NCBI GenBank assembly: GCA_002269645.1
Contig: NIVC01003397.1
Location: 1 to 64,000 of the forward strand
DNA: 64,000 nt
Reading direction: 5' to 3'
Source of the DNA: Macrostomum lignano
Lineage: Eukaryota
Shown: piece after piece, positions 1 through 64,000 of the stretch
How positions within the stretch are numbered: the first letter of the stretch is position 1
Layout of the letters: every line of letters starts with the position of its first letter
Position numbers and translations under genes: made by a program
The notes under the pieces: generated by a model
Seen by the model: the letters and a program-made list of their open reading frames with translations, nothing else
Told to the model about the DNA's origin: nothing
Databases searched by the model: none

Positions 1-617
1 ACCTTTTTTGAACAAAGTCCAGTCCATCTGTCAAAATAAGTACATGCCACATCAACATACTTCTGTTGACGAGTCATTGCTACTTTACAAAGGTAGGCTC
101 CACTGTCTTCAGTACATGCCCAACAAAAAGGCAAAGCTCGGCATCAAGCTGTATTGTCTAGCCGAATCGAACAGCGGCTATTTGTGGAACTTTCTGATCC
201 ACTCCACTGCGGCCCAAAACAACCTGTTCGGCCAGGATGCGCAGCAGCTGTCGCTCTCGGAACGCATCGTCGTAGAACTGTCTCGGGATATCTTGGACCT
301 CGGTACAGGATCTTTTGTGACACCTGGTTTTGCTCGGCACGGTTGCTCCAGAGAGACACTCTGTTGACAGGCACAGTGCGAGCACAACGCGGCGTTCCCG
401 CGGCTCTGAAGCAGCAGGTGTTGCACCCACCATCCAACGCCTTTTCTAGGCGTGGGGATCTGCTTGCTGTGAAGATTGTGGATCGGCGAGCCTCTGGCCT
501 AAAGACCGTGTACATGCTAGACAGTGCTGGCTCGGCCAACTGTGTGCAAGTTACAAGGGTTCAGCGAGGCAGTCGGGAGCGGCAACTGTTAAAGTCTCAG
601 ACAGCTCTAGACTACAA
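1..617 (+). pseudogene. piggyBac (PGBD-like) transposase fragment, frameshifted, truncated at the Polinton terminus
   Basis: Motifs SVDESLLLYKGR...YMPNKKAKLGIKLYCLAES (frame 8..) and YRIFCDTWF...LTGTVRAQRGVP (frame 154..), joined by a 1-nt deletion near 302. It ends at KSQTALDY, just before the expected N..MGGVD third catalytic Asp, exactly where the inverted repeat begins (618). Confidence 0.85.
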
Positions 618-1098
618 AGTAGAAGGCATGAGGGGGCTTTTGGGACAAAATTTTTCACATCCTCCATAATCCATATTATCCATCCATATTATCCTTGACA
701 GAATCAGAAAAAAGGGGGGTCACACTCGCTCACAAAACCTCCTCCATAATCCCATTAAATTCATCCATATTATCCCCGACAGAATCAGAAAAAAAGGGGT
801 CGCACTTGCTTCGAAAACTTCGAACATAATCCCATTAAATCCATCCATATTATCCCTGAATCAGAGGGTCCTACTCGCTTACAAAACGTCATCCATAATC
901 CACCTAAATCCATCCATATTATCCCCGACAAAATCAGAGCATAACAGGTGTCCTACATAATCCACTGACATCACCCATAGCATCTTCGAAACAATCAGAA
1001 AATAATCTGCATTCTTCTCCCCACATTCAATCCGCAACGCGAAACCAGATCCCAAAGACTTTAAATAATCAGCGCAGGGTCCTTACCCTTTGAAAAAA
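618..1098 (+). repeat. Left terminal inverted repeat of Polinton with ~75-80 bp internal subrepeats
   Basis: agtagaaggcatgagggggcttttgggacaaaatttttcac... is the reverse complement of 31622-32049. Contains repeated ccataatcc..aaatccatccatattatcccc..cagaatcag units. Confidence 0.8.
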
Positions 1099-1811
1099 AA
1101 AATAAATAATAAAAAAAATTAAAAAAAAATTAAATTAAAAAAAAATTTCATATTTGATGTGAATCTTGCGAGGTAAAAAACAATAGCTAGCTGAGAAAAC
1201 TCATAAATAGAATAAATTTTTTTACATAAACAAAAACAAGAATAATTATTAATTGGTGGTACTTCTAAAATTGTCTACAAGTTGCTCTAAATTTATATTA
1301 GAACGAAGGTTATCTAACAAACCTACAGTATCCTCTCTACATATCCCACATTTTATCGTGTTATTACTTGAAGTAAGAATTTCTAGTCATATCACTTATA
1401 AGTAGGCTCTAAACAACTTGACGCTATTCTGGACTGTCTCGGAAAAACCACACATGATTTTCTCTGACGTGTTAGAAAAAATAATGTGCGCCCAGTACGT
1501 TCAAATATTCGTCTCCCCAGCTGGCCTTGGGTACCTCGGTTTCAGAGAAATCTCTCTCCATGCCAGTGTACGCTTTCTGTTACACTCCGCTATTTTTAAC
1601 ACACAACTTTGGCGACAACCTCCTCATGCCTTTCTTGCCTTGCCCCCCTCTAGTGGTATCTAGTGGTAAGTGGTATCTTGCCACTTCTCTCTACACTCTA
1701 TGAAAATATTAAAACTTATGAAATCTTAACACAACAAACAATAACCTAAAGGACTTGTCAATAAAATGTCTGAATAAATAAGATGTCTGATAAATATTAG
1801 AGTTGTTACTG

Positions 1812-2294
1812 TCAGCACGTCTTCACTTTGTTGTCCTCGTCCTCATCTTCATCATCTTCCTCGTTGGCCTCTGAAAAAATAAAAGCAATGTTTTAAGAAT
1901 TATAAATTTAAATTTGATAGAATTAAAACTGTGAAGCAATTACTTACCGTCTTCGTACCAAGCTTGGATTGTCTTTTCAAATTCACCTTCCATTGTAAGG
2001 AATGCAACACTTTCATGCTGCATTCTCAGCAGCTGGTCAAATCTGGTGTCGGTGGCAGCCTTCTTGTGGATTGGAGCGCTATAGTTCAACACACGCCCCA
2101 TCGAATAACCCGAGAAGCGAGCTAGTTGCAAGGCTGGAAATGAATGAAGGTAGAGAAAGAACAAGATATTGTAGATCCTCACACAATCCAAAATCGTTAT
2201 TATTCGGATCCAGAATAATATTGATTTTCTTCCCGCTCACAAACCCTTCCCGACTCAAACGTCTCTCTCTACCCCCATATCTTTCAAAAGTCAT
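1812..2294 (-). CDS. Putative 3-exon small acidic-tailed protein inside the Polinton (exons 2294-2273, 2133-1948, 1870-1812)
   Basis: The 77-nt intron has strong GTAAGT...TTTTCAG signals and the other intron has a polypyrimidine ..TTCCAG acceptor. Phases join to MTFERYGALQLARFSGYSMGRV...WYEDEANEEDDEDEDEDNKVKTC. The exon 1 donor (GTAGAG) is weak. Confidence 0.45.
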
Positions 2295-2389
2295 CCTAGT
2301 TCCTTGTTAGGAGCGCACAAAATAAACCCTGCTCCGAGCGTCCGCCCTCTCTCCCCGTGCACCCACCCTCTCTTCCAAAACACCCACCC

Positions 2390-2752
2390 TCAGCCAATTC
2401 CTAATCCCAACTTTGTCTTTCCCAAAATAACCGCCTTGACTAATTTCCGAGCAATAGACTCACGAAACCCGCTTGAAGTCCCCATATTGTCTAATCTCCT
2501 AAGCATTTCTTTGTCCCAACGATTCTTCTCCTCTGGAAAATTCCTATACTTAACGTCGTGCCACATGCAGACAGAGTCTAGCTCGTTCACAGGTTCATGC
2601 CCAGGATTTGGATTATTGCTTTTATCTAACTGTATTTCAAGTGGATTCAAAGGCCCGCAATATTTGTAGCCGGGAATTGTCCAGCCTTTGTTTGGATGAG
2701 GAAGATTTTCTATCAGTCCATATGAATCTAAATTACCGCCAGAGCGTTGCAT
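2390..2752 (-). CDS. Parvovirus VP1u-like phospholipase A2 (PLA2X-type) protein
   Basis: GYKYCGPLNPL Ca-binding loop, EPVNELDSVCMWHDVKY catalytic HD helix, downstream Asp in RWDKEM; intact 120 aa. Confidence 0.85.
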   Translation of the reverse strand: MQRSGGNLDSYGLIENLPHPNKGWTIPGYKYCGPLNPLEIQLDKSNNPNPGHEPVNELDSVCMWHDVKYRNFPEEKNRWDKEMLRRLDNMGTSSGFRESIARKLVKAVILGKTKLGLGIG

Positions 2753-2782
2753 TATTTTATTTAAAGTTTTCTTTTTTTAAAA

Positions 2783-3817
2783 ATGACAGATCAGAAACTT
2801 CAAAAGCTCTACTACAGTGACAAAGGATTCTTTGTAGGAAAAAATGCAGTCACCAAACTTGCAGAACTAAGTAAGAAACCAAAAGCTACAGTAAAAAAAA
2901 TGGCTCTAAGCAGGCTGTCTTTCAAGTCTATTTCCCACCAGTAAAATTTGAAAGGCCCCATTTCAGTATTTATAAACCTAATGAGGCGCACCAAGCAGAT
3001 CTTCTGTTTCTCCCCAATGACTCAGGCTACAAGTATGCTCTCAGAGTTATAGACATTGCCTCCAGATATAAAGAGGCTCGTCCACTAAAGACTAAACAAT
3101 CAGAAGCATTTGCTAATACGCTACAAGATATTTATAAAAAACTCACCCCTTAGTTACCCTGAAATCTTTATGACCGACCCGGGTAAAGAATTCCTAGGCA
3201 AGGACCACTAGAACTTCTAGTGGTCCTTGTTCCTAGGTGCAGTGAAATCACTTCTACATAAGTATGACACAAAAATTCGCTACGGAAGAACTGAGCTCCA
3301 CAGAGACCAAGCGTACGTTGAGAGATTCAATCTAACTCTAGCCAAGAGACTATTCACTAAGCAGACAGCAGAGGAGCTGAAACTAAAAAGTGGCCAATAC
3401 TATACAAAATGGAAGGACCGCCTCCCCATTGTTATAGAGCAACTGAACAATGAAGTCACACGCATGACTCGATTGAAACAGTCCCATGCAATTAAACAAG
3501 ACACTGTCGAACTTAAGGCATCTCATAGAACAGACACCTCGAACTACCCTAAGCTTCCAGGAGTTGAATCACCATACAAACTGACAAACTCTGAGTTTCT
3601 ACGCTTTTTATATCTACCTGGAGAGCTAGAGAAAGACACCAAAAAAAGAGCTACAGATCCATACTTCAGCCTTGATGTACATAAAATAGACAGACATTTT
3701 ACCTCCGACTCTGGAGAGTATTACTTTTTATCTTAGGCCTTTAACACTAAATCCCCCACGCGGTCATTCACTAGAGCTGAACTCCTAGTGATACCAGCTG
3801 ACACAGAAATTAATTAA
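2783..3817 (+). pseudogene. Polinton retroviral-like (rve) integrase, disrupted
   Basis: MTDQKLQKLYY, HQADLLFLP...KYALRVIDIASRY, MTDPGKEF, YVERFNLTLAKRL, ATDPYFS, RSFTRAELL. Several frameshifts and premature stops. Confidence 0.9.
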
Positions 3818-3833
3818 AATATTAAAATAAAAA

Positions 3834-4280
3834 ATGACAAAGATTGAAACCAGAACCATCAATAAACTCAATAAAATGATTGAATCAAAGAAACCAGGTC
3901 TTATATCAATTAAAGGTGTCAAAGTAAAAATCAATCCCGTGCAGCAAATAGTTCAGTGTAATGAGCAAAGACTCAGCATTACAGATGAAAAGTCAGGAGG
4001 AATCCTACCATTAGCAGCTCTTATCCCAATCATTGCAGGCGCTGTAAGTGCCGCAGGTGGTGTAGCTGGAGGTGTAGCAACTGCTGTTAAAGCTGGGAAT
4101 CATAGAGCCCACCAGCTAGAATTGCAAAAGATTGCAAGAGACAAAGGTATAACAATTAAGGCAGGAGAGGGCTGCCCCGATCGTGATGATTGTGATCATG
4201 AAAATTCTTTTAGCAAGTCTGACATTGTCAAAGCCATCATGACACTGCACAATGCTGGGTTTACAATAATGCGCATGTGA
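3834..4280 (+). CDS. Polinton small virion-type protein with adenovirus pX/mu-like hydrophobic segment
   Basis: Intact 148 aa. KSGG-ILPLAALIPIIAGAVSAAGGVAGGVATAVKA resembles the adenovirus pX C-terminus (GG-ILPLLIPLIAAAIGAVPGIA). Confidence 0.6.
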   Translation: MTKIETRTINKLNKMIESKKPGLISIKGVKVKINPVQQIVQCNEQRLSITDEKSGGILPLAALIPIIAGAVSAAGGVAGGVATAVKAGNHRAHQLELQKIARDKGITIKAGEGCPDRDDCDHENSFSKSDIVKAIMTLHNAGFTIMRM

Positions 4281-4403
4281 TGAGGTTTAAAACCCAACTT
4301 TATCCAGCTTCATAAACCCAACGCTACTGATAGGATGTTAGAAACAGTTCAACTTTTCTATCAGGGTCGTCACCCTCAAAAGTTTGTTATTTTATAGAAA
4401 AAA

Positions 4404-7400
4404 ATGCGAAAAGCCAATCCAGCAAAAGATTTAGTCAACAAATATTTTTCAAAAGGCGTCTCATTTCAAGACAAAAGTAATTTACTAAGAGAAGCATGTA
4501 AACAAAAGTTTAACACCGACCCTGGTCACCTGGGAAGCTATGAAAAACAGTTGGAAATCATCAATCAATTAGAATCCAACCAGTATGCGCCTATAAAAAA
4601 TCCTGCAAAGGAACACCAAGAGAGGAGTCGCAACTTAGTTAACAAATACGAAACTCTCACTGGCGAAAAAGCAAAGTACCCACAAAATAAGCAGGAACAA
4701 GAGAAATTAAAGCAATTAATCCATTTAAAAGAGTCGGAGCTTGCCATTGAAGAGATTAATTTTGCACAGAGGAAGTTTACAGAACATTACATAGAGTACA
4801 CAATCCCAATTAACAACACCAACCACATTAACGACACCAACGGCACCACCGCAAACATCTACGACTATAAAGACAGCATCCAATCAATTTTTGATCACAC
4901 ACTCAAAACACGCAAGACCTTTAAACTACAGATATCATTCAAGATTGCGTTTTATACGCCTGCAAAACTCACTGAACATCTCGAGTATTACATGACAACA
5001 AAGGCAAAGCCATTCACCCCTACAGACACACATGGATCCTTTCCTTCAAGATGTCACTAAGAAAATTGAAGCGTTTACATCCAGAGGTTCCGGATGGGTC
5101 GTGGGAGGGATTCAAAGAGCGACTGTTATGGTCATGAAATATGACCCACTTAAAGCCTCCTCTTATATAGAGCCCCCGCATAAGCTAGCCGGCAAAAAAG
5201 CTTGCATAAATGTTAAAAATAAGACAATTGCTGTGCTCTATGGGCAGTTCTTTCTGCACTTCTTCATGATAGTGTCCCTGACCACCCCGAAAGAACCTCA
5301 AATTATCAAAATTATTTCAACTACTATCTCATCGAATGCGAAAAGAAGGGAATCAGGTTTGACAAAGGAGGCTTGGCGATCTCTCAGATTCCAAAGCTAG
5401 AAGAAGTGTTTAATAACAAAATTAGAATCACAGTCTTTGAGTGGAGTGAAAAAAACTGAGAAAGTTCAACCGGTCAGATGTAGCAAAGACGTTTTAGATC
5501 CTGAGGGGAAAAGGCGGACTGAAGTGGATCTTCTAGTGATTGGTAATTTACTAGAGGAGGCTCACTATGTTTGGATTAAAATCATTCAAGACTCATTCAC
5601 AAGCAGTTGAATAATCATCACGAGGCTGTTGCCATCTGCCGCTTGTGCCTTAAGCATTACAGTGGACCTGAGCGCATTGAAAAACTAGCAGAGCATGAAT
5701 TATCATGTGAAGATCACCCAACTAACTGCTCTCTTCCTTCAGCTGAAGAGAAGTATCTCCGTTTTAAGAACTATCACAAGATGGAGAAGCTCCAATTTGT
5801 TGTATATGCTGATTTCGAATGCTCAATCATGCCAGAAACTCAATAACAAACTCAAACTCAAAAACATGTCCCCAATTCAGTAGCATATGCCTTTATAAAT
5901 ACAAAAGGACTTGTTGAGTCTAATTATTTCTTTGGAGAGCAGTGTGTGGAGCAGTTTATTGCCAGAATGTTAGAGTTGCAAAAATTGATTAGCACCCTTC
6001 AGCCTGTTTCGGGGGCGTAGCCCAGCGGTAGCGCAGCTGCTCTGGTGTGCCAGCGACTCAGGCTCGATTCCAAGTGCAGTCACATTAATTTGGGGCTGAA
6101 TTGGAATCTCGGCTTGGCTCTGCTCGTGCAATTAACGGCCTTGAGAGCCAACCCCCCAATGCGCAGTGAAGTGTACATGCCTAACGGTAAAATAAAGTTA
6201 GGGCCGCTGTACACTCCTGTGTGAGTGTGTGCCTGCGTACGTATCCGCGCGCTTAAATGCCTGCTCAAGGGAGTCGGCGGAATGGGCAGTAATGCCTCTC
6301 GCCGGTTGTGTGCCTAAGTCGCTTAAAGTGCGCCAGGGTGCACACAACCCCCCTGCCTCTAATAAAAAAAATTCAGCCTTTCCAATAATTATGTCTGAGG
6401 AGGATGAAAGCAATTTCCTATCAGCAACTCATTGCCACATCTGCAGGAAACAGTTAACTTGCACTGATATTAAAAACCCCACCGTTAGGGACCACTGCCA
6501 CTATACTGGGAAATTTAGAGGTGCAGCGCATAACACTTGTAATCTAAAGCTAAAATCGAACATTCATGATCTAACGATATTTTGTCACAACGCAAAGAAC
6601 TATGACATGCATTTAATAGTTGAAAAATCGGCATGATTCCAGACATACACCTTGATTGCATCGCAGAGAACAAGGAGAAGTTTAAGTGTGTTGATATTAA
6701 ACAGGATAATTCGGTTAAAGGTTCGAGTGAAGGTAAAATAAGACTGAAGGATTCATATCAATTTCTAGCTGCCAGTCTAGACGAACTAAGCAAGAATCTA
6801 AAAGATGAACAATGTACATGTACAAAGATATTTGCTAATAAAATTAACAACACTGATGAATCATTTAAACTTTTAAGAAAGAAAGGCTTCTACCCCTATG
6901 AAAATATTACTGGGTATCACGTATTTGAAGAAGGTTTACCACCACAAGAAAAGTTCTTTTCAAAGCTAACAGACTCTGGAATCTCTGACAAAGACTATGA
7001 GCACGCGAAGCATGTCTATAATTACTTTAATTGTCAAAACTTCTTCCAGTATCACCTGCTTTACCTCTACACAGATGTGTTTCTGCTGGCTGATGTGTTT
7101 GAAACCTTCCTTCAGATACACCTGGTACACAGCATATGGCCTTGATCCAGCACATTATGTGTCTCTGCCTGCTACTAGCTGGGAATCTTTGCTTAAAATG
7201 AAATGGGACCAAGATCCATATTGGTACATTGCAGAACTTCTTACAGACATTGACATGTACAATTTTGTCGCATCGTCAAAGCGAGGGGGGATCTCAATTT
7301 GCGTTAACAGGTATGCAAAGGCAAACAATCCCTACATTGAATCTTACAATAAGAAGCAGCCCTCAAACTACATAACTTACTTGGACGCTAATAATCTCTA

Positions 7401-8130
7401 CGGGTGGGCGATGAGTCAAGATCTTCCAGTTAGAGATTTTCGATGGCCAATTGTATCAGAATTCAAATGGGACTTTTCAATACCCGGCATTTGTGAGGTT
7501 GATGTTTACATTCCACCAGAGTTTCACGACTATATCTCTGACTTTCCACCCTTCCCAGAGAACATCAAGTGCCCGAAAATAATCGAAAATCCCAATGGAA
7601 CTTGGCACCTGTCAGGAACAGAAAAAGAACATACAGAGAAACTAACACAGAATCTAAACAACAAGACACGTTACAAAATTCATTACAAACTGCTTCAGTA
7701 TTTTATCTCACTTGGTTGCAGGGTCACCAAAGTTCACAGGGCTCTTAATTTACAGAGGAAGCGTGGATGAAACCCTACATTGATAAGAACACCCAGTTTA
7801 GGACCAAAGCAAACCAACGACTTTGACAAGAACCTCTTTAAGTTGGCCAACAACTCTGTCTATGGCAAGACTCTTGAGAATGAGCGGAAAAGAACAAACC
7901 TGAAACTTGGTTCCTCATCAGAGCCTGCTGTTATTCAGGCAAATATGTCAAAGCCAACATTCAAAGAACTCCATATCTTTAATAGCTACTTAGGTGTGAT
8001 CATATTTTACAAAACCAAGGTGACGCTGCGCAAGCCGATCTATACAGGTGTCACTGTTCTCGACGAATCAAAACGTCTGATGTACCAGTTCTTCAACTGG
8101 GTAAGTCAAAGCCCTGAGAATGGTATTTGA
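4404..8130 (+). pseudogene. Protein-primed family B DNA polymerase (pPolB), frameshifted, SINE-interrupted, truncated before motif C
   Basis: GSGW...YDPLKASSYI, VVYADFEC (ExoI), VRDHCHYTGKFRGAAHNTCN, CHNAKNYDMHLI (ExoII), LKDSYQFLAASLDEL, KGFYPYE, YTDVFLLADVFE (ExoIII), YLDANNLYGWAM (A), KLANNSVYGKT (B). No YxDTDS motif found. Confidence 0.92.
6006..6371 (+). mobile_element. tRNA-derived SINE inserted in pPolB
   Basis: A box TAGCCCAGCGG (6018), B box GGCTCGATTCC (6061), A-rich tail, 8-bp TSD TTCAGCCT (5998-6005 / 6372-6379). Removing it restores KLISTLQP-FPIIMSEEDE. Confidence 0.85.
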
Positions 8131-9599
8131 ACCATGCAGCGGTGTCGGAACATATTTCAAAGTGGGGGGGGCTATTGGTGGGAGGGCATATTGCACATAA
8201 TTTTTTTTAATCTAGGGCACCCTAACTCCTGCTGTTATGTCATTTTGTGACATTAATTGTTACAACCAGAGCAATATTCAATCATATCATATCAATTGTG
8301 TGAAAGTAAGCCAAAAGTCTAAAAATGCACGAATATTCAACTAATTAAAGCATTGCGCAACTGTACTGCACTATCAATTAATTTATTTAGTGAATATCTG
8401 AAATGAATGAAAATTATGTTCAGTTTTATGTTGTAGCCGTGCGCTCAAGTAGCAACGTGTAAATTATCAGAAGAAAGTAGCAGCAACGTTCTGGTCTATA
8501 CGTTTTTGTCTGCTATATTCCACAGCAATAATCTTATATAGATCTATATATCCATCTATCAATCCATTTATCTATTTATTTATTTATCTATCTATCCATC
8601 TATTTATCTGACTACTGAACCATCCAGAACTTCACTTCTTTAACTTTAATTTCAATCAATCACGAGTATCAGTCTTCCTCCACCCTACGGTACAATTTCC
8701 AAGAGTTGCGCAGCTCAACTCATGAGGTAGCTTGCTCGCTCACACTTAGTGTTACGTGTTGTCTAGAATCCATACCCTAGGCTACTTTCTCCATTCTGTG
8801 TATACTCTGTCTAAGAAATCTAAATTATGTGAATATCCTCAATCATAATTTGTGGGGATTCCTGATCAACAAACGCCAGTAAATATCAATAGTGCGAGCT
8901 AGCCCTTGAGTGTTGTCAATAGAGCTCCAAGCCAAACATTAGCTGCACAAAATTTTCAAAATGATTTTTTGGGGTTCCTGCTTCGCAACTAGCAACTAGC
9001 AACTAAAACTTTTTATTTGATTTTGACGGACCGGTTGCAGTTTAAGTTTGCAAATACAATCGCAGTTGATTATTACTGTTGAATATAACAGACAAACAAA
9101 CTTACCGACCAGTTTTGTTTATATTTGAAAAGCAGAACCCCCAAAAAAATTCTGATTCAGGATGAGGTCCGGTTTGAAGATGGGGCTTTTAGAGTGCAAA
9201 GTGTGCAAAGCTTTTTTGAAGCCTAAAAGCTTTGCACACTTTTGAGAGGTGCCTCGCACGCTCGTAGTTGGGGTTTCACACACTATTAGGAGGGGAATCG
9301 CACGCTTTTAAGACGCTCTTTGCACACCTTTGCACGAGATGACAAGGCTTACGTTGGAATCGCTATAATATTATCAATAGTAGGCTCACAGTGGAATCGC
9401 TTATAGATAGATATAAAAAGTTTTACTTTTAATTTTTTGAATAATGGCCATGACGCATTTAAACACTTATATTGTTATTTGCAGTATCGAAATGCATGCC
9501 ACTTTCAGCGATCCCCACAAAATTATATTGAGAATTGCGAGGCTGTTTAGAGTATAGAGACGGACATCAGATCGGTTCCAGCAGTGTTTTACAGTAAAA

Positions 9600-10342
9600 T
9601 TACACCGAATGACGAAGACCGAAAAGAAAAAACGAGTAGTCAATGGCAAAGGCGGGCAGTTCGAAAGAAAAAACATTCGAGCTTCGGGCAATGAGTATAG
9701 TCATCAAATGAAAAGAGAGGTAGCTAAATAATTTATACTGAGAGAACTTCAAAAGTAGCTGAGAGCAGCCGCAGGAGTGTATGTAGCTTAACAAATAAAA
9801 GCAGCATGATTCGCGATATAGGAATGACTGCGCAGTAGACAAGAAACTAGAGAGACAAAAGGAGAAATTCAGAATTTATAGCAGTTGAACAACAAAGATT
9901 TAGAGTGAAGTGAAAAATAGCCATTGATACAACTGCTTTAAGTATAAACTCACAAAGCAGACGGGATAGTCGGCACCATTGGAGTCGAGGTCGACAACGC
10001 TGCATCTTCTGGGCTACATGTCGCCGAGGGCCTTCTGTTTAAAATGAAGTCATGTATTATTGTCTTGGTTTAGACTCAAGTTCTCAAGTATCAAGTTTAG
10101 ATACAACTACACGCGCCATCATTCAACTAAATATTAATAAAATCAGCATGAATTAGGAAATTTTGTGTCGCCTTACATGTTCTCACTAAGCCGGCGAATC
10201 TTTGAAGGTGGCTGCCGATCCATGTCCTCGAAGTCCAGCTGCTCTGCTTCAAAGTCACATGGCCGCTTCATTTCTTCTCTGGTGCTTTTAAAACTATTTT
10301 CTTTGGAGCAGTACTCTCGTAGCTCTTCGATGAAAGCTGAAA
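9600..10342 (-). other. Possible spliced gene fragment of unknown identity
   Basis: Canonical acceptor/donor pairs flank ~10342-10176 (FIEELREYCSKE...KIRRLSEN) and ~10037-9955. No recognisable domain. Confidence 0.25.
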
Positions 10343-10696
10343 GTGAACAGAATTAGAAAAAATGTTAGTTAAAAATTACAGTACAGCATTGTTGTTTGGC
10401 AGTAAAAGTCGCATAACTTAGCCTATCTTTCCTAAAGAGTTTGAAGAGCCTTTTTGAACCAAAGAGAAATAGAAGGGAAGTAATAAGATCTTAGGTCTAC
10501 ATAGTTATAAGAACAACTATAAGAGTACACTCTAGAAATGAGATTGTAGGAGAGATTGTAGGAGTATAGCTATAATTTGAATAGAAATGAAATGAAGCAG
10601 AAAAGTAATAATTAATCGTATATAGATGCAAATATTGAACATGCAAAAAGCAAAATGAAACAACATTCGTAAAAAAATTAGTAATAAATAGTAATG

Positions 10697-11497
10697 TGTC
10701 ACGATTATTGATGTAGCGGCTAGCTATGGCTATGACCCTTAAAAGGGCCGTTTGACGAGAGTTGCAGAAGGTCGTAGTTCCAAAATAAATTGAAGTCAAC
10801 TCTTGCAAAGCGGATCGTGTAGCGGAGCACTTGGCGATAAAGGCAGGAAACTGCCGTAGTTGTTTTTATTGTTGAGATCAATATTAGAAGTGGTTATTAC
10901 TGTCAATACACAAACTATAGCTTTCTGGGCACTGGCGGCTGCAACAATGGTTTTTGAAGATAATTAGAATATGAAGTCAAGTGGCAGACGAATGATGCGA
11001 TGGCGACGCAACGTGATGAGCAATGGCGATGAGCACGGTGAAGGCAGTGAGTAGCAGTAGGCAGGCAGGTGAGAAGTGGCGAGATTGGCGTTAGCCATGG
11101 CGGAACACAGTGAAGTAACAGTGTGAACAGGCTGGCCCAGACAGAGGGGCCGTGGCGAGAGATAAGGAGGCAGGACGAGACAAGAGCCAGAACAAGGCAG
11201 GACAGGAAAGTGGAGGCCCCCAGCCCGCCAGGCGAGGGTTAATAAAGGAGCGCAGAGGGGGGCGTAGCGCGAAGCACGAGCGGTTCTCATTGGCTGGCTA
11301 AAGAACTTAAAATTATCGATCGTGCCAGTTTTCTACGGTCGCATGAAAGGATAGCAAAGTACGCAGTGAATTAGCGATAGGTACAGATTCATTGGGCACT
11401 ACTACAAGTAAACGTTAAAATAAACGATTGGAGAAATTTTAGAGAAGCTGCAGTCCAACGGCCCTTTTCGGGACCACTTTAAACTGGCAACGTCACA
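10697..11497 (-). mobile_element. Solo LTR (family shared with 37983-38709)
   Basis: TGTCACG...CGTCACA ends, 4-bp TSD AATG, CCAAT then TATA-like motif on the minus strand, clear homology to the second copy. Confidence 0.8.
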
Positions 11498-12572
11498 AAT
11501 GTTTAATAATTAGTAATGAGCTTACTGAGTAGTGGACGAGAGAATAAATGGCACCTAATAAATTACAACTATAAATAATGGAATACAAATATGAAATCGA
11601 AATTAGTCGAAAAGTACAAAGTCACAACATCACAACAAGTAAATAAATGAAAGTTAAGCACACGATGAAAGTAATAATTACTTGATTATAAAATTAAGTA
11701 ATGAATGGACTTAAGTAATGAGTGGTAATAAATATGCATTATTATGCACAACAACGAGTAGTGGACGAGTAAATTGGCACCTAATAAATTACTTAAAACT
11801 ATAAATGGAATACAAATAGAATTAGTAAACATGCAAAAAAGATGAAGTAAAAAATGAAAATTAAAAACATTGTCTTTAGACCTATAATGTCATATATTGT
11901 CATTCAATCATTTCTTTTGCGAAGTCGCGACCATTGGGATTTCCATCTATTGATATTAATTTGCATTGTCATGCTGTCAGCAACTTCGGCCTTGTCCACA
12001 AACCGCAAGGACTAATGTGTCGCGACGTACTGATTGTACGCGCTCTTGCTTGGTGGGATCGGGCAGTTGCTACTCGGACCATTAAGACGCAGCAGCTCAT
12101 CAACAACTGCACTGATTTTCAAGCCGTTGGCTGTCTGCATGCGTCGCTTTGACTCAGTGCGCTTCTCTGCTGCTGTTAACACTCTAGGAGTGTTGACTTC
12201 ATGGTGAACGGACGCATTGGCTCGATAGGCCTCCTGGCTAATGATTTGGTTCATCTCATTGTAACCATTGTATGCCTGGGTAACCATTCCTGGGTTGCCT
12301 GGGTTCGTCCATTGTCGTAGGGGAATTTATTGTACTGATACTCGGCTGTTTTGCTGACTGCTGAGTGTTCACTGGTGTCGAGAACAGCGCGTTTGCAGTT
12401 TCCACAGACGCCTCCGCGATGGGTGCGAGATTCCTCCTTGAATAAGAAGAATTGTAGTGGCGAGAGGTAAAGAACAAGTGCAACCAATGTAAAATGCTGT
12501 TGCCCACGTCGATAGCATCTTCCGCTTTCCGTTAGCTGTCGTCTTCATAGTTTTGGATGCCGTACTGGTCGT

Positions 12573-12852
12573 CCTCAGCTGCCGACTCATCATGATCGTC
12601 GTCCAGTCTGGGGCCATGCCTTCTAGGACGAATGCTGTCATCGTCATCATCCTCCTCATGGTCGTCCTGGTCGTCATCAGCTGCCGACTCATCATGATCG
12701 TCGTCCAGTCTGGGGCCATGCTTTCTAGGACGAATGCTGTCATCGTCATCATCCTCCTCATGGTCGTCCTGGTCGTCATCAGCTGCCGACTCATCATGAT
12801 CGTCGTCCAGTCTGGGGCCATGCCTTCTAGGACGAATGCTGTCATCGTCATC
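12573..12852 (-). repeat. 102-bp tandem repeat (~2.7 copies) encoding an acidic 34-aa unit
   Basis: Identical positions at 12637/12739/12841. Minus frame reads DDDDSIRPRRHGPRLDDDHDESAADDDQDDHEE. Confidence 0.85.
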
Positions 12853-13032
12853 GTCAAGTTTCGAGCTCCGGTTGTTGTCAGGCAGCGGTAGTTAGGATGT
12901 GGTAGTGCGAATATCTGTCTCCCTCAAAAATATCTTGGGGAATTGGATAGTGTCCATTTGGAGAATTCCTTTTTTAACCATCTCTAACAATAAAAATGAA
13001 AACTCTGTCTGCGTGTGTCTGTCTGTGGACAA

Positions 13033-13079
13033 GGGTTAGGGTTAGGGTTAGGGTTAGGGTTAGGGTTAGGGTTAGGGTT
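13033..13079 (+). repeat. Interstitial telomere-type (TTAGGG)7 array
   Basis: Direct reading. Confidence 0.95.
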
Positions 13080-13269
13080 TCTTCCATACTTTCTCTCTCC
13101 TGATCCTTTTCCACCCTTTCCCTCAGCCACTCCCGACCCCATCTTTTTCTCCTCTGCGCTCCCATTCGCTCACTGTACCCCTCGCGCGCTCCCATTGGCA
13201 GTAACCTCCTCTCAGTTTTTATATTTATTAAATATACCTGATCCAACTTAGGACTCTTTACTAACTAAT

Positions 13270-13308
13270 TGCTCCTGAAGAAGGTTTTAAACCGAAACGC
13301 GTCGAGCA
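13270..13308 (+). ncRNA. Minimal type I hammerhead ribozyme (Penelope pLTR-type)
   Basis: TGCTC-CTGAAGA-A-GGTT-TTA-AACC-GAAAC-GC-GTC-GAGCA: stem I TGCTC/GAGCA, intact core, palindromic stem III ACGCGT, GUC cleavage triplet. Confidence 0.8.
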
Positions 13309-13396
13309 CCAAATCCCTTTTTAGCTACTGTCTTTTTAGCCTTCCTTATTTTAAGTGCTCAGCGGCCGACTGGTCTGACGGATCAGTAATCCTTGT

Positions 13397-13443
13397 CCTA
13401 ACCCTAACCCTAACCCTAACCCTAACCCTAACCCTAACCCTAA
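13397..13443 (-). repeat. Interstitial (CCCTAA)7 array facing the 13033 array
   Basis: Direct reading. Confidence 0.95.
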
Positions 13444-13460
13444 AATTTACTGACATTTGT

Positions 13461-14273
13461 TTAATGAAAAAAATAAAGTAAAATTCTTTTCTCCTTATTA
13501 ATCATGACAAACTGATAGGGTTGGTTCCACTTTTCATAGCATATGTTAACAAATTCCTCCTGTGAAATTGTTCTGTCAGAGTTCTTAGCTAGATATGTAA
13601 TGTGAGCTGGGGCAATGACCTCATTATAAAATCGTTTCAGTCGATCCTGTGGTATGGTTGGGAAAAGGAGAATCAAATTACAGTTACCTCTAATTGTTTT
13701 ATTTGGCAGTTCAAACCAGTTTTGGGCAATGTAAATAACATTGCAGTTATTGTGTCTACCCCGGGTGAAATAATTTTCTATCTGTTTCTGGGGACCGGTC
13801 ATGCAGTCATTAAAGACAATCAGGTGCTTTCTCCCCTTTTCCAGTTCATCAGGTTGAGGTAAGAGTTTAGTTTTAGGATCTATCTGTGGATCTCCATAAG
13901 TGAAAACTTTAATGTTTTGCCACTTTTCATTGTCTGGGATGTGTTTTGCGTATTCAGTGGCTACAACTTCCGGGTTGCTGTTGAGGTCTTTTTGATGTCT
14001 AAAACATTGAATAATATCTTCCTTGTTGAGTTTGTTCTGTAGGCCCGCTACTAGCATTTTATACTCATCTTGATACAGAGTGGGTGAATAGATATGTAGT
14101 GTGTCATAATCGAGGAATCCAGGTCTGAGGAGCATGTTAAAAACTCTGAAGGTTTTCCCTGACCCAGATGAGCCAACAACAATGCATCGGAAGTGCCCTG
14201 GAATTATCTCGTTGTAAGCAAATTTTATCTGATTGCGTGTCCAGTGGGGATGAAAGTCGTTTGTGAAGTCCAT
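13461..14273 (-). CDS. Polinton A32/FtsK-like DNA packaging ATPase
   Basis: Walker A GSSGSGKT, Walker B LIVFND (first Asp is Asn), FTRGRHNNCNVIYIAQ arginine-finger motif; 270 aa open. Confidence 0.92.
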   Translation of the reverse strand: MDFTNDFHPHWTRNQIKFAYNEIIPGHFRCIVVGSSGSGKTFRVFNMLLRPGFLDYDTLHIYSPTLYQDEYKMLVAGLQNKLNKEDIIQCFRHQKDLNSNPEVVATEYAKHIPDNEKWQNIKVFTYGDPQIDPKTKLLPQPDELEKGRKHLIVFNDCMTGPQKQIENYFTRGRHNNCNVIYIAQNWFELPNKTIRGNCNLILLFPTIPQDRLKRFYNEVIAPAHITYLAKNSDRTISQEEFVNICYEKWNQPYQFVMINKEKRILLYFFH

Positions 14274-14317
14274 TTTTTATGTAAAAAAACTTTTTCTTTT
14301 TAAACTTGTGTATTTAA

Positions 14318-14460
14318 GACACGTGTGTCTTTTTCGGGACATGTGTGTCTCTTTGCGGGATGTGTGTGTCTTTTTTCGGGTTGTGTGTGTCTTTTTCGGG
14401 TTGTGTGTATCTCTTTGCGGGACGTGTGTCTTTTTCGGGTTGTGTGTGTCTTTTTTCGAC
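14318..14460. repeat. ~20-bp degenerate tandem repeat (gtgtgtctttttcggg) upstream of the ATPase
   Basis: About 7 units read directly. Confidence 0.8.
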
Positions 14461-14496
14461 TAGTCCTACACCTTTTTACCGTCAGGGTGTACCAAA

Positions 14497-14880
14497 TTAG
14501 TCAAATTTAAAACCGCCTCCTTTCTTATATTCAGCTCTCATCTTGGCATAGATGGCTGGATCGACACTATCTTCACTCGGTGCGAGGGGTTGAATATCTG
14601 GTATTGATTTCCGGGTTTCATGAACCGTATCTTTAATCTTCTTGGCTGCTGTGGCTACACTGCCAGCCTCTTCGGCAACGTTCTTGGTGTTCTCTTTGTT
14701 CTCTCCAATGACCTTAAAAATCTTTGCCCCCTGATGAGCGATCAAATCGGCAAGACCGTTCCCTGAGCGTTCTTTCCTTGGATAGTGGCCTGCAGGGAAA
14801 AGTCCAGATCCGCGTTTAATGAGATTAAGTTCCTCTTTGTCATAGTATTTGTCAATGTCTTTTTCGAAAATAATCGGCAT
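14497..14880 (-). CDS. Small Polinton virion/core-type protein with GxG motifs
   Basis: Intact 127 aa, AAAATG start, RGSGLF, RSGNGLA and terminal KKGGGFK motifs; sits in the morphogenesis cluster. Confidence 0.6.
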   Translation of the reverse strand: MPIIFEKDIDKYYDKEELNLIKRGSGLFPAGHYPRKERSGNGLADLIAHQGAKIFKVIGENKENTKNVAEEAGSVATAAKKIKDTVHETRKSIPDIQPLAPSEDSVDPAIYAKMRAEYKKGGGFKFD

Positions 14881-14895
14881 TTTACTTTAAATAAG

Positions 14896-16138
14896 TTATT
14901 TTTTGTTGAACCGTGAAAGCAGAAGCTCTCTCGCCCGTTTGTCAATATACTTCTTTTCCATCATTTTGTCCAGGATGTTGACAAATTCTTTTCTATTCTC
15001 ATCTTTCATTCCGGTCTTTGCTGCGCCAAGGAGAACAGCTAACCGCTTGTAGAATTCAGGCATGCCTTTTCCAGTTGAAGGTGGTTGGTCTTGAGGTTAT
15101 GGAGTTGGTTGGGCTTGAGGTTGTGGATTTGGTTGGGCTTGTGGCTGCTGGGGAGGTGATGCAAAAGACTGCTCACTTTCAGAGGTGGAACTGTCATGTG
15201 ACGCTTGTCTTTGTTGAGGTGTGAAAACTCTTTGGTTGATTCTATTTATTCGATCTGGAGAGTGTTGTTCTAAGCGTTGCCAGTCTACTGGGTTTTGTTT
15301 CTTATACTCAGCTACTTTGAAGGGGTCTAACTGCTCGAGTTGACTGAGTACTTGTTCTTCTGTGAAATGTTGCGGTTGTTGTGGCGGTTGCTGTTGTTGT
15401 TGTTCTAGATATTTTATGACTTCCGCCTGATCTGGAAAACCAAACCATTGTTCAAAGTATTTGTACTTTTTTGAATCTAGTCAGGTTGACACCGCTATCG
15501 TACATGCCTTTCAGAACTTCTGGGACCGTTAGTATTTCTATATCTCTAGCAAGAGCAAAAGTGACTAGATCTCTATAGTTCCTTAGCTGCTTGTCCGAGA
15601 TTCTCTCTTGGTTTTTGGTCATAAAATTCAGTAAGGTTTCTGTAAAAGGAATGCTCTTAGTTTCTGAGCCTTTGACAACAGAAATATGTTCCTTATTTAT
15701 GTTGATATAATATTCCACTGGTTCATTATAAATATTTTTTCTCCACATACCTATTCCAAATACATATTTTCCATCATGTTCTACACGCTCTACTGGTCCA
15801 AAAATGTTATCTGTCACTTTTAGCTGTTGTGGTTGTGCCTGTGATTGTTGTGATTGTGGTTGTTGCTGTGATTCTTGTGGTTGCGGCTGTATCTGTGGTG
15901 CTTCTGGAATTTTGCCCAAAGCCTTTTGCACCTGGGTTTCCTGTATGTCGTCGATAGTTTCTTTGACCTGATTAATATTTTTCTTCGCTTCTGTGTATCC
16001 AGGTTTGTGAAATTCGGTGGCTGCTTGGACGAATCCATTGTAAGATTGTTGTTCTTTGTTGATTAGTCCGGTAACTCTCTTTTCTGCCTGCGCCAGCTTT
16101 TCTAGTTCAGAGATATGATATGAACTTTTCCGCTTCAT
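14896..16138 (-). pseudogene. Conserved Polinton structural-cluster protein (Q/P-rich), one frameshift and one nonsense codon
   Basis: The 228-aa ORF continues after an A-run frameshift (~15470) through EQWFGFPDQ... to TGKGMPEFYKRLAVLLGAAKTGMKDENRKEFVNILDKM, a Polinton-type RL..L.G C-terminus. Confidence 0.6.
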
Positions 16139-16168
16139 TTTTAAATATTTTTTTTCTTTTGTTGAAAA

Positions 16169-17455
16169 ATGAACGATCTCCTGACACCGGTTTTCGATAA
16201 GATTAACAAGCCTATTTTAAGTGATGACAGCACTATTAAAGCGACTCAGGTAAGAGTTCCCAGTCAGGAAAATCAGAATGAAACTAATTTTGGTCCTGGT
16301 CAAACACTGACATTCACATACAATGGATGTTCGTCTCTGGTTAGTGTGCACAGTCTTAAGAGCGGCTTCAATATGACATTTCAATTCAAGACAAAAGGTG
16401 GAGATGATGCTGCTCATGCTAACGTTGACAAGCATGACGCGGATGTGGCTCTGATCAGTAACTTTTGGGCGTACATGTTCAAGGAGTTTAGTGTATCGAA
16501 TGGGAGCACAGAGTTGGAGCGAATCGCCAACTTTGGAATTGTCTATGACGCTCATCGTTTGATGGAGAATCCGGATTTTATTCAGTTGGGAAGTGGTGCA
16601 GGTTTTATTGCAGATCAAAAAGAAGGAGACACCAATGACAGTGGCTATAAAAAGAGGAAGAAGAGATACAACTATGCTTTGCAAGGTGCTAATGATGCTG
16701 CTAAGAACCCGCTGTATCGGTCTGTTGATGTATTTGTACCACTAAGATTCATGAGTGGATTCTGTAATACATTTAATCGACTGACTAGTAACTTTAGCTA
16801 CACCTTTAAGATGACTAGAGATGATCGCAGTAGAGTGTTGTGGACTGGGGCGGACCACACTAGGATGGATGTGAAGCTAACCGGAATCGAGTTGTATTTG
16901 GAAGTCATTGAGCCAAAGACTGCACTAAAAGCAGACTATCTTAAGGCAATAGAGAAGGACATTGATGTTGCATACACGGCCTACATGTGTCGAGATGAGC
17001 GAAACGAAACTAGAACAAACATCTGCATCAAAGAGGGATCATGCAGCAATCCAAGGTATATCATTATTAACATGAGAAACCTAAATAGCATTATACGCTA
17101 CATGCATGGAGACTTTCGGTCCATTCAGCATGAAATCAGTGATAATCTTTACCCTGCACTGCCAAAAAATGGTGATTTCAGTCAGAACAAGATTAGCAAA
17201 TTTTACAGCGAGTTGGTCGACTTGGCCGTGAAAGAGAACAATGGAAGTGCTATCACTGCTCTTCAATATGGAACTCTATATCCGATGTTTGGCGCTGATG
17301 TGTCTGCCAGACAAATTCCTACTGATAACAGCCCTGTGAATATCGTGACTAACATTGAAAGGACTGCCGCAACAGCCGTGGACCTGTACATTGTCTATGC
17401 ATTTGAGAGGAAGGTGAAGCTTAACATGATCAACAATTCATCCAGTAAAGTTTGA
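16169..17455 (+). CDS. Polinton major capsid protein (double jelly-roll)
   Basis: Intact 428 aa, DDS-type N-terminus, LYPMFGADVS...DLYIVYAFERKVKL C-terminus; lies beside the penton and ATPase genes. Confidence 0.8.
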   Translation: MNDLLTPVFDKINKPILSDDSTIKATQVRVPSQENQNETNFGPGQTLTFTYNGCSSLVSVHSLKSGFNMTFQFKTKGGDDAAHANVDKHDADVALISNFWAYMFKEFSVSNGSTELERIANFGIVYDAHRLMENPDFIQLGSGAGFIADQKEGDTNDSGYKKRKKRYNYALQGANDAAKNPLYRSVDVFVPLRFMSGFCNTFNRLTSNFSYTFKMTRDDRSRVLWTGADHTRMDVKLTGIELYLEVIEPKTALKADYLKAIEKDIDVAYTAYMCRDERNETRTNICIKEGSCSNPRYIIINMRNLNSIIRYMHGDFRSIQHEISDNLYPALPKNGDFSQNKISKFYSELVDLAVKENNGSAITALQYGTLYPMFGADVSARQIPTDNSPVNIVTNIERTAATAVDLYIVYAFERKVKLNMINNSSSKV

Positions 17456-17474
17456 ATAATTTTTTTTCAAAAAA

Positions 17475-18338
17475 ATGGAGGCCATAGCCGAAAGACTAAA
17501 CAACATTGTTTCACACTCTAAGGAGAGCATTCCTATTACAATAACCGGGCGAATTAATGACTCAAACGGGATATTTGTTGAAAAATTAGAGCAGGCGATT
17601 CGCCTGGATCCAGGTGCTAATTACCATGTCTATCTTAACGACTTCACTGGTTAGTCAAACGTTCCCAATGTGATGGCAGCAAATAATAAGTTTCATTACA
17701 AATGGAAACGAGCAGCAGCAGATCCTGTGGCATTCCCTGTGAGCACGCAAAGTGTGGATACCTACAATTACTTTCTAGAAAACGTCTTTACTAAAAGAGG
17801 CCATTTTGAGACACCTGATGCGAGTAAGCCAGAGAAGAAACTATTCCCTGTCAAACTAACCTATGATCTCACTGTAATGAGAGTGGTCATGCAAGTTCAC
17901 AAAGATGCGGAGGTTGAGTTTAAAGATGACACTTGGTATAGGGAATTGGGATTCGAGAAGAAAGTTTATAAGGCTGAATCCACAGCGTGGACCGCCCTTC
18001 AAGCGTCGGGGGCCGTTAGCATGGCCCGGGAAAATGTAAGCGGTTTTTTCTTAGCACCCAATATTGCAGATATTGTAAAGGGTTTAAATATTCTAATCAG
18101 AAGTAATCTTAGTCTTGATTGGGTATTTAAGGGAAAGCGAACGAATATTTTGTACAACATCTCCAACTCTGTAGCTGGAGGACAGATGGTGGTAGAGAAA
18201 CCAAATTCGGTGAAAAGAGTTGTATTGAGTAATAAGGAGATTCACGAGATTGTGCTACAGTTTGAGACTGAAGATGGGTTGGGTGTTGATTTCAACGCTG
18301 AAGAGTTTGTACTGACGTTGATCATTGAGAGAATGTGA
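17475..18338 (+). pseudogene. Polinton minor capsid (penton) protein with one TGG>TAG nonsense at 17652
   Basis: IRLDPGANYHVYLNDFTG*SNVPNVMAANNKFHY and NILYNI...VEKP...IHEIVLQFETEDGLGVDFNAEEFVLTL; same frame across the stop. Confidence 0.8.
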
Positions 18339-18346
18339 GAAAAAAA

Positions 18347-18592
18347 TTACAACTGCCTTATAACTTCTGCAAAGCTATAGTAGCTGTCGTAATCGTTAAT
18401 GACTACTCCATACTTAAGAAACCAGTGAGATTTAAGTGCTAGATTGATAATAGGGACATTGATATCAACGTCGGGCCAATATTTTCTCATGTACTCACTG
18501 CATTCCTTCCTGCATTGGTACTTACTCTTGTAATTAGGCTCGTGCCCCGGGTAGCATTTTGACGTTAATTTGCGGTTGCGTTGAAGTCGCAA
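18347..18592 (-). CDS. Short ORF convergent on penton, probably a truncated Polinton gene
   Basis: Stop lies 9 nt from the penton stop; no recognised motif. Confidence 0.25.
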   Translation of the reverse strand: MRLQRNRKLTSKCYPGHEPNYKSKYQCRKECSEYMRKYWPDVDINVPIINLALKSHWFLKYGVVINDYDSYYSFAEVIRQL

Positions 18593-18976
18593 AAATTACC
18601 TTCGCAAATCTATTCACCCCAGCCCGTCTTCGTTAAAATTGTAGTTTATTTTTGCATAATTAGATGCCAGAGTCAATATACATTAATAGTCATCATTTTG
18701 CTAGCTCAATTATACCCGTAAAACAGCAAAGAAGTAACGTAAAATATTCGTTGAAAGTAGGTTGAAAAATCAACGTCAAACTTTAGTCATTATGGAACCC
18801 AAAATTTGACGTTTCTATGCTGCATTGCTATATAATAACGTAGATTAAATGATTTTATAACACTGAAAAAGTAAGGGAAAAAGTAAGGCTCGTTTTTTTT
18901 AAGTTTTATTTTGTTAATACGTATCATTAAAATCGTATATTTGAATATTTTGTTGCATGATAATCGCTTGGATCAT

Positions 18977-20285
18977 TAAGTGGCGTTGCTTTTTTGCTTA
19001 AGTTTTTATTAAGTAAAGACGTTCTCTGACTGTTTTTACCCTGGTTGCCTCTCTGGTAGCTTGTCTAAGGGTTGTGCGCAATCCGATTGGCTATGCCAAT
19101 TTCTAAGGGTCCGCCCCGGAGGGGCTGTGCCCGTTCTAAAAATAAACCTATTTTTTCTCTCTATATCCAATTTCGGCCCTCGGCCCTGGTTTAGGGGGGG
19201 TGGTGCCCGGAGTGAGTTGTCTCTCTGGACTGCAGTGTGGCTAGGTCGGGACTTGAGCCCCCCGGTCGTACCCGCCCTGCAGGAAAGCATGACCAATTCA
19301 CAAAGGTGTACGGTAGACCCAGTAGACTGCCAGCCCTGAGGCTGAGCACCCGGGCTGCAGGTCGGCAAGCTGCCTGCTTTAGGGCTATGGTGCTCCTCCT
19401 TCTGCCAATCTTTTTTTCTGGGCTGGCATCCCAGCGCTGTTTTATCCCTTAGCTTTGTGCCTTTGTGGCTTTTATTATTTTATTCTTTTATCTGGCCACT
19501 AGAAGCCTTCCAATCTTCGGAGTTATGAGCTCTGCCCTTGCCCGGTCCATCTTGCCCTGTCCTCGGGTCCATCTCCTGGCTCCTGCTGCAAGGTCCCTGC
19601 TTGCGTGTCTCTGGCTCTCATCCTGACAGTGGATTGGTGTCCTGGGAAGGATGTTCGTCCCGAACGGGGACAACCGGCTGAGTCCGGAGTCCTCTTGCCC
19701 TGGGTGCCTCTCTCCCGACCCCTTGGCCTGGCCTCCAATATTGAGCTGGATAGGCGATGCCCTTGGGTTGGTAGCAATAGAGGTGTGTATGTCCGCCTAG
19801 AGTCTCCCCCTCGGATACAAGCCTTCCAGACTCACTCCAAAATAGAGCTGGGTAGCGAAAAGCCTTGAGGCTCGAGACCTACAGTTTATGCGGTTGCTGT
19901 ATAGGATCGCTCTTGGTAAATAGCTGCCCAGACTCTCTCCAATAGTTAGCCCTTTTCCAAGACTTCTGGGTTTCCCCGCTCTTGGACGGCTTTTTCAGTA
20001 ATTCCAATTCTGTTATTTCGCGCACTCCCAAGGACTTGTCTGCTGGGGGTGGCCTGGGTGGACTCGGTCCTAGCACCGTCCCTGATTCCACTGTTGGTTT
20101 GGCGGTGTCTTGTACCGTAGGTTTGGGTCTAACTCGCCCCCCCCGCGCTTTGAGCCGGGTCCAATCCAATTGCATCCATGGGGTATCTCGGGCCCTGGAC
20201 AGATAATGCCTTGGCCCCTGGAAGTGCCCCTCGCGGCAGAGCCCACCCCAGGGCTGATCCGCGGGTCCCCTAGGACCCTTTCGTT
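18977..20285 (-). mobile_element. Degenerate retroelement-like fragment (target of the Gypsy insertion; continues 29241-29275)
   Basis: FQGP...WTRLK resembles an integrase C-terminal GPF/Y tail. Direct repeat AAGTGGCGTTGCTTTTT at 18977 and 29252. Confidence 0.35.
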
Positions 20286-21148
20286 TGATGTGTTCCTTAT
20301 TACCCGACTTTCGATAATCAAGGAACAATCACTTCTAGCTCAACAGCTAGGCAACCCAGTAAGTCAAACGAAGGTATTCAATTACCTTTAATCCGGATTT
20401 GAATTTCTTGAGTAGTTCTCGCTAGGAACTCGTCAGTAGATCTCGTAGATCAGGCGCCTTGATTCTTCAGTTGCTCTGGTCCTGGTTCCTCTTGTACTTC
20501 CGATAAGTTCTTCCGGCCGGTATCTTCCGTCAGGACCAATCAGAGGCCTCGTAGCAACAATGGGTACCCTGCGCCAAAACTGCGGTCTAAATTAAGCCTC
20601 CTTCTTCTAGCAGTGCCTCTATGCACTCTAGGTATAGCTCCGGAAACCACTGATAGTCCTCTAAGATCTATCAGGGGCAGTCCTTCTGGAGACTGCAACC
20701 AATGGAGTCTAAACAGACTCAAGAGTCTCAACAGACTCAAATGGACTCAAGTCTCAATAGACTTGAGCGAGACGTCTCTAACACAACAGGCGCAAATAAG
20801 GAAGGCTTACCGCAACAACTCGACCGAGTCTCGATTGACTTGGTGATCAGGAAGTCCTCCTAAGGCTTCCTCTTCGGAGCGCTCCTCTTCCGTGGGGAGA
20901 ATGGCTCCGGTACCGCTTCAGATCGCTTGTATTTATAGGCAACTTTTTGCTCCAAAATAGTATCATGACAATTCACGTGTTGCGCTAAAAGGGGAAAATG
21001 GCTCATGGCGTATTATTCTGGTAACATCTTTTCTGGTAGCGTGATTCATTCAAAGCTTAGGCGCACATGCGTATACTTACTTACTTATAGTAGTATTATA
21101 CGATTATCTTCTTTTTTTCTGTTTTTGCGGGAGGCAGAACACTCTACA
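20286..21148 (-). repeat. 3' LTR
   Basis: TGTAGAG...CACATCA on the minus strand, TATAAA at ~20935, preceded by the PPT. Confidence 0.95.
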
Positions 21149-21151
21149 AAA

Positions 21152-21163
21152 TCTCCCTTTTTT
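21152..21163 (-). promoter_or_regulatory. Polypurine tract
   Basis: AAAAAAGGGAGA just before the 3' LTR. Confidence 0.8.
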
Positions 21164-21275
21164 ACGAAAAACTCGTCCCGAGTTTTAACAATAAAATAAT
21201 AAAATTCTGTGGTGATCAGTTAATATAGGAAATAAACAATTGATTTTGTGCGCGTCTAGAGAAGCGAGGGATTGG

Positions 21276-21710
21276 TCAAAGCTCTAAAAACTTTTCAGTA
21301 CATATTGCGGTCAAAACTCGAATATCGCGTAGACATCGAGTGGCATCAGGTTTGATACGACACCACTTTCGAAACGTGCAGTCTCGCGGCATACTATTAC
21401 TTAAGGGGCATCCTATAATGCCCCTACTAGCGGTTTGCTTCAAACCGTGCATGCAAATAAAATGTTGGTGGTTACAATATTGAAACGTGCGCCAAGAATA
21501 ACAATAGGCGCATTGTCGCAAACTATCTCTACAGAGGGGACAATTCTGCCATGGCTGAATATAATGTGAATCGCTTAAACATTGTCCGCAAACGTTTTGT
21601 CCGTTGATGCAAATAATCGGTGGCTTGACAGCCAAGTCATCAGTTAAACATATCGGGCAGTCATATAGCTGCTGAGGTTGGGGTGCCTGTTTTGACAGTG
21701 CGTTGCCCAT
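21276..21710 (-). CDS. Accessory N-myristoylated SINA/Siah-like RING protein
   Basis: MGNALS (MGxxxS); CPICL...PPIICINGQNVCGQC...CPLCR; a second Cys/His cluster; located between IN and the PPT. Confidence 0.7.
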   Translation of the reverse strand: MGNALSKQAPQPQQLYDCPICLTDDLAVKPPIICINGQNVCGQCLSDSHYIQPWQNCPLCRDSLRQCAYCYSWRTFQYCNHQHFICMHGLKQTASRGIIGCPLSNSMPRDCTFRKWCRIKPDATRCLRDIRVLTAICTEKFLEL

Positions 21711-21830
21711 AATTGTCGTCAATTTGTCGCTGTTTTTGTGTCGCTCGGATTAGTCGCCTTTTACGACAAGCTTGCGAAGCTGTAGTGCTATTCTTTATCC
21801 CGGTCACTACACGGGGTTGTTCTCGAAACT

Positions 21831-23732
21831 CTAGCGTGGTCGTAGGTTGTAGCCATGTGGCTGGCTCACATCTGTCGTTTGAGTCTCCTCGTGCTTTGTC
21901 GCGACGTGACGGTTCGTTGAACGCGTGCGATCGGCGTTGTCCAATGTCGGTAGAAACGTCGCGGTGTCAGTGTTGATCTTCTTTAGTCGATGAATGTGCA
22001 CGTAGAATTGATGCTGATGTGGATCTTGCACATTAGCCAGGCGTGCCGTTGTTGGTGACGTTAGTTGGACCACTCGATAGGGTCCTTTGTACTTCTGCGC
22101 GTGTTTATGCGTCTGCTGTGGCGGGTAGTGCAGGTAAACGATGTCGCCGGCCGTCAGGGTTGTCGATCTCGCGTCGTTGCCGGTGGTCAGAGCCACCTGG
22201 TTGTCAATATTGTGCTTGGCGATCTTCCATGCGAGGTGTAGCTGCGTGACAAATTTTTGAATGGAAGTCGGTACTTCCACGTACTGCGATGGTAGCAATT
22301 GCTGTGCGAGCAGATTCGGCGGTTGGAAGTCTCGTCCAAACATTAGGAAGAATGGCGTATTGTCCGTTGATCGATGAATAGCGCTGTTGTAGGCCATTGT
22401 TACAGATTGCAGGTAGATGATCCAGTCTTCCGGCTGTTGGTGCGCGAAATGTGTAATCATCTCGTGCAGGTTGCGGTGAAACCGTTCAACCATGTTTGCC
22501 TTCGGATTGTAGGTCGATGTGTAGATCTGCGTAATGTTGAGAATCCTTACGACTTGCTGAAACAGTTGCGATGTAAACTGCGATCCGTTGTCCGATGTGA
22601 GGTTCTTTGGCGTGCCGTACTTGCAAATGATTTCGTTGAAGAAACTCATTGCCACTGTCTGAGCTGTGATGTCCGGTATCGGTATGGCGATAGCAAACTT
22701 CGAGAAGATATCCAAGGCGGTTAGAATGTAGGTGTAGGCAATGCCCTGGAGACAGCTCGGTGGCAGTGGTCCGGTGATGTCGATGCTTAGACAGTCCATT
22801 GTAGTCGACTTCGGAATGGACTGTAGCTGCGGTTTCTGTCGTCGTCCTGTCTTTGATGCAGCACATGAATGGCAGTTGTTGCAATACTGCTTGATGTCGC
22901 CGTACATAGTTGGCCAAAAGTAGTATTGTTCCACTCTCGCAATGGTCTTTGCGGCCGACAGGTGTCCAGCGAGTGGGTTGTCGTGCAGTTCGTTGAGAAT
23001 TGCTTGCCGAAACGAATATGGTACGTAGATCTTAGGTTTATTGTCGCTCATCCAGTAGAGCCGTGACTTATTGATTGTTAGGTGTTGTCGTTGCTTGCGT
23101 AGGAATTTTCGTTCCATGGGACTGAGTTTGATGTTCTTGTCGTCGTCTTTAACCGCTTGGTAGAAGTTGTCGCGCTCGGTTTCATCTACCAACTCTTTGA
23201 TGTTAGGGATTGGGTGAATGGAGTTGACTTCATAGGCTCTTGACAGGGCGTCCGCGGCCTTGTTAGTAATTCCTGGTTTGTAGACGAGCTTGTAGTTGTA
23301 GTCCTGGATCTTGAGTGTCATCCTGATGAGTCGGTTGTTTGTTTGTCCTTTTGTAGTTACGACGTAGGTCAATGGTGCATGATCCGTGCGTACTATCGTT
23401 TGTATTGGAGAACCATAGATGTAGTAATGAAACTGTCGCAGGGCGAACAAGACTCCTAGTAGCTCTCGTTCCGTAGCTGACCACTTTGTCTCATTTGGTT
23501 TGAGTGCTCGACTGACGTAGGCAATATGTCGTTCCTTCTTGTCCTTGGTCTCCTGTAGTAGGACTGCTCCGAGTCCCGTTCCTGAGGCGTCTGTCTCGAT
23601 GATGAAGGGCTTGTCGAAGTCCGGATGCTGTAGCAGTGCGTCTGATGTCAGCTGTCGTTTGATTTCGTCGAAACTTTCCTGTTGTCTCTGTGTCCAGTTG
23701 TCTTGCTTCCATTTGTCGAACTTGAGTAGGTC
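21831..23732 (-). CDS. RNase H and integrase portion of pol (same frame as 23733-27677, after one TAA)
   Basis: IETDASGTGLGAVL, WSATERELL, VRTDHAPL, LHDNPLAGH...C..C zinc finger, LSIDITGP, LTSDNGSQF, NMVERFH, KYKGPY. Confidence 0.92.
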   Translation of the reverse strand, partial: DLLKFDKWKQDNWTQRQQESFDEIKRQLTSDALLQHPDFDKPFIIETDASGTGLGAVLLQETKDKKERHIAYVSRALKPNETKWSATERELLGVLFALRQFHYYIYGSPIQTIVRTDHAPLTYVVTTKGQTNNRLIRMTLKIQDYNYKLVYKPGITNKAADALSRAYEVNSIHPIPNIKELVDETERDNFYQAVKDDDKNIKLSPMERKFLRKQRQHLTINKSRLYWMSDNKPKIYVPYSFRQAILNELHDNPLAGHLSAAKTIARVEQYYFWPTMYGDIKQYCNNCHSCAASKTGRRQKPQLQSIPKSTTMDCLSIDITGPLPPSCLQGIAYTYILTALDIFSKFAIAIPIPDITAQTVAMSFFNEIICKYGTPKNLTSDNGSQFTSQLFQQVVRILNITQIYTSTYNPKANMVERFHRNLHEMITHFAHQQPEDWIIYLQSVTMAYNSAIHRSTDNTPFFLMFGRDFQPPNLLAQQLLPSQYVEVPTSIQKFVTQLHLAWKIAKHNIDNQVALTTGNDARSTTLTAGDIVYLHYPPQQTHKHAQKYKGPYRVVQLTSPTTARLANVQDPHQHQFYVHIHRLKKINTDTATFLPTLDNADRTRSTNRHVATKHEETQTTDVSQPHGYNLRPR

Positions 23733-26700
23733 TTACAGTGGCTTTGCTGTCTTTGTGAAGTTAGGTAAGAACTTCCTGAAGTATTGCGCAAGTCCAAGGA
23801 ATGATTGGACCTTCGTTATACTGGTTGGCGTAGGAAACTTCTTCACCTTTTCCACATTGTCCGGGTCCGGTGAGATTCCTTTGGCTGTCACTTGGTGTCC
23901 TAGGTAACGCACGTTGTCTCGGAAGAATTTGCATTTCGTCGGTTGCAGCTTAAGACCTTGGCGTTGAATGAGCGCAAGGGCCTTCTCCGTAGCTTCGTAG
24001 AGTCGCTCGAAATCCTCTCCATAGGCCAAAATGTCGTCGACATAGTGCAGCAGGTTCGTGCATCCTGCAAGCATGTATGCTGTCAGTCTGCTCATCGTTG
24101 CTGGGCTGTTGCTAAGTCCCATCGGCGATCGGTTGTACTCGTAGACTTGTCCATTGTAGGTCTTGAAGGCTGTGTACTGGCGCGATTCCTGGCGAGTGAT
24201 GAACGCTTGCAAGAAGTCGTTGATGGTCCATCCAGGTGTTATCTCATCGAGTTGGATATCGGCGAATGGCGTGTACTTCGTTCTGTTGAACCGTATCTTC
24301 AGGTCGTCCATATCGTACGTTTCATCGACAATCACTTCTGGTTCTGTGATGTTTGCTGTCGTTCCTGTCGTTTTAATGACGTGTAGTGCATCGTCCAGTT
24401 GATAGTAGTTTGCTGCAGTGGTGCAAGGTCTTGGTATTGCGGTTCCAACGATGATGTTGTGTACCGTGTCCAAGAATCCTTGTATTCTTTTGCCTTCGTA
24501 GAATGCTTCAATTCTCGGTTTGTCGTAGCAAGTTGCTGAAGTGTTCGACGGTAAGATGTTGAAGTGCTGTATCGGCGTGCACTTGTATATCAGGAGATGT
24601 CCATATATCGGAATTGCCAGAACATCTCTCATTCCAGTGATCTTGCGAAATGTCATCGTAGGGTTGACATAGTAGTTTTGTCTTGCGTAGTTCAAGTTGA
24701 TTGCGTGCATCTTGCAAGTTAACTGAACCAGTGATCGGTGTAAGTGGCTTAGCTGGTTATGCAGGTTGTGATCCAGCGCCGTGATCTTTGCTGACAGTAG
24801 TCGGTTCGACACCAATCGTGGACGTTCTATGTCGCGTCGTTGCCTTTCTTGTTGTTGATACGTTCCGTTTATGATCGCCAGGAAGGTTAGTTTGTCGTCA
24901 TCCTTTACATAGACTGGTATTTCTTGCTCCGAGATGAATAGCGTCTTGTCCGTATCCTTGCATTTGAGTTCCTGTTCAACCGGCTTCTTTTGAAACGTCA
25001 AGGCCAAGTCTCCTGCCTTTGCCAAAAACGTATTCGACAGTAGTCCTCCTTCCACCGTGTGATACTTTTGAAGCTTGCAGTCAATTTCCGGCTCTACTTT
25101 CCATGCGAAGAAATATTGTCGTGACTTGTACGGTTCCTCATAGTGTGATTGTGCTCTGTGCTCAATCTGCCATCGATAGTCTTGATGATATGTTGGACTC
25201 AGTGGTAGACTGTGTAGTTCTTCCTTCCGTAGAATTGGTGTTGGACACCATCCCTCACTGTATCGACATTCGCTTAGTTGCAGCTGTAACGATTCCATTT
25301 TCTCGTACGGATTGTAGTAGAATGGAATATTTCTGATCAAGTAGCTGTTGCGTGCCATATATTCTTTCCATTTTCCGAAGAAGTGAATATATCGACCGTT
25401 GGCTGAATTCTTTGTTCTGAACAGCTGTGCGTTGCCGACCTTCTCATCTGGTTCCAGTTCACCATCTTTTGAAAATAGTGTTTGGTTCCATTGTAGGCAT
25501 TCCGCGTGTGACACATGTAGCTCATGTTGTTTAAATCGGATCCGGTTCCATTGTCCGCGCCAAACTTTTTCCACCAGGTGCTTGTCTCTGAAGCATACTA
25601 TTCCGTGTTGTCGATGCTTCTTGATGTTAGCCTTGTAGAGATCGAGTGTAATCTTCTTTGGTTTCGTCTGGTTTGTCTTGAAGTAGCTGCATTTGATGTC
25701 GGTTGGTATCTTGTAGATCATCGGTTGGATATGCGCATCCGTTGGACAGATCATTGGCTTTTCCGTTGCCGTTGCTTTGGCGACTACTGCTATCAGTAGT
25801 ATCACGATGATCCAGTATAGCCAGTTTTTCCACTTTTTGGACCTTGCCGTTGTCTTTGCTGGCATTGGCGGCGATCGCCATTCGTTATCTTCCATGTCCG
25901 CATCATATCCTTCCGGTTGTTTCATTGGTTGTTTCAGGCGGAAGGCTTCTGATTCGCTTTGCTTTTTGGTTATTTCAGTATCTTCGTCTGCGGCTTCTTC
26001 CGATGTTTCCGTTGTTTCACTCCATTGCGTTTGGTATCTTTTCTCTGTCTTGTAGTCGACCGTTTGAATATAGGCTTCACCATTTCGTTTGTATCGTATC
26101 TCGTAGCATTCGTCGCTGTCGGAACTCGGCTTTTCTTTCATCTGTTCTTTTTCCATTTCTTCATCTTTCCATTGTATTTCGTAGCCTTGATCGCTGTCGG
26201 AACTTAGATTTTCCGCTCTCAGTTCTTCCTGCATTCCTCTTTCGGCTTGGTAGTCGTTCGTGTCATCACGCACCTCGCAGTCGTGGTCGTTGCCGTAACT
26301 TCTACATTCTTCTTCTTCTTTCATTTCTTTGTCTTTCATGCTCGTTTTGTCGTCATCCACTGTTGTCGATTCATAGTTGTTTTCTTCGCCGGTTTCCATC
26401 TTTTCTTCGTTACCGATGTCGCTCTCCGCCTCCTCCCTTTTCTTGTGATTTACTTTCTTCCTGTTTTCTCTGCTGTCTCCGGTGGTCTCTTTTAATTTGA
26501 TCATTTCGGTTTCATTCGCCTCTTCTGTGTTGTCAGTGTTGTCCTCGTGCGTCGTCTTCTTTTCGATCAAGCTGATGTCAACTTCCGGGACTGTGAAGTC
26601 CATTTCCAAGTCGTCAATTGTGAACACTTGCTGTTCTTGCTGCTCATTTTCTGGTGTGTACGTGATGGCATTCGCGTATCGTGGCATTGCTTGCGTCGGC

Positions 26701-27677
26701 TGTCTTTGTGTGTACCTGACGTTGCGTGGCCTGTAGCCATTATTTCTGAAGCGACCGTCGTTTCCGAAGCGGCCATCATTTCCGGAGCGGTCATTATTTC
26801 CGAAGCGTCTATCATTTCCGAAGCGTCTTATGCCTTGTTGTTGGCGATTTTGATATTGCTGCCATGGTTTCTGCGGCTTTTGATTGTTGAATATCTGTCG
26901 CGGCTTGTCGTACCTTGTTGACCAATGAGGACAATTAATCTGATAATGTCCTTCTTGTCCGCAGTAGTAACATCTGGCTGAGGCTTGTTCATTTCGTCTT
27001 TTTTGTTCGGCGATAGCAGCTGTCTGGTGCTGCATTAATTTGTTTAATTGCTGCGTCAGTTTCTGCACTTCATTGTTGCCTGTCGTCATTAATGGGGCAC
27101 TGGCTTCCCATTGCATTCCGCATCGCAAAAGGTCTTCTTCGGTTTCGATATTTTCACGCAAAAGTCTATCCCGAAGTGACGGCTGTGCGTTGTTTATTAC
27201 GTGCAGGATGAGGTTTTGTTCGCGATCCATCAATCGTTGTCTTTCTCTGGCGGCCAATTCTGCCGCTCCCAGTGGCGGTTGGTCCGCAGCTTGCAGCGGT
27301 GGCTGATGCAGTGCCTTAATTATCTGGCGGATATCGTCCACAAAGGCGAGGAAGGATTCTGTTGCTTGCATCCTTCTGTTATGTAACTTGTGCAGCAGCA
27401 CTGATCTGTTTGTGCCGCAACAGTTGAAATGCGCGCGCAGTTGAATGATTAGTGCTGGATAATTTTGCTGTGTTGCTGCATCCAGCTTGCCGTAAATTTC
27501 TCGCGCAGTACCTTGGAGAAGAGGTGGCAGCAGCTGTGCCTTCTCTGGATTTTGTAGGTTGTATTCCCTACATACCAGGTCAAAATGGTCAACAAATGTG
27601 TTAAAATCTTTCTCCATCGAGAAGGTACCGACCGTTTCTTTGATGTCTCTGTGTACCGTTGGATTGCGCCGCGCCAT
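23733..27677 (-). CDS. Gag - acidic linker - signal peptide - Env-like ectodomain - N-truncated RT polyprotein
   Basis: Gag with CYYCGQEGHYQINC; WLYWIIVILLIAVVAKATA signal; Cys-rich ectodomain with 5 N-glycosylation sequons and RQRR furin site; fused to ESRQYTAF...PMGLSNSP...YVDD. No protease and no TM anchor. Confidence 0.88.
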   Translation of the reverse strand: MARRNPTVHRDIKETVGTFSMEKDFNTFVDHFDLVCREYNLQNPEKAQLLPPLLQGTAREIYGKLDAATQQNYPALIIQLRAHFNCCGTNRSVLLHKLHNRRMQATESFLAFVDDIRQIIKALHQPPLQAADQPPLGAAELAARERQRLMDREQNLILHVINNAQPSLRDRLLRENIETEEDLLRCGMQWEASAPLMTTGNNEVQKLTQQLNKLMQHQTAAIAEQKRRNEQASARCYYCGQEGHYQINCPHWSTRYDKPRQIFNNQKPQKPWQQYQNRQQQGIRRFGNDRRFGNNDRSGNDGRFGNDGRFRNNGYRPRNVRYTQRQPTQAMPRYANAITYTPENEQQEQQVFTIDDLEMDFTVPEVDISLIEKKTTHEDNTDNTEEANETEMIKLKETTGDSRENRKKVNHKKREEAESDIGNEEKMETGEENNYESTTVDDDKTSMKDKEMKEEEECRSYGNDHDCEVRDDTNDYQAERGMQEELRAENLSSDSDQGYEIQWKDEEMEKEQMKEKPSSDSDECYEIRYKRNGEAYIQTVDYKTEKRYQTQWSETTETSEEAADEDTEITKKQSESEAFRLKQPMKQPEGYDADMEDNEWRSPPMPAKTTARSKKWKNWLYWIIVILLIAVVAKATATEKPMICPTDAHIQPMIYKIPTDIKCSYFKTNQTKPKKITLDLYKANIKKHRQHGIVCFRDKHLVEKVWRGQWNRIRFKQHELHVSHAECLQWNQTLFSKDGELEPDEKVGNAQLFRTKNSANGRYIHFFGKWKEYMARNSYLIRNIPFYYNPYEKMESLQLQLSECRYSEGWCPTPILRKEELHSLPLSPTYHQDYRWQIEHRAQSHYEEPYKSRQYFFAWKVEPEIDCKLQKYHTVEGGLLSNTFLAKAGDLALTFQKKPVEQELKCKDTDKTLFISEQEIPVYVKDDDKLTFLAIINGTYQQQERQRRDIERPRLVSNRLLSAKITALDHNLHNQLSHLHRSLVQLTCKMHAINLNYARQNYYVNPTMTFRKITGMRDVLAIPIYGHLLIYKCTPIQHFNILPSNTSATCYDKPRIEAFYEGKRIQGFLDTVHNIIVGTAIPRPCTTAANYYQLDDALHVIKTTGTTANITEPEVIVDETYDMDDLKIRFNRTKYTPFADIQLDEITPGWTINDFLQAFITRQESRQYTAFKTYNGQVYEYNRSPMGLSNSPATMSRLTAYMLAGCTNLLHYVDDILAYGEDFERLYEATEKALALIQRQGLKLQPTKCKFFRDNVRYLGHQVTAKGISPDPDNVEKVKKFPTPTSITKVQSFLGLAQYFRKFLPNFTKTAKPL

Positions 27678-28357
27678 GTTGTTGATAGGATAGAACGGTA
27701 GTTCAAGATCTGGATCGATTTGTAACGGATCGTCCAGTGTGGTGTTTGCCTCGGAATAAACCTCGACTGTAACGAATTGCCTTGCGGTGTCGATCTGTTA
27801 TTCGCTGGCCTCGAAGTTGCGGCTTGCTGCCACTGGTTGTCTTCAAATGAACTTGTTCTGTTCGCTTGCCGATTTCGCACTTATGCGGCGTCCCGCAAAG
27901 TGTATCTTGAAGTGGACTTTGTCTTCTTGCTTTGCAAAGGCTTTTTTTTCTCTTCTTTCCTTCTTTGTCAATTAACTCCGCTCTCCACGAAGTTTCAATT
28001 AATTTCGGTTTGTTTTAGTTTTTGTGCCGGCAAAATGCTTCAGTTATTTTTTTGTTTGTTTTGCGTCGACGATTCTTTTATTTTCGGTTTGTTTTCAGTG
28101 TACCGACGAAGTTTATTTCGGCTTTGTATTTAACTCACACTTGCTCGAGCTCGTTAAAACAAAAATTAACACGTGTGCTCAGTTGTACTCAAATTTGACA
28201 GGTGCTCAAACCTGTACACCAAATTTACTCGAGTTTCAAAACGTAACGGACTTAAAAAGTGTTAACTCTAACACGTGCGCGCAAAATTAATGAAGTCGCT
28301 CTGTCGTCACTTTACAATAGCTTGATCAGGGCTATTGCTCAAAGTTTGAGTAGTGCC

Positions 28358-28375
28358 GAGAGGGCGAGATCACCA
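28358..28375 (-). promoter_or_regulatory. Primer-binding site
   Basis: TGGTGATCTCGCCC.. begins 2 nt after the 5' LTR; the tRNA was not identified. Confidence 0.7.
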
Positions 28376-28377
28376 AT

Positions 28378-29240
28378 TGATGTGTTCCTTATTACCCGAC
28401 TTTCGATAATCAAGGAACAATCACTTCTAGCTCAACAGCTAGGCAACCCAGTAAGTCAAACGAAGGTATTCAATTACCTTTAATCCGGATTTGAATTTCT
28501 TGAGTAGTTCTCGCTAGGAACTCGTCAGTAGATCTCGTAGATCAGGCGCCTTGATTCTTTAGTTGCTCTGGTCCTGGTTCCTCTTGTACTTCCGATAAGT
28601 TCTTCCGGCCGGTATCTTCCGTCAGGACCAATCAGAGGCCTCGTAGCAACAATGGGTACCCTGCGCCAAAACTGCGGTCTAAATTAAGCCTCCTTCTTCT
28701 AGCAGTGCCTCTATGCACTCTAGGTATAGCTCCGGAAACCACTGATAGTCCTCTAAGATCTATCAGGGGCAGTCCTTCTGGAGACTGCAACCAATGGAGT
28801 CTAAACAGACTCAAGAGTCTCAACAGACTCAAATGGACTCAAGTCTCAATAGACTTGAGCGAGACGTCTCTAACACAACAGGCGCAAATAAGGAAGGCTT
28901 ACCGCAACAACTCGACCGAGTCTCGATTGACTTGGTGATCAGGAAGTCCTCCTAAGGCTTCCTCTTCGGAGCGCTCCTCTTCCGTGGGGAGAATGGCTCC
29001 GGTACCGCTTCAGATCGCTTGTATTTATAGGCAACTTTTTGCTCCAAAATAGTATCATGACAATTCACGTGTTGCGCTAAAAGGGGAAAATGGCTCATGG
29101 CGTATTATTCTGGTAACATCTTTTCTGGTAGCGTGATTCATTCAAAGCTTAGGCGCACATGCGTATACTTACTTACTTATAGTAGTATTATACGATTATC
29201 TTCTTTTTTTCTGTTTTTGCAGGAGGCAGAACACTCTACA
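28378..29240 (-). repeat. 5' LTR
   Basis: Near-identical to 20286-21148. Confidence 0.95.
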
Positions 29241-31066
29241 CGTTTAACAACAAGTGGCGTTGCTTTTTTATTAAGTTAGTGTTACCAGCTATATGAAACT
29301 TCACCTTCACGATGATATCAAACGTCATCTTTCTCCGGGTTGAATATTATTCGAAATATTTTCAGCTGCCATAAAACATACCAATAGATGTTTTTGGTAT
29401 AAAATGACTTAAAGAAATACCAAATCATGGCTGATTTAGTTACTAATACAAACTTTGCTAAATTGGCTGGCTGATAAGATAGTTGTTCATTTTAATTCTA
29501 CTACTTTCTCTCTCCCCATTTCCTATCAGTACTGCTGTTTGTATTGGAAATATACAGTAATAATAGCCTGGCCTACCACAAGTATTGCATTGATTACATT
29601 ACAACTACTAGAGCTAAACATAATTCCTATCAAAATAATAATTGTCTGGAAATCAAATTCCTACATACATACAGTTTGCAAAGAACTGCTTGATTTTCGA
29701 ATCAGTCTTCCTCTCAGCTTAATAATATATAATCATTGGACATTGGATATCATATCCTAGGTCTATCATCATATCATATCCATAGACCATATCATAGGAT
29801 ATTATATCATATTTTTATTTGGAAGGTACAGCTGTTCTAGCATTTCTATCATACAAAAAAGCTTGGCATACTTGATTTGAAGTTAATTTTTTTTGTTTCT
29901 TAGTTTGACTAGTTAGCCATTTAATGACATTATATCTATTATACATGCTAAGTTCATGTTAGGCCTAGCATTTAAAATATACTTTAGTTTCTTAGTTAGC
30001 TTATTGAAATCTTTAGTAGGCCCTAATTTCTCATTTTAGCACTCTTAGAGCTAGAATTTCTTTAACAAACTTAGGCTTAGCTATATTCTATATTAAAGCA
30101 TATATTTTATTTTTTTTGCCCATCAAGTAGCCTATAGCCTATTACATAATCATATTCAAACATATTTTAGACATTATTGTGACATTGCTAAGGCACTATT
30201 GTTTAATTTGTGGTTGAGCAGGTTTCTTAGTTGAATAGAAAGTCTAAACAAAAGTAAAAATATTTATAGGATTATATATAGAAATCCTAAGAGTAAGACT
30301 AAAGCATTCTGTTTGATATAGTTTTGTATATTGCAATTTTAGGATGTATAAAATATAACTGTATAAATGCATAAGTCCAAATCTTTTTATAACCAAATAT
30401 ACTTTTTTCTGCCTGTTTCAGATGGCCACCTGGGTGAAGAGGACAGGAGAGGTTGCTACTATATATCATCAATGATACTAATTCCAACTCCTAGATGAGG
30501 AGAGAATTCATTCCTATGATGACATCATCCCTGCTTATTGGAACAGGTTGTCATGAAGGGATATCAGCTAGTCAATTTGAGGAAGGAGTTGAGGAAGAAG
30601 ATAACAATTCACCATTTGATTCAGTCTCCAATTCAAAGACTGAGGACTATCAAGAATCTGATGTAGCTCTTCTGAGTGAAAGACTGGGCAATAATGCAAT
30701 ATGCAGCAATATGCAATCTACTGTCTATTTATTCTATAGTTCTGTTGTTTGCTGCTTTCATCCTTATATTTAATTGTTCTAATAACACTGTTTTCAACAT
30801 TCTCTTCTGTTTTGTCAGTATTGTCGTTTTTACTGTCGCTATTATAAATTTTTCAACTTTTAAAATTTAATTTATTACCATCCTTTTCATAAATTTTCAT
30901 ATGCAAACATCAACTTAATTTGTGTTAAAATAACAATTTATGAAGAAAAGTAACAATAACTTCCAAATCTAATGTCTACAATATGTATACAAGAGAAGAT
31001 GAATATAAGGCTTTGTCCGCATGTATTCTTGTTTAATTTTTTCTGGTAAAAATTTACTCTATTAGC

Positions 31067-31224
31067 CAGGGGCATAGCCACCGGGTCATGGGGGTCATGA
31101 ACCCCCCCCCAGCCGGCTGATCCAGGCCAAATACAGGCAGCAGCCCCCCTCCCCCGTCGCAGAGGTCTAGCACCCCGCCGCTGTGACTGTGACCCCCGGA
31201 AGGAAATTCCTAGCTACGCCACGG
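31067..31224. mobile_element. hAT-type MITE
   Basis: CAGGGGCATAGC...GCTACGCCACGG termini, 8-bp TSD CTATTAGC. Confidence 0.8.
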
Positions 31225-31621
31225 CTATTAGCTACTAGAAATAAAAGATGGGTACATGTACTTGCCTACACACATTCAAAGAAAGTTGACTTCAGAATGC
31301 AAAGATAACCATAAATCATAAAGCCAGTAACATTTGTTTTCTTGAAAGACATCATACTAGTCATTTCGTGCATTTAAAAGCCATTAAATCTATTAAATAA
31401 AGACGGTAAAGTTTCGGTAAATTTTGACGTCAAAACAACGTCACAGATCTAGGTCAAAATTACGTAAAAAACATCGACAGAATTGACGTCATTTCAACGT
31501 CACACTTTGACCTATTTTCAACGTCAGTTTGACGTCGCGCAACGTCACTTTGCTACATGGGGTGCTTTGTAATAGGAACCTGGAGAGACAACTGGAAACA
31601 TTTTTAGAGAAAATTTAGTTT

Positions 31622-32049
31622 TTTTTCAAAAAGTGAGGACCCTGCGCTGATGATTTAAAGTCTTTGGGATATGGTTTCGCCGCTTTGGATTGAATGTGGG
31701 CCCCATGGGGAGAAGGATGCAGATTCTTTTCTGATTGTTTCTGGGTGGATGTCAGTGGATTATGTCAGTGTCAGTGAGCATAACAGGTGTTAGTGGACAT
31801 CTGTTATGCTCACTGATTCTGTCGGGGATAGATTTAATGGGATTATGGAGGGGGTTTTATGGGCGAGTAGGACCCCATTTTTTTCTTCAGGGATAATATG
31901 GATGGATTTAGGTGGATTATGGAGGATGTTTTGTGAGCGAGTGCGGCCCCCCTATTTTCTGATTCTGTTGGGGATAATATAGATGGATTTAGGTGGATTA
32001 TGGAGGAGGTGAAAAATTTTGTCCCAAAAGCCCCCTCATGACATCTACT
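31622..32049 (-). repeat. Right Polinton terminal inverted repeat
   Basis: Reverse complement of 618-1098 with differing subrepeat number; ends TCTACT. Confidence 0.8.
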
Positions 32050-32547
32050 CAAAGCTGCTATGAGATTAATGCAAAGCTGCTTTGAGATTATTGCTATGAG
32101 ATTATACAGGAGCTGCTATGAGATTATTGCTATGAGATTATTCAGGAGCTGCTATGAGATTATTGCTATGAGATTATAGAGGAGCTGCTATGTGATTCTT
32201 GCAAAGGTGCTATGAGGTTATTGCTTGAGATTATTATTGCTAAGCTGCTTTGAGATTATTGCAGAGCTGCAATGAGATTATTGCAAAGCTGCTATGAGAT
32301 TATTGCTAAGCTGCTATGAGATTATTGCAAAGCTGCTATGAGATTATTGCTATGAGATTATACAGGAGCTGCTATGAGATTCTTGCAAAACTGCTATAAA
32401 AATATTGCTATGAGATTATTATTGCTAAGCTGCTTTGAGATTATTGCAAAGCTGCAATGAGATTATACAGAAGCTGCTATGAGATTATTGCTATGAGAAT
32501 ATTGCAAAGCTGCTATGATATTATTGCTATGAGTTTATTGCAAAGCT
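32050..32547. repeat. Satellite/minisatellite (gctgctatgagattattgcaaa, 13-22-bp variants), left part
   Basis: Direct reading; same unit resumes at 35844. Confidence 0.9.
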
Positions 32548-32576
32548 CAGATTTCTTAATTTAAGAAATTAAGACT

Positions 32577-32678
32577 GTCTTAATTTATTTGCAGTCTTAA
32601 TTTATTTGCAGTCTTAATTTATTTGCAGTCTTAATTTATTTGCAGTCTTAATTTATTTGCAGTCTTAATTTATTTGCA
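32577..32678 (+). repeat. 17-bp tandem repeat x6 (gtcttaatttatttgca) in the RTE 5' region
   Basis: Direct reading; preceded by an inverted partial copy. Confidence 0.9.
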
Positions 32679-32693
32679 CCACGGTGCAGATAA

Positions 32694-35600
32694 ATGCCGC
32701 TACCTCCTCGTGGTGAGAGTGGAGAGCCGCGCTTAACTGCTGCGGCGGCCAAATGCGGCAGGACCAAGCGAGGGCAGCGGAGCGCGCGTCGGCGAGTTGA
32801 ACGCCGTCGCGAGCGAAACTGGCGAGGTCGGCAACGTGGCGCCGCCCGCCGAGCTGCTGCTGCGCTGGCCCAATTGGATCTTCCGGGTGGCGCCGGGGAC
32901 CATGAGGCTCACCAGCATCGAGCCCCAGCCGTACCAGAGGGCACGCTTCGGGTCGGGACGCTGAACTGCCGCACTCTCAAGGCCACATGGCGGAGAGGGC
33001 TGCTGGCGAGGCTAGCGCTCGACCTCAGCTGTGATGTCATCGCACTACAGGAGGTGTCTATCAGAGCCGACCCCGGACTTCACTGTGAGGACCTGGCGCC
33101 GGTTGGACACTCTGGTACACCTCAGCGGATGAGCGAGGCCGTGGAGGAGTTGGAGCGCTGATCGGACCGAGGCTGCAGCAGAGCTGTCGCTGCATCTCCC
33201 TGTCTTCTCGGCTGCTTCGGGTCGACGTCCGGCTTCGCGGCCGGAACACCCGCCTGTTCTGCGCGTATGCGCCGCCTGCTACCCGCTCCGATGAGGCTCA
33301 GGCCTTCTTCGAGCAACTCTCGGTGCGGGTGGAGGAGATGGCGCAACGTGACACAGTGGTCATTTTCGGAGACCTGAACGCAGTTCTGCGTAGGTCCGAG
33401 CGATCGCTGTTTGTGACAGCGCGCGAGAACGGCAACACCGGAGCGCTAGAGGACTTTCTGGAGAGACAGGACATGGTGTCGGCCAACACCAGATTCCGCA
33501 AGTCACCGGGCAGGCTCGCGACCTTCGTGGGCTGCAAGCGGAGGCGGCGGAACGCGCGCGGCCGGAACGCTACGCGGAGGCTGGCACAGCTCGACCACGT
33601 GCTTGTGCGCTTTCGTGAGCGCCGCCGCGTCACCAACTGCCACAACTGGCTCACTCCCGACCATCGGCTGCTCATCTGCGACCTTCGGCTTCGGGACCCG
33701 CTCTACCGTCCGCCAAAGCGGCCACCGCGGCGCTACTACCGCGCGCTCAGGGACGCCGAGACGCGACGTCGCTTGCCGGTGCCTTTGTCACTGCGCTGGG
33801 CGACAAGCGTGGAGGAGCCGAGTACGCGGAGGTGAGCGCTGCAGTTCGAGCCGCTGCGGAGCAAGCAGTCCCGCTGATGCGACCGGCCCAGCGCGGGCAG
33901 CCGGTCTGGCAGGACGACCCCGCGATCGACGAAGCGAGGGAAGATCTGGAGAGGCTCCGACTGAGTGGGCGGCCAACTCGCGAGGCGGAGGAGGCTCTGG
34001 CGGCTGTCTACCTGCAGCGGCAGCAGTCCGCTGTCGATGACGCCATCCAAGCCGTCTCTGCCGCAGGGCCCGATGCCAGAGGGCGCGTGGCCTGGTCCGC
34101 CATCAACACTCTGACGGGGCGAAAGCGGCGCATCGCGCTCAACCTGGCAGGCGACACTCCGGATGAGCGCAGGAACGAGCTGCGCGAGTTCTTCGCCGCC
34201 ATTGTCAACGCGCCGCCCCCTCCGCTTCCAGAAAATCTGAGGCTGCCGCCGGAGACGCCGTTGCCGGCGGAGGAGAGCTTCAATGTTGCCCCAGTCAGCA
34301 CAGCCGACGTTGTGAAGTTCGCTCGGCAGTCGCCGGGCGGCAAAGCGCTTGGTCCGGACGAGGTGCCCTCCGAGGCGCTGCGGATCCACTGCGTGGCCAC
34401 TGAGGTCGCCAGAGTGATGAACCGCGTTCTTTTCGGTGAGGTGGCGCCAAACGAATGGACCACGGCGCACATCGTCGCCATTCCAAAGAAGCCGGGCACC
34501 ACCAAGCTCGAGGAGCATCGAGGCATCTGCCTACAGTCCTGCGCCGCGAAGCTGTTCAACCGCATGCTGCTATCGCGGTTACAGCCTGTGCTGGACCCGT
34601 ACCTGCGACCTGAGCAGAACGGATTCCGGCCCCATCGCGGCACAGTGACGCAGATCCTGGCTCTTCGACGAGTCATCGAGGAGGCGCGCATCCGCCAGTT
34701 GACCCTGATCCTGATCTTCGTCGATTTCAGGAAGGCTTTCGACTCGGTCGTGAGGGACGCGCTCCCAGAGGTGCTCCGTGCGTACAACGTGCCAGAGCTG
34801 CTGATTTCTGCTGTCATGGCGCTGTACCACGGCACGACGGCTGCTGTCTCAACACCGGACGGCCTATCGGATTTCTTCGAGACATCCTCCGGGGTGCTCC
34901 GGGGAGATACGCTAGCGCCGTTCCTATTTATTCTGGTGCTTGACTGGGTGCTACGGACTGCTCTGCCTTCCTACGACGACGGCTTCCTGCTGCGGCGACG
35001 CGTGGGTCGACGCCAACCGGAGAGACGGCTCAGCGTGCTTGGCTACGCCGATGACCTCGCCCTGCTGTCCTCGACCGTCGAGGGCGCCCAACGACAGCTG
35101 GATAGGCTGGTTGCCGTTGCGGCGAGCGTCGGCCTGGTGGTCAACACGCAGAAGACCGTCGTGCTATGCGTGCCGGACGACACCGAGGCTGCAATCTTCT
35201 GCCGAGGCGCTGACGGACAGGCGAGTGAGCTTCCAAGATGTCAGCAGTTCGTCTACCTCGGCGGTCTGGTTCCCGACGTTCGCGAGGATCTGCGGCGTCG
35301 CCGAGGACTTGCCTGGGCTGCCTTTCGTTCTATAAGGTCAGTCCTGCAGTCCGAGGCCCTACCGGACCGCCAGAGGGCGGCGCTGTTCCAGGCGGTGATC
35401 GAGACCGTCCTGTTATACAACGCCGAGACCTGGACGCTGACAGACTCGCTCGAGGCTCAAGTCGACGCGGCGCACGCTGGCCTGCTGCGCGCCGCCTTCA
35501 AGATCGGCAACGAGCGAGTCACCAACACGGCGCTCTATCATCGCGCCGGCCTGGCCCGTCCTAGCGATCTGCTGCGCCGTCGGCGACTCCAGCTGGCAGG

Positions 35601-35796
35601 CCACGTCATCCGCGCCGAGGCCTACTGTCCGGAGCCGGTGCAGGAGGTGCTGCTACTTACGTTGCAGGCACCCTACCGGCGGGGACAGGCGAAGACTCGG
35701 CGCTACGTCGACTGTCTGCTGGCTGACGCCGGTGCCCCGGACTCTGCCGGCGGTGCGGCTTTTGTTCGCGCCCAAGCTTTGAAGCGCGCCATCTGA
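32694..35796 (+). CDS. APE endonuclease-reverse transcriptase ORF (two 1-nt deletions at ~33095 and ~33773)
   Basis: VGTLNCRTL, IALQEV, IFGDLNA, LDHVLV, DHRLL; KALGPD, QNGFR, FVDFRKAFDSV, GVLRGDTLAP, YADD. Confidence 0.88.
32695..32760 (+). ncRNA. HDV-like self-cleaving ribozyme core
   Basis: P2 TGCCGC/GCGGCA, P3 ACC/GGT with L3 TCCTCGT, P1 3' strand GAGAGT then GG (P1.1), P4 GCCGC/GCGGC, J4/2 CAAAT. The P1 5' strand was not found. Confidence 0.65.
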
Positions 35797-35843
35797 CGCT
35801 GCTTTTGTGAACTGGCAGCGTACTCTGTTGTTCTCTGTTGTTG

Positions 35844-36185
35844 TTATTGCAAAGCTGCTATGAGATTATTACTATGAGAATATTGCAAAGCTGCTATGAG
35901 ATTACTGCTATGAGATTATTGCAAAGCTGCTATGAGATTATTGCTATAAGATTATACAGGAGCTGCTATGAGATTATTTCTATGCTGCTATGCGATTATT
36001 GCTATGAGATTATTGCTATGCTGCTATAAGATTATTGCTATGAGATTATTTCTATGCTGCTATGAGATTATTGCTATGAGATTATTGCTATGCTGCTATG
36101 AGATTAATGCTATGAGATTATTGCTAAGCTGCTATGAGATTATTGCTATGAGATTATTGCAAAGCTACTTTGAGATTATTTTTAT
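35844..36185. repeat. Satellite, right part
   Basis: Same unit as 32050-32547. Confidence 0.9.
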
Positions 36186-36594
36186 TAATTAATTTTTACA
36201 ATGCTTTTCAAGACGAAAGAGCTGCTTGACCTTTGCAAAAAAGCATGTTTTTCGAATATTTAATGCCTTTAGCATCGAGCAATTTCTCAGCCAAGATGCA
36301 TGTACCGAGATGCGAAAATTTCTGATCGAACGGTGCAAATTTGAAGAAAATCGGACAACGCATTCGCCTAAACGACGAGAAGACAGCTATTTTACATGAC
36401 ACCACATTGACATGTATATATACATATAGTTTTCATTTTTAGTATATCTGATGATTTTTAGTATATCTGAAGTCTTGAAGGAGAAAGTTTCGATTGAGTC
36501 CAGTTCACGGAGAGGATTTCGATGGTTTTCAGCTGCACGGAGAAGATATCTGTTTCGCGGAGAGAATTTTTATGGATTTGGTATCTTCAGTCAG

Positions 36595-37550
36595 TCAGAG
36601 AAGAGAGAAGAGATGATTAGAAAAGAGAGTAGAAGTGAGAGAGGAGAGATTAGACATGACAGATGGGAGAGAAGAGGGGAGTAAGGCGGGAACGAAGAGG
36701 GAGAGAGAAGAGGAGAGAGGAGATGAGGGGAGAGGATATGAGAGAGGAGATATGAGATTGCAGAGAGGAGACAGGAGAGAGAAGAAAGGAGGGATAAGAG
36801 CGTACAGAGGCAATAGACGAGAGGAAAGAGAGGAGAGAGGTGAGAGGAGAGAGGAGAGAGATGAAAGATCAGAGATTCAGAGATTTGAGAGAAGAAAGTA
36901 GTGAAGAGAAAGAAGAGGGTAAAGATGAGAGTGCAGAGAGGAGAGAAACGAGAGGAGACAGGAGGTGGTAGAAAGGAGTATAAAAAACAGGAGATAAGAA
37001 AGGAGAGGGTGAGAGCATATAAGAAAGATGAAAATGAGAGCAGAGGAGAGAGAAAAGAGAGAGGGTAGAGGAGAGACAATAATATGTGTGTAGAGAAGAG
37101 ATATGAGAGAGGAGAGAAGAGGGGAGAGAGGAGACAGGAGAGAGTAAATTTGAAAGACCTGGGAGAAGAGATAAATAAGATAGTACAGATGAGAGGAGAG
37201 AGAAGAGAGATGAAGATCAGACATGAGAGAAATGAAAGAGTAGAAAGGAGTAATTATTGAGGAGAAAGAAGAGGGTAAAGATGAGAGTGCAGAGGGGAAA
37301 GATGAGAGATGCAATTAGAAAAGAGATGAGTGAGGAAATAAGAGAGAGATTTGAGAGGAGAGGGAGATGAGAGGAGAAAGGAAAGGAGAGAAGAGAGAAT
37401 GGAAAGGAGAGAAAAGAGAGGAGACAGGAGACGGTAGAAAGGAGGGCAGAAAGATGGGAGATAGGAAAGGAGAGGGTGATATGAGAGACATGAGATATGA
37501 GAGCAGAGACATGAGAGTCCGAGTCTGGACAATGCCAATGAGTTTTTGCT
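36595..37550. repeat. Purine-strand (GA-rich) low-complexity region with internal duplications
   Basis: Nearly all A/G on the + strand; gaagagggtaaagatgagagtgcagag occurs twice. Confidence 0.85.
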
Positions 37551-37982
37551 AACAGGGAAAACAAGATATCCGGTATTTGAAATGCATTGTAGAGGATTTG
37601 GAGATGATTTGGAAGATAGGATTCAAGTCATGGAATTTTAGCTGATGGGAGTTCTTCCCCTTTCTCCTCCAGAGGAGGAGTTCCACTCGTTGGCTTAATA
37701 AAACCACGCGTCCGACTCGACCACCTGGCGAGCCGCGCGCGGCCTGCACGAGAGCAATAATATTCAAATCAATGGGAAAAAATGAGCTATAACTATGCAT
37801 TGAGTAAATGTTAAAACAGTTAATTATTCATTTATATTTTTACGAACAAAGCTATGTTCTTCCGTCTGGTAAATTGCTCAAGTATATATTTATTAAAATT
37901 TAGTATTACGCATATGCACTTCATGGTCGTCTCGAAGGAAAATAATCCATAAAACTCAAATTGCCCTACTCAACGAGCAAAC

Positions 37983-38709
37983 TGTCACGTTTTGAGTCGT
38001 AGTCCCCAAAGAAGGATGAGTTGAACGATTGGCGGTGTAGCAGATTGTGTAGCGGTAGCACTTATTAATAGACCGTTGGTTAAATTCGTTGTGGTCTTGG
38101 CTTTTATATTTGTCTTTTAAAATATTAATAGCAGTACAGAGACGATAACAATACGGGCACTGGCGGCTGCAACAGCGAGTTTATGCTAAGATGAGTAGAC
38201 GACGGAGTATGGCGATGAGGCAGAGACAGTGAGTAGCAGTCGTGAGTAGCCAGAATGGCGGAGAGTTGGCGCTAGCCGTGGTAGAAGTACAACGGGCGAG
38301 AGAGGCGTAAAACAAGTCTGGCTGGCTAGTGGAGCCGTGGCGAGAGATAAGGCAGGCGCGGAAAGGCACGAGAGGAAGGAAAGGAAAGGAAAGGAAGGAA
38401 TGGAAAGTGAAAAACCCAGCCCGCCGCCAAGCGGGGGTTAATAAAGGAGCGCGCGAGGGCTAGCCTTAAACATGAGCGGGGTTTTCATTGGCTGGCGGGA
38501 GAACTTGAAATTATCGATCGTGCAAGTTTTCTACGGTCGCATGCAACGATTGCAAAGTACGCAGTGATTTAGCAATTGATACAGATTCGTAGGGCGCTAC
38601 TACAAGTAAACGTTAAAATAAACGATTGGAAAAGTTTAGTTGAGAAATTGTAGAGAAACTGCAGTCCAACGGCCCTTTTGCGGGACCGCCTTAAACTGAC
38701 AACGTCACA
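37983..38709 (-). mobile_element. Solo LTR, second copy
   Basis: TGTCACG...CGTCACA, 4-bp TSD AAAC. Confidence 0.8.
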
Positions 38710-39268
38710 AAACTAATTGAGCCAAAGCACAATTTTTATGTGTAAAAAGCAAATTGCACCCATATGGTGGATCAAAAGTGCTGTATGATTGCGTTGTTTT
38801 TGTTTATTGCAAGAGTCACTTTTTCAGTGTAAATTATTTATTTATATTTATTCAGTGTTCATTTCTAATCATATCGAATTGATTATCGTAGGAAATTTTG
38901 CTTAATTGATTAAAACTTTTAATTGGTTAACGACGCGGCACCCCGCGGTTCTCCCGAGTTCGGGCCGACGTCGGCTGGCCGACTTTAGCATGGCCGATCG
39001 GATGCCGAGTGGCCGACGTCGGCCCGAGCTAGGACCGAGCTCGGCTTTGCCACTGGGAGGTCGTAAACTACTTTTATATTTAGCACACTAAATACCTGAA
39101 AGTTTCGTCATCTTAGTCATTTTTACGAGACTTCTGGCGCTTTCGGTTCGAAACACTGAGCCTACCTAATCCTATAATTTTAAGTTTGTTATAATACTAC
39201 GAAGCGAAACTTCTAAACTTTTTTCATTCCAAGAAACAAGTTGCTCAGCGTGCAGCTCAATGTGAAAC

Positions 39269-39966
39269 CAAGGACGACTTAAGTAGAAGGACGGGAAACC
39301 TCGTTTCTTAGAAAATTTTTGAAGGCACTTTTTCCCGAAAAAATACACTGCGGAGATAGGAAGTTTTCATTTTTTCAGCACAAAAATTGCTATAACTTTT
39401 GATAGGAGGCAGATCCAGTGTTGATCTTTTGATATGTTGTGCCTTTTTTATTGCTCTATCGATATTTATAAAGCTTTCCGTTCAGAAAATTAGGATTCTA
39501 TGTTAATTTTTTATTCTACGTATATTTTCATGTGTCTTGTGCTTGAAATACATTAGAATGCCACGGCTTGGCTCTTTGATTTTATGAGTCTATTTTATCC
39601 TTCTTACCTGACTGTATAGCAAATAGTCGTAACACAGATGATAAAATAGATTCATAAAACCAAATATTGGAGCTGTGTCATGCATTATTGTGATTTTCAG
39701 GTACAGGAAATATACGTAGAATAAAAAATTAACATAGAAATCTAATTTTCTGAACGGAAAGCTTTATAAATATCGATAGAGCAATAAAAAAGGCACAACA
39801 TATCAAAAGATGAACACTGGATCTGCCTCCTATCAAAAGTAATAGCAATTTTTGTGCTGAAAAAATGAAAATTTCCTATCTCCGCAGTGTATTTTTTCGG
39901 AAAAAAGTGCCTTCAAAAATTTTCTAAGAAACGAGGTTTCCCGTCCTTCTACTTAAGTCGTCCTTG
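39269..39966. mobile_element. Foldback MITE with ~260-bp TIRs (P- or hAT-type)
   Basis: CAAGGACGACTTAAGTAG...CTACTTAAGTCGTCCTTG, 8-bp TSD TGTGAAAC. Confidence 0.88.
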
Positions 39967-41099
39967 TGTGAAACATGCAGCTACGTGTCCGTCGTTAGTG
40001 CTGAGACTGAGATAAAAATTATTTAAGGCATTTTTCATATGTTTACCTAAATATATATGAGTATATAAGATACTCAGCTACGATAGTTGCAGCTCTTTCA
40101 CTTTCAATTTCACTTTTTAGTCCAGTCAATGATCCAGTCATTTAATTTAATCTTTATATTGCATATATAAAAATTAATGCGCAATATATGAGCACTACTA
40201 CTAATGCGGAGATGAATTCTTTTAAATTCTTTTTCTATTATAGGAATATTTAATATTAATAATATCTTCTAGTAGTAGCTGTTTCGACAATGTTTAGCAA
40301 TTTTTATTTATATATTAATATTAAATATTTTGTAAATATTTTAGATTTTTTTCCAAACTGGGAAGTGAAATAAAAGCATGGTTTACTATAGGCTTTTAAG
40401 TTTCAAATTTTTCTCTAGCTATTAGCTAAAAAATTTTTTTAGACATTTATGTTATTAGTTCTTATGCTATTTGCCATTTTATAACCAATTGGCAATTGAC
40501 AATTTGTACATCTATAAAATTATAGTTAATAAGATTTAGTATAGTTGGATTTTTAGTATGGGGGATTAAATCATTAGTTACTATCTAAAACTGTAGTTAA
40601 AATGGTTCTTTAAAATATAGTTTGTATAAGCTAGAATCCATAATTTGGAATTTGAAAAAAATATGTTATAAAATCATAGCTTAAACACTAAAAAACATAA
40701 CTAAATAACTAAAACACCAAAAAATAAAAATAAAGTAAGCAAACCAGAAACTTTCTTTAAAGATGCAAAAACTGCAGCTAGTAAATAAATAATAAAAAAG
40801 AAAATAATCAATACTTAATATTGATAATCAATAACAAATAATCAAAATAATCAGTAGTAATCCAAAGCTCTAACAATCTCAAACACATCAGTACATCGTT
40901 ACATGCACCTGTACTGTACTAGCAACTGTACTGTACACTGCACTGTACCGTACCTTTACACTGATACACACAACTATCAAGATGCTTGGCAGCATCACTC
41001 CATTTATTGAGCTGGAAGACTCAAATGATCACATGCGTAGAACTCAGTCACAGTCTGTATCAAGACTCACGGTCTTCTCGGCCTGGATCTCCTGTGGTT

Positions 41100-42420
41100 T
41101 GGCCCGGACATGGTCTCCCTCAACCACGTGGAACAAACTCAAGAAGCTGCACTTGGGAAGCTACATGGCTTCAAGGCGTGCATCTTGCTGAAGGATGCGC
41201 GGCCAAGTTATTTTGAGGCGAGACCCGTGCCAATTTATCTAAAACCGTTGGTCATCACCATCACGAAGCCCATGAAGCTTATCAATAGCGGGGTTCTCAA
41301 ACAAGTCGCTTCAGGAGGCAGTCAATGGGCATCTCGATCGTGGTCATTAGGAAGTCGAACGGTGACAGCAGGATTCCTACTACAAGATCGGAGTGAATAC
41401 GAAGATCTGCGTCTGCGCCGATTCCTACCCGCTACCCAACATTGAGACGGCTTTTTACGAGCTTGTGGGGATGTCCCACTTCGGTATCGTCGACCTGGCA
41501 GACGCGTACCATCAGATCGAGCTGTACGAGGCATCCAGAGCCATCCTGACCATCAACATTCCAACTGGTCTGCTAAAATGTAGAATAATGTAGGCTGTCT
41601 GTCGTCCTACGGGTTGAAAAAACGGCGAGTGCATAATTTCAAGCAGCCATGGAGGTGAAAATTTGCGATTTGATGTCGAACCTAGTCATCTATCAAGACG
41701 ACGTTTGCGTCGATCACTGACCTAACTGGACGAGAACGAGTTACCATTCGAGCCCGAGACGAGACGAGAACGAGGCCGACCAGGACGGAAACTCCTGATC
41801 AAATAAATTCAAGGCGGTCGGAATGCTGATCAACGAGCGCAAGTGATCGTATTCAGAATAGCGATCATCTCATTCCTCGGCTATAAATTCTCGACTGACG
41901 GAGTTCAGCCAGACACCAAGTTCGTCGAGAAAGTGCAGCAGACCCAAGCTCCGACGAATCACAAGGACCTTGAGTCCTTTTTGGGGCTCACCAACTAATA
42001 CTACGCGCGATGCATCCAGTCCTATTCCAATCGGGTCGAGCTACTGACGGCCCTTAGGAGCAAGAAGGTGCCCTACACGTCGGGTGACGCACAACAAGCG
42101 GGTGACACACGACAAGAAAGCACCATCGGCGTATCCAGCTGTTCGCATTTTTTACTCATCAAAGAGGACGACGGTGAAAACAGATGACAGCGAAAAGGCG
42201 ATCTCGGCCATTATCACTCAAGAGACAAGCATCCAGTGGTCATCTGTTCGCTGTCATCTGTTTTCCCCTGTCGCGACTGCTTACGCAAAACTGCTCCAAC
42301 ATCGAGTGAGAGGCTCTTGCTATTTAATATATTGTGTGGGCAACCCAACGAGCTCAAAAATTCCTTCTGGGAGCCAAGTTTACTCTTAACTGCTGCCATC
42401 TCTCCGGCGTGCCGATGTGA
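41100..42420 (+). pseudogene. Heavily degenerate Gypsy RT/RNase H remnant
   Basis: YFEARPVP, DSYPLPNIE, IVDLADAYHQIEL...LTINIPTGL; many stops and frameshifts. Confidence 0.75.
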
Positions 42421-43528
42421 GCTTGAAGCTTATTTCACTTGAATAAGATTTTGTTTTGGCACGGCGGTGCCTCTCACTTAGGCATTACAAAATAAATATA
42501 CGAGGCCTGATGTAATAAGTCGTATATCTCAGCCAAACCAATCTGTCTCTGATTTTTCTTACTATACGGCATGACAGGTAGACTGAGAGGAGCTTCGTAA
42601 AATCGGGATTCGCATCACTAAGAGAATCACACGAAAATCCTCTATAGTAAACACTCCTGATATCTGATAGTTAATTAGTGATTCGTAATTTGACTAAAAG
42701 AAAGCCACTGGTTTGTAGATTTTTAATCAGTAATCACTTTATAAAATTGGTCCCAGATGTTGCCGCTAAGAGGGTGGTCTAGGTAGATACGAATGGTGTC
42801 TCAGTGGTGAGGGGTCCTCCTGAATAGGTAGATAATCCTACTATATCCGCCTCTAGCTCTATACATGTTTGTTTTCTCTATATAGAAGATTTTCTCAGCT
42901 GCTTTATAAGTAAAGCGTCCTACTGTACCTCTGTTTAATCGTTTTTAACGCTAGAAAAAGGCTACATAAGCCTTTTATGCCATAAATTCATGATTTGATC
43001 ATACGAGATGTGAAGATGTGAAGAAACTTTATACAATGGTTTTCATACCACATGGATAGTGTATGTTTTACCCATGATTGGGGGGCTTATCGTTTTTAAT
43101 TTTTTTATAGCTCTAAATTGTACGTGTATACTACGAGTATACTAGGGTATACTAGAGTTTATCATCGTATATGCTACTTCGATAAATTAAGTTCTTCCGG
43201 TAATTAAAAATAAACTGCCATGTTGAATAAACGAAAAGGGACGAAATTTGTATATTGGCTTTTGGAGCAGAAAATTGCATTTTATAAATTTGTGAATTTC
43301 TTAATTTTGAAATTTTACGAGCTATAAATGAAATTAAATCAAAACTAAATGATATAGCTACCTGCCAGTCTTATAAAACTAAAGTGTGGGAACCCTAGAA
43401 TACGAGCGTAGCGTCTCTGTCTTTAATGCTGAAGCTTATGCAATAAAATAGTCAAAATCATAAAAATCTGTTCAAATCATAAAAAATTTACACCGACTTC
43501 ATTTTTCCCTCGCTTTTTTTATAGAAAT

Positions 43529-43993
43529 ATGATGCGAGAGTCCTCATCTTCAGAGGAAGACGAAAACTGGAAATATGCTCAAGGACCATCTATGAGTTTA
43601 ATTCAGCCCTCTCTCATCCAGCCAAAATTTGGTACCCCGGAAGATAACCGACCCTTAAGTCCGCAGCAGCAGCCCCTGCATCTAAAGCTAAAGGATTCGC
43701 CAGCATCTATTGCTGTTCGAAAAAACTCTAGTACATCAGCTCTTGCAGTGCCTTTTGGTGGATGTACGCCCGCGATTCGCCGAGCCTCTGGAGAGCCACG
43801 TTCGACAAGCCCCTCTCCCAGCATACTGTCTGTCTCGGATGGCCTTAGCGAAACTGACCAAGAGGCTGACAGGCGGGAAAGACTACTCCTTTACGTTCTT
43901 GTCATGCGCTGCATTGCCTACCCGTTCTGCGCCAAGCAGCCCACCGACCTTGCTCAGCGGCAACTTAAAGTTACACCGGCACAGCTGCTCCAG
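43529..43993 (+). CDS. CADPS: CAPS exon 1
   Basis: ATG 43529, donor CAG|GTTTGC. Confidence 0.85.
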
Positions 43994-46900
43994 GTTTGCT
44001 TCTTTTCACCATTTAACCGTTTTAGTCATTTCGTGATTTCTTGCTAGATTGCTATCTCTAAAACATTCTTTTATAATGCAGCAGCTGTCGCATTCACATA
44101 GAAGACGATCCCTCACTACTGCTTCGCCACTCAGCTAAAATACGCAATAGTAGAGTAGACCGTACAGTCAGCGAGTAGAGGATTTATTTTACGTGGTTCA
44201 AATCCTTAGTCTTAAGGTTTGAATGTATTCTGTATAGAAACTTTTTCAAGAGTGTTCGCGTCGGTCTCGATGAAATTTTTGTTTCGTTTCAAAAATGCGT
44301 TACTTTAATAACAGATACTATTGTAGATTAGAGGATCACTAAATTTTCCTTCGCACTGACAATGCGCTCGTAATTATATTTTGCTGCTTAAGTTCAAGAC
44401 TGTTGTGATTTTTTACTCAATATACTGACCCGTACTGTCTCTGTCTCTCTCTCATTCTATCAACCCCACCCCTTCCATACTCGCAACTTATTGTTAACTA
44501 TTTTTATAACGTACTGTACTTTATTTTGGTGCCACTGTATCATTCTGCTACTGTTATTTGGGGTCTAGTGCATTAGGACATCGTCACCAGGGTCGCAGCG
44601 TGCGTTCGCTGCGACCCTGGTTGCCGCTGGCTTACTGCCTGCGCGTTTGTGCGACAGTGGGTTAGCAAGCAGCAGGACTGGGGTTGAATAGTCTCCCTGC
44701 TCGTCGTACAGGGCGCAAGACGAAGCCGGCTGGTTCGTCTCGGGACACAACATTGGTAATTTGTGTTGAAAAATCAAAAAAAACAAAAAACCCTGGTACA
44801 CTAAAAATTGGAGTGACCAGGTGGGCTTAAAGATATCATTTAAACGCCATCAAATGAGACCAAATTGATCTGATCATAGAACATGTTGATTACTTCCATG
44901 GAATACGTGAAATAGAATAATTTTCAAGACTATTTTTGACTACTGAAGCCACTTACCAAACGGGACACCAAGTTTTGCCGAGTCTGAATTAAAAAATCGC
45001 TTTTTGGCGCAATCGAGCTCTTTCGAGCAATTAACCATCATAAGAATAATTTAATAACCCACAAAAGTAATTTACAAGCCATTTACGGCTTCATAATTTG
45101 TATGATCACGCAAAAGTTGATCTCCTTTGATGGCGGCGTGAATCCTAACCCTTGATGGCGACTCAAACGATAACCGTTAGACTTCTATATTCGGCTTGTT
45201 CTCTGTCCGGAGGAAAATAGCTCGTATGTATTATCATCAAATCAAAGCTGTAACTCTAAAGATGATTAGCTTTATTGAGAATATGTAAAAATGGTGTTAA
45301 CTCAAGCTGATGCGGATACAGCTACGGAGGCAGCAGACACGGAGGCAGCTATTTAAAATTCCAGCGCCAATGTTGTTTCGCCGAGTTTATGGGATAAATA
45401 TTATTGAATGTAGTTCATTAGTACATATTGTTTCACTTTTGTAAAAATGTTTTAATAGTCATTTTCAACTCTGGAGAAATAATAGACTAGTTTGCGTACC
45501 CCCGCTAACAGATTCGCGACCGCTTTCAAATATTCGTGTCTGGAGGCAGCGGCATCGTAGCTGACGAGGCCTTCAGTAACGCGGTGCGCAGCTACCATGG
45601 GGTATTTTTGCAATCCGAGCAAGTAGCCGCCCTGGTCCGTTCAGGTGGCTGCTCCGTGCGCGACTTTCGTGACGTTTTAAGAGCAACATCGAAATGCGAG
45701 TCCGATGCCTGCCTGAAATCGACGGTCTCAGCAAGGAGACTGTACTGAGCTCATGGATGGCTAAATTCGACCAGATTTTTCGTGGAAATGAAGACCCCAG
45801 AAGGGCGCAGCGTATGGCTGCCTGTCAAAGTGAATTGGTGCTTAGCAAGGAACAGCTATATGATCTATTTCAAGCTGTGCTAAATGTTCGAAAGTATGAG
45901 CATCAGATCATGTTCAATGCATGTCAAGTGAGTTTTGCAAAAGAGCCACAGATAGAGTAATCAAATAATTGTATTTTAATTTTTGAGACAAATTTAAAAC
46001 AATTTTATGTAGTTAAAAAAATTGAGTGAGTGAATGGAGCAGAATGGAACTATCGTGGCTCTGTCGGTGTAAGTTTCTTTGACACAAGTTTCTTCCACTG
46101 ACGCTTTAGCTTTTATGTATGGAGATGTCTCGCTCAATCGCGCCAGTCTCTCAAACCAAAATACTAAAGAGCTCCTTTGGCTTGCAAGCCAACTTCCTTG
46201 TTTGGTTGAAAATACTCTAAAATCAATATCTGAATCGTGAATCTGGTAAAAAAGCATCAACCGTCAAGCAGATGCAGCATGCATACATGCATTTTTCCTT
46301 GTGAATGCCCTTGTTTCCAGTTAGACAACACGGATGAGCAGGCAGCGCAAATCAGACGCGAACTGGACGGTCGGTTGCAGGCTCTGGACGAAGCTATGAT
46401 GGCAAGTTGGGCAGGAGATTTAGACTTCTAGCCATTTCAATTAAATTAAAATAAAATATTGTCTAAATTGATGAATCAGTCGACTCCGAAACGACAAAAT
46501 GACAATGACCCACAGAATCGAAAGTACCCGAGGTTCGCAGTGAAAAACATGGAATCAATTTATTACGACGAAGCCACAGCCGCTGTAGACCAGCTCATGA
46601 GCAATCTGGAGGCCGTGCCCGTGCATATAGGCAACTCCGACACCAGTGAGCGTCATCTTGGGTTGCCTCATCACCACCAGACCCCACTGACGCTTAAACA
46701 GAAATGCAAGCGCCAAATTAGGGGCCTTGCTGGTGAACCTGAGGGAGGATTTTTGAACTACAGCCGAGCCAGTATACAGTTGAACTTCTGCATTGAGGTA
46801 AGCTTTTTATTTAAGACTATGCAAAAAGCTGAGTGGGAAGGCTCGTACAGATTTATATACTCGATTTCTAAAGATAATGAATGTTTGAATTTTAGAAATA

Positions 46901-49900
46901 TGATGACGAAAATTTGAGAAGGTTATTAAAGTGCGCTACAACAGTTCCCCCACGGAGACGGAGTCCCTAAGTGCGCTACACACTGGCCTCTTTCTTTATA
47001 TGAATCTCAACTCTTTCAGAACTCCAGAATCCCTAGAGCACCGAGCATAAAAATCATTTCGACGCAGTTTCCCTATGTATAAAATTCTCTGGTCCTCAGA
47101 GCAATTAAATTCGTACGCAGCACTTGTCAAGAATAGTTGAAGTCGGTTGCACAGAAAACAAAGCTTAAGCATCCTTAATAGCATTGCATAAATTTTATAC
47201 ATATACTCAGCAACATTAAAAATAAAAGATAAAAGAGTGATAATAATATTTTTAATTTTTGCTGATTTTCAAATCCATCAAAATCTAATCAAATCTCAAA
47301 ATGTGAAATTAAACACTTGGTTTAGTCTTCTTAGGCAGCCACCGTGTTTACTTAACGAAAAATTTACTATGCTTGAGTATGTTTTGACTTCTGGCTGTGG
47401 GGCAATTTTTCCTTGGCTGATTGAAAGTAGACCAGAATTACTCAGAACATCCATACCATCGAATGCCTTAAGGCCTGATACTGCTTTACTGATGCCACGC
47501 TTATCGTGTAAAGGACATCATCATGCGAAAAAATCTGTACAAGATTGAGCAACAGAATCGAAAACCGCTGTGGCAATGAACGCTCAAAGTTTTGCAAAAA
47601 GTACATTAAGAGCGGGAAGTAGCAGACGAGTCACTATGAGAAGCATGATCTAGCATGTTTGATGATTGCAAATGGCTCAGGCGGAGTGAATGCCTCCGGC
47701 TCTGCTAAGCGAGTGGGACTGTAAAGCGGGCAGAGAAAATCCAATGCAATTTTCCGACCTTCCACCCAGAAAATTTTATATTGCAGAGAGGCTTAGAAAA
47801 TGTGCAGCGCTTGAAACTGTGTACTTTTCTGAGCTAAACCGAGCTTTGCACGGCTTTCGTGCGATAGAGTCGTCTAGTCGTTATTTTTACTGACAAACTT
47901 TACTTATGACTCATACGCAGTATCTCGGCTTGAATTTTCCTAGCAGGAGTAACTGTATGTTTAGAATTTTTGTATTTTTGTCCCAGTAGAGACGAGATGG
48001 TTCTTTATGAATCCGTTGCCTTTTAACCTACCGTTTTGACTTTGGGCTCCTTTTCAATATTGCTACGGTTACAGAAGGGTGTGATTTAAAGAGATTCAAG
48101 CATAGTACTGACTGAAATTAATGTTAAAAATTATGAAGAGAAAGGATTCCATCCAAGTGGCACTAAGGCTTATTAATATAGGTGCTTGGAGTGTTGATTC
48201 TCGCTAAAAAGTAATATGAAACATATTTAGCTCGTATGTGGCTCGAGGAACGAGGAACGAGAAACCTTAGAGGAACGATTACGAGATTAAGAGGAACCTC
48301 AGTTTCTGAAATCAATCGCCAATGCCATTTAACCTATTAGAGTTGTATAATAATAAATTATTATTATTTATCTATTTATTTACTATTGCGCTAATAAATG
48401 TCTTAATATCTATCCAAACTATCAAACCAATTTCATCCACCCCGTCTTGCGTCAATAAAAACGAAAAATACTCCTTTGACAGGTAGTAGTGTGCGAGGTG
48501 CGCAACTTAAAGTGCGTCCCTGGAAACCGCATTGTGTACTGCACTATGGAACTGGATGGCAGTGAGAAGTTTCAGACGGATCAAGCAGAAGCCTCGCGGG
48601 CTATGTGGGATACTCAAGCCGATTTTACCACGTCTCAACCTCTGCCCACCATCAAAGTGAAGCTCTTCGCCGAGAGCTCACGGATGCTGAGCCTGGAGGA
48701 CAAAGAACTGGGCAAGGTTAGACTACTAATACTAAATTAGATGTACTATAGAATTTTGCGGTCAAGTTGGTAGTTCGAGCTTTTAAATTGGACATAGAGC
48801 TAGCCTCTCATCAACAAGCTATCTTGAGATGCGGCCGATGTCAATGACTTATGAAATGCATACCCATGCCCAGAGACCTCTTAATCACTCGGGATGGGAA
48901 ACTGTCAAGTCTCAAGTTGCTGCGGAGCCTCCATTTCGCAGTGATCGTCATCTCACTAGGCGATGCAGCTGTAAATAGAAAATTCGTCATTGCCCGACTA
49001 TTGCCTCCAGGCTACCATCTGACATCAAAGTCAATTCAAAGAAGCATTATTTAAAATACGAGCTGTTCGCAAGCTTTATTTGCCTCTAGCCGGCGCACGT
49101 ATTGCTTGCCCTTTGTAATACTGTTAGTCTTCGGCTCTTAAAGAAATAAAAGATTGTACCCTAGACTATAGACAAAAGAAGGAAAGCATTAGTGCATTTT
49201 CTAAACCAAAAGTCCATACACAACATTCCCCCCTTTGTCAATTAATATCTCAACCGGTCCGGTTTCTGCAATTTGTCTCTGTCCCTCAGTCGTCTAGGTT
49301 CTTTAGCCGATGTGTCAGTGCTCTTGCCACGAGTTCCGTCTGAGTCGGTTGTCTGTGGTTCGTCTTGCACGGGCACGCTTTGGGCTGCTGGATTTGAGAT
49401 GTCCTCACTCTGCATTTGCTCACGAGCCAAGTCAGTCTGATCGTCCTGATGCTTCTTCATGATTGGTGGAATTCGGGTGGGAAGAACGTCTGTCTTGACA
49501 ATTTGATCAACGTGCCTCTTCCAGATTTGCCCGTTGACCTGCAGTCTGTAAGACATTGGTCCTGTGCGGGTGACCACCTCGGCAGGAATCCATCTGTTCT
49601 CTTTCTCCCTTCTGAAATCCAGCGTCAGAACTTCTTCTCCCTCCTGAAACTCCCTCGGCGACGCTCCTCTATGGCTTTGTCGTTCGGTCACATCAGTCTG
49701 CTTATCCAGTACTTTTGAGTAGGTATCCGGCCTAAGAAAGTCCAATTGAGTCCGGCGCTTGTAGCACAGCATCATTTCAGCTGGCGTCCTACCAGATGTA
49801 GAGTGAGGTGTAGGGCCTACTTCTGTATCTGAACAAGAAGTTCTGCATATTCAGTATTGGGTCTCCATGCGTTTTGATTCCGGCTTTAATAGCAGACTTC

Positions 49901-52900
49901 GCAGTCTGGACCATCCTTTCGCTAAGTCCATTAGTACGCGGATGTCCAACAGCCGTTAAAATTTGACGAATATTATTTCGCTTCAAAAACGCACGAAACT
50001 CAGATGAGCAGAACTGACTACCGTTGTCACTTAAGACTTGCTGAGGAATTCCGAACCTTGTGAAAGTATCTCGCAAATTGTCTTACTTGTAGTCGCATGT
50101 TTCATAGGAAAAATCTCTACCCATTTGCTAGTTGCGTCGACAATGATAAGCCAGAAATATCCGTGAAATGGTCCCATGTAGTCCAGCTGGATTCTTGTCC
50201 ATGGCTTCTCTGGCCAAACAAGAGGTTGTACAGGTACCTGTGCAGGTAAATTTCTTTGCAACTGGCAACCTTCACAGCTTCGGACTAGGTCTTCGATGGC
50301 ACTATCGATTCCAGGGAACCAAACATGCAGCCTAGCGATAGACTTCATAGCAACTATTCCAGGGTGTCCGTCGTGAAGCAACTCCAGAATCATTCGTTGC
50401 ACACTCCTTGGAATAACGACGCGCAGTCCCCAGAAAATCACTCCTTGCTCGATACAAAGCTCATTTCTTTTACGAAAATACTGTTCCAAGCCTGGCTCAC
50501 TTGTTTCTGGCCAGCCGTTTTGGCAGTAGTGAACGACTTTTCGAAGTTCTGCGTCCTTCCGTGTCGCGGTTCTAATCGTCTCTGCCGTGATCGGTAGCAT
50601 CTCAAGTCTGACTTCCAGAATTTTGTCACATGAGATGTTCTTGGCTCGATCTGGTAAGCGTGAAAGCGCGTCCGCATTTGAATGGTCCTCTGTCCTTCGA
50701 AATTTGATTGTGTATTGGTGGGCGGACAGAAGTACGGCCCAACGCTGAAGACGACTTGCTGCAATGCTAGGGATATCCTTTTTGTCTCCAAAGATGGTTA
50801 GGAGCGGCTTATGGTCCGTCACAAGCACGAAATGATGTCCAAACAGGTACTGGTGGAACCTTTTTACTCCGAATACTATGGCCAGCGCTTCCTTCTCCAA
50901 CTGCGAGTAGTTAATCTCCGGCTTTGATAGCGTCCTCGAAGCAAAGGCAACTGGCCTTTCATCACCATTCGGCATCACGTGCGAGATGACACATCCGATT
51001 CCATACTTTGAAGCATCCCTTTGTAGAACGAGCTGCTTCTTCGGATCGAAATGCGCTAGCACTCGGTCAGATGTCAGCGTTTTCTTCACCCTGTCAAATG
51101 CAGCGTTGCACTCCTCACTCCAGTGAAACTCCGATTCCTTGCACAACAGTCGATTGAGCGGTACCAGAATCGACGACAGATTCGGGATGAACTTCACGTA
51201 GTAGGTTATCATTCCAATTAGAGAGCGAACTTCGGTTGCATTTGTTGGTGCCGGTGCATTGTGAATTGCCTCAACTTTCTCGTTTGATGGGTGAAGTCCA
51301 TTTTCGTCAATAACGTATCCGAGGAATGCAATCTTGTTGAGACGAAATTCACACTTCTTTCTGTTTAAATGCACGTCATAATCTGAAAGGCGCTCCAACA
51401 CGGCGTTCAACCTATTATCATGGTCTTCCAGACTGGTTCCAGGCACCAGAATATCATCTATATATACAACGACGTCCAGGCCCTGCAGTATTTTCTCCAT
51501 GGCCTCCTGAAACTGAGCCGGTCCGGATGCCAGTTCCATGGTGAGTCGGTTATACTGAAACAGACCGAGATGAGTGTTGATAGTGGTAAACCTTCTACAG
51601 GATTCTTCCCACTCAAGCTGCTCAACTCAACTCAACTCAACTCAACTCAATTCTTCCAACTCTCGCAACTGGCTTGCGAGATGTCCAGTTTGGTAAAATA
51701 TTTCCCGCCATTTAATGTTGCAAAAATTTCTTCTGGTCGTGGCAGAGGATACTTATCGACCTCTAACTGTGGATTGACTGTCCTTTTAAAGTCAGCGCAA
51801 ATTCTCACTGATTTTTCATCGCGCTTGAGAACAGGAACGATTGGCGATGCGAAATCCGATGCCTTCACCTTCGTGATGATTCCTTGGGCTTTCAAACTCT
51901 TGAGCTTGTCCTCAATGAGACCTTTGATTGCAAATGGAACTGGCCGACTTTTGAAATACTTTGGTATTGAATTCTCCTTCAGCACTATATTGGCCTTCAA
52001 TCCTTTAATGGTTCACAATGTCTCAGCAAACACTTGCTCATGCCTCCTTACCAATATATCCATAGGCTGGACTAATGTGGTCACGTTCACACTCGCAAAC
52101 TTGTCCCAGTCAATCTTGATCTTAGAAAGCCAGTCGCGTCCAAGCAGATTTACTCGTTCTCCTTTGACAATTAGTACAGGCAATTGGTAAAGCCTGACGT
52201 TGTGGCTAACCACGTCGATTGTTGCTTCACTTAATACTGGGATTGAGTGATCCGTGTAGCTGGACAACCTTACGGTAGTCCTTAAAAGCTTCAGGCCTAG
52301 TTGCTTGCTGGTCTTCTCGTTGATCAGGGTTTTATCCGCACCAGTATCCACTTGAAATCTTACAGCTTTTCCGTTCAGTTCCAGTTCGCACTCGTATGGT
52401 GGAGAAGTGACATGCGCGACCTGTCCAGTCGAGCACACTGTCCTGACCTCGAAGCACTCCCTGTGGTGTCCCTGACTCGTACAGTTTGAGTCCCTGCTGT
52501 GTGAGCTGGTTGAACTAGCTTCGTCATGTGCATAGTGCACTCTGCCGTGTCTCTTATGTCTGGACGAGCTGAGTTTCTTTTGCTTTCCACCTCCGGAATC
52601 TTTAGTCCTGTCCTTTGTGCGGCAGGCATCACTTTTATGTCCCACTCGACCGCACTTGCTGCACGTCTTGCTACGGTAGGGGCAGTTCTTTGCCAAGTGA
52701 TCTTGTGCATTGCAGCGGAAGCATCCAGATTGATTGCTTCTGTTGTTCTTCTCGGACAAGCCGTCTGTAAGATTTTTACTGGCTCTCGAAGACTTCACCG
52801 CCTGGATTGCACCGGTTGACGAAATCGTCACCACACCTCTTTCCGCTGCTTCCATCGCAGTCGCAAGGGTAAGTGCTCCAGTTAGTGTCAGTGTGTCTTC

Positions 52901-55900
52901 TTGCAACATACGCTGCTGTGTCAGGCGATTCCTTAGGCCGACAACGAACCTGTCTCTCAGTGCCTCGTCCAAGAATTCATTAAAACCGCACGTGGCAGCC
53001 AACTTTCGCAGACTTGCGATGAAATCGCTCAAATTTTCTCCTTCATGTTGGGCTCTGCTGTGGAAGTTGAATCTCTCGACAAATCTTAGGCCTTGGGTTA
53101 AAATGCTCCCTCAGGGCCTTGACTTGATCGTCGAAGTTCACATCCTTGGGCTTCTTTGGTGACAGCAGGTTGCGGAGCAATTGATAGCAGTCATTATCAA
53201 TCACTGCAATCAGATTTGCTCGCTTATGTGCCTCCTCGGTCACTTTGTTTACGACGAGAAACTGCTCGAGTCGTTCTTCATAAGCTTCCCATTGCTCCGG
53301 TTTAGCCACGTCGAACTCTCCGATTTTTACACTCGTCGCCATTGTTGTGTCCTGTTCTTCTTCTTCTATACCGACTATTGCCTCCAGGCTACCATCTGAC
53401 ATCAAAGTCACTTCAAAGAAGCATTATTTAAAATACGAGCTGTTCACAAGCTTTATTTGCCTCTAGCCGGCGCACGTCTTGCTTGACCTTTTAACAGTGT
53501 TGTTGGGCATAAGTGAAATTTATCTAGTCCAAGTGCTCCTACCACTGAGCGAAGTGAGTTTGATTTAGTCGCTTCAATTAGCTTGCAGCCATAGACGGTG
53601 AATTCAATATAGTCGTTTTTAGCGCCCGCAACGAGATCGTGACTTTTATTTAGTCAAAGTGAAATGAATATGGTCAACGAGATCGTAAACTTTCATAAAA
53701 GGCGCAAAAACACATAAGATGTGTAAGATGTAAGATGTAAGATGTAAGGTGTAAGATGTAAGATGTAAGGTGTAAGATGCAATGGCAGCACACAACTAGT
53801 GACCGTCAGGCAAACAAAACTGTTCAGTGTTCAATTAGGCAACGATGTCCTCCATGGCTATGCAGCGCGGTACATAGCGCAGACTTTCTCGGTGCCAGGC
53901 TTCGCAGTGCAGCTGTGTAACTGCGCTCATACAGTCTTCCAGTTCACGCTCCAGAATGCGTGCGCGGTGTTCCTGCAGCGTAATGCCTAACGCGGCAGCT
54001 GCATTCCTATCGCCAATTTGCCGTTGCAACTCCACTCGGGAGAGGGAGCGTTTCAGTGAAGCCTTCACTGCGGCGATTGCGCGCTCCGTCATGTTCAGAA
54101 ACGGGGAGTAAGGTGGGAGAGGTCTGTATTCTTGCTCTTCGCCCATGGCAGGCGGGTCCCAATGGGCACGAGCATTGTCGTGCAGCAGACAGAAAGGTTC
54201 ATCGACCAAGGCAGCTAGCTCAGCGAAAAATTCCGCAAACAGCTCGCGTGTCATTCCTCCGCGTACAATTTTCCAGTAGACGAGGCCACGCATCGGGCTC
54301 ACGGCCAAACACATTGTCACGTTGCGCCCTCGTTGATTTGCAACGATTCTCACGGCACGAACCCCCTCTGCTGCACGTCCCTGCGTCCTTGCTGTCCACA
54401 CATTGCATCCCATCTCGTCGCAGAACACTAGCAGCTTTCCCATTCCTTCGGTCATGAGCCATTTTGCGAACTCGCGTCGCTCGTGCTTGATGCGGTCAGC
54501 ATTCCAGGCGTTTGGGATGGTGCGCAGGAGCTTCACCGTGATTAGCTGACCATCGAGTGCTCGGCTTATGGTTTGAATTGTGCATGCTTGCCAGTCGGGA
54601 AACGCCTGCATTAGATGTCTCCGCATGTCTTGTAGTGTCGCAGCTGGCGTGTCCGCCACAAATCCCACGAGAGCCTCGATCATCTCATCACTCAGAGCTT
54701 TCGGCTTGTTGCCTCCTCGCTTTTCCGCCTCGACACGACCAGTTCGCTCAAACTTAACGATAACATTCCTTGCAGACTGGCGCGGTATGTTGAGCTGTTC
54801 TGCCAGATTGAGCCAGTCCTCGTTGAGAACAAAGGCATTGACCAGCCTTCGCCTGTCTTGCTGCGAAACAGCGACTCGTCTCTGCGCTGCTGGAGCCTCC
54901 ATGGAAAGAATTCTATGATTCAGCAAATTCTATAGCTATTAGCCAAACAAGAACTCTAAGCGGACTAAATAAATTTCACTACGACTAACTTTAAGTCACG
55001 GTAAGCTCAGCGCTAAGCAAGAGCGACCAAATATATTTCACTTTTCCTCAATCGTCTATGGCCAAAATCAACAGCTAGACTATATCAAACTCACTTCACT
55101 CAGTGGTAGGAACACTTGGACTAAATAAATTTCACTTATGCCCAACAACACTGTTAAAAGGTATTCACTGTTAGCCTTCGGCTCTTAAACAAATAAAAGA
55201 TTGTACCCTAGACTATAGACAAAAGAAGGGAAGCATTAGTGCATTTTCTAAACCAAAAGTCCATACACAACAGACTGCTGCATTGATGGCGGCGAGCTTC
55301 AGCCCTCGATCCTTGACGACTCGATCCTCACTGGTAAACTAGTGATATACATCAATTTTTTCGATCCGGTTCACAACTTGAAGAATATTTAGAATAATTT
55401 CCAGGCTAGAAAGACGTTTCTCTGTCCATCTTTTCCATCTGTTTTTCTGTGCAAGTGTGAGGTTTAGTTTCAGCATATTACATTTGTTATAGATTTTTTA
55501 ACTAAGATAGGAAGCTGGAAAAACAGTAAAGCTTTGATGTGCAGGGCTTTCAATATACTCAGCAACATCGAAAAGTCACCATCACAGAAGATTCCGTCTG
55601 TGGTCAACAATTTTGAGTACTGGAAAGTCTCTCAGTCTTTGCGAGGGACGCAGGAAAGCTCCATCTAAGGAAGGCGCAGAGGCGCAGAACTGTGCCTTTT
55701 TTGAGCTTTGAGTTAAGACCATAGAGTTAGATGAACACGCTCGTACGTGCATTTACCTGTCCTAATTGATGTCCGCGCCATAGACCTGGGCTGCATTTTA
55801 AGATAGATGGAAAGCTCTATGTCAAATTTAAAAGCCCGCACTCTGCAGTTCTAACTAGGCTGCAAAATTATGTGCTGTATTTCGTTTTATAATTTCTTTG

Positions 55901-58900
55901 TTCGATTTACGAAGATCTTTGTGTTAATAGATTTGAATTTTGAATTTAACTTGAATTATTTCTGCCTTTTTTCAGGTAGTTATAAAGCCTACCTGCACAA
56001 AAGCAAATGGTTGCGAATGGTACAAAATGATAAGCAAAGACTGTTCGGACGATTTGAGCATAAAAATTATAGTGCACATGGAGAAGCCCTCGAATTTAAA
56101 ACACTGTGGCTGGTTATGGGTTGCTGGCAGACATCTGTTTAAAAACTGGAAAAAGCGCTACATCTGCCTTATTCAGGTTTTCATTTCTTATTCTTTGTTT
56201 TCATTTTTTACGTCGAAAAGACGCTGGTTGCTAATGAGCTTTACTATCTTAATCTGCCTTCCTCAGGTTAGCCAGTACAACTTTGTTATGGCCTCATTTC
56301 ACGAACGAAAGTCCGAGCCACAAGAGGTCATGTCTCTGAATGATTGCACCGTCGACTATCTTTTCGAGACACCGCCTGAGCTGCTGTCTTCCACATCGAC
56401 CGCTGTTCACTACTTCTTTAGCACCGTCCGCGAGGGCGATTCCGTGACGTACGCAGCGGAAGACGAGACCAGCCGTCAGCTGTGGGTTCAGGCCATCTAC
56501 CGGGCTACTGGCCAGGCCCACAAGCCTCAGCCGCCTCAGGCTGCTGTTCAAACGGTCAATGTGACCACCGCTGCCGCTTCTGTTGTCCAGGCTCCGTCCT
56601 CATCCTCGCTGACCTCGGCAGTGTCAGCCACTCGACGAACTGTGTTGGACGAGCTTGTTTATGCAGATCTACGCCGGCTCGACCACGCTGCCCTTTTTCG
56701 CAGGCTTCAGTGCCTCACGTTGGAACATCGGCTGTCAGATCCTTACTGCAGCCTGGGTTGGCTCAGTCCTGGCCAGCTCTTTGTGCTGGATGAGTACTGC
56801 GCCAGATACGGCGTGCGCGGCTGCCTCAGACACATTTACTATCTAGAAAACTTACTCGATGCACAAGAAGCTCGCAACTTGACCATAGACCCGACTCTTA
56901 TGCACTACAGCTTTGCCTTCTGTGCTTCCCACGTACATGGAAACAGGCAAGTTCACATCTTTATCGTGACGTAGATTCTTGGAACGCTTCTCTATCTATG
57001 CTTACATTTATTTATGTACTTTTTAATCTGCTACCCTCTGATATTTGGATACGTTCACATCTCAGTTTGCATCAATAGAACCTAAAGACACTTGACTACC
57101 TGCAGACCAGATGGCATTGGTACGGTGCTGCAAGAGGAGCGTGCTCTCTTTGATAGAGTGAAATTGCGGCTGAGGCAGCTGCTAATGCAACAACTCACTG
57201 AGTTCCGTTTCTACTTTCCTTTCGGCCGTCCTGAGGGCGCACTGAAGGGCACCCTTTCCCTACTGGAGCGGGTAAGGTCTCATTTCAAAAAAGCTGTGTC
57301 AGCTGTATTTTTACTTTAGTTTTTGTGCTCAACCATTAGTGCTCATTCATTAGTTAGATTGAATGGGTCTTTGCTTTAGCAGCAAAGCTCATAAATCGTT
57401 TAAAGCTCATAAATCTGAGCTGCACCTCCCTTGCATGCCATGTACATGTAGCCTGAATTTTAGGTACTAATTTGAAATACTCTTATACCTCAATGCAAGA
57501 GTTTTTCAACAGTCTCAAATAGCAGCGCGTTGTTATTAATAACTAGATTTTGCTTGAATATCTTTATAGGCTTATAGGCATACTTATCTAGTTTTTCAAC
57601 CTACTGTTTGTAGTGTCTGTCTATCGATTAGCTCGTACTCGCACTCCTCAGTCCCACCAGGCACCGGTCTTTGTCTAGCCGTACAGTCATCACTGTACGA
57701 CCAATGCACGCACAAGTCCTATGCACAAGTCTGTCTGTCTGCACCCCGCACCCCCCACCAGCACAGGCCTGCCGGTTGTATTCCCCCAAGCGGGGAAGCA
57801 CAGAGAAATAAATAAGGAACCCCGAGGCCTGGCGCCTCTGCAAGAATTAAGCTACGAAGCCAGATCGAGCTAGCCTGCGAGGCTCACACACACACACGCA
57901 AATAATCGAATTCTTATTCATTTGGAGTTAGACTCCACAGACTCCACTCCACAGAGGCGCCAGGCCTCGGGGTTCCTTATTTATTTCTCTGTGCTTCCCC
58001 GCTTGGGGGAATACAACCGGCAGGCCTGTGCTGGTGGGGGGTGCGGGTGCAGACAGACAGACTTGTGCATAGGACTTGTGCGTGCATTGGTCGTACAGTG
58101 ATGACTGTACGGCTAGACAAAGACCGGTGCCTGGTGGGACTGAGGAGTGCGAGTACGAGCTAATCGATAGACAGACACTACACTGTTGTCCGAAATTATT
58201 GTACTGCTGAGCTGCACTGACTCGACAAACGTACGAGCTACGGCCGGCCAAGCTTACATTCACTATGCAACCTATCTTTGTAATTGATTGTATGTGGTGC
58301 CGGAGTGCTGAGCTCAAGGCACTGCACTGACGAACTATGTAACCGATATTACGTGCACCAGCAACATGCACACTATCCTCTTCCGAAGTCTGCCCTGTCT
58401 GGAGGAAGTATCATAAAATAGGCTGTTTGCTAAGTGAAATAGATCTAAGAATTTCGTCAAACCCACGGCACGACAATATTATTAGTCTTTTTGTCACAAA
58501 CGCCAAGCGTCAGCCTTACAATCAACTTGGTGCAGCAATAGAACAAAAAAGCAGTCTCGGTATAGTAGGACCAGTAGCGTAGCTGGGGGGGGATATGGGA
58601 TATATCATCTCGATATGGGATATATCCACCAATTTTGATGATTTATAGTAAACGAAAATGAGGTTTTTTGAAAAAAAATGCAAAATAAAGCGGCTTAGAC
58701 TTAGAAAAATTGCCATAAATTGGCTATTTCACTCGTAAATTACTAATAAAATGTTTTAAAAAATATTTCGGCGAAGCCTAGTTCCTAAAATGCCCTAGTT
58801 AGGACGTCTGCCGGCTTTATTCTGATTTTTAAAAAGTAAGTTTTTTCGCCTTAAAAACACGATTTTGATACTTTTTAATGCATATTTTAAGCAAAAATAA

Positions 58901-59944
58901 AAAAACTACTTTATTAGTCCATAATTTTGTTCCTAAAAGTTATCCCCCCTTTTCAAAATCCTAGCTACGCCACTGAGTAGGACGCCATATAGACAGGAAG
59001 ATTTTAAAGTAGCTAAAAATGCTCGTGAATCAAGCGGCACGAGTTCTTGCTGAATCCACTCATCACTGATTTTGTCCATGTTCTTTGTTTGCGGTCACCC
59101 TGCTCGTCTGGAGCCGTTTCATAGCTAGTGTCGCTAGCTTCAGCTTTCCAGTTCATATTGTTGCTGATTTGTAGGCTAGCGATGGTGATCTTTATTAGAC
59201 ATGAGAGTATTAATTTGAATCCTCCAAAGAGTCTTTGCTCACCAGTCACACTGGACAGCAGTTGTCTTAAGTGTAGCGCTCAGCCACTCTCAATTAAGTC
59301 AATTGCTCCTAAGCTCAAACTTTCTGCAAAAGCTAAAATATCATTGATGAAAACCGTAGATCTTCTTACAGCAGTTTTGACTTCAGTATGTACTCGTAAT
59401 TACTGGACTGACCAGAAAAGGAACAAAATACAGAACAGACGGAACGAAATCAAACTACTCTTCCTGCCGGACAATTTTTTCACTTTTGTAACTGAATTAT
59501 TTCGCTAAAAGTACGTGAGAATTAAATCAAAAAATAGGCGAGCTAGAGACCGAGAGGACAAGCCGTGAAGCAAGAAACACACATATTAGAGCGCTATCTA
59601 AAGCGCACTAACCACCCACCCCACTGCCAACCCCTGGCCGCACCCATTAGCAAAACAGAGGCAGGCCATGGCAAGCAATCCCTGCCGCCACTAACAACGA
59701 TTGACTGACAAATCTGACTGTCATTGACTGACAACTACAATAAAAATAGACAAAATAGTGCTTACGAGTGTGTACTCAAAGAAATCCAATAAATCTTATC
59801 CCCTTCTGCTCTTCTCTCAGGTGCTAATGAAAGACATCGTGACTCCAGTGGACGCAGCTGAAGTCCGCAAGGCGGTACAAAGCTGCCTTGAGGAGGCAGC
59901 CTACGTAAACTACTGCAGAATTGCAGATTTGGCGAATATCGAAG
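43529..59944 (+). CDS. CADPS: Calcium-dependent secretion activator (CAPS/unc-31), 5' nine exons; gene continues beyond
   Basis: [61 protein letters not shown]2 NRIVYCTME...[17 protein letters not shown]...[39 protein letters not shown]. Exon phases are consistent. Confidence 0.95.
45512..45927 (+). CDS. CADPS: CAPS exon 2 (1-nt deletion in T-run 45675-45678)
   Basis: IRDRFQ...DEAF; adding one T gives [19 protein letters not shown]. Confidence 0.9.
46321..46401 (+). CDS. CADPS: CAPS exon 3 (GC donor)
   Basis: [27 protein letters not shown]|GCAAGT. Confidence 0.85.
46516..46797 (+). CDS. CADPS: CAPS exon 4
   Basis: NRKYPRF...[11 protein letters not shown]...FCIE|GTAAGC. Confidence 0.88.
48483..48716 (+). 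CDS. CADPS: CAPS exon 5 (C2 domain)
   Basis: [10 protein letters not shown]...LEDKELGK|GTTAGA. Confidence 0.9.
53495..55153 (-). mobile_element. IS630-Tc1-mariner DNA transposon inserted in the 5' LTR
   Basis: ~76-bp TIRs CAGTGTTGTTGGGCATAAG (4 mismatches), TA/TTAA target. Confidence 0.92.
53835..54902 (-). CDS. Intact Tc1-like transposase (HTH + DD30E)
   Basis: [27 protein letters not shown]; 355 aa from ATG 54902. Confidence 0.92.
   Translation of the reverse strand: MEAPAAQRRVAVSQQDRRRLVNAFVLNEDWLNLAEQLNIPRQSARNVIVKFERTGRVEAEKRGGNKPKALSDEMIEALVGFVADTPAATLQDMRRHLMQAFPDWQACTIQTISRALDGQLITVKLLRTIPNAWNADRIKHERREFAKWLMTEGMGKLLVFCDEMGCNVWTARTQGRAAEGVRAVRIVANQRGRNVTMCLAVSPMRGLVYWKIVRGGMTRELFAEFFAELAALVDEPFCLLHDNARAHWDPPAMGEEQEYRPLPPYSPFLNMTERAIAAVKASLKRSLSRVELQRQIGDRNAAAALGITLQEHRARILERELEDCMSAVTQLHCEAWHRESLRYVPRCIAMEDIVA
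55976..56176 (+). CDS. CADPS: CAPS exon 6 (PH domain start)
   Basis: VVIKPT...[10 protein letters not shown]|GTTTTC. Confidence 0.88.
56267..56946 (+). CDS. CADPS: CAPS exon 7 (GC donor)
   Basis: [11 protein letters not shown]...[10 protein letters not shown]|GCAAGT. Confidence 0.88.
57106..57271 (+). CDS. CADPS: CAPS exon 8
   Basis: RPDGIGTV...LSLLER|GTAAGG. Confidence 0.9.
57609..58182. mobile_element. Foldback element with ~231-bp inverted arms, TG...CA ends
   Basis: Arms 57609-57840 and 57952-58182 nearly perfectly complementary; 5-bp TSD CTGTT. Confidence 0.85.
58572..58975. mobile_element. hAT-type MITE
   Basis: CAGTAGCGTAGC...GCTACGCCACTG, 8-bp TSD AGTAGGAC. Confidence 0.85.
59821..59944 (+). 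CDS. CADPS: CAPS exon 9
   Basis: [10 protein letters not shown]...[14 protein letters not shown]|GTGCTG. Confidence 0.88.
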
Positions 59945-60508
59945 GTGCTGAGAATTTATACAATTGATCCTACTTAAAAAAACTCTGATAATAGTAATAT
60001 TGGCGTATCATGCATTTCTTGAATTAATGCCATCTGATTTGCGTCGTCTGAGTTCATGTTAGCGGCAATTGCAGTTTGAGATAGGGTTTTAAGCCACGGG
60101 AATGATATTTAATTTACTGAACTTATTGATCACTAACATTGTTCAATTCATTCCTGGTTTGTTTATTTTACTGAAAACATAGCTGCAGTTTTGTAACTAG
60201 GGTTTGAATTTTTGTTGCAAAATAAGACGAGATTGAAAATTGAGTATGCCTAAATTGCTTATGCATATGTTCCTGTCTTCGAGCGTAAGCCTAAATACGA
60301 AAGTCTAATACAAAAGTAAGGTAGGACTAAACAAGTACAATCGCAACGTGTAATATTAAAAAACCTAAAGGCTAAGGAAGGCTAAGGAAAATAAACAAAT
60401 GATAATTTACTAACTCAAAAAGAACCTGGTAGAGTAGCTCGCTTAATAAATAGGAATATAATGAGAGAACAAACATTAACTTGTTACTTGATTTTATTTT
60501 ATTTTACG

Positions 60509-60546
60509 GCCAATGCATTTTTACCCTTATAGGTCATCGTCAGGGC
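60509..60546 (-). ncRNA. Degenerate hammerhead ribozyme in the Penelope pLTR
   Basis: GCC-CTGACGA-TGACC-TATAAG-GGT-(AA)AAA-TGCA-TT-GGC; the CG of GGTCGAAA is mutated to AA. Confidence 0.6.
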
Positions 60547-61199
60547 AGCAATGAAAACTGAATAAGCAGTTGAATAAATATATTTAGTTGAATACATTAA
60601 CTTTAATGTACGTAGTTCTCAGTCGAAACAAGTTCAAATAGGGGAGAGAGAGCAAACGGTGCAGTAGCGTACACTCCAAGCTATATAAAACACGCTGAGT
60701 TGGTGGCTTGGCACCCCCATAGCTAGCTGGAAGTTTAGGCTAGGGTTCTGATCTCTGATGTACATAGCCTCTAAGATGCTCAAAGTGTGCTCATGGCGGC
60801 AGGAATCAATAATCTTAAAATAAATCGATAGGTTTGCTGTTCGCATGTGAGAAGGTGCTCATGTACGGCAGATATTTTGGTCCAGTGCTCCTTGACCCTG
60901 GTGTACAAGTGTCGCTTAGTTTTTCCGGTGTACGAAATACGAAATACGAAATACAAAGTACGAAATAAAAAATGGTCGCCAGAACAATAAAACTTATAAA
61001 CGACACTTGCATTGAGAGGTCGAGGCACACAGGACTTCAAGCTGCAGACATACTAGGGGACAACTTCTCCGTGCGAAACATGATCCTAAGCTGAACGTTG
61101 AGGCTTTTTTGAACAGTTTTTGAACTTTTTTTCTTGAACTCAAAAACACAGGCGAAAAAACGGAAACAATCGTTGGGCTGTTAGTTCCTTTAGCTTCAT

Positions 61200-63084
61200 C
61201 ATAGAATTCTAGATAATATGGAAGTGAAGGCTTTTAAAAAGAGTTTGAAAATTTTACATAACCGGGCCGACTGTTTTTTCTTATTCCGTCTGACAAAACT
61301 GGGCCGTTGCTTCCCATTGCTTTCCATAAAAGGGGTATTGAGTGAGGGCCAATGAAATGTGGATGCTTGAATAGGAGCACTGAGCCGTTGTACATGGGCC
61401 CGAAACAATTTTTAGGGTTTGGGAATGCTCTTTGTAGAGATAACTGCCATCTGAGTGCACGGGTCAGGGCTGTACAAATGTGCTTAAGGAAGAGGATTCG
61501 AAAAGGAACCTTTCTATAAATAGTTGACTGTACTCGCTACCCTCTGCTAAAGGAGCGCGGGACCATGGCGGGACACGATGGGATGTGGGTAAGAGAAATA
61601 AACTGTACGAGTCTATGCGCAAGTCTTTGTTGTGTTGGTAAGATATAAGAAAACTTACAGAGTTGCCAGAGGAAAAAGAGCAGCTCTGCTTTTATCACAG
61701 CAGGTTTCAGTCACACCAAGAGCTTCAAAATCTGCCAGGCTTCCTTACAGATTGCAAACGCTGGTTCAGACGGTACCGTGGCGTTAAGCCTCCTCAGTAA
61801 ATCTTTCACAGGAACGTAGAAGGGACTTCGTTCGCGCATCGTTCATCGTCAACAGCAACCAGCAGTTCGTCACAGGCTCGACAGTTTTTTGCACTGAAAT
61901 CGACTTGGCGAACTTGCCTGCGACGTAGAAAGTGACGACGATGTCATCAGCATCGCTTATTTCTCCCACTGCCTCCAGTTCGAGCTCAGTTTCATTGACT
62001 TCTTCATCTAGGTTTCAGGTGCTGCTTGATGATTCCGCCGCAAGGTACTGAATCACCTGAGGCGCAACTGACTGAACTTCAGAAGCGACACTGAGCAGAT
62101 GGCTTTCTCACTTAGACCCTTTCTTTTACAGATTTTCCAGTCGCGCACGTAGTTTTCTACACCAGTAAGATAGTAGAGCTGTCAGTCCGTATCCGATCTG
62201 ACTTGATCTCGGCTGCAATATCTCTTGTGCCTACCGATTGTGCTCGACTGCTCGCCCTCACGCTATGAATATGCCAGAGCGGAACAATAGATCGAACAAA
62301 ATTTCTGTCTCATTCCACTGCTTGTCCTGATTTTCAGAATTATATTCAAGCGCGCTGGCGGTGGATTCTGAGAACACAGAAAGCGTGCAAGTTTCGGTGA
62401 AACTTTTTGAATGCTCTTTGGATCAATTATGCTGAAAGGCAACTTTAATGCCAGCTTCAAAGGCTTTTGCTTTTCAATGTTCACAGATTAACCGAGAAGG
62501 CTAAAAGTACGACGTACAGTCAGAACCAGCGTTTGCTATCTGTAAGAAAGCCAGGCAGATTTTGAAGCTCCAGAGCAGTAACAGGCTTTTAAAATCACAG
62601 CACAGGCACCCCATCCTGTTTGAGTCAGCATGCTCACTACTCAGCTATAGCCTATATTCGAAAATCTATGGAACTTGCAATTCCAAACGCATTGTTAAAG
62701 ATCAGCAAAAGTCAGCATCTTATTTTGCAACTGCTCTGCCGCAAAATGTTTACGCAGCTGCTAAAGCTAGACTCGGCGACTATTGAGCCAACCAGCTAGC
62801 TCTACCAGGAAATTATTGCGAAGTGAATTTATTGCTACTTTTTCTATCGGACTCGATCATCAAGCAAGAAATTGTAACTATATTAACAAAGTAAAATAAT
62901 TGTAATGATGATTGAATGAAATGAATTTCTTAATTTGAACTCAAAATTATTTGTTGCTCAGAAACAGAAAAATAATTGTTGGAATGAGATTCAATGGGAA
63001 TCCTACACTCACGTATTTTCAAGTCGGCCCGGTTATGTAAAGGTCCAAAAAAGCCTTCACTTCCATATTATCTAGAATTCTATG
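61200..63084 (-). mobile_element. P-superfamily (P/Galileo/THAP9-like) DNA transposon remnant
   Basis: ~70-bp TIRs CATAGAATTCTAGATAATATGG, 7-bp TSD GCTTCAT/GCTTTAT, remnants KLALKL...PKSIQKVSPKLA and FYVAGKFAKS. Confidence 0.75.
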
Positions 63085-64000
63085 GCTTTATCCTCCTGAG
63101 TGCTCTGTTGATTAGTCAGCTTGTTATTTAAAAACTGGTTCACAATGCGAGACACGTAGTTCCTGGGGTAAACAATTCCCAATGAGATGGCCAGTAAGCT
63201 GTTCCACCTCATCATGAAAAGGTTTCCTGGAGCGACAGATCAAGAAAGCTCTATGCAGAAAGCAGCGAATCAAGCCATTCGTCCATTGCTACGGGCAAAG
63301 GGCATCGAATCTCACATAAGACCGGTGAAGCTGGGCTTCCTAAAGACTTTAGTTTCGATCAGTTAGTTTATTGCTGACACCAATCTCCATGTCAAGAAAT
63401 GGGAGTCTAGTTCCTCCACCTTCGGTCGTGAATTTAATTTAAGTTAGGATGAGTATGATTGATAGCATGGAAGAATTCTTCCTTTTTCTTATCATCCTCG
63501 AAAATGACGAAAGTGCCATCCACGTAGCGTCTGTAAAACCGAGGCGCACACAGGAGGGCCATCCAGTCTTTTTCCCAATGGGCCATGCAAAGGTTAGCCA
63601 GGGTGGGGGCAAGAGGGCTGCCCATGGCACGACCATCAATTTGCTTGTAAGTACCTATCCCCGAACAGAAAGATACCATTTGCCACTTTACAGTTTGCAG
63701 GTGGCAAACCCGAGCATTTTTTTAGGATGGTCTTTGAAAAAGGCGGGATGATCAGGGCGCTCGTAAGTAGCCAAATAAATCGCAAACTTCAACGGGATAT
63801 TGATGAACAGAGACACGACATCAAAACTGAAAAGTCTGTCAGCAGAACCACTTCTAAACTGCTAAGGGTCGAAATGCATTGGCCATAAAGTGGGATGAAA
63901 TCAAGTAACAAGTTAATGTTTGTTTTCTCATTCAGAAAGAACCAGTTGCAGAATTTGCACATGGTTTGAAATTCTTTAATTTTTTGTTGAAATTACAACG

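What the first reader, a model, noticed from the sequence alone, without database searches (positions are those of the whole stretch)
12981..13443. Hammerhead ribozyme cassette bracketed by inward-facing telomere repeats inside the Polinton
Seen: (TTAGGG)7 at 13033, ~320 bp containing a CCATTGG/AT-rich box and an intact-looking minimal hammerhead (13270-13308), then (CCCTAA)7 at 13397. Both arrays have 7 full units and both abut the variant GGACAAGG, but on opposite sides. Upstream, A|TCTCTAACAATAAAAATG..GTCTGTCTGT (12981) looks like a Helitron 5' end. Established: minimal type I hammerheads typify Penelope pLTRs and retrozymes, and EN-deficient PLEs (Athena/Coprina) associate with telomeric repeats. 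Inference: either a small telomere-repeat-primed non-autonomous retrozyme-like element, or a healed end-to-end fusion with pLTR filler. The orientation is fusion-like, not minichromosome-like.
Basis: partly seen in the sequence, partly recalled or inferred. Interest (0 to 1): 0.7.

Follow-up and report, generated by a model that had tools for sequence, protein, structure and literature searches.

The report
Hammerhead fragment between inverted telomere repeats
Inside a decayed Polinton sits what looks like a scar of chromosome-break repair: telomere repeats added to both broken ends, and about 310 bp copied from a retroelement-like RNA that carries a Penelope-type hammerhead ribozyme and a telomere-complementary tail.

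Summary
There is a perfect 48-nt TTAGGG run at 13032-13079 and a perfect 47-nt CCCTAA run at 13397-13443. They are the only such arrays in the window. They face inward around a unique 311-bp core.

The core carries one complete type I hammerhead core at 13270-13308. It scores far below Rfam's threshold. It does show all three hallmarks of Penelope-like-element (PLE) minimal hammerheads, and about 0.01 such motifs are expected per 64 kb.

On the hammerhead strand, two degenerate units and the C-strand array follow 81-88 nt downstream. That is the 3'-end layout of endonuclease-deficient, telomere-attaching PLEs (Athena, Coprina, Terminons).

No reverse transcriptase lies within 5 kb. No second copy exists in the window, and none was found in the searchable collections.

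The site lies within about 30 nt of the natural end of the Polinton ATPase gene. The polymerase gene has lost its C-terminal part there.

Best reading, confidence 0.45: RNA-templated double-strand-break repair. This parallels vertebrate TERC-ITS loci, three of which also have head-to-head arrays.

Rivals are host telomerase RNA as the template, an inverted interstitial array, a small mobile unit, and misassembly. The Helitron idea fails.

The parts
618..1100 (.). Left terminal inverted repeat of the Polinton (context)
   Evidence: Pairs with 31619-32049: 72% over 497 nt, with sub-blocks up to 91%.
6229..8130 (+). Polinton protein-primed DNA polymerase B gene, broken. It has two frameshifts and one in-frame stop, and its C-terminal part is missing.
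   Evidence: Pfam DNA_pol_B_2 and Endonuclease_7 hits on ORF pieces. No polymerase motif C occurs in any frame of the window.
8131..13026 (.). About 4.9 kb with no recognisable Polinton gene, between the polymerase remnant and the cassette
   Evidence: No Pfam domain in any of six frames. No ORF of 120 aa or more except a repeat-encoded one. The stretch 10895-11499 is 74-79% identical to 38123-38711, outside the Polinton.
13027..13034 (+). GGACAAGG, the exact reverse complement of 13391-13398. It abuts the left array on its outer side.
13032..13079 (+). Left array with the G-strand on +. Perfect 48-nt run; (TTAGGG)7 at 13036-13077.
13080..13390 (+). Unique 311-bp core, pyrimidine-rich on + in its 5' half. 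Read as a cDNA copy of the 3' part of a hammerhead-bearing RNA.
   Evidence: No other copy in the window. No significant fold on either strand: z = -0.97 and -1.64. No hit in 4 viral, 1 metagenome and 2 prokaryote-genome scans.
13192..13236 (+). CCATTGG box (13192-13198) and AT-rich, TATA-like box (13216-13236). These are sequence motifs only; their function was not tested.
   Evidence: A 14-nt direct repeat, GCGCTCCCATT(C/G)GC, is at 13156 and 13186.
13270..13308 (+). Minimal type I hammerhead. Helix I is 13270-13274 with 13304-13308. CUGAAGA is 13275-13281. The extra A is 13282. Helix II is 13283-13293. GAAA is 13294-13297. The palindrome CGCG is 13298-13301. U16.1 is 13302 and C17 is 13303. 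The predicted cut lies between 13303 and 13304.
   Evidence: The hallmarks are those listed in PMC4209133.
13390..13401 (+). Two degenerate C-strand units, TCCTTG (3/6) and TCCTAA (5/6). They contain CCTTGTCC (13391-13398) and form the junction between the core and the tail.
13397..13443 (+). Right array, C-strand on + (G-strand on -). Perfect 47-nt run; (CCCTAA)7 at 13402-13443. It forms the telomere-complementary tail of the hammerhead strand.
13461..14273 (-). Polinton A32-like packaging ATPase, with an intact ORF. Its stop codon lies 18 nt from the right array.
   Evidence: Pfam Pox_A32. There are 30 homologues, the best at 76% identity. Relatives stop 4 codons earlier and are followed at once by other genes.
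31619..32049 (.). Right terminal inverted repeat of the Polinton (context)

Best explanation
The cassette is a scar of RNA-templated repair of one double-strand break inside a Polinton that was decaying or was damaged by the same event.

Shown:
- Two perfect telomeric arrays of 47-48 nt each have their G-strand running 5' to 3' towards the middle. This is the geometry expected if both 3' ends of one break were extended.
- The 311 bp between them carries a PLE-type minimal hammerhead.
- On the hammerhead strand, two degenerate units and then (CCCTAA)7 follow.

Inferred:
- On the ATPase side, the 3' end a few bases past the ATPase gene received TTAGGG repeats.
- An RNA whose 3' end is complementary to those repeats then annealed. 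That RNA resembles the 3' module of telomere-attaching, endonuclease-deficient Penelope-like elements.
- It was reverse transcribed through ACAAGG and 311 nt of its body.
- On the other side, the 3' end ...GG was extended by the same six template-adjacent bases (ACAAGG) and then by repeats.
- The two ends were then joined.

The fragment is a dead, 5'-truncated piece. Its hammerhead lacks a partner copy, so it is not expected to cut.
For: 1. The arrays are real, unique in the window and inward-facing.
2. The hammerhead core is complete and is the only descriptor hit in the window. I found 0.01 per 64 kb in shuffles and none in 58 kb of other loci.
3. It has the three features that Cervera and de la Pena report as descriptor-independent hallmarks of PLE minimal hammerheads: a nucleotide between A9 and G10.1, a G10.1-C11.1 pair, and palindromic 15.2-16.2 (PMC4209133; sequence).
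4. A hammerhead followed on the same strand by reverse-complement telomeric repeats is the described 3' end of Athena, Coprina and Terminon elements (PMC6431247; PMC8557442).
5. The junction from core to tail decays gradually (unit matches 6, 5, 3, 4, 2 of 6). The junction from tail to Polinton is abrupt, as expected for priming on newly added repeats.
6. There is a precedent. At vertebrate TERC-ITS loci, repeats plus an adjacent RNA fragment were retrotranscribed into breaks. Three of 41 loci have head-to-head arrays, ascribed to a second enzyme acting on the other end. One has a template-adjacent fragment followed by repeats (PMC8537989).
7. The site is a rearrangement point. The polymerase gene lacks its C-terminal part. 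About 4.9 kb there has no Polinton homology. Relatives carry other genes immediately after the ATPase gene.
8. The shared ACAAGG in register next to both arrays is explained if both ends were extended from the same template.
Against: - No reverse transcriptase or GIY-YIG domain lies within 5 kb in any frame.
- No second copy of the core was found anywhere I could search, so membership of a repeat family is unproven.
- The Rfam score is 14.2 bits against a gathering score of 34.
- The spacer between hammerhead and tail is 81-88 nt, not 'immediately downstream' as in Terminons.
- The canonical model for telomere-attached PLEs predicts repeats in the same orientation on both sides, not inverted.
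- The near-equal array lengths (48 and 47 nt) are a coincidence under independent telomerase additions.
- The host, its telomere repeat and its telomerase RNA are unknown.
- The 4.9-kb block on the left is unexplained.
Confidence: 0.45

Rival explanations
1. The repair mechanism is the same, but the copied RNA is the host's own telomerase RNA, making this a TERC-ITS in the strict sense. Telomerase added repeats to both ends. On one end it read past its template boundary for 6 nt (ACAAGG) and then realigned. On the other end it read through for 311 nt. The hammerhead-like motif would be fortuitous.
For: - One enzyme and one RNA explain the ACAAGG next to both arrays.
- The type B and type C TERC-ITS geometries, and head-to-head arrays, are documented.
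- A 4-bp hairpin, GGAU-CAGUA-AUCC at 13380-13392, sits 4 nt before the first CCUAAC. This is where animal telomerase RNAs carry the P1.1 boundary stem (PMC8480181; sequence).
- A CCAAT-like and a TATA-like box lie upstream. Animal telomerase RNA genes have TATA boxes.
Against: - Published examples of animal telomerase RNAs place the template near the 5' end, behind P1.1 (in apple snail P1.1 lies at about nt 11-32). A 311-nt leader would be much longer than that.
- Promoter-like boxes inside a cDNA make no sense.
- Published TERC fragments are 25-98 bp long.
- No Rfam telomerase RNA family hits the region at E up to 10.
- The hammerhead would have to arise by chance, at roughly 5e-5 for 311 bp under my descriptor.
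Confidence: 0.07
2. An ordinary interstitial telomeric array of about 16 units, with two variant units in the middle, was inserted next to the ATPase gene. Half of it, plus 311 bp of neighbouring DNA, was later inverted between the 8-bp inverted repeats GGACAAGG and CCTTGTCC. The hammerhead belongs to an unrelated PLE remnant or arose by chance.
For: - Inverting 13027-13398 restores one in-register array, (CCCTAA)7 CCCTTG TCCTAA (CCCTAA)7, derived.
- An 8-bp inverted repeat at both ends of the segment is what an inversion by template switching leaves behind.
- Short interstitial arrays inserted at breaks are common in vertebrates.
Against: - It needs two events.
- The variant units would sit exactly in the middle (7 + 7 units) by coincidence.
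- Before the inversion, the hammerhead strand would be preceded by G-strand repeats, so the match to the PLE 3' layout would be an accident.
- Eight base pairs is very short for recombination.
Confidence: 0.13
3. The whole 417-bp unit (13027-13443) is a small non-autonomous mobile element. It would have telomeric inverted ends, an internal promoter and a hammerhead, and would be mobilised in trans by a PLE reverse transcriptase. Transcripts of either strand would end in a C-rich telomere complement.
For: - CCAAT-like and TATA-like boxes lie 35-80 nt upstream of the hammerhead.
- The arrays are perfect and equal in length.
- Non-autonomous hammerhead elements are known in animals (PMC7229834).
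Against: - There is no second copy in 64 kb, which contains many other transposable elements, and none in any collection scanned.
- There is no target-site duplication.
- The ends are not true inverted repeats, because the 8-mer lies outside one array and inside the other.
- There is no tandem arrangement and no stable fold.
Confidence: 0.1
4. Assembly artefact: two telomere-containing sequences were wrongly joined.
For: - Inverted telomeric arrays are a classic signature of chimeric joins.
- The left flank shows no homology to the Polinton.
Against: - There are no Ns, and the centre is unique and non-palindromic.
- Both flanks fall inside one pair of Polinton inverted repeats, with genes in a coherent order.
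- The shared ACAAGG in register is not what a random join gives.
Confidence: 0.08
5. A Helitron starts at 12981.
For: A|TC is present at 12980/12981.
Against: - There is no CTRR-T 3' end with a preceding hairpin. The right array ends CTAA followed by A.
- No Rep/helicase domain is found in 8.1-13.1 kb in six frames.
- TC after A occurs by chance about once in 64 bases.
Confidence: 0.01

Closest known systems
3'-terminal module of endonuclease-deficient Penelope-like elements (Athena, Coprina, Terminons)
   Same: [quoted passage not shown] Copies are 5'-truncated (PMC6431247, PMC8557442).
   Different: - Here the spacer is 81-88 nt rather than immediate.
- No RT gene is present.
- The site is internal, inside a Polinton, not terminal.
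- The second array is inverted rather than direct.
- The repeat is TTAGGG in an animal that is not a rotifer. Described animal cases are the rotifer Athena and Terminon elements; a kuruma shrimp EN-deficient element is called Coprina in one paper and Neptune-like in another.
TERC-ITS loci of vertebrates (Nergadze 2007; Sola et al. 2021, PMC8537989)
   Same: - Telomeric repeats plus an RNA fragment adjacent to a telomere-complementary tract were retrotranscribed into a double-strand break in one step.
- Three of 41 loci have head-to-head arrays.
- One has a template-adjacent fragment followed by repeats, like ACAAGG followed by the array here.
   Different: - Their RNA is telomerase RNA and their fragments are 25-98 bp.
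- Here the fragment is 311 bp, carries a hammerhead and matches no telomerase RNA family.
- No empty orthologous site is available.
PLE minimal hammerheads in pseudo-LTRs (Cervera and de la Pena 2014, PMC4209133)
   Same: The catalytic core is present, with an extra nucleotide between 9 and 10.1, a G10.1-C11.1 pair and a small palindromic helix III that implies action as a dimer.
   Different: There is a single copy with no partner, and no PLE ORF or second terminal repeat nearby.
Metazoan non-LTR retrozymes (Cervera and de la Pena 2020, PMC7229834)
   Same: The unit is small (about 300 bp), low in GC and carries a type I hammerhead, in an animal genome.
   Different: Retrozymes are tandem repeats with canonical hammerheads and strongly self-paired RNAs. 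None of these features holds here.
Twin priming of LINE-1 insertions (Ostertag and Kazazian 2001; from my own knowledge)
   Same: Both 3' ends of one break serve as primers, which gives inverted structures.
   Different: L1 uses its own endonuclease and a poly(A) tail. Here priming would be through telomeric repeats, and only one side carries a long cDNA.
Telomere-bearing transposons of ciliates (TBE1, Tel-1; from my own knowledge)
   Same: Telomeric repeats occur at both ends of an internal unit, in inverted orientation.
   Different: Their repeats face outward, like a minichromosome, and flank a DNA transposon with a transposase. Here the repeats face inward.

Membership tests
Hammerhead ribozyme type I (Rfam RF00163) | Conserved core CUGANGA ... 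GAAA ... UH, with helix I closed by the two ends | tested here: met
   Full-length alignment to model positions 1-45 at 13269-13309. Helix I has 5 bp and helix II has 4 bp.
Hammerhead ribozyme type I (Rfam RF00163) | Score at or above the curated gathering threshold | tested here: not met
   14.2 bits against 34; E = 0.59 on 101 nt. No match at gathering level in the window.
Hammerhead ribozyme type I (Rfam RF00163) | Self-cleavage after position 17 | not testable with these tools
   The predicted cut lies between 13303 and 13304. Helix III has no loop, so a monomer cannot form it.
PLE minimal hammerhead (PMC4209133) | Extra nucleotide between A9 and G10.1; G10.1-C11.1 pair; palindromic 15.2-16.2 | tested here: met
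   A at 13282; G at 13283 paired with C at 13293; CGCG at 13298-13301.
PLE minimal hammerhead (PMC4209133) | Located in a terminal repeat that flanks a PLE RT (with or without GIY-YIG) ORF, with a second hammerhead copy for dimer formation | tested here: not met
   No RT or GIY-YIG in six frames of 8100-13100. Of the window's other large ORFs, 28 were scanned against Pfam; their RTs are Gypsy-type or LINE-type. There is only one hammerhead in the window.
Endonuclease-deficient telomere-attaching PLE (Athena/Coprina/Terminon) | Hammerhead followed on the same strand by reverse-complement telomeric repeats at the 3' end | tested here: met
   Hammerhead at 13270-13308, C-strand units from 13390 and a perfect run at 13397-13443. 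The 81-88-nt spacer differs from the 'immediately downstream' layout.
Endonuclease-deficient telomere-attaching PLE (Athena/Coprina/Terminon) | RT ORF lacking an endonuclease; phylogenetic placement of that RT | tested here: not met
   No RT is present. At best this is a 5'-truncated 3' fragment.
Endonuclease-deficient telomere-attaching PLE (Athena/Coprina/Terminon) | Position at a chromosome end, with the 5' truncation capped by repeats in the same orientation | tested here: not met
   The site is internal to a Polinton, and the 5' array is inverted.
Metazoan non-LTR retrozyme | Tandem repeats of 150-450 bp, each with a canonical hammerhead, and a strongly self-paired RNA | tested here: not met
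   No tandem repeat in the core. One hammerhead. Fold z-score of -0.97.
TERC-ITS | Telomeric array adjoining a fragment retrotranscribed from the RNA next to a telomere-complementary tract | tested here: met
   On the - strand: (TTAGGG)7 TTAGGA CAAGGA, then the antisense of the core. This is the type B geometry.
TERC-ITS | The fragment matches the host telomerase RNA | not testable with these tools
   The host genome and its telomerase RNA are not available. No Rfam telomerase RNA hit at E up to 10.
TERC-ITS | An orthologous empty site shows a one-step insertion | not testable with these tools
   The closest relatives are metagenome contigs with 65-76% ATPase identity and a different gene order.
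Helitron | 5' TC and 3' CTRR with a subterminal hairpin, inserted between A and T; RepHel gene in autonomous copies | tested here: not met
   Only A|TC at 12980/12981 fits. No 3' end fits and no Rep/helicase domain is present.
Head-to-head telomere fusion site | Two arrays that abut directly, with flanks that are two different subtelomeres | tested here: not met
   The arrays are 317 bp apart (13080-13396). Both flanks lie in one Polinton delimited by its inverted repeats.

The most novel reading that the evidence does not exclude
Both arrays and the shared ACAAGG were copied from the element's own RNA tail by a telomerase-like PLE reverse transcriptase acting on both 3' ends of one internal break. 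This would be twin priming with telomerase-like realignment on the tail. It would explain why the arrays are perfect and nearly equal (48 and 47 nt): each would be a near full-length copy of one tail of about 47 nt. It would show a retroelement RT, sister to TERT, healing internal breaks in an animal with TTAGGG-type repeats. It would also imply an undescribed family of telomere-attaching PLEs in a non-rotifer animal.
Probability: 0.12. Interest if true: 0.75.

Novelty: new variant of a known kind. Interest (0 to 1): 0.45.

Why it matters
If the reading is right, this locus records a retroelement RNA being used to patch a chromosome break. That RNA had a hammerhead and a telomere-complementary tail.

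This links two literatures that have been separate. One is telomere-attaching Penelope-like elements, known in animals from rotifers and, at most, one shrimp element. The other is telomerase-RNA-templated break repair, known from vertebrates.

It would also point to an undescribed telomere-targeting PLE family in an animal whose genome shows TTAGGG repeats.

As it stands, this is one locus without comparative support. Its value is as a search seed, not as a result.

Tried and rejected
Searches for other copies:
- BLAST of 12950-13500 against the window found only the two arrays matching each other.
- Four viral-contig scans found nothing.
- Two prokaryote-genome scans found nothing.
- One metagenome scan with the core-tail junction gave 4 loci. 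All were unrelated GC-rich sequences matching by chance.
- A phmmer search of 1.84 billion representatives with the translated core gave only a low-complexity protein.

Identifying the host:
- Exact look-ups of the window's ATPase, capsid and gag-pol proteins found nothing on record.
- The gag-pol protein has no close homologue.
- A CAPS-like ORF is about 48% identical to its best-scoring bilaterian homologues (insect, fish, snail, tapeworm). This only says 'an animal, not close to any sampled one'.

Finding an empty site:
- The ATPase relatives have a different gene order, so no alignable flank exists.

Looking for a reverse transcriptase beside the cassette:
- None in six frames.

Looking for a stable RNA fold of the core or of 13230-13400:
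- Not significant.

Other points:
- The 7-nt inverted repeat TCAGTAA/TTACTGA around the right array looked suggestive. Seven-mer inverted repeats are not enriched in this region, however: 8 observed against 9.6 expected.
- A hairpin or foldback copy and a simple terminal-inverted-repeat transposon were both rejected, because the 8-mer lies outside one array and inside the other.
[quoted passage not shown] 2017) are not held in the library. Their content is cited through later papers.
Full report
WHAT IS THERE

The window holds exactly two telomeric arrays. On the + strand the layout reads as follows.
- GGACAAGG at 13027-13034, G at 13035, (TTAGGG)7 at 13036-13077, TT at 13078-13079.
- A unique 311-bp core at 13080-13390.
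- CCTTGTCC at 13391-13398, overlapping a 5/6 unit TCCTAA at 13396-13401, then (CCCTAA)7 at 13402-13443.

The perfect runs are 48 nt and 47 nt long. No shuffle of the window produced a single three-unit match. The core has no other copy in the window.

The 8-mer and its reverse complement each lie on the 5' side, on the + strand, of an array. In the TTAGGG frame both are in register. The + strand reads TGTGGA CAAGGG followed by the array. The - strand reads the array followed by TTAGGA CAAGGA TTACTG. Short inverted repeats are not enriched here overall. Exact adjacency of an 8-mer pair to both arrays has a chance of 4^-8 per registration, so some process ties the two arrays together.

THE HAMMERHEAD

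The segment 13270-13308 aligns over the whole Rfam Hammerhead_1 model. It scores only 14.2 bits against a gathering score of 34. Nothing in the window reaches any Rfam gathering score.

The motif is nevertheless complete.
- Helix I is UGCUC paired with GAGCA.
- The core is CUGAAGA, followed by an extra A.
- Helix II runs G10.1 to C11.1, with 4 bp and a triloop.
- GAAA follows, then the loopless palindrome CGCG between A15.1 and U16.1, then C17.

A descriptor I wrote finds it as the only hit in the window. The same descriptor gives 0.01 hits per 64 kb in 300 Markov shuffles and none in 58 kb of unrelated fetched loci.

Three features of the motif were not demanded by that descriptor: the nucleotide between 9 and 10.1, the G10.1-C11.1 pair and the palindromic 15.2-16.2. 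These are the traits Cervera and de la Pena list as recurring in PLE minimal hammerheads beyond their own descriptor (PMC4209133). Those ribozymes are thought to act as dimers and cut poorly in vitro. A lone copy such as this one is not expected to be active.

CONTEXT

The cassette lies inside a Polinton. Its inverted repeats are at 618-1100 and 31619-32049. Mapping a related element (L009) and Pfam hits gives these genes.
- Integrase at 2792-3796 (+).
- A PLA2-like gene at 2396-2677 (-).
- An adenoviral Px-like gene at 3834-4268 (+).
- Polymerase B at 6229-8130 (+).
- ATPase at 13461-14273 (-).
- Major capsid protein at 16169-17455 (+).
- A penton-like gene at 17475-18335 (+).

An LTR retrotransposon with identical LTRs is nested at about 20285-28676.

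The polymerase gene is broken by two frameshifts and one in-frame stop. It also lacks its C-terminal part, and no motif C exists in any frame of the window.

Between the polymerase remnant and the cassette lie about 4.9 kb (8131-13026) with no Pfam domain in six frames. One stretch of that block is repeated outside the Polinton.

The ATPase ORF is intact. Its relatives stop four codons earlier and are followed within 5-50 nt by other genes that the window lacks. The right array therefore starts within about 30 nt of the natural end of the ATPase gene, at a point where the Polinton has been rearranged. No relative carries telomeric repeats.

WHAT IT RESEMBLES

Two bodies of work bear on this.

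The first concerns endonuclease-deficient PLEs (Athena, Coprina, Terminons). [quoted passage not shown] The hammerhead strand here is followed by two degenerate C-strand units and a perfect C-strand run. That is the same layout, except for a spacer of 81-88 nt.

The second concerns vertebrate TERC-ITS loci. They show that telomeric repeats and an adjoining piece of a telomere-complementary RNA can be retrotranscribed into a double-strand break in one step. Three of 41 loci carry head-to-head arrays, which the authors ascribe to a second enzyme acting on the other side of the break. In the Xenopus locus a template-adjacent fragment is followed by repeats (PMC8537989).

MOST LIKELY HISTORY

Only the anatomy is shown. 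The history below is inferred.
1. A break occurred just past the ATPase gene.
2. Its - strand 3' end (...GTCAGTAAATT) received TTAGGG repeats. The abrupt junction fits de novo addition.
3. An RNA ending in UCCUUG-UCCUAA-(CCCUAA)n paired with these repeats. It was copied through ACAAGG and 311 nt of body, giving the gradually decaying junction.
4. The other end (...TGTGG) was extended by the same ACAAGG and then by repeats, as in the Xenopus-type organisation.
5. The two ends were ligated at 13079/13080.

Inward-facing arrays are exactly what extension of both 3' ends of one break produces. I put this reading at 0.45.

WHAT DOES NOT FIT

- There is no RT and no second copy.
- The Rfam score is sub-threshold.
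- The spacer separates the hammerhead from the tail.
- The equal array lengths are unexplained under independent additions.
- The 4.9-kb block is unexplained.
- The CCAAT-like and TATA-like boxes at 13192-13236 are sequence motifs only.

RIVALS

(a) The RNA was the host telomerase RNA (0.07).
- For: it explains ACAAGG most simply, and a 4-bp hairpin at 13380-13392 sits where a P1.1 boundary stem would be.
- Against: where positions are given for animal telomerase RNAs, the template lies near the 5' end; published fragments are 25-98 bp; no telomerase RNA family hits; and the hammerhead would be a chance motif.

(b) A 16-unit interstitial array was later half-inverted between the 8-bp repeats (0.13).
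- For: it restores a single in-register array.
- Against: it needs two events, the variant units would lie dead centre by chance, and the PLE-like layout becomes an accident.

(c) It is a self-contained non-autonomous element (0.10). There is no other copy, no target duplication, and the ends are not true inverted repeats.

(d) It is a misassembly (0.08). The centre is unique, there are no Ns, and both flanks lie within one Polinton.

(e) It is a Helitron (0.01). Only A|TC fits.

NOVELTY AND SCORE

Each ingredient is known: PLE minimal hammerheads, the hammerhead-plus-telomere-complement module, RNA-templated break repair, and head-to-head interstitial arrays. What seems undescribed is the combination. 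A PLE-like RNA, rather than telomerase RNA, appears to have been used as the patch. The host is an animal that shows TTAGGG repeats and is not a rotifer, and the site is inside a Polinton. I file it as a new variant of a known kind.

The host is a metazoan roughly equidistant from the bilaterians that gave the best hits. It could not be identified further.

Interest is 0.45: a good seed for a genome-wide search, not yet a finding. The most novel reading not excluded is that a telomerase-like PLE RT copied its own tail onto both ends of the break. That would account for the two near-identical array lengths. I give it a probability of 0.12.

Noticed in passing
window 12561-12852: A 102-bp tandem repeat, 2.9 copies at 97% identity, lies just left of the cassette. 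On the - strand it encodes an acidic 34-aa repeat with no Pfam family above threshold.
   Followed up: partly
window 12990-12995 and 13455-13460: AATAAA on the + strand lies about 35 nt before the left array. ATTAAA on the - strand lies directly after the ATPase stop codon, about 12 nt before the right array. The cassette therefore sits between two convergent poly(A)-signal-like motifs.
   Followed up: no
window 13248-13254 / 13395-13401 and 13383-13389 / 13447-13453: TTAGGAC in the core is complementary to GTCCTAA at the start of the tail. TCAGTAA and TTACTGA flank the right array. Neither pair exceeds the number of 7-nt inverted repeats expected by chance in this region.
   Followed up: yes
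window 20285-28676: An LTR retrotransposon is nested in the Polinton. Its LTR segments of at least 300 bp are 100% identical, which suggests a recent insertion. It carries Ty3/Gypsy-type gag, RT, RNase H and integrase domains.
   Followed up: partly
window 32030-32586 and 35808-36241: A satellite built on TGCTATGAGATTAT (periods 14, 22, 36) lies on both sides of a LINE-like pair of ORFs: an endonuclease fragment at 33323-33835 and an RT at 33832-35796. A perfect 17-bp x 6 repeat is at 32577-32678. All of this is directly outside the right Polinton inverted repeat.
   Followed up: no
window 10895-11499 and 38123-38711: A GC-rich segment of about 600 bp is present both inside the unexplained 4.9-kb block and outside the Polinton, at 74-79% identity.
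   Followed up: partly
window 39269-39966: A 259-nt inverted repeat, 98% complementary, with a 180-nt spacer (foldback or MITE-like). A second one is at 57609-58182.
   Followed up: no
It is 44-48% identical to its best-scoring homologues from insects, fish, molluscs and flatworms.
   Followed up: partly
L007 236-538 and L006 (metagenome contigs): These are unrelated contigs from a GC-rich eukaryote, found by chance. They end in a (CCCTAA)n run and also carry an inward-facing pair of degenerate telomere-like arrays about 140 bp apart (measured on L007). Head-to-head telomere-like arrays with a short filler therefore occur in other organisms too.
   Followed up: partly

Follow-up and report, generated by a model that had tools for sequence, protein, structure and literature searches.

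An intact reading frame of 144 codons, termed P0001, lies between the integrase and the polypurine tract of an LTR retrotransposon in the window (the whole stretch of DNA that was analysed, 64,000 nucleotides in length), and its predicted product combines two RING-like zinc fingers with a candidate N-myristoylation signal. In our estimation the chances are about even that P0001 is an accessory tandem-RING E3 ubiquitin ligase, possibly membrane-anchored, with eroded zinc sites, a description that is based on sequence comparison. We infer the RING fold, the E3 activity, the myristoylation and a subgenomic mRNA of P0001, and the naming of any host target would be speculative. The element consists of the following parts:

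20285-21148, minus strand: 3′ LTR, an 864-nt match, with TG...CA ends when its last base is assigned to the 4-bp target-site duplication
21152-21163, minus strand: polypurine tract
21276-21710, minus strand: accessory ORF P0001, 144 aa, with an MGxxxS motif, RING-like fingers 1 and 2 and a basic, Cys-containing tail
21399-21512, minus strand: RING-like finger 2 (residues 67-104), 6 of 8 ligands in the window copy
21528-21659, minus strand: RING-like finger 1 (residues 18-61), 7 of 8 ligands
21690-21710, minus strand: candidate N-myristoylation signal (Gly2, Ser6, Lys7), a sequence motif only
21711-21830, minus strand: 120-nt spacer from the integrase stop to the P0001 ATG, with no obvious pyrimidine tract
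21831-23732, minus strand: RNase H and integrase frame, 633 aa
23733-23735, minus strand: in-frame stop that interrupts the RT connection region in the window copy
23736-24180, minus strand: C-terminal RT remnant that matches RVT_1 only at profile positions 86-205 and is joined in frame to env, with the deletion junction near 24180-24196
24198-25760, minus strand: Env ectodomain of class III (gB/chuvirus-like; PF24664), without a C-terminal anchor in the window copy
25761-27677, minus strand: Gag with a CCHC knuckle (residues 236-251), together with an acidic spacer and the hydrophobic env leader, in frame with env
28364-28375, minus strand: primer-binding site, identical to that of the Mlig_errantivirus_2 entry
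28377-29240, minus strand: 5′ LTR

The two LTRs differ at 2 of 864 positions and the element is bordered by a 4-bp target-site duplication, thus the insertion is recent. The gag-env-pol order is present, with RT, RNase H and integrase and a class III env, and the protease and the start of RT are missing from the window copy. The env region matches PF24664 (Monjiviricetes_fusion) at an E value of 2.7e-4, which is below the cut-off, the polyprotein has its only hydrophobic stretch at about residues 617-641, and the integrase is identical to PAA57774.1 (Macrostomum lignano) at 405 of 406 paired residues. By its features, rather than by alignment to a published copy, the element would be a gypsy (Metaviridae) GAG-ENV-POL errantivirus in the wide sense, of the Mlig_errantivirus_2 family. 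The entry for that family (Chary and Hayashi, PMC13524379, supplementary file 1, row 1445) agrees with it in LTR length (863/864 nt), in the identical 12-nt primer site, in the gB-type env, in the GAG-ENV-POL order given for flatworm elements and in the host species of the near-identical integrase; 16 copies are given in the supplement, where env is annotated ENV_HSV, and the name is absent from the ENV alignment file. The accessible text of the same publication reports the GAG-ENV-POL order with a gB-type env in flatworms, nematodes and bryozoans. Among viral contigs no relative of Pol or Env was found (0 of 6 and 0 of 2 pattern matches, respectively). The heat-shock LTR families in the accessible part of PMC12801592 were considered as well and appear to be different families, one alignment showing 337-nt LTRs of other sequence.

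The window copy is defective: a deletion of about 1.6 kb, from env into RT, has removed the protease along with the last part of env and the first part of RT, and pol contains a stop. It measures 8,956 nt, and the published representative of 10,591 nt is 1,635 nt longer (PMC13524379, supplementary file 1); contigs of other copies continue into different sequence at 24179-24214. The first-pass annotation overlooked the broken env and pol. Since Env of the window copy lacks an anchor and Pol is broken, the joint action of P0001 with Env that it had proposed would depend on other copies of the element. Gag, an acidic low-complexity spacer of ~300 aa and Env share one frame (23736-27677, minus strand), as noted in planarian Burro elements.

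The retrotransposon lies inside a Maverick/Polinton-like region (about 618-32049) that ends in inverted repeats (about 618-1100 and 31619-32049). The region contains integrase and broken polB-like frames (3221-7770, by eye), an A32-type ATPase (13461-14273), a double-jelly-roll capsid gene (16169-17455) and a probable minor capsid gene (17673-18338). Two telomere-type (TTAGGG)n tracts in opposite orientation (13032-13082 and 13385-13443) flank a 300-nt stretch of it; with these telomeric ends, the stretch might be a small mobile element. The 3′ LTR adjoins a GC-rich stretch (19050-20284), whereas the flank next to the 5′ LTR is AT-rich, and the GC-rich stretch is possibly part of another insertion. 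Further along the window there is a GC-rich non-LTR retrotransposon, RTE-like by eye, with endonuclease and RT frames (33089-35796, plus strand), followed by the exons of a host gene (43433-56974, plus strand), whose introns hold a Mag-like gypsy element (49242-53110, minus strand) and a Tc1/IS630-like transposase (53835-54929, minus strand). The host gene appears to resemble CAPS/CADPS.

P0001 runs from ATG to stop (144 codons plus the stop, 21710-21276) and begins with MGNALSK. The first-pass annotation had described an intact 144-aa frame starting MGNALS between integrase and polypurine tract, and so it is, on the minus strand, which had been left unstated; the plus-strand reading of 21276-21710 contains many stops. 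The ATG lies 120 nt past the integrase stop and the frame ends 127 nt ahead of the 3′ LTR. In first-order Markov simulations that kept the dinucleotide make-up of this 682-nt gap, an ATG-initiated frame of at least 144 aa arose in 27 of 20,000 cases (a fraction of 0.00135), and therefore the length of P0001 is unlikely to be due to chance. The GC3 of P0001 is 0.41 versus 0.59 for the RNase H-integrase frame (p 9e-5) and resembles that of the Maverick genes (0.41-0.44), which is suggestive of a separate origin; the 3′ UTR and the LTR are also T-rich, so that no donor is named. There is no second RING gene of the P0001 kind elsewhere in the 64-kb window, the surrounding Maverick included, and the RING-like pattern occurs in none of the 123 other proteins collected, which are mostly Pol homologues.

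Other copies of the element were sought in sequencing runs: 20 of the 24 listed contain part of the region, and four (X2, X7, X10 and X16) were examined in detail. In X16 a 907-nt contig (record 9, 21238-22144) contains the whole of P0001 and the end of the integrase with 30 differences and 0 gaps, at a depth of 4.59, which is low, so that some of these differences are possibly errors. In X7, a run labelled as another organism, records 25 and 26 cover P0001 without gaps and one of them joins it to the integrase. A diverged contig of X2 keeps the length of codons 34-65 (94 nt vs 94, as inferred from the record length). Because contigs of other copies join P0001 to the integrase without gaps, P0001 belongs to the element family and not to the window copy alone, and the earlier claim of an accessory gene carried by the retroelement holds at the level of the family. 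None of the 12 indels listed (of 41) falls in P0001, all 12 being located in UTR, leader or LTR. Absence or disruption in other copies was what the first-pass annotation had set against its own reading: the frame is open in the gap-free contigs, but in 3 of the 4 runs there is, at minority depth, a joint by which codons 88-144 are lost or exchanged for other sequence.

Among the 40 best-supported differences listed (of 849), two lie in P0001, one synonymous and one nonsynonymous, and in env 16 of 17 are synonymous. None of these 40 affects codons 2, 38 or 89, and since codons 38 and 89 are not among them, most copies of the family probably have Gln38 and Gly89 as well. At codon 104 the contigs of all four runs carry a ligand-type residue, thus the loss of this ligand is private to the window copy. 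None of the 15 joints listed (of 22) is a splice joint into the 120-nt spacer, and SL trans-splicing was considered as an expression route for P0001 and found no support here. As the RNA origin of runs X10 and X16 is only guessed, their contigs are not evidence of expression. Summed contig depth over P0001 is 0.82-1.57 times that over RNase H-integrase, a value that is not a copy number and is not relied on. Elsewhere in the element, contigs of X2 skip most of gag and env (24970-28257 and 24998-28378, the second also in X10); the family thus has more members with internal deletions, present as DNA. Over the LTR (28224-29045) the summed depth in X2 and X10 is far above that of the internal region and loose ends are numerous, which is a hint of solo LTRs or of non-autonomous elements related to this one.

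The pattern of Cys and His residues is as the first-pass annotation had described it. In finger 1 it consists of C18-x2-C21, PPI at 30-32, C34, N36-G37-Q38, C41-x2-C44 and C57-P-x-C60-R61, and the second cluster of C67, C70, C79, H83, C86, H88 and C101. What had been missed is the nature of the second cluster, to which the comparison with a homologue points. A search of 1.84 billion protein representatives gave two matches, P0004 and P0005. P0004, a protein of 206 aa from a 2,070-nt contig, is 43% identical to residues 16-127 of P0001 (E 2.2e-20), non-Cys identities included, and is the one credible homologue found; P0005 (E 1.4e-8), a predicted fish protein that consists of tandem repeats and lacks the ligand pattern, was rejected as a repeat artefact. 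In a word-indexed protein search P0001 alone recovered 0 of 2 candidates and the P0001-P0004 alignment recovered P0004 only (1 of 221 candidates), and no PHROG family was found for P0001. All 16 ligands are present in P0004, eight in each finger, compared with 13 of 16 in P0001 (7 of 8 in finger 1 and 6 of 8 in finger 2), and P0004 has His at the position of Gln38. The two fingers of P0004 align to each other as an internal repeat (37% identity, E 3e-6). Because P0004 shows two full-ligand repeats, the second cluster of P0001 can be read as a second RING-like finger and Gln38 as a departure from His, and the family is best described, on these alignments, as a tandem RING-like protein. Taken alone, the second finger of P0004 gives only weak RING and zinc-ribbon matches, and that of P0001 gives no Pfam match.

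The worry of the first-pass annotation that Gln in place of the canonical His may indicate degeneracy was justified, given that finger 1 of the window copy has another residue in place of the His and its finger 2 departs from the pattern at two ligand positions. Is P0001 then a decaying passenger, a once-functional tandem-RING gene whose function is lost or fading in the lineage of the window copy? The substitutions in both fingers relative to P0004, the shorter tail (144 vs 206 aa) and the occurrence, in 3 of 4 runs, of a minority form that lacks codons 88-144 speak for decay, but the frame is open in the gap-free contigs of other copies, the listed indels (12 of 41) are outside coding sequence, 13 of the 16 ligands are retained along with the E2-contact residues at 43% identity, and the start, with its MGxxxS motif, is a strong one. 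We regard decay as unlikely, and the accessory ligase with partly eroded sites as the preferred reading.

The assignment of finger 1 to the RING class can be judged from several profile searches. Against Pfam, the isolated finger 1 matches RING families with E values of about 1e-3; the isolated domain scores 19.7 bits with Sina_RING (PF21362, cut-off 29.3) and 19.5 bits with zf-RING_2 (cut-off 27.3), full-length P0001 has Sina_RING as its nominal top match (15.6 bits), and full-length P0004 matches zf-RING_2 only (13.8 bits). Pfam searches with P0001, P0004 and the isolated fingers gave no RING profile at its curated cut-off. A two-sequence profile searched against the PDB gave 10 matches, 9 of which are RING domains (UHRF1, TRIM21, TRIM25, MAT1, MEX3C; E 0.065-7.3), and the atlas neighbours that have a family are RING clusters, many of them viral, from large DNA viruses, at a recognition value of 2240, which is weak, being under the 2300 mark. 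Two AlphaFold2 models have pLDDT values of 33 and 34, too low for use. All of the profile evidence is sub-threshold, yet it has one direction and points to a RING. Moreover, Ile20, Leu22, Pro58 and Arg61 (after the last Cys) are common to finger 1 of P0001 and P0004, and the hydrophobic helix position is Ser in P0001. We take Ile20, Leu22 and Pro58 to be E2-contact positions and Arg61 to be the linchpin, hallmarks that finger 2 is without.

More specifically, the first-pass annotation had called the finger SINA-type, which would make P0001 a captured fragment of a host SINA/Siah E3 ligase. A RING-type finger is what P0001 and SINA/Siah have in common, and the PPI-x-C-x-NG motif and the nominal first place of Sina_RING (at 15.6 bits for the full length and 19.7 for the domain) agree with such a capture. 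However, Sina_RING ties with the generic RING profile some 10 bits under its cut-off, and it does not match full-length P0004 at E values up to 1; the PPI is not conserved, being missing in P0004. Neither the SINA zinc fingers nor the TRAF-like substrate-binding domain has a Pfam match in P0001, which stops at 144 aa. No cellular SINA protein occurs among the homologues at E values up to 0.001, and no Siah chain among the PDB matches. The label is not supported, and descent from a host SINA gene is considered very improbable.

The start of P0001 fits MGxxxS with Lys7, for which the chance is about 0.4% at the composition of the ORF (Gly 4.2%, Ser plus Thr 10.4%), a figure noted post hoc. P0004 begins, at its called start, with a Met that is not followed by Gly2, and this start may be miscalled. 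No transmembrane segment is found in P0001 (maximum 19-residue hydropathy 1.01). Might P0001 act in the manner of the arenavirus Z protein, as a matrix protein with a RING and a myristoyl anchor by which the capsid is connected with the membrane and with the class III Env? It shares with Z the RING-type finger and the Gly2 motif, Gag itself has no Gly2, Env is of a negative-strand-virus type (PF24664), and an arenavirus Z cluster stands at rank 20 in the atlas with a score of 0.86, which is a lead only. The first-pass proposal of a Z-like matrix or budding factor is nevertheless not supported: neither P0001 nor P0004 matches zf-P11 (PF03854), P0001 has two fingers instead of one, and no late-domain motif (PT/SAP, PPxY or YPxL) is present in P0001 or P0004, the called start of the latter being without Gly2. 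Furthermore, other gB-type elements are reported with three genes only in the accessible text of PMC13524379. A predicted complex of Gag residues 1-260, P0001 and zinc scored 0.01, which is uninformative either way. A matrix role of this kind seems distinctly improbable.

It is rather unlikely, if somewhat easier to accept, that P0001 is a non-catalytic zinc-finger adaptor, binding protein or RNA in nuclear export, anti-silencing or chromatin and transferring no ubiquitin, like the Cys-rich CERV of Cer1. The erosion of zinc site 2 in finger 1 and the basic tail would suit an adaptor, and accessory regulators with Cys fingers do occur in LTR elements (PMC10309623, accessible text). On the other hand, the E2-contact residues of finger 1 are conserved in P0001 and P0004, an N-terminal lipid motif is a poor fit to a nuclear role, and CERV is a spliced, Gag-linked protein of 517 aa that is not a RING.

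With the tandem-RING ligase as the preferred reading, the following course of events may be proposed. P0001 would be the fourth, accessory gene of the GAG-ENV-POL gypsy element and would be made from a subgenomic RNA. Its finger 1 would bind a host E2-ubiquitin conjugate and act as an E3 ligase, and finger 2, which is without the E2-contact hallmarks, might have a structural role or take part in pairing or in the binding of substrates. The protein may be tethered to membranes by its Gly2 motif. In particle-producing cells P0001 could ubiquitinate host defence or trafficking factors that limit the element. Since the zinc sites are partly eroded, this activity may be weak or altered in the window lineage. 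We further propose, tentatively and as a doubtful possibility, that an env-bearing LTR retrotransposon has its own membrane-anchored tandem-RING ubiquitin ligase as a counterpart of the E3 proteins of large DNA viruses, which disposes of factors of the host defence or promotes the release of particles in a ubiquitin-dependent way, and that related genes, of which P0004 would be one, have perhaps been overlooked in the 3′ regions of further errantiviruses of invertebrates.

The element is already known, and P0001 appears to be undescribed. The main text of PMC13524379 contains no mention of a RING, a zinc finger, myristoylation or an accessory or extra ORF, and its supplementary file 1 none of a RING. 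In the titles and abstract openings of the literature covered, from which most subscription papers and Repbase were absent, a separate RING gene in an LTR retrotransposon was not found described. Accessory genes in gypsy elements are known as such; it is the stand-alone tandem RING after the integrase of a gB-type element that was not found described, and surveys of env-bearing gypsy elements annotate gag, pol and env only. A self-encoded E3 ligase, if true, would mean that env-bearing gypsy elements can be 'complex' in that they possess genes for counter-defence, and it would offer a testable handle on persistence against host silencing in a flatworm model with working RNAi and transgenesis. 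Were P0001 only a relic, it would still be useful, in a modest way, as a marker of gene capture.

Several known systems may be compared with P0001. Small viral RINGs, which form Nucleocytoviricota clusters, are its nearest atlas neighbours and have in common with it a C3HC4-like finger of C-x3-H spacing. Proteins of the ICP0/IE2/PE38 type are viral E3 ligases. Four loci (L001-L004) with 30-39% identity over finger 1 were rejected as relatives by descent: they are generic single RINGs retrieved by the CPICL pattern, their matches cover finger 1 only, and they show a fold class, not descent. Rotifer LTR elements carry ORF3 genes, which are, as P0001, captured non-env genes downstream of pol and specific to families, but these encode DEDDy exonucleases, GDSL esterases and transmembrane or coiled-coil proteins, a RING being unmentioned in the accessible text (PMC5408684). 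The sORF2/FAST-like genes of the MDG1 group are likewise small accessory ORFs of Metaviridae; they have an MGxxxS/T motif and, in a part of the elements, lie downstream of pol. As described in the accessible text, however, a transmembrane segment is required for sORF2, and the elements that carry it are env-less (PMC11952523), whereas P0001 has zinc fingers and, because it has no transmembrane segment, is not a sORF2/FAST protein. The planarian giant gypsy elements Burro and GYPSM1 are also from flatworms, have env in frame between gag and pol and carry accessory domains related to ubiquitination and apoptosis (PMC6431247, accessible text), namely MATH/TRAF, BIR, BCL2-like and ubiquitin-like domains and an AIR1 motif annotated as a RING Zn-finger. 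In these planarian elements the ubiquitin- and apoptosis-related domains reside, according to the same text, in a polyprotein of 4,900 aa or in an upstream ORF (PMC6431247), whereas P0001 is a separate, small tandem-RING ORF placed after the integrase.

Follow-up and report, generated by a model that had tools for sequence, protein, structure and literature searches.

A Ty3/gypsy family of the flatworm Macrostomum lignano with a predicted gB-like fusogen between Gag and Pol in a single reading frame

The window analysed here is a 64,000-nucleotide stretch of Macrostomum lignano DNA (assembly GCA_002269645.1, contig NIVC01003397.1, positions 1 to 64,000), whose minus strand carries a damaged copy of a Ty3/gypsy retroelement. 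We propose, from the sequences of intact members of its family, that Gag, a predicted gB-like fusogen and Pol are likely synthesised as a single polyprotein threaded through the membrane, and that this would bud in the form of an enveloped particle, a reading to which we assign a probability of about 70%. The single-frame topology and the conserved motifs in the tail of the fusogen turn the question of how gB-type elements are transmitted into specific tests.

The window copy is a young, recently inserted Ty3/gypsy element, with LTRs that are 99.8% identical (Table 1). An earlier note on this DNA had described one minus-strand frame running from 27677 to 21831 and interrupted only by a TAA, with a CCHC-bearing Gag, an acidic linker, a KKWK-preceded hydrophobic signal, a Cys-rich ectodomain of about 520 aa with sequons, an RQRR site and an NPT segment. 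All of these were recovered in place, with an ATG at 27677 and a stop at 21831, the linker being 31% D/E and the ectodomain holding 12 Cys and six sequons. Of the RT-RH-IN array that was said to follow, RNase H and integrase stood, and RT in part only, as a match to positions 86-205 of the 205 of Pfam RVT_1. The LTRs, the target duplication and a RING ORF behind IN were absent from that note.

Table 1. Features of the window copy (positions in the 64,000-nucleotide window)
Feature	Position	Strand	Remarks
Target-site duplication, 4 bp	29241..29244	(-)	second copy 20282-20285
5' LTR	28378..29240	(-)	863 nt, TGT...TCA; 2 mismatches vs 3' LTR
Primer-binding site (PBS)	28364..28375	(-)	begins TGG, immediately inside 5' LTR
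Gag: capsid-like region and CCHC knuckle	26931..27677	(-)	CCHC 26972-26931
Post-NC region and acidic, fast-evolving linker	25839..26930	(-)	
Basic cluster and TM1	25767..25838	(-)	KKWK 25838-25827; hydrophobic segment 25820-25767
Predicted class III (gB-like) fusogen ectodomain	24204..25763	(-)	truncated near C-terminal end in window copy
Furin-type site RQRR	24845-24834	(-)	within ectodomain
NPTMTFR	24665-24645	(-)	
Junction of in-frame deletion, ~1.65 kb	24189..24193	(-)	specific to window copy
C-terminal part of RT, with YVDD	23736..24188	(-)	Pfam RVT_1 86-205
Premature TAA	23733..23735	(-)	
RNase H and integrase (HHCC, DDE, GPY)	21831..23732	(-)	
Accessory ORF, 144 aa, two RING-like Cys/His clusters	21276..21710	(-)	
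Polypurine tract	21152..21163	(-)	
3' LTR	20286..21148	(-)	

The assignment to Ty3/gypsy draws on the paired TG...CA LTRs, the short target duplication, the primer-binding site and the polypurine tract, as well as on the PR-RT-RH-IN order with Ty3-type RT, RH and IN in an intact relative; the window copy itself has no PR. The best solved relative of the RNase H/integrase region is Ty3 Gag-Pol (E 4e-44). Among 21 rows the ends could be read in eight, with a 4-bp target duplication in seven and a 5-bp one in the other. BEL/Pao elements with a gB-like env (Tas, Anakin) have a BEL/Pao-type Pol and an env behind IN; membership in that group is ruled out by the Ty3-type domains and the position of env before PR.

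The partial RT, and the absence of a protease from the window copy in a Pfam domain search, are explained by about 1.65 kb missing at ~24190. All ten fetched relatives have an extra 1,644-1,648 nt at the junction position; in the four copies whose long frames were examined these encode TM2, the tail, an LDSG protease and the start of RT. The window copy thus lacks TM2, the tail, the protease, a 120-aa region and the beginning of RT, and the 23-mer across the deletion junction occurs once in the genome. A full polyprotein from this copy is excluded by the deletion and the premature stop; its only possible products are Gag and an ectodomain that lacks its anchor and runs on into an RT fragment, and it is therefore non-autonomous. 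Intact GAG, ENV and POL frames, given as the inclusion rule in the passages of PMC13524379 (Chary and Hayashi, eLife 2026) that bear on it, are lacking in the window copy on account of these same two defects and present in other family copies.

In these intact relatives the order is Gag-linker-TM1-ectodomain-TM2-tail-PR-RT-RH-IN, all in one reading frame, in agreement with the parent element suggested in the earlier note, a capsid-signal-glycoprotein-enzyme polyprotein. Of the 135 env matches in the genome, 16 lie within frames that are 2,450 codons or longer, and env-before-pol is therefore the layout of the family and not a rearrangement. The tail lies 880-1,050 nt downstream of the close env matches (at least 91% identity over the whole query, drawn from the 135) in 59 of 59 cases, the window excluded, and TM1-ectodomain-TM2-tail-PR is common to nine families in the genome, at env identities down to 23-29%; TM2-tail-PR is also present in 13 unrelated library proteins. 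Env lies behind IN in none of the fetched relatives; rather, as the note had proposed to check, Env(TM)-protease-RT follows Gag. That the order arose in the window copy by rearrangement or by an error of assembly has practically no chance of being right: this copy is indeed damaged at the env/pol junction, but the 59 close copies and the nine families rule the artefact out, and the same order is published in the relevant passages of PMC13524379. At least 60 close copies are found in this one genome; copies of the family measure 10,578-10,619 nt, and the family has multiplied recently. An RT tree (16 rows, no named references, one long branch) was used only for grouping families. Four runs, guessed to be RNA and consisting of contigs only, cover env and pol, with GT..AG ends at 0 of 6 listed joints, which is too weak for inference on expression or splicing.

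By profile and fold, the ectodomain is a predicted class III (gB/nyamivirus-G-like) fusogen, as the earlier note had suspected. A profile of 57 env sequences matches gammaherpesvirus gB (E 3e-16). Since single-sequence AlphaFold gave a pLDDT of 30.5, an alignment-based monomer model (pLDDT 82.9) was used instead; it matches gB in the PDB (E 3e-20) and a nyamivirus-like G in BFVD (E 8e-23). Foldseek gave a probability of 1.0 to gB and mononegavirus G at TM-scores of only 0.2-0.5; over its whole chain the model reaches a TM-score to gB of just ~0.3, with an rmsd near 38 Å, and the gB match therefore holds by domains, not by overall shape. The model has the long central helix (320-366) and long hairpins of a gB/G-type multi-domain fold. 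Aromatic residues lie at the tips of two of its predicted hairpins (68-72 and 128-132 in the model), which may or may not correspond to the bipartite hydrophobic fusion loops of class III fusogens. A Pfam search with the window ectodomain alone returned no fusogen match. Among the relatives aligned at its column (39-52 of 56 rows), each of the 12 Cys is kept in 98% or more, the furin-type site is present in nine of the ten relatives examined, and the ectodomain is flanked by signal/TM segments, of which TM2 is missing from the window copy only. Env is under purifying selection: between two family copies, dN/dS is 0.05 in the ectodomain, 0.03 in TM2 and 0.12 in the tail, against 0.28-0.55 in the linker region, and Gag has zero amino-acid changes over 259 codons at a dS of 0.13. 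These values come from a single within-family pair because dS is saturated between families.

The nematode NERVs reportedly described by Sacco et al. in 2022 are said to carry gag, env, pro and pol in one continuous frame, with a glycoprotein of nyamivirus type; this agrees with the nyamivirus-like G match of our model. They reportedly differ in their nematode hosts and in their accessory ORFs. The window's family was not filed under the NERV clade because, of its close relatives, the only one with a label comes from a flatworm. Flaviviruses and hepaciviruses encode a capsid-signal-envelope-enzyme polyprotein with a class II fusogen; the likeness is one of predicted topology only, with no homology, the present family being reverse-transcribing and having a predicted class III fusogen. 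The UniRef entry A0A0M4HFM6, a 'Retrovirus-related polyprotein' labelled Macrostomum lignano (P0001), is 95% identical to the window env segment over 29% of that segment, and a copy in this genome has the identical RT segment; it differs in having 1,488 aa, in beginning inside the ectodomain and in carrying no env annotation.

Among the findings that the earlier note named as refuting its proposal is a layout already catalogued, and env-before-pol is indeed already published and hence not new. The passages of PMC13524379 concerned list GAG-ENV-POL gB-type elements in Platyhelminthes, Nematoda and Bryozoa, among them the Ty3/gypsy 'errantivirus' named Platyhelminthes_Rhabditophora_Mlig_errantivirus_2, and mention flipped ENV and POL in nematode non-canonical endogenous retroviruses. 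As described there, its HSV/gB-type elements resemble the window's family, in which env likewise lies between gag and pol, in gene order, gB-type env, an ectodomain between two hydrophobic segments and multiple recent copies. Mlig_errantivirus_2 has the same 12-nt PBS, LTRs of 863-864 nt and a length of 10.6 kb; on PBS, LTR and length, the window's family is probably this element. In the literature searched, 'gag-env-pol' occurred only in this paper and its preprint, and the passages of the Atlas virus preprint that were retrieved do not concern env-before-pol order. The text of PMC13524379, figures aside, does not discuss single-frame processing, late domains or budding, or RING ORFs in the passages concerned; the single frame or the tail motifs may already stand in print, for example in subscription journals, figures or supplements.

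The polyprotein that we favour would work as follows. Gag would be synthesised in the cytosol, and TM1, with the basic residues ahead of it, would act as an internal signal that leads the ectodomain into the ER lumen. TM1 is predicted to be a signal anchor that includes a cleavage region of small residues: its hydropathy is 2.2-2.4, and three to five K/R fall in the 15 residues preceding it in all nine families. Signal peptidase would cleave behind TM1 and leave Gag anchored in the membrane without a myristoyl group (the window Gag has no N-terminal glycine), and furin may cleave the ectodomain. TM2 would bring the chain back to the cytosol, placing PR-RT-RH-IN on the Env tail to be packaged with Env; P[TS]AP and YPx[LI] in that tail would recruit ESCRT for budding, and the element's protease would release Gag and Pol. 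A single polyprotein implies Gag:Env:Pol at 1:1:1, unlike in retroviruses, and we count this against the explanation. Capsid assembly in retroviruses usually requires excess Gag; no route to such an excess was found in the family sequences. This requirement and the fast evolution of the linker would suit the view that the long frame is genomic only and that splicing or frameshifting of messages yields most Gag, or Env, as it does in other retroelements. We consider that quite improbable, given that no slippery heptamer precedes TM1 in the window's family, that none is common to the nine families, and that both junctions are crossed by an open frame even at 23-29% env identity between families.

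The tails were compared in 31 rows with TM2 and a PR motif, which, after nine within-family duplicates were dropped, represent nine families and 13 library proteins; rows lacking TM2 or PR were left uncounted. P[TS]AP occurs in the tails of seven of the nine families (0.28 expected from composition-preserving shuffles) and YPx[LI] in six (0.33 expected), the latter pattern having been widened to admit Ile, as strict YPxL is found in one family only; PPxY is not enriched (1/9 vs 0.53 expected). The counts ignore relatedness among families. The motifs were first noticed in the window's family, and without it P[TS]AP stands at 6/8 and YPx[LI] at 5/8. Each of the three RT lineages has P[TS]AP, and families differ in whether it stands before or after YPx[LI]; it is kept while the remaining tail is 26-34% identical. 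The motifs are absent from family C103 and from library model P0003 of the window's family; outside the clade of this genome, P[TS]AP is found in one and YPx[LI] in three of the 13 library proteins. A UEV domain of TSG101 type is encoded in the host genome (E 7e-39); a predicted complex of this domain with a tail peptide scored 0.27 (mark 0.34) and was used neither for nor against. Judged from sequence, the tail motifs likely recruit the budding machinery of the cell. They could instead be places where the protease cuts, or could simply arise from a spacer rich in proline, and not be ESCRT adaptors, a minority possibility that we take seriously: a W-P pair precedes PR in eight of the nine families, Y-P may likewise be cut, aromatic-Pro bonds are typical of retroviral protease sites, and few tails beyond this clade carry the motifs. 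The excess of P[TS]AP over the shuffles and its persistence in otherwise divergent tails speak against this reading.

As described in the relevant part of PMC8402826, MLV Gag carries PSAP, LYPAL and PPPY, and RSV has LYPSL; these are the same motif types, likewise clustered, but the retroviral ones sit in Gag and those of the flatworm follow the Env anchor, in the stretch from TM2 to the protease. Late-domain-like motifs in an Env tail were not found in print in a search that lay outside subscription journals, figures and bioRxiv supplements. It is unlikely that the polyprotein is real but yields no free infectious particle, the glycoprotein tethering assembly to membranes of the ER or of endosomes, or passing cores by direct cell-cell fusion. 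The polyprotein has to be inserted into the membrane of the ER, nothing in these sequences points to plasma-membrane transport, and PMC13524379 calls transmission unknown outside Drosophila in the passage concerned; yet the ectodomain is full length, with its near-invariant Cys and furin-type site, and the late-domain-like motifs suggest membrane scission. Returning to budding as an enveloped particle, we tentatively advance a joint reading that we hold as somewhat less than an even prospect, in which, in this flatworm clade, late domains moved from Gag to the fusogen tail and one ER-threaded polyprotein supports glycoprotein-driven budding: the leftover signal anchor would hold the capsid, the Env tail would carry the polymerase and call ESCRT, and the tandem-RING proteins would be possible ubiquitin ligases. 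If the tail model is true, this would be an assembly route not used by orthoretroviruses.

One to three accessory tandem-RING ORFs lie behind IN in the relatives, and that of the window copy is shortened and partly degenerate. Arenavirus Z is a myristoylated matrix protein with a RING; a Z-like role was rejected, as an N-terminal MG is confined to the window's family and lacking from the first RING ORFs of families C717 and C391. RING ORFs behind IN were not found in print outside subscription journals, figures and bioRxiv supplements, and RING goes unmentioned in the passages concerned of a paper on extra ORFs in rotifers (PMC5408684). Among 93 database candidates for a homologue of the RING ORF, none reached E 0.001; its Atlas match is to generic viral RING clusters.

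The long frame of the window element is interrupted by a single TAA. The CCHC knuckle, the acidic linker and, preceded by KKWK, a hydrophobic segment (TM1) lie in it where the earlier note had placed them, as do the RQRR site, the NPT..FR segment and six sequons; the note's reading of the sequence is confirmed. Since the two LTRs differ by only 2 mismatches, and the element is bordered by a target duplication of 4 bp and has both a PBS and a PPT, the insertion is recent. Pfam covers only the last 120 of 205 positions of the RT in this copy and matches no protease in it.

Features of the window
Feature	Position	Strand	Remarks
Element		minus	8.96 kb; contains long frame, LTRs, PBS, PPT
LTRs	29240-28378 and 21148-20286	minus	863 nt each
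Long frame	27677-21831	minus	from ATG
TAA	23735-23733	minus	
Site of extra stretch in other copies	~24190		
Accessory ORF	21710-21276		144 aa; two RING-like clusters; behind IN
ORFs adjoining insertion	15452-18338	+, +, -	429, 227 and 254 aa
TTAGGG/CCCTAA arrays	13032-13443		head-to-head, about 300 nt between
Non-LTR retrotransposon-like ORFs	32694-35796		GC-rich

Searched at the DNA level, env had 40 matches of 86-100% identity (40 of 93 candidates scored), and all 10 fetched copies contain an extra 1,644-1,648 nt that is missing from the window copy. In the four copies with long frames available, the extra stretch continues the frame through a second hydrophobic segment (TM2), a tail of ~80 aa, an LDSG aspartic protease (PR) and 120 further residues into the beginning of the RT; Pfam recognises PR-RT-RH-IN in a fifth copy. 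The deletion junction of the window occurs once genome-wide. The window copy is a deleted one, the product of which could be at most Gag plus an unanchored ectodomain joined to an RT fragment, and the env-before-pol order belongs to the family. The protein search with env recovered 135 matches, 16 of which lie in reading frames 2,450 codons or more in length. With the window left out, the tail lies 880-1,050 nt downstream in all 59 close matches. The TM1-ectodomain-TM2-tail-PR arrangement is common to nine families, with env identity down to 23-29% and RT identity of about 40%, and 13 of 57 library relatives, from outside these families, have TM2, tail and PR on one chain. The Gag-Env-Pol architecture inferred in the earlier note is thus borne out by the relatives of the window copy. 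The flipped nematode elements of Sacco and colleagues are reportedly one continuous frame.

Several copies of the family are clustered or tandem on single contigs of the searched genome, G000 (C1130, C2121, C87, C2447, C669). A distant 8.3-kb member on contig C103 (loci L046-L047) has a Gag-like region, env and protease, without RT or tail motifs. At locus L048, the protease-to-RT interval of about 120 codons is conserved (dN/dS 0.07) with no Pfam match; as a guess, it may have a degenerate dUTPase-like fold. The library proteins P0008, P0036, P0024 and P0045 have either a NADAR domain ahead of env or a pair of protease-like stretches following it; P0036 additionally has a nucleotidyltransferase before env.

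The ectodomain, judged by profile and structure model, is assigned to the class III fusogens, as had been proposed. On its own, the window protein matches no fusogen in Pfam; of the 25 relatives scanned (of 57), 14 matched Monjiviricetes_fusion or Glycoprotein_B with an E of no more than 0.001, mostly scoring below the curated cut-off. A profile of the 57 env sequences retrieved gammaherpesvirus gB (E 3e-16). The alignment-based model (pLDDT 82.9) gave herpesvirus gB as the top PDB match in Foldseek (E 3e-20) and a nyamivirus-like G as the top viral-model match (E 8e-23), each with a whole-chain TM-score of only about 0.3. All 12 ectodomain cysteines are conserved at ≥98%, and dN/dS is 0.05 for one pair of copies.

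The basic flank of a TM segment stays cytosolic under the positive-inside rule; as TM1 has 3-5 basic residues in front and no more than one behind in all 9 families, Gag would remain in the cytosol and the ectodomain would pass via TM1 into the ER lumen. Signal peptidase might cut behind TM1, where small residues suit the enzyme. Because Gag has no N-terminal glycine, the leftover TM1 anchor would take the place of myristoylation. TM2 would bring the chain back to the cytosol, leaving PR-RT-RH-IN tethered to the Env tail. No conserved slippery site was found as a route to excess Gag.

The tail of this family contains YPxI (10/10 copies), PTAP (9/10) and, in most copies, PPxY inside about 20 residues. 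Among the nine family tails P[TS]AP is present in seven and YPx[LI] in six, where shuffles predict 0.28 and 0.33 respectively, without enrichment of PPxY; identity between families in the remainder of the tail is only 26-34%, and motif order varies by family. The host genome encodes a TSG101-type UEV domain, and a comparable trio of motifs is used by MLV Gag (PMC8402826). We put at roughly one in three the chance that late domains, located in the Env tail of a single polyprotein, drive budding. However, the counts come from families related to one another, the motifs were first noticed in the window's own family, and Ile was admitted into the YP pattern (strict YPxL in 1/9). The Y-P may instead be a protease site. 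Relatives outside the nine families also seldom have the late-domain motifs (P[TS]AP 1/13, YPx[LI] 3/13).

Behind IN, longer members of the window's family and two families related to it, all three in one RT lineage, have two or three paralogous tandem-RING ORFs (L049:774-2141, L033:765-2621, L031:797 onward), and the window's sub-family has one shortened ORF. None were seen in families C247, C1884 or C1189, and the protein database returned no homologue. By analogy with the fold family, a ubiquitin-ligase role may be guessed.

The layout, called atypical in the earlier note, is already published: Chary and Hayashi (PMC13524379) report gB-type ENV in GAG-ENV-POL order in Nematoda, Bryozoa and Platyhelminthes, state that the ectodomain may sit between two transmembrane domains, and cite Sacco et al. 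2022 for the flipped order in nematodes. A 16-copy flatworm element in their table shares the 12-nt PBS, LTR length and 10.6-kb size of the window's family; judged by these features, the family is very probably already published. Part of the window env matches, at 95% identity, a UniRef polyprotein carrying the label Macrostomum lignano. The tail motifs and RING ORFs were not found in print in the literature searched, the coverage of which was limited.

Elsewhere in the window, the ORFs adjoining the insertion suggest Polinton/adintovirus-like capsid genes, the 429-aa ORF weakly resembling a double jelly roll (E 2e-4, below cut-off). The non-LTR retrotransposon-like ORFs have 36-nt repeats on their flanks and endonuclease and RT motifs recognised by eye.
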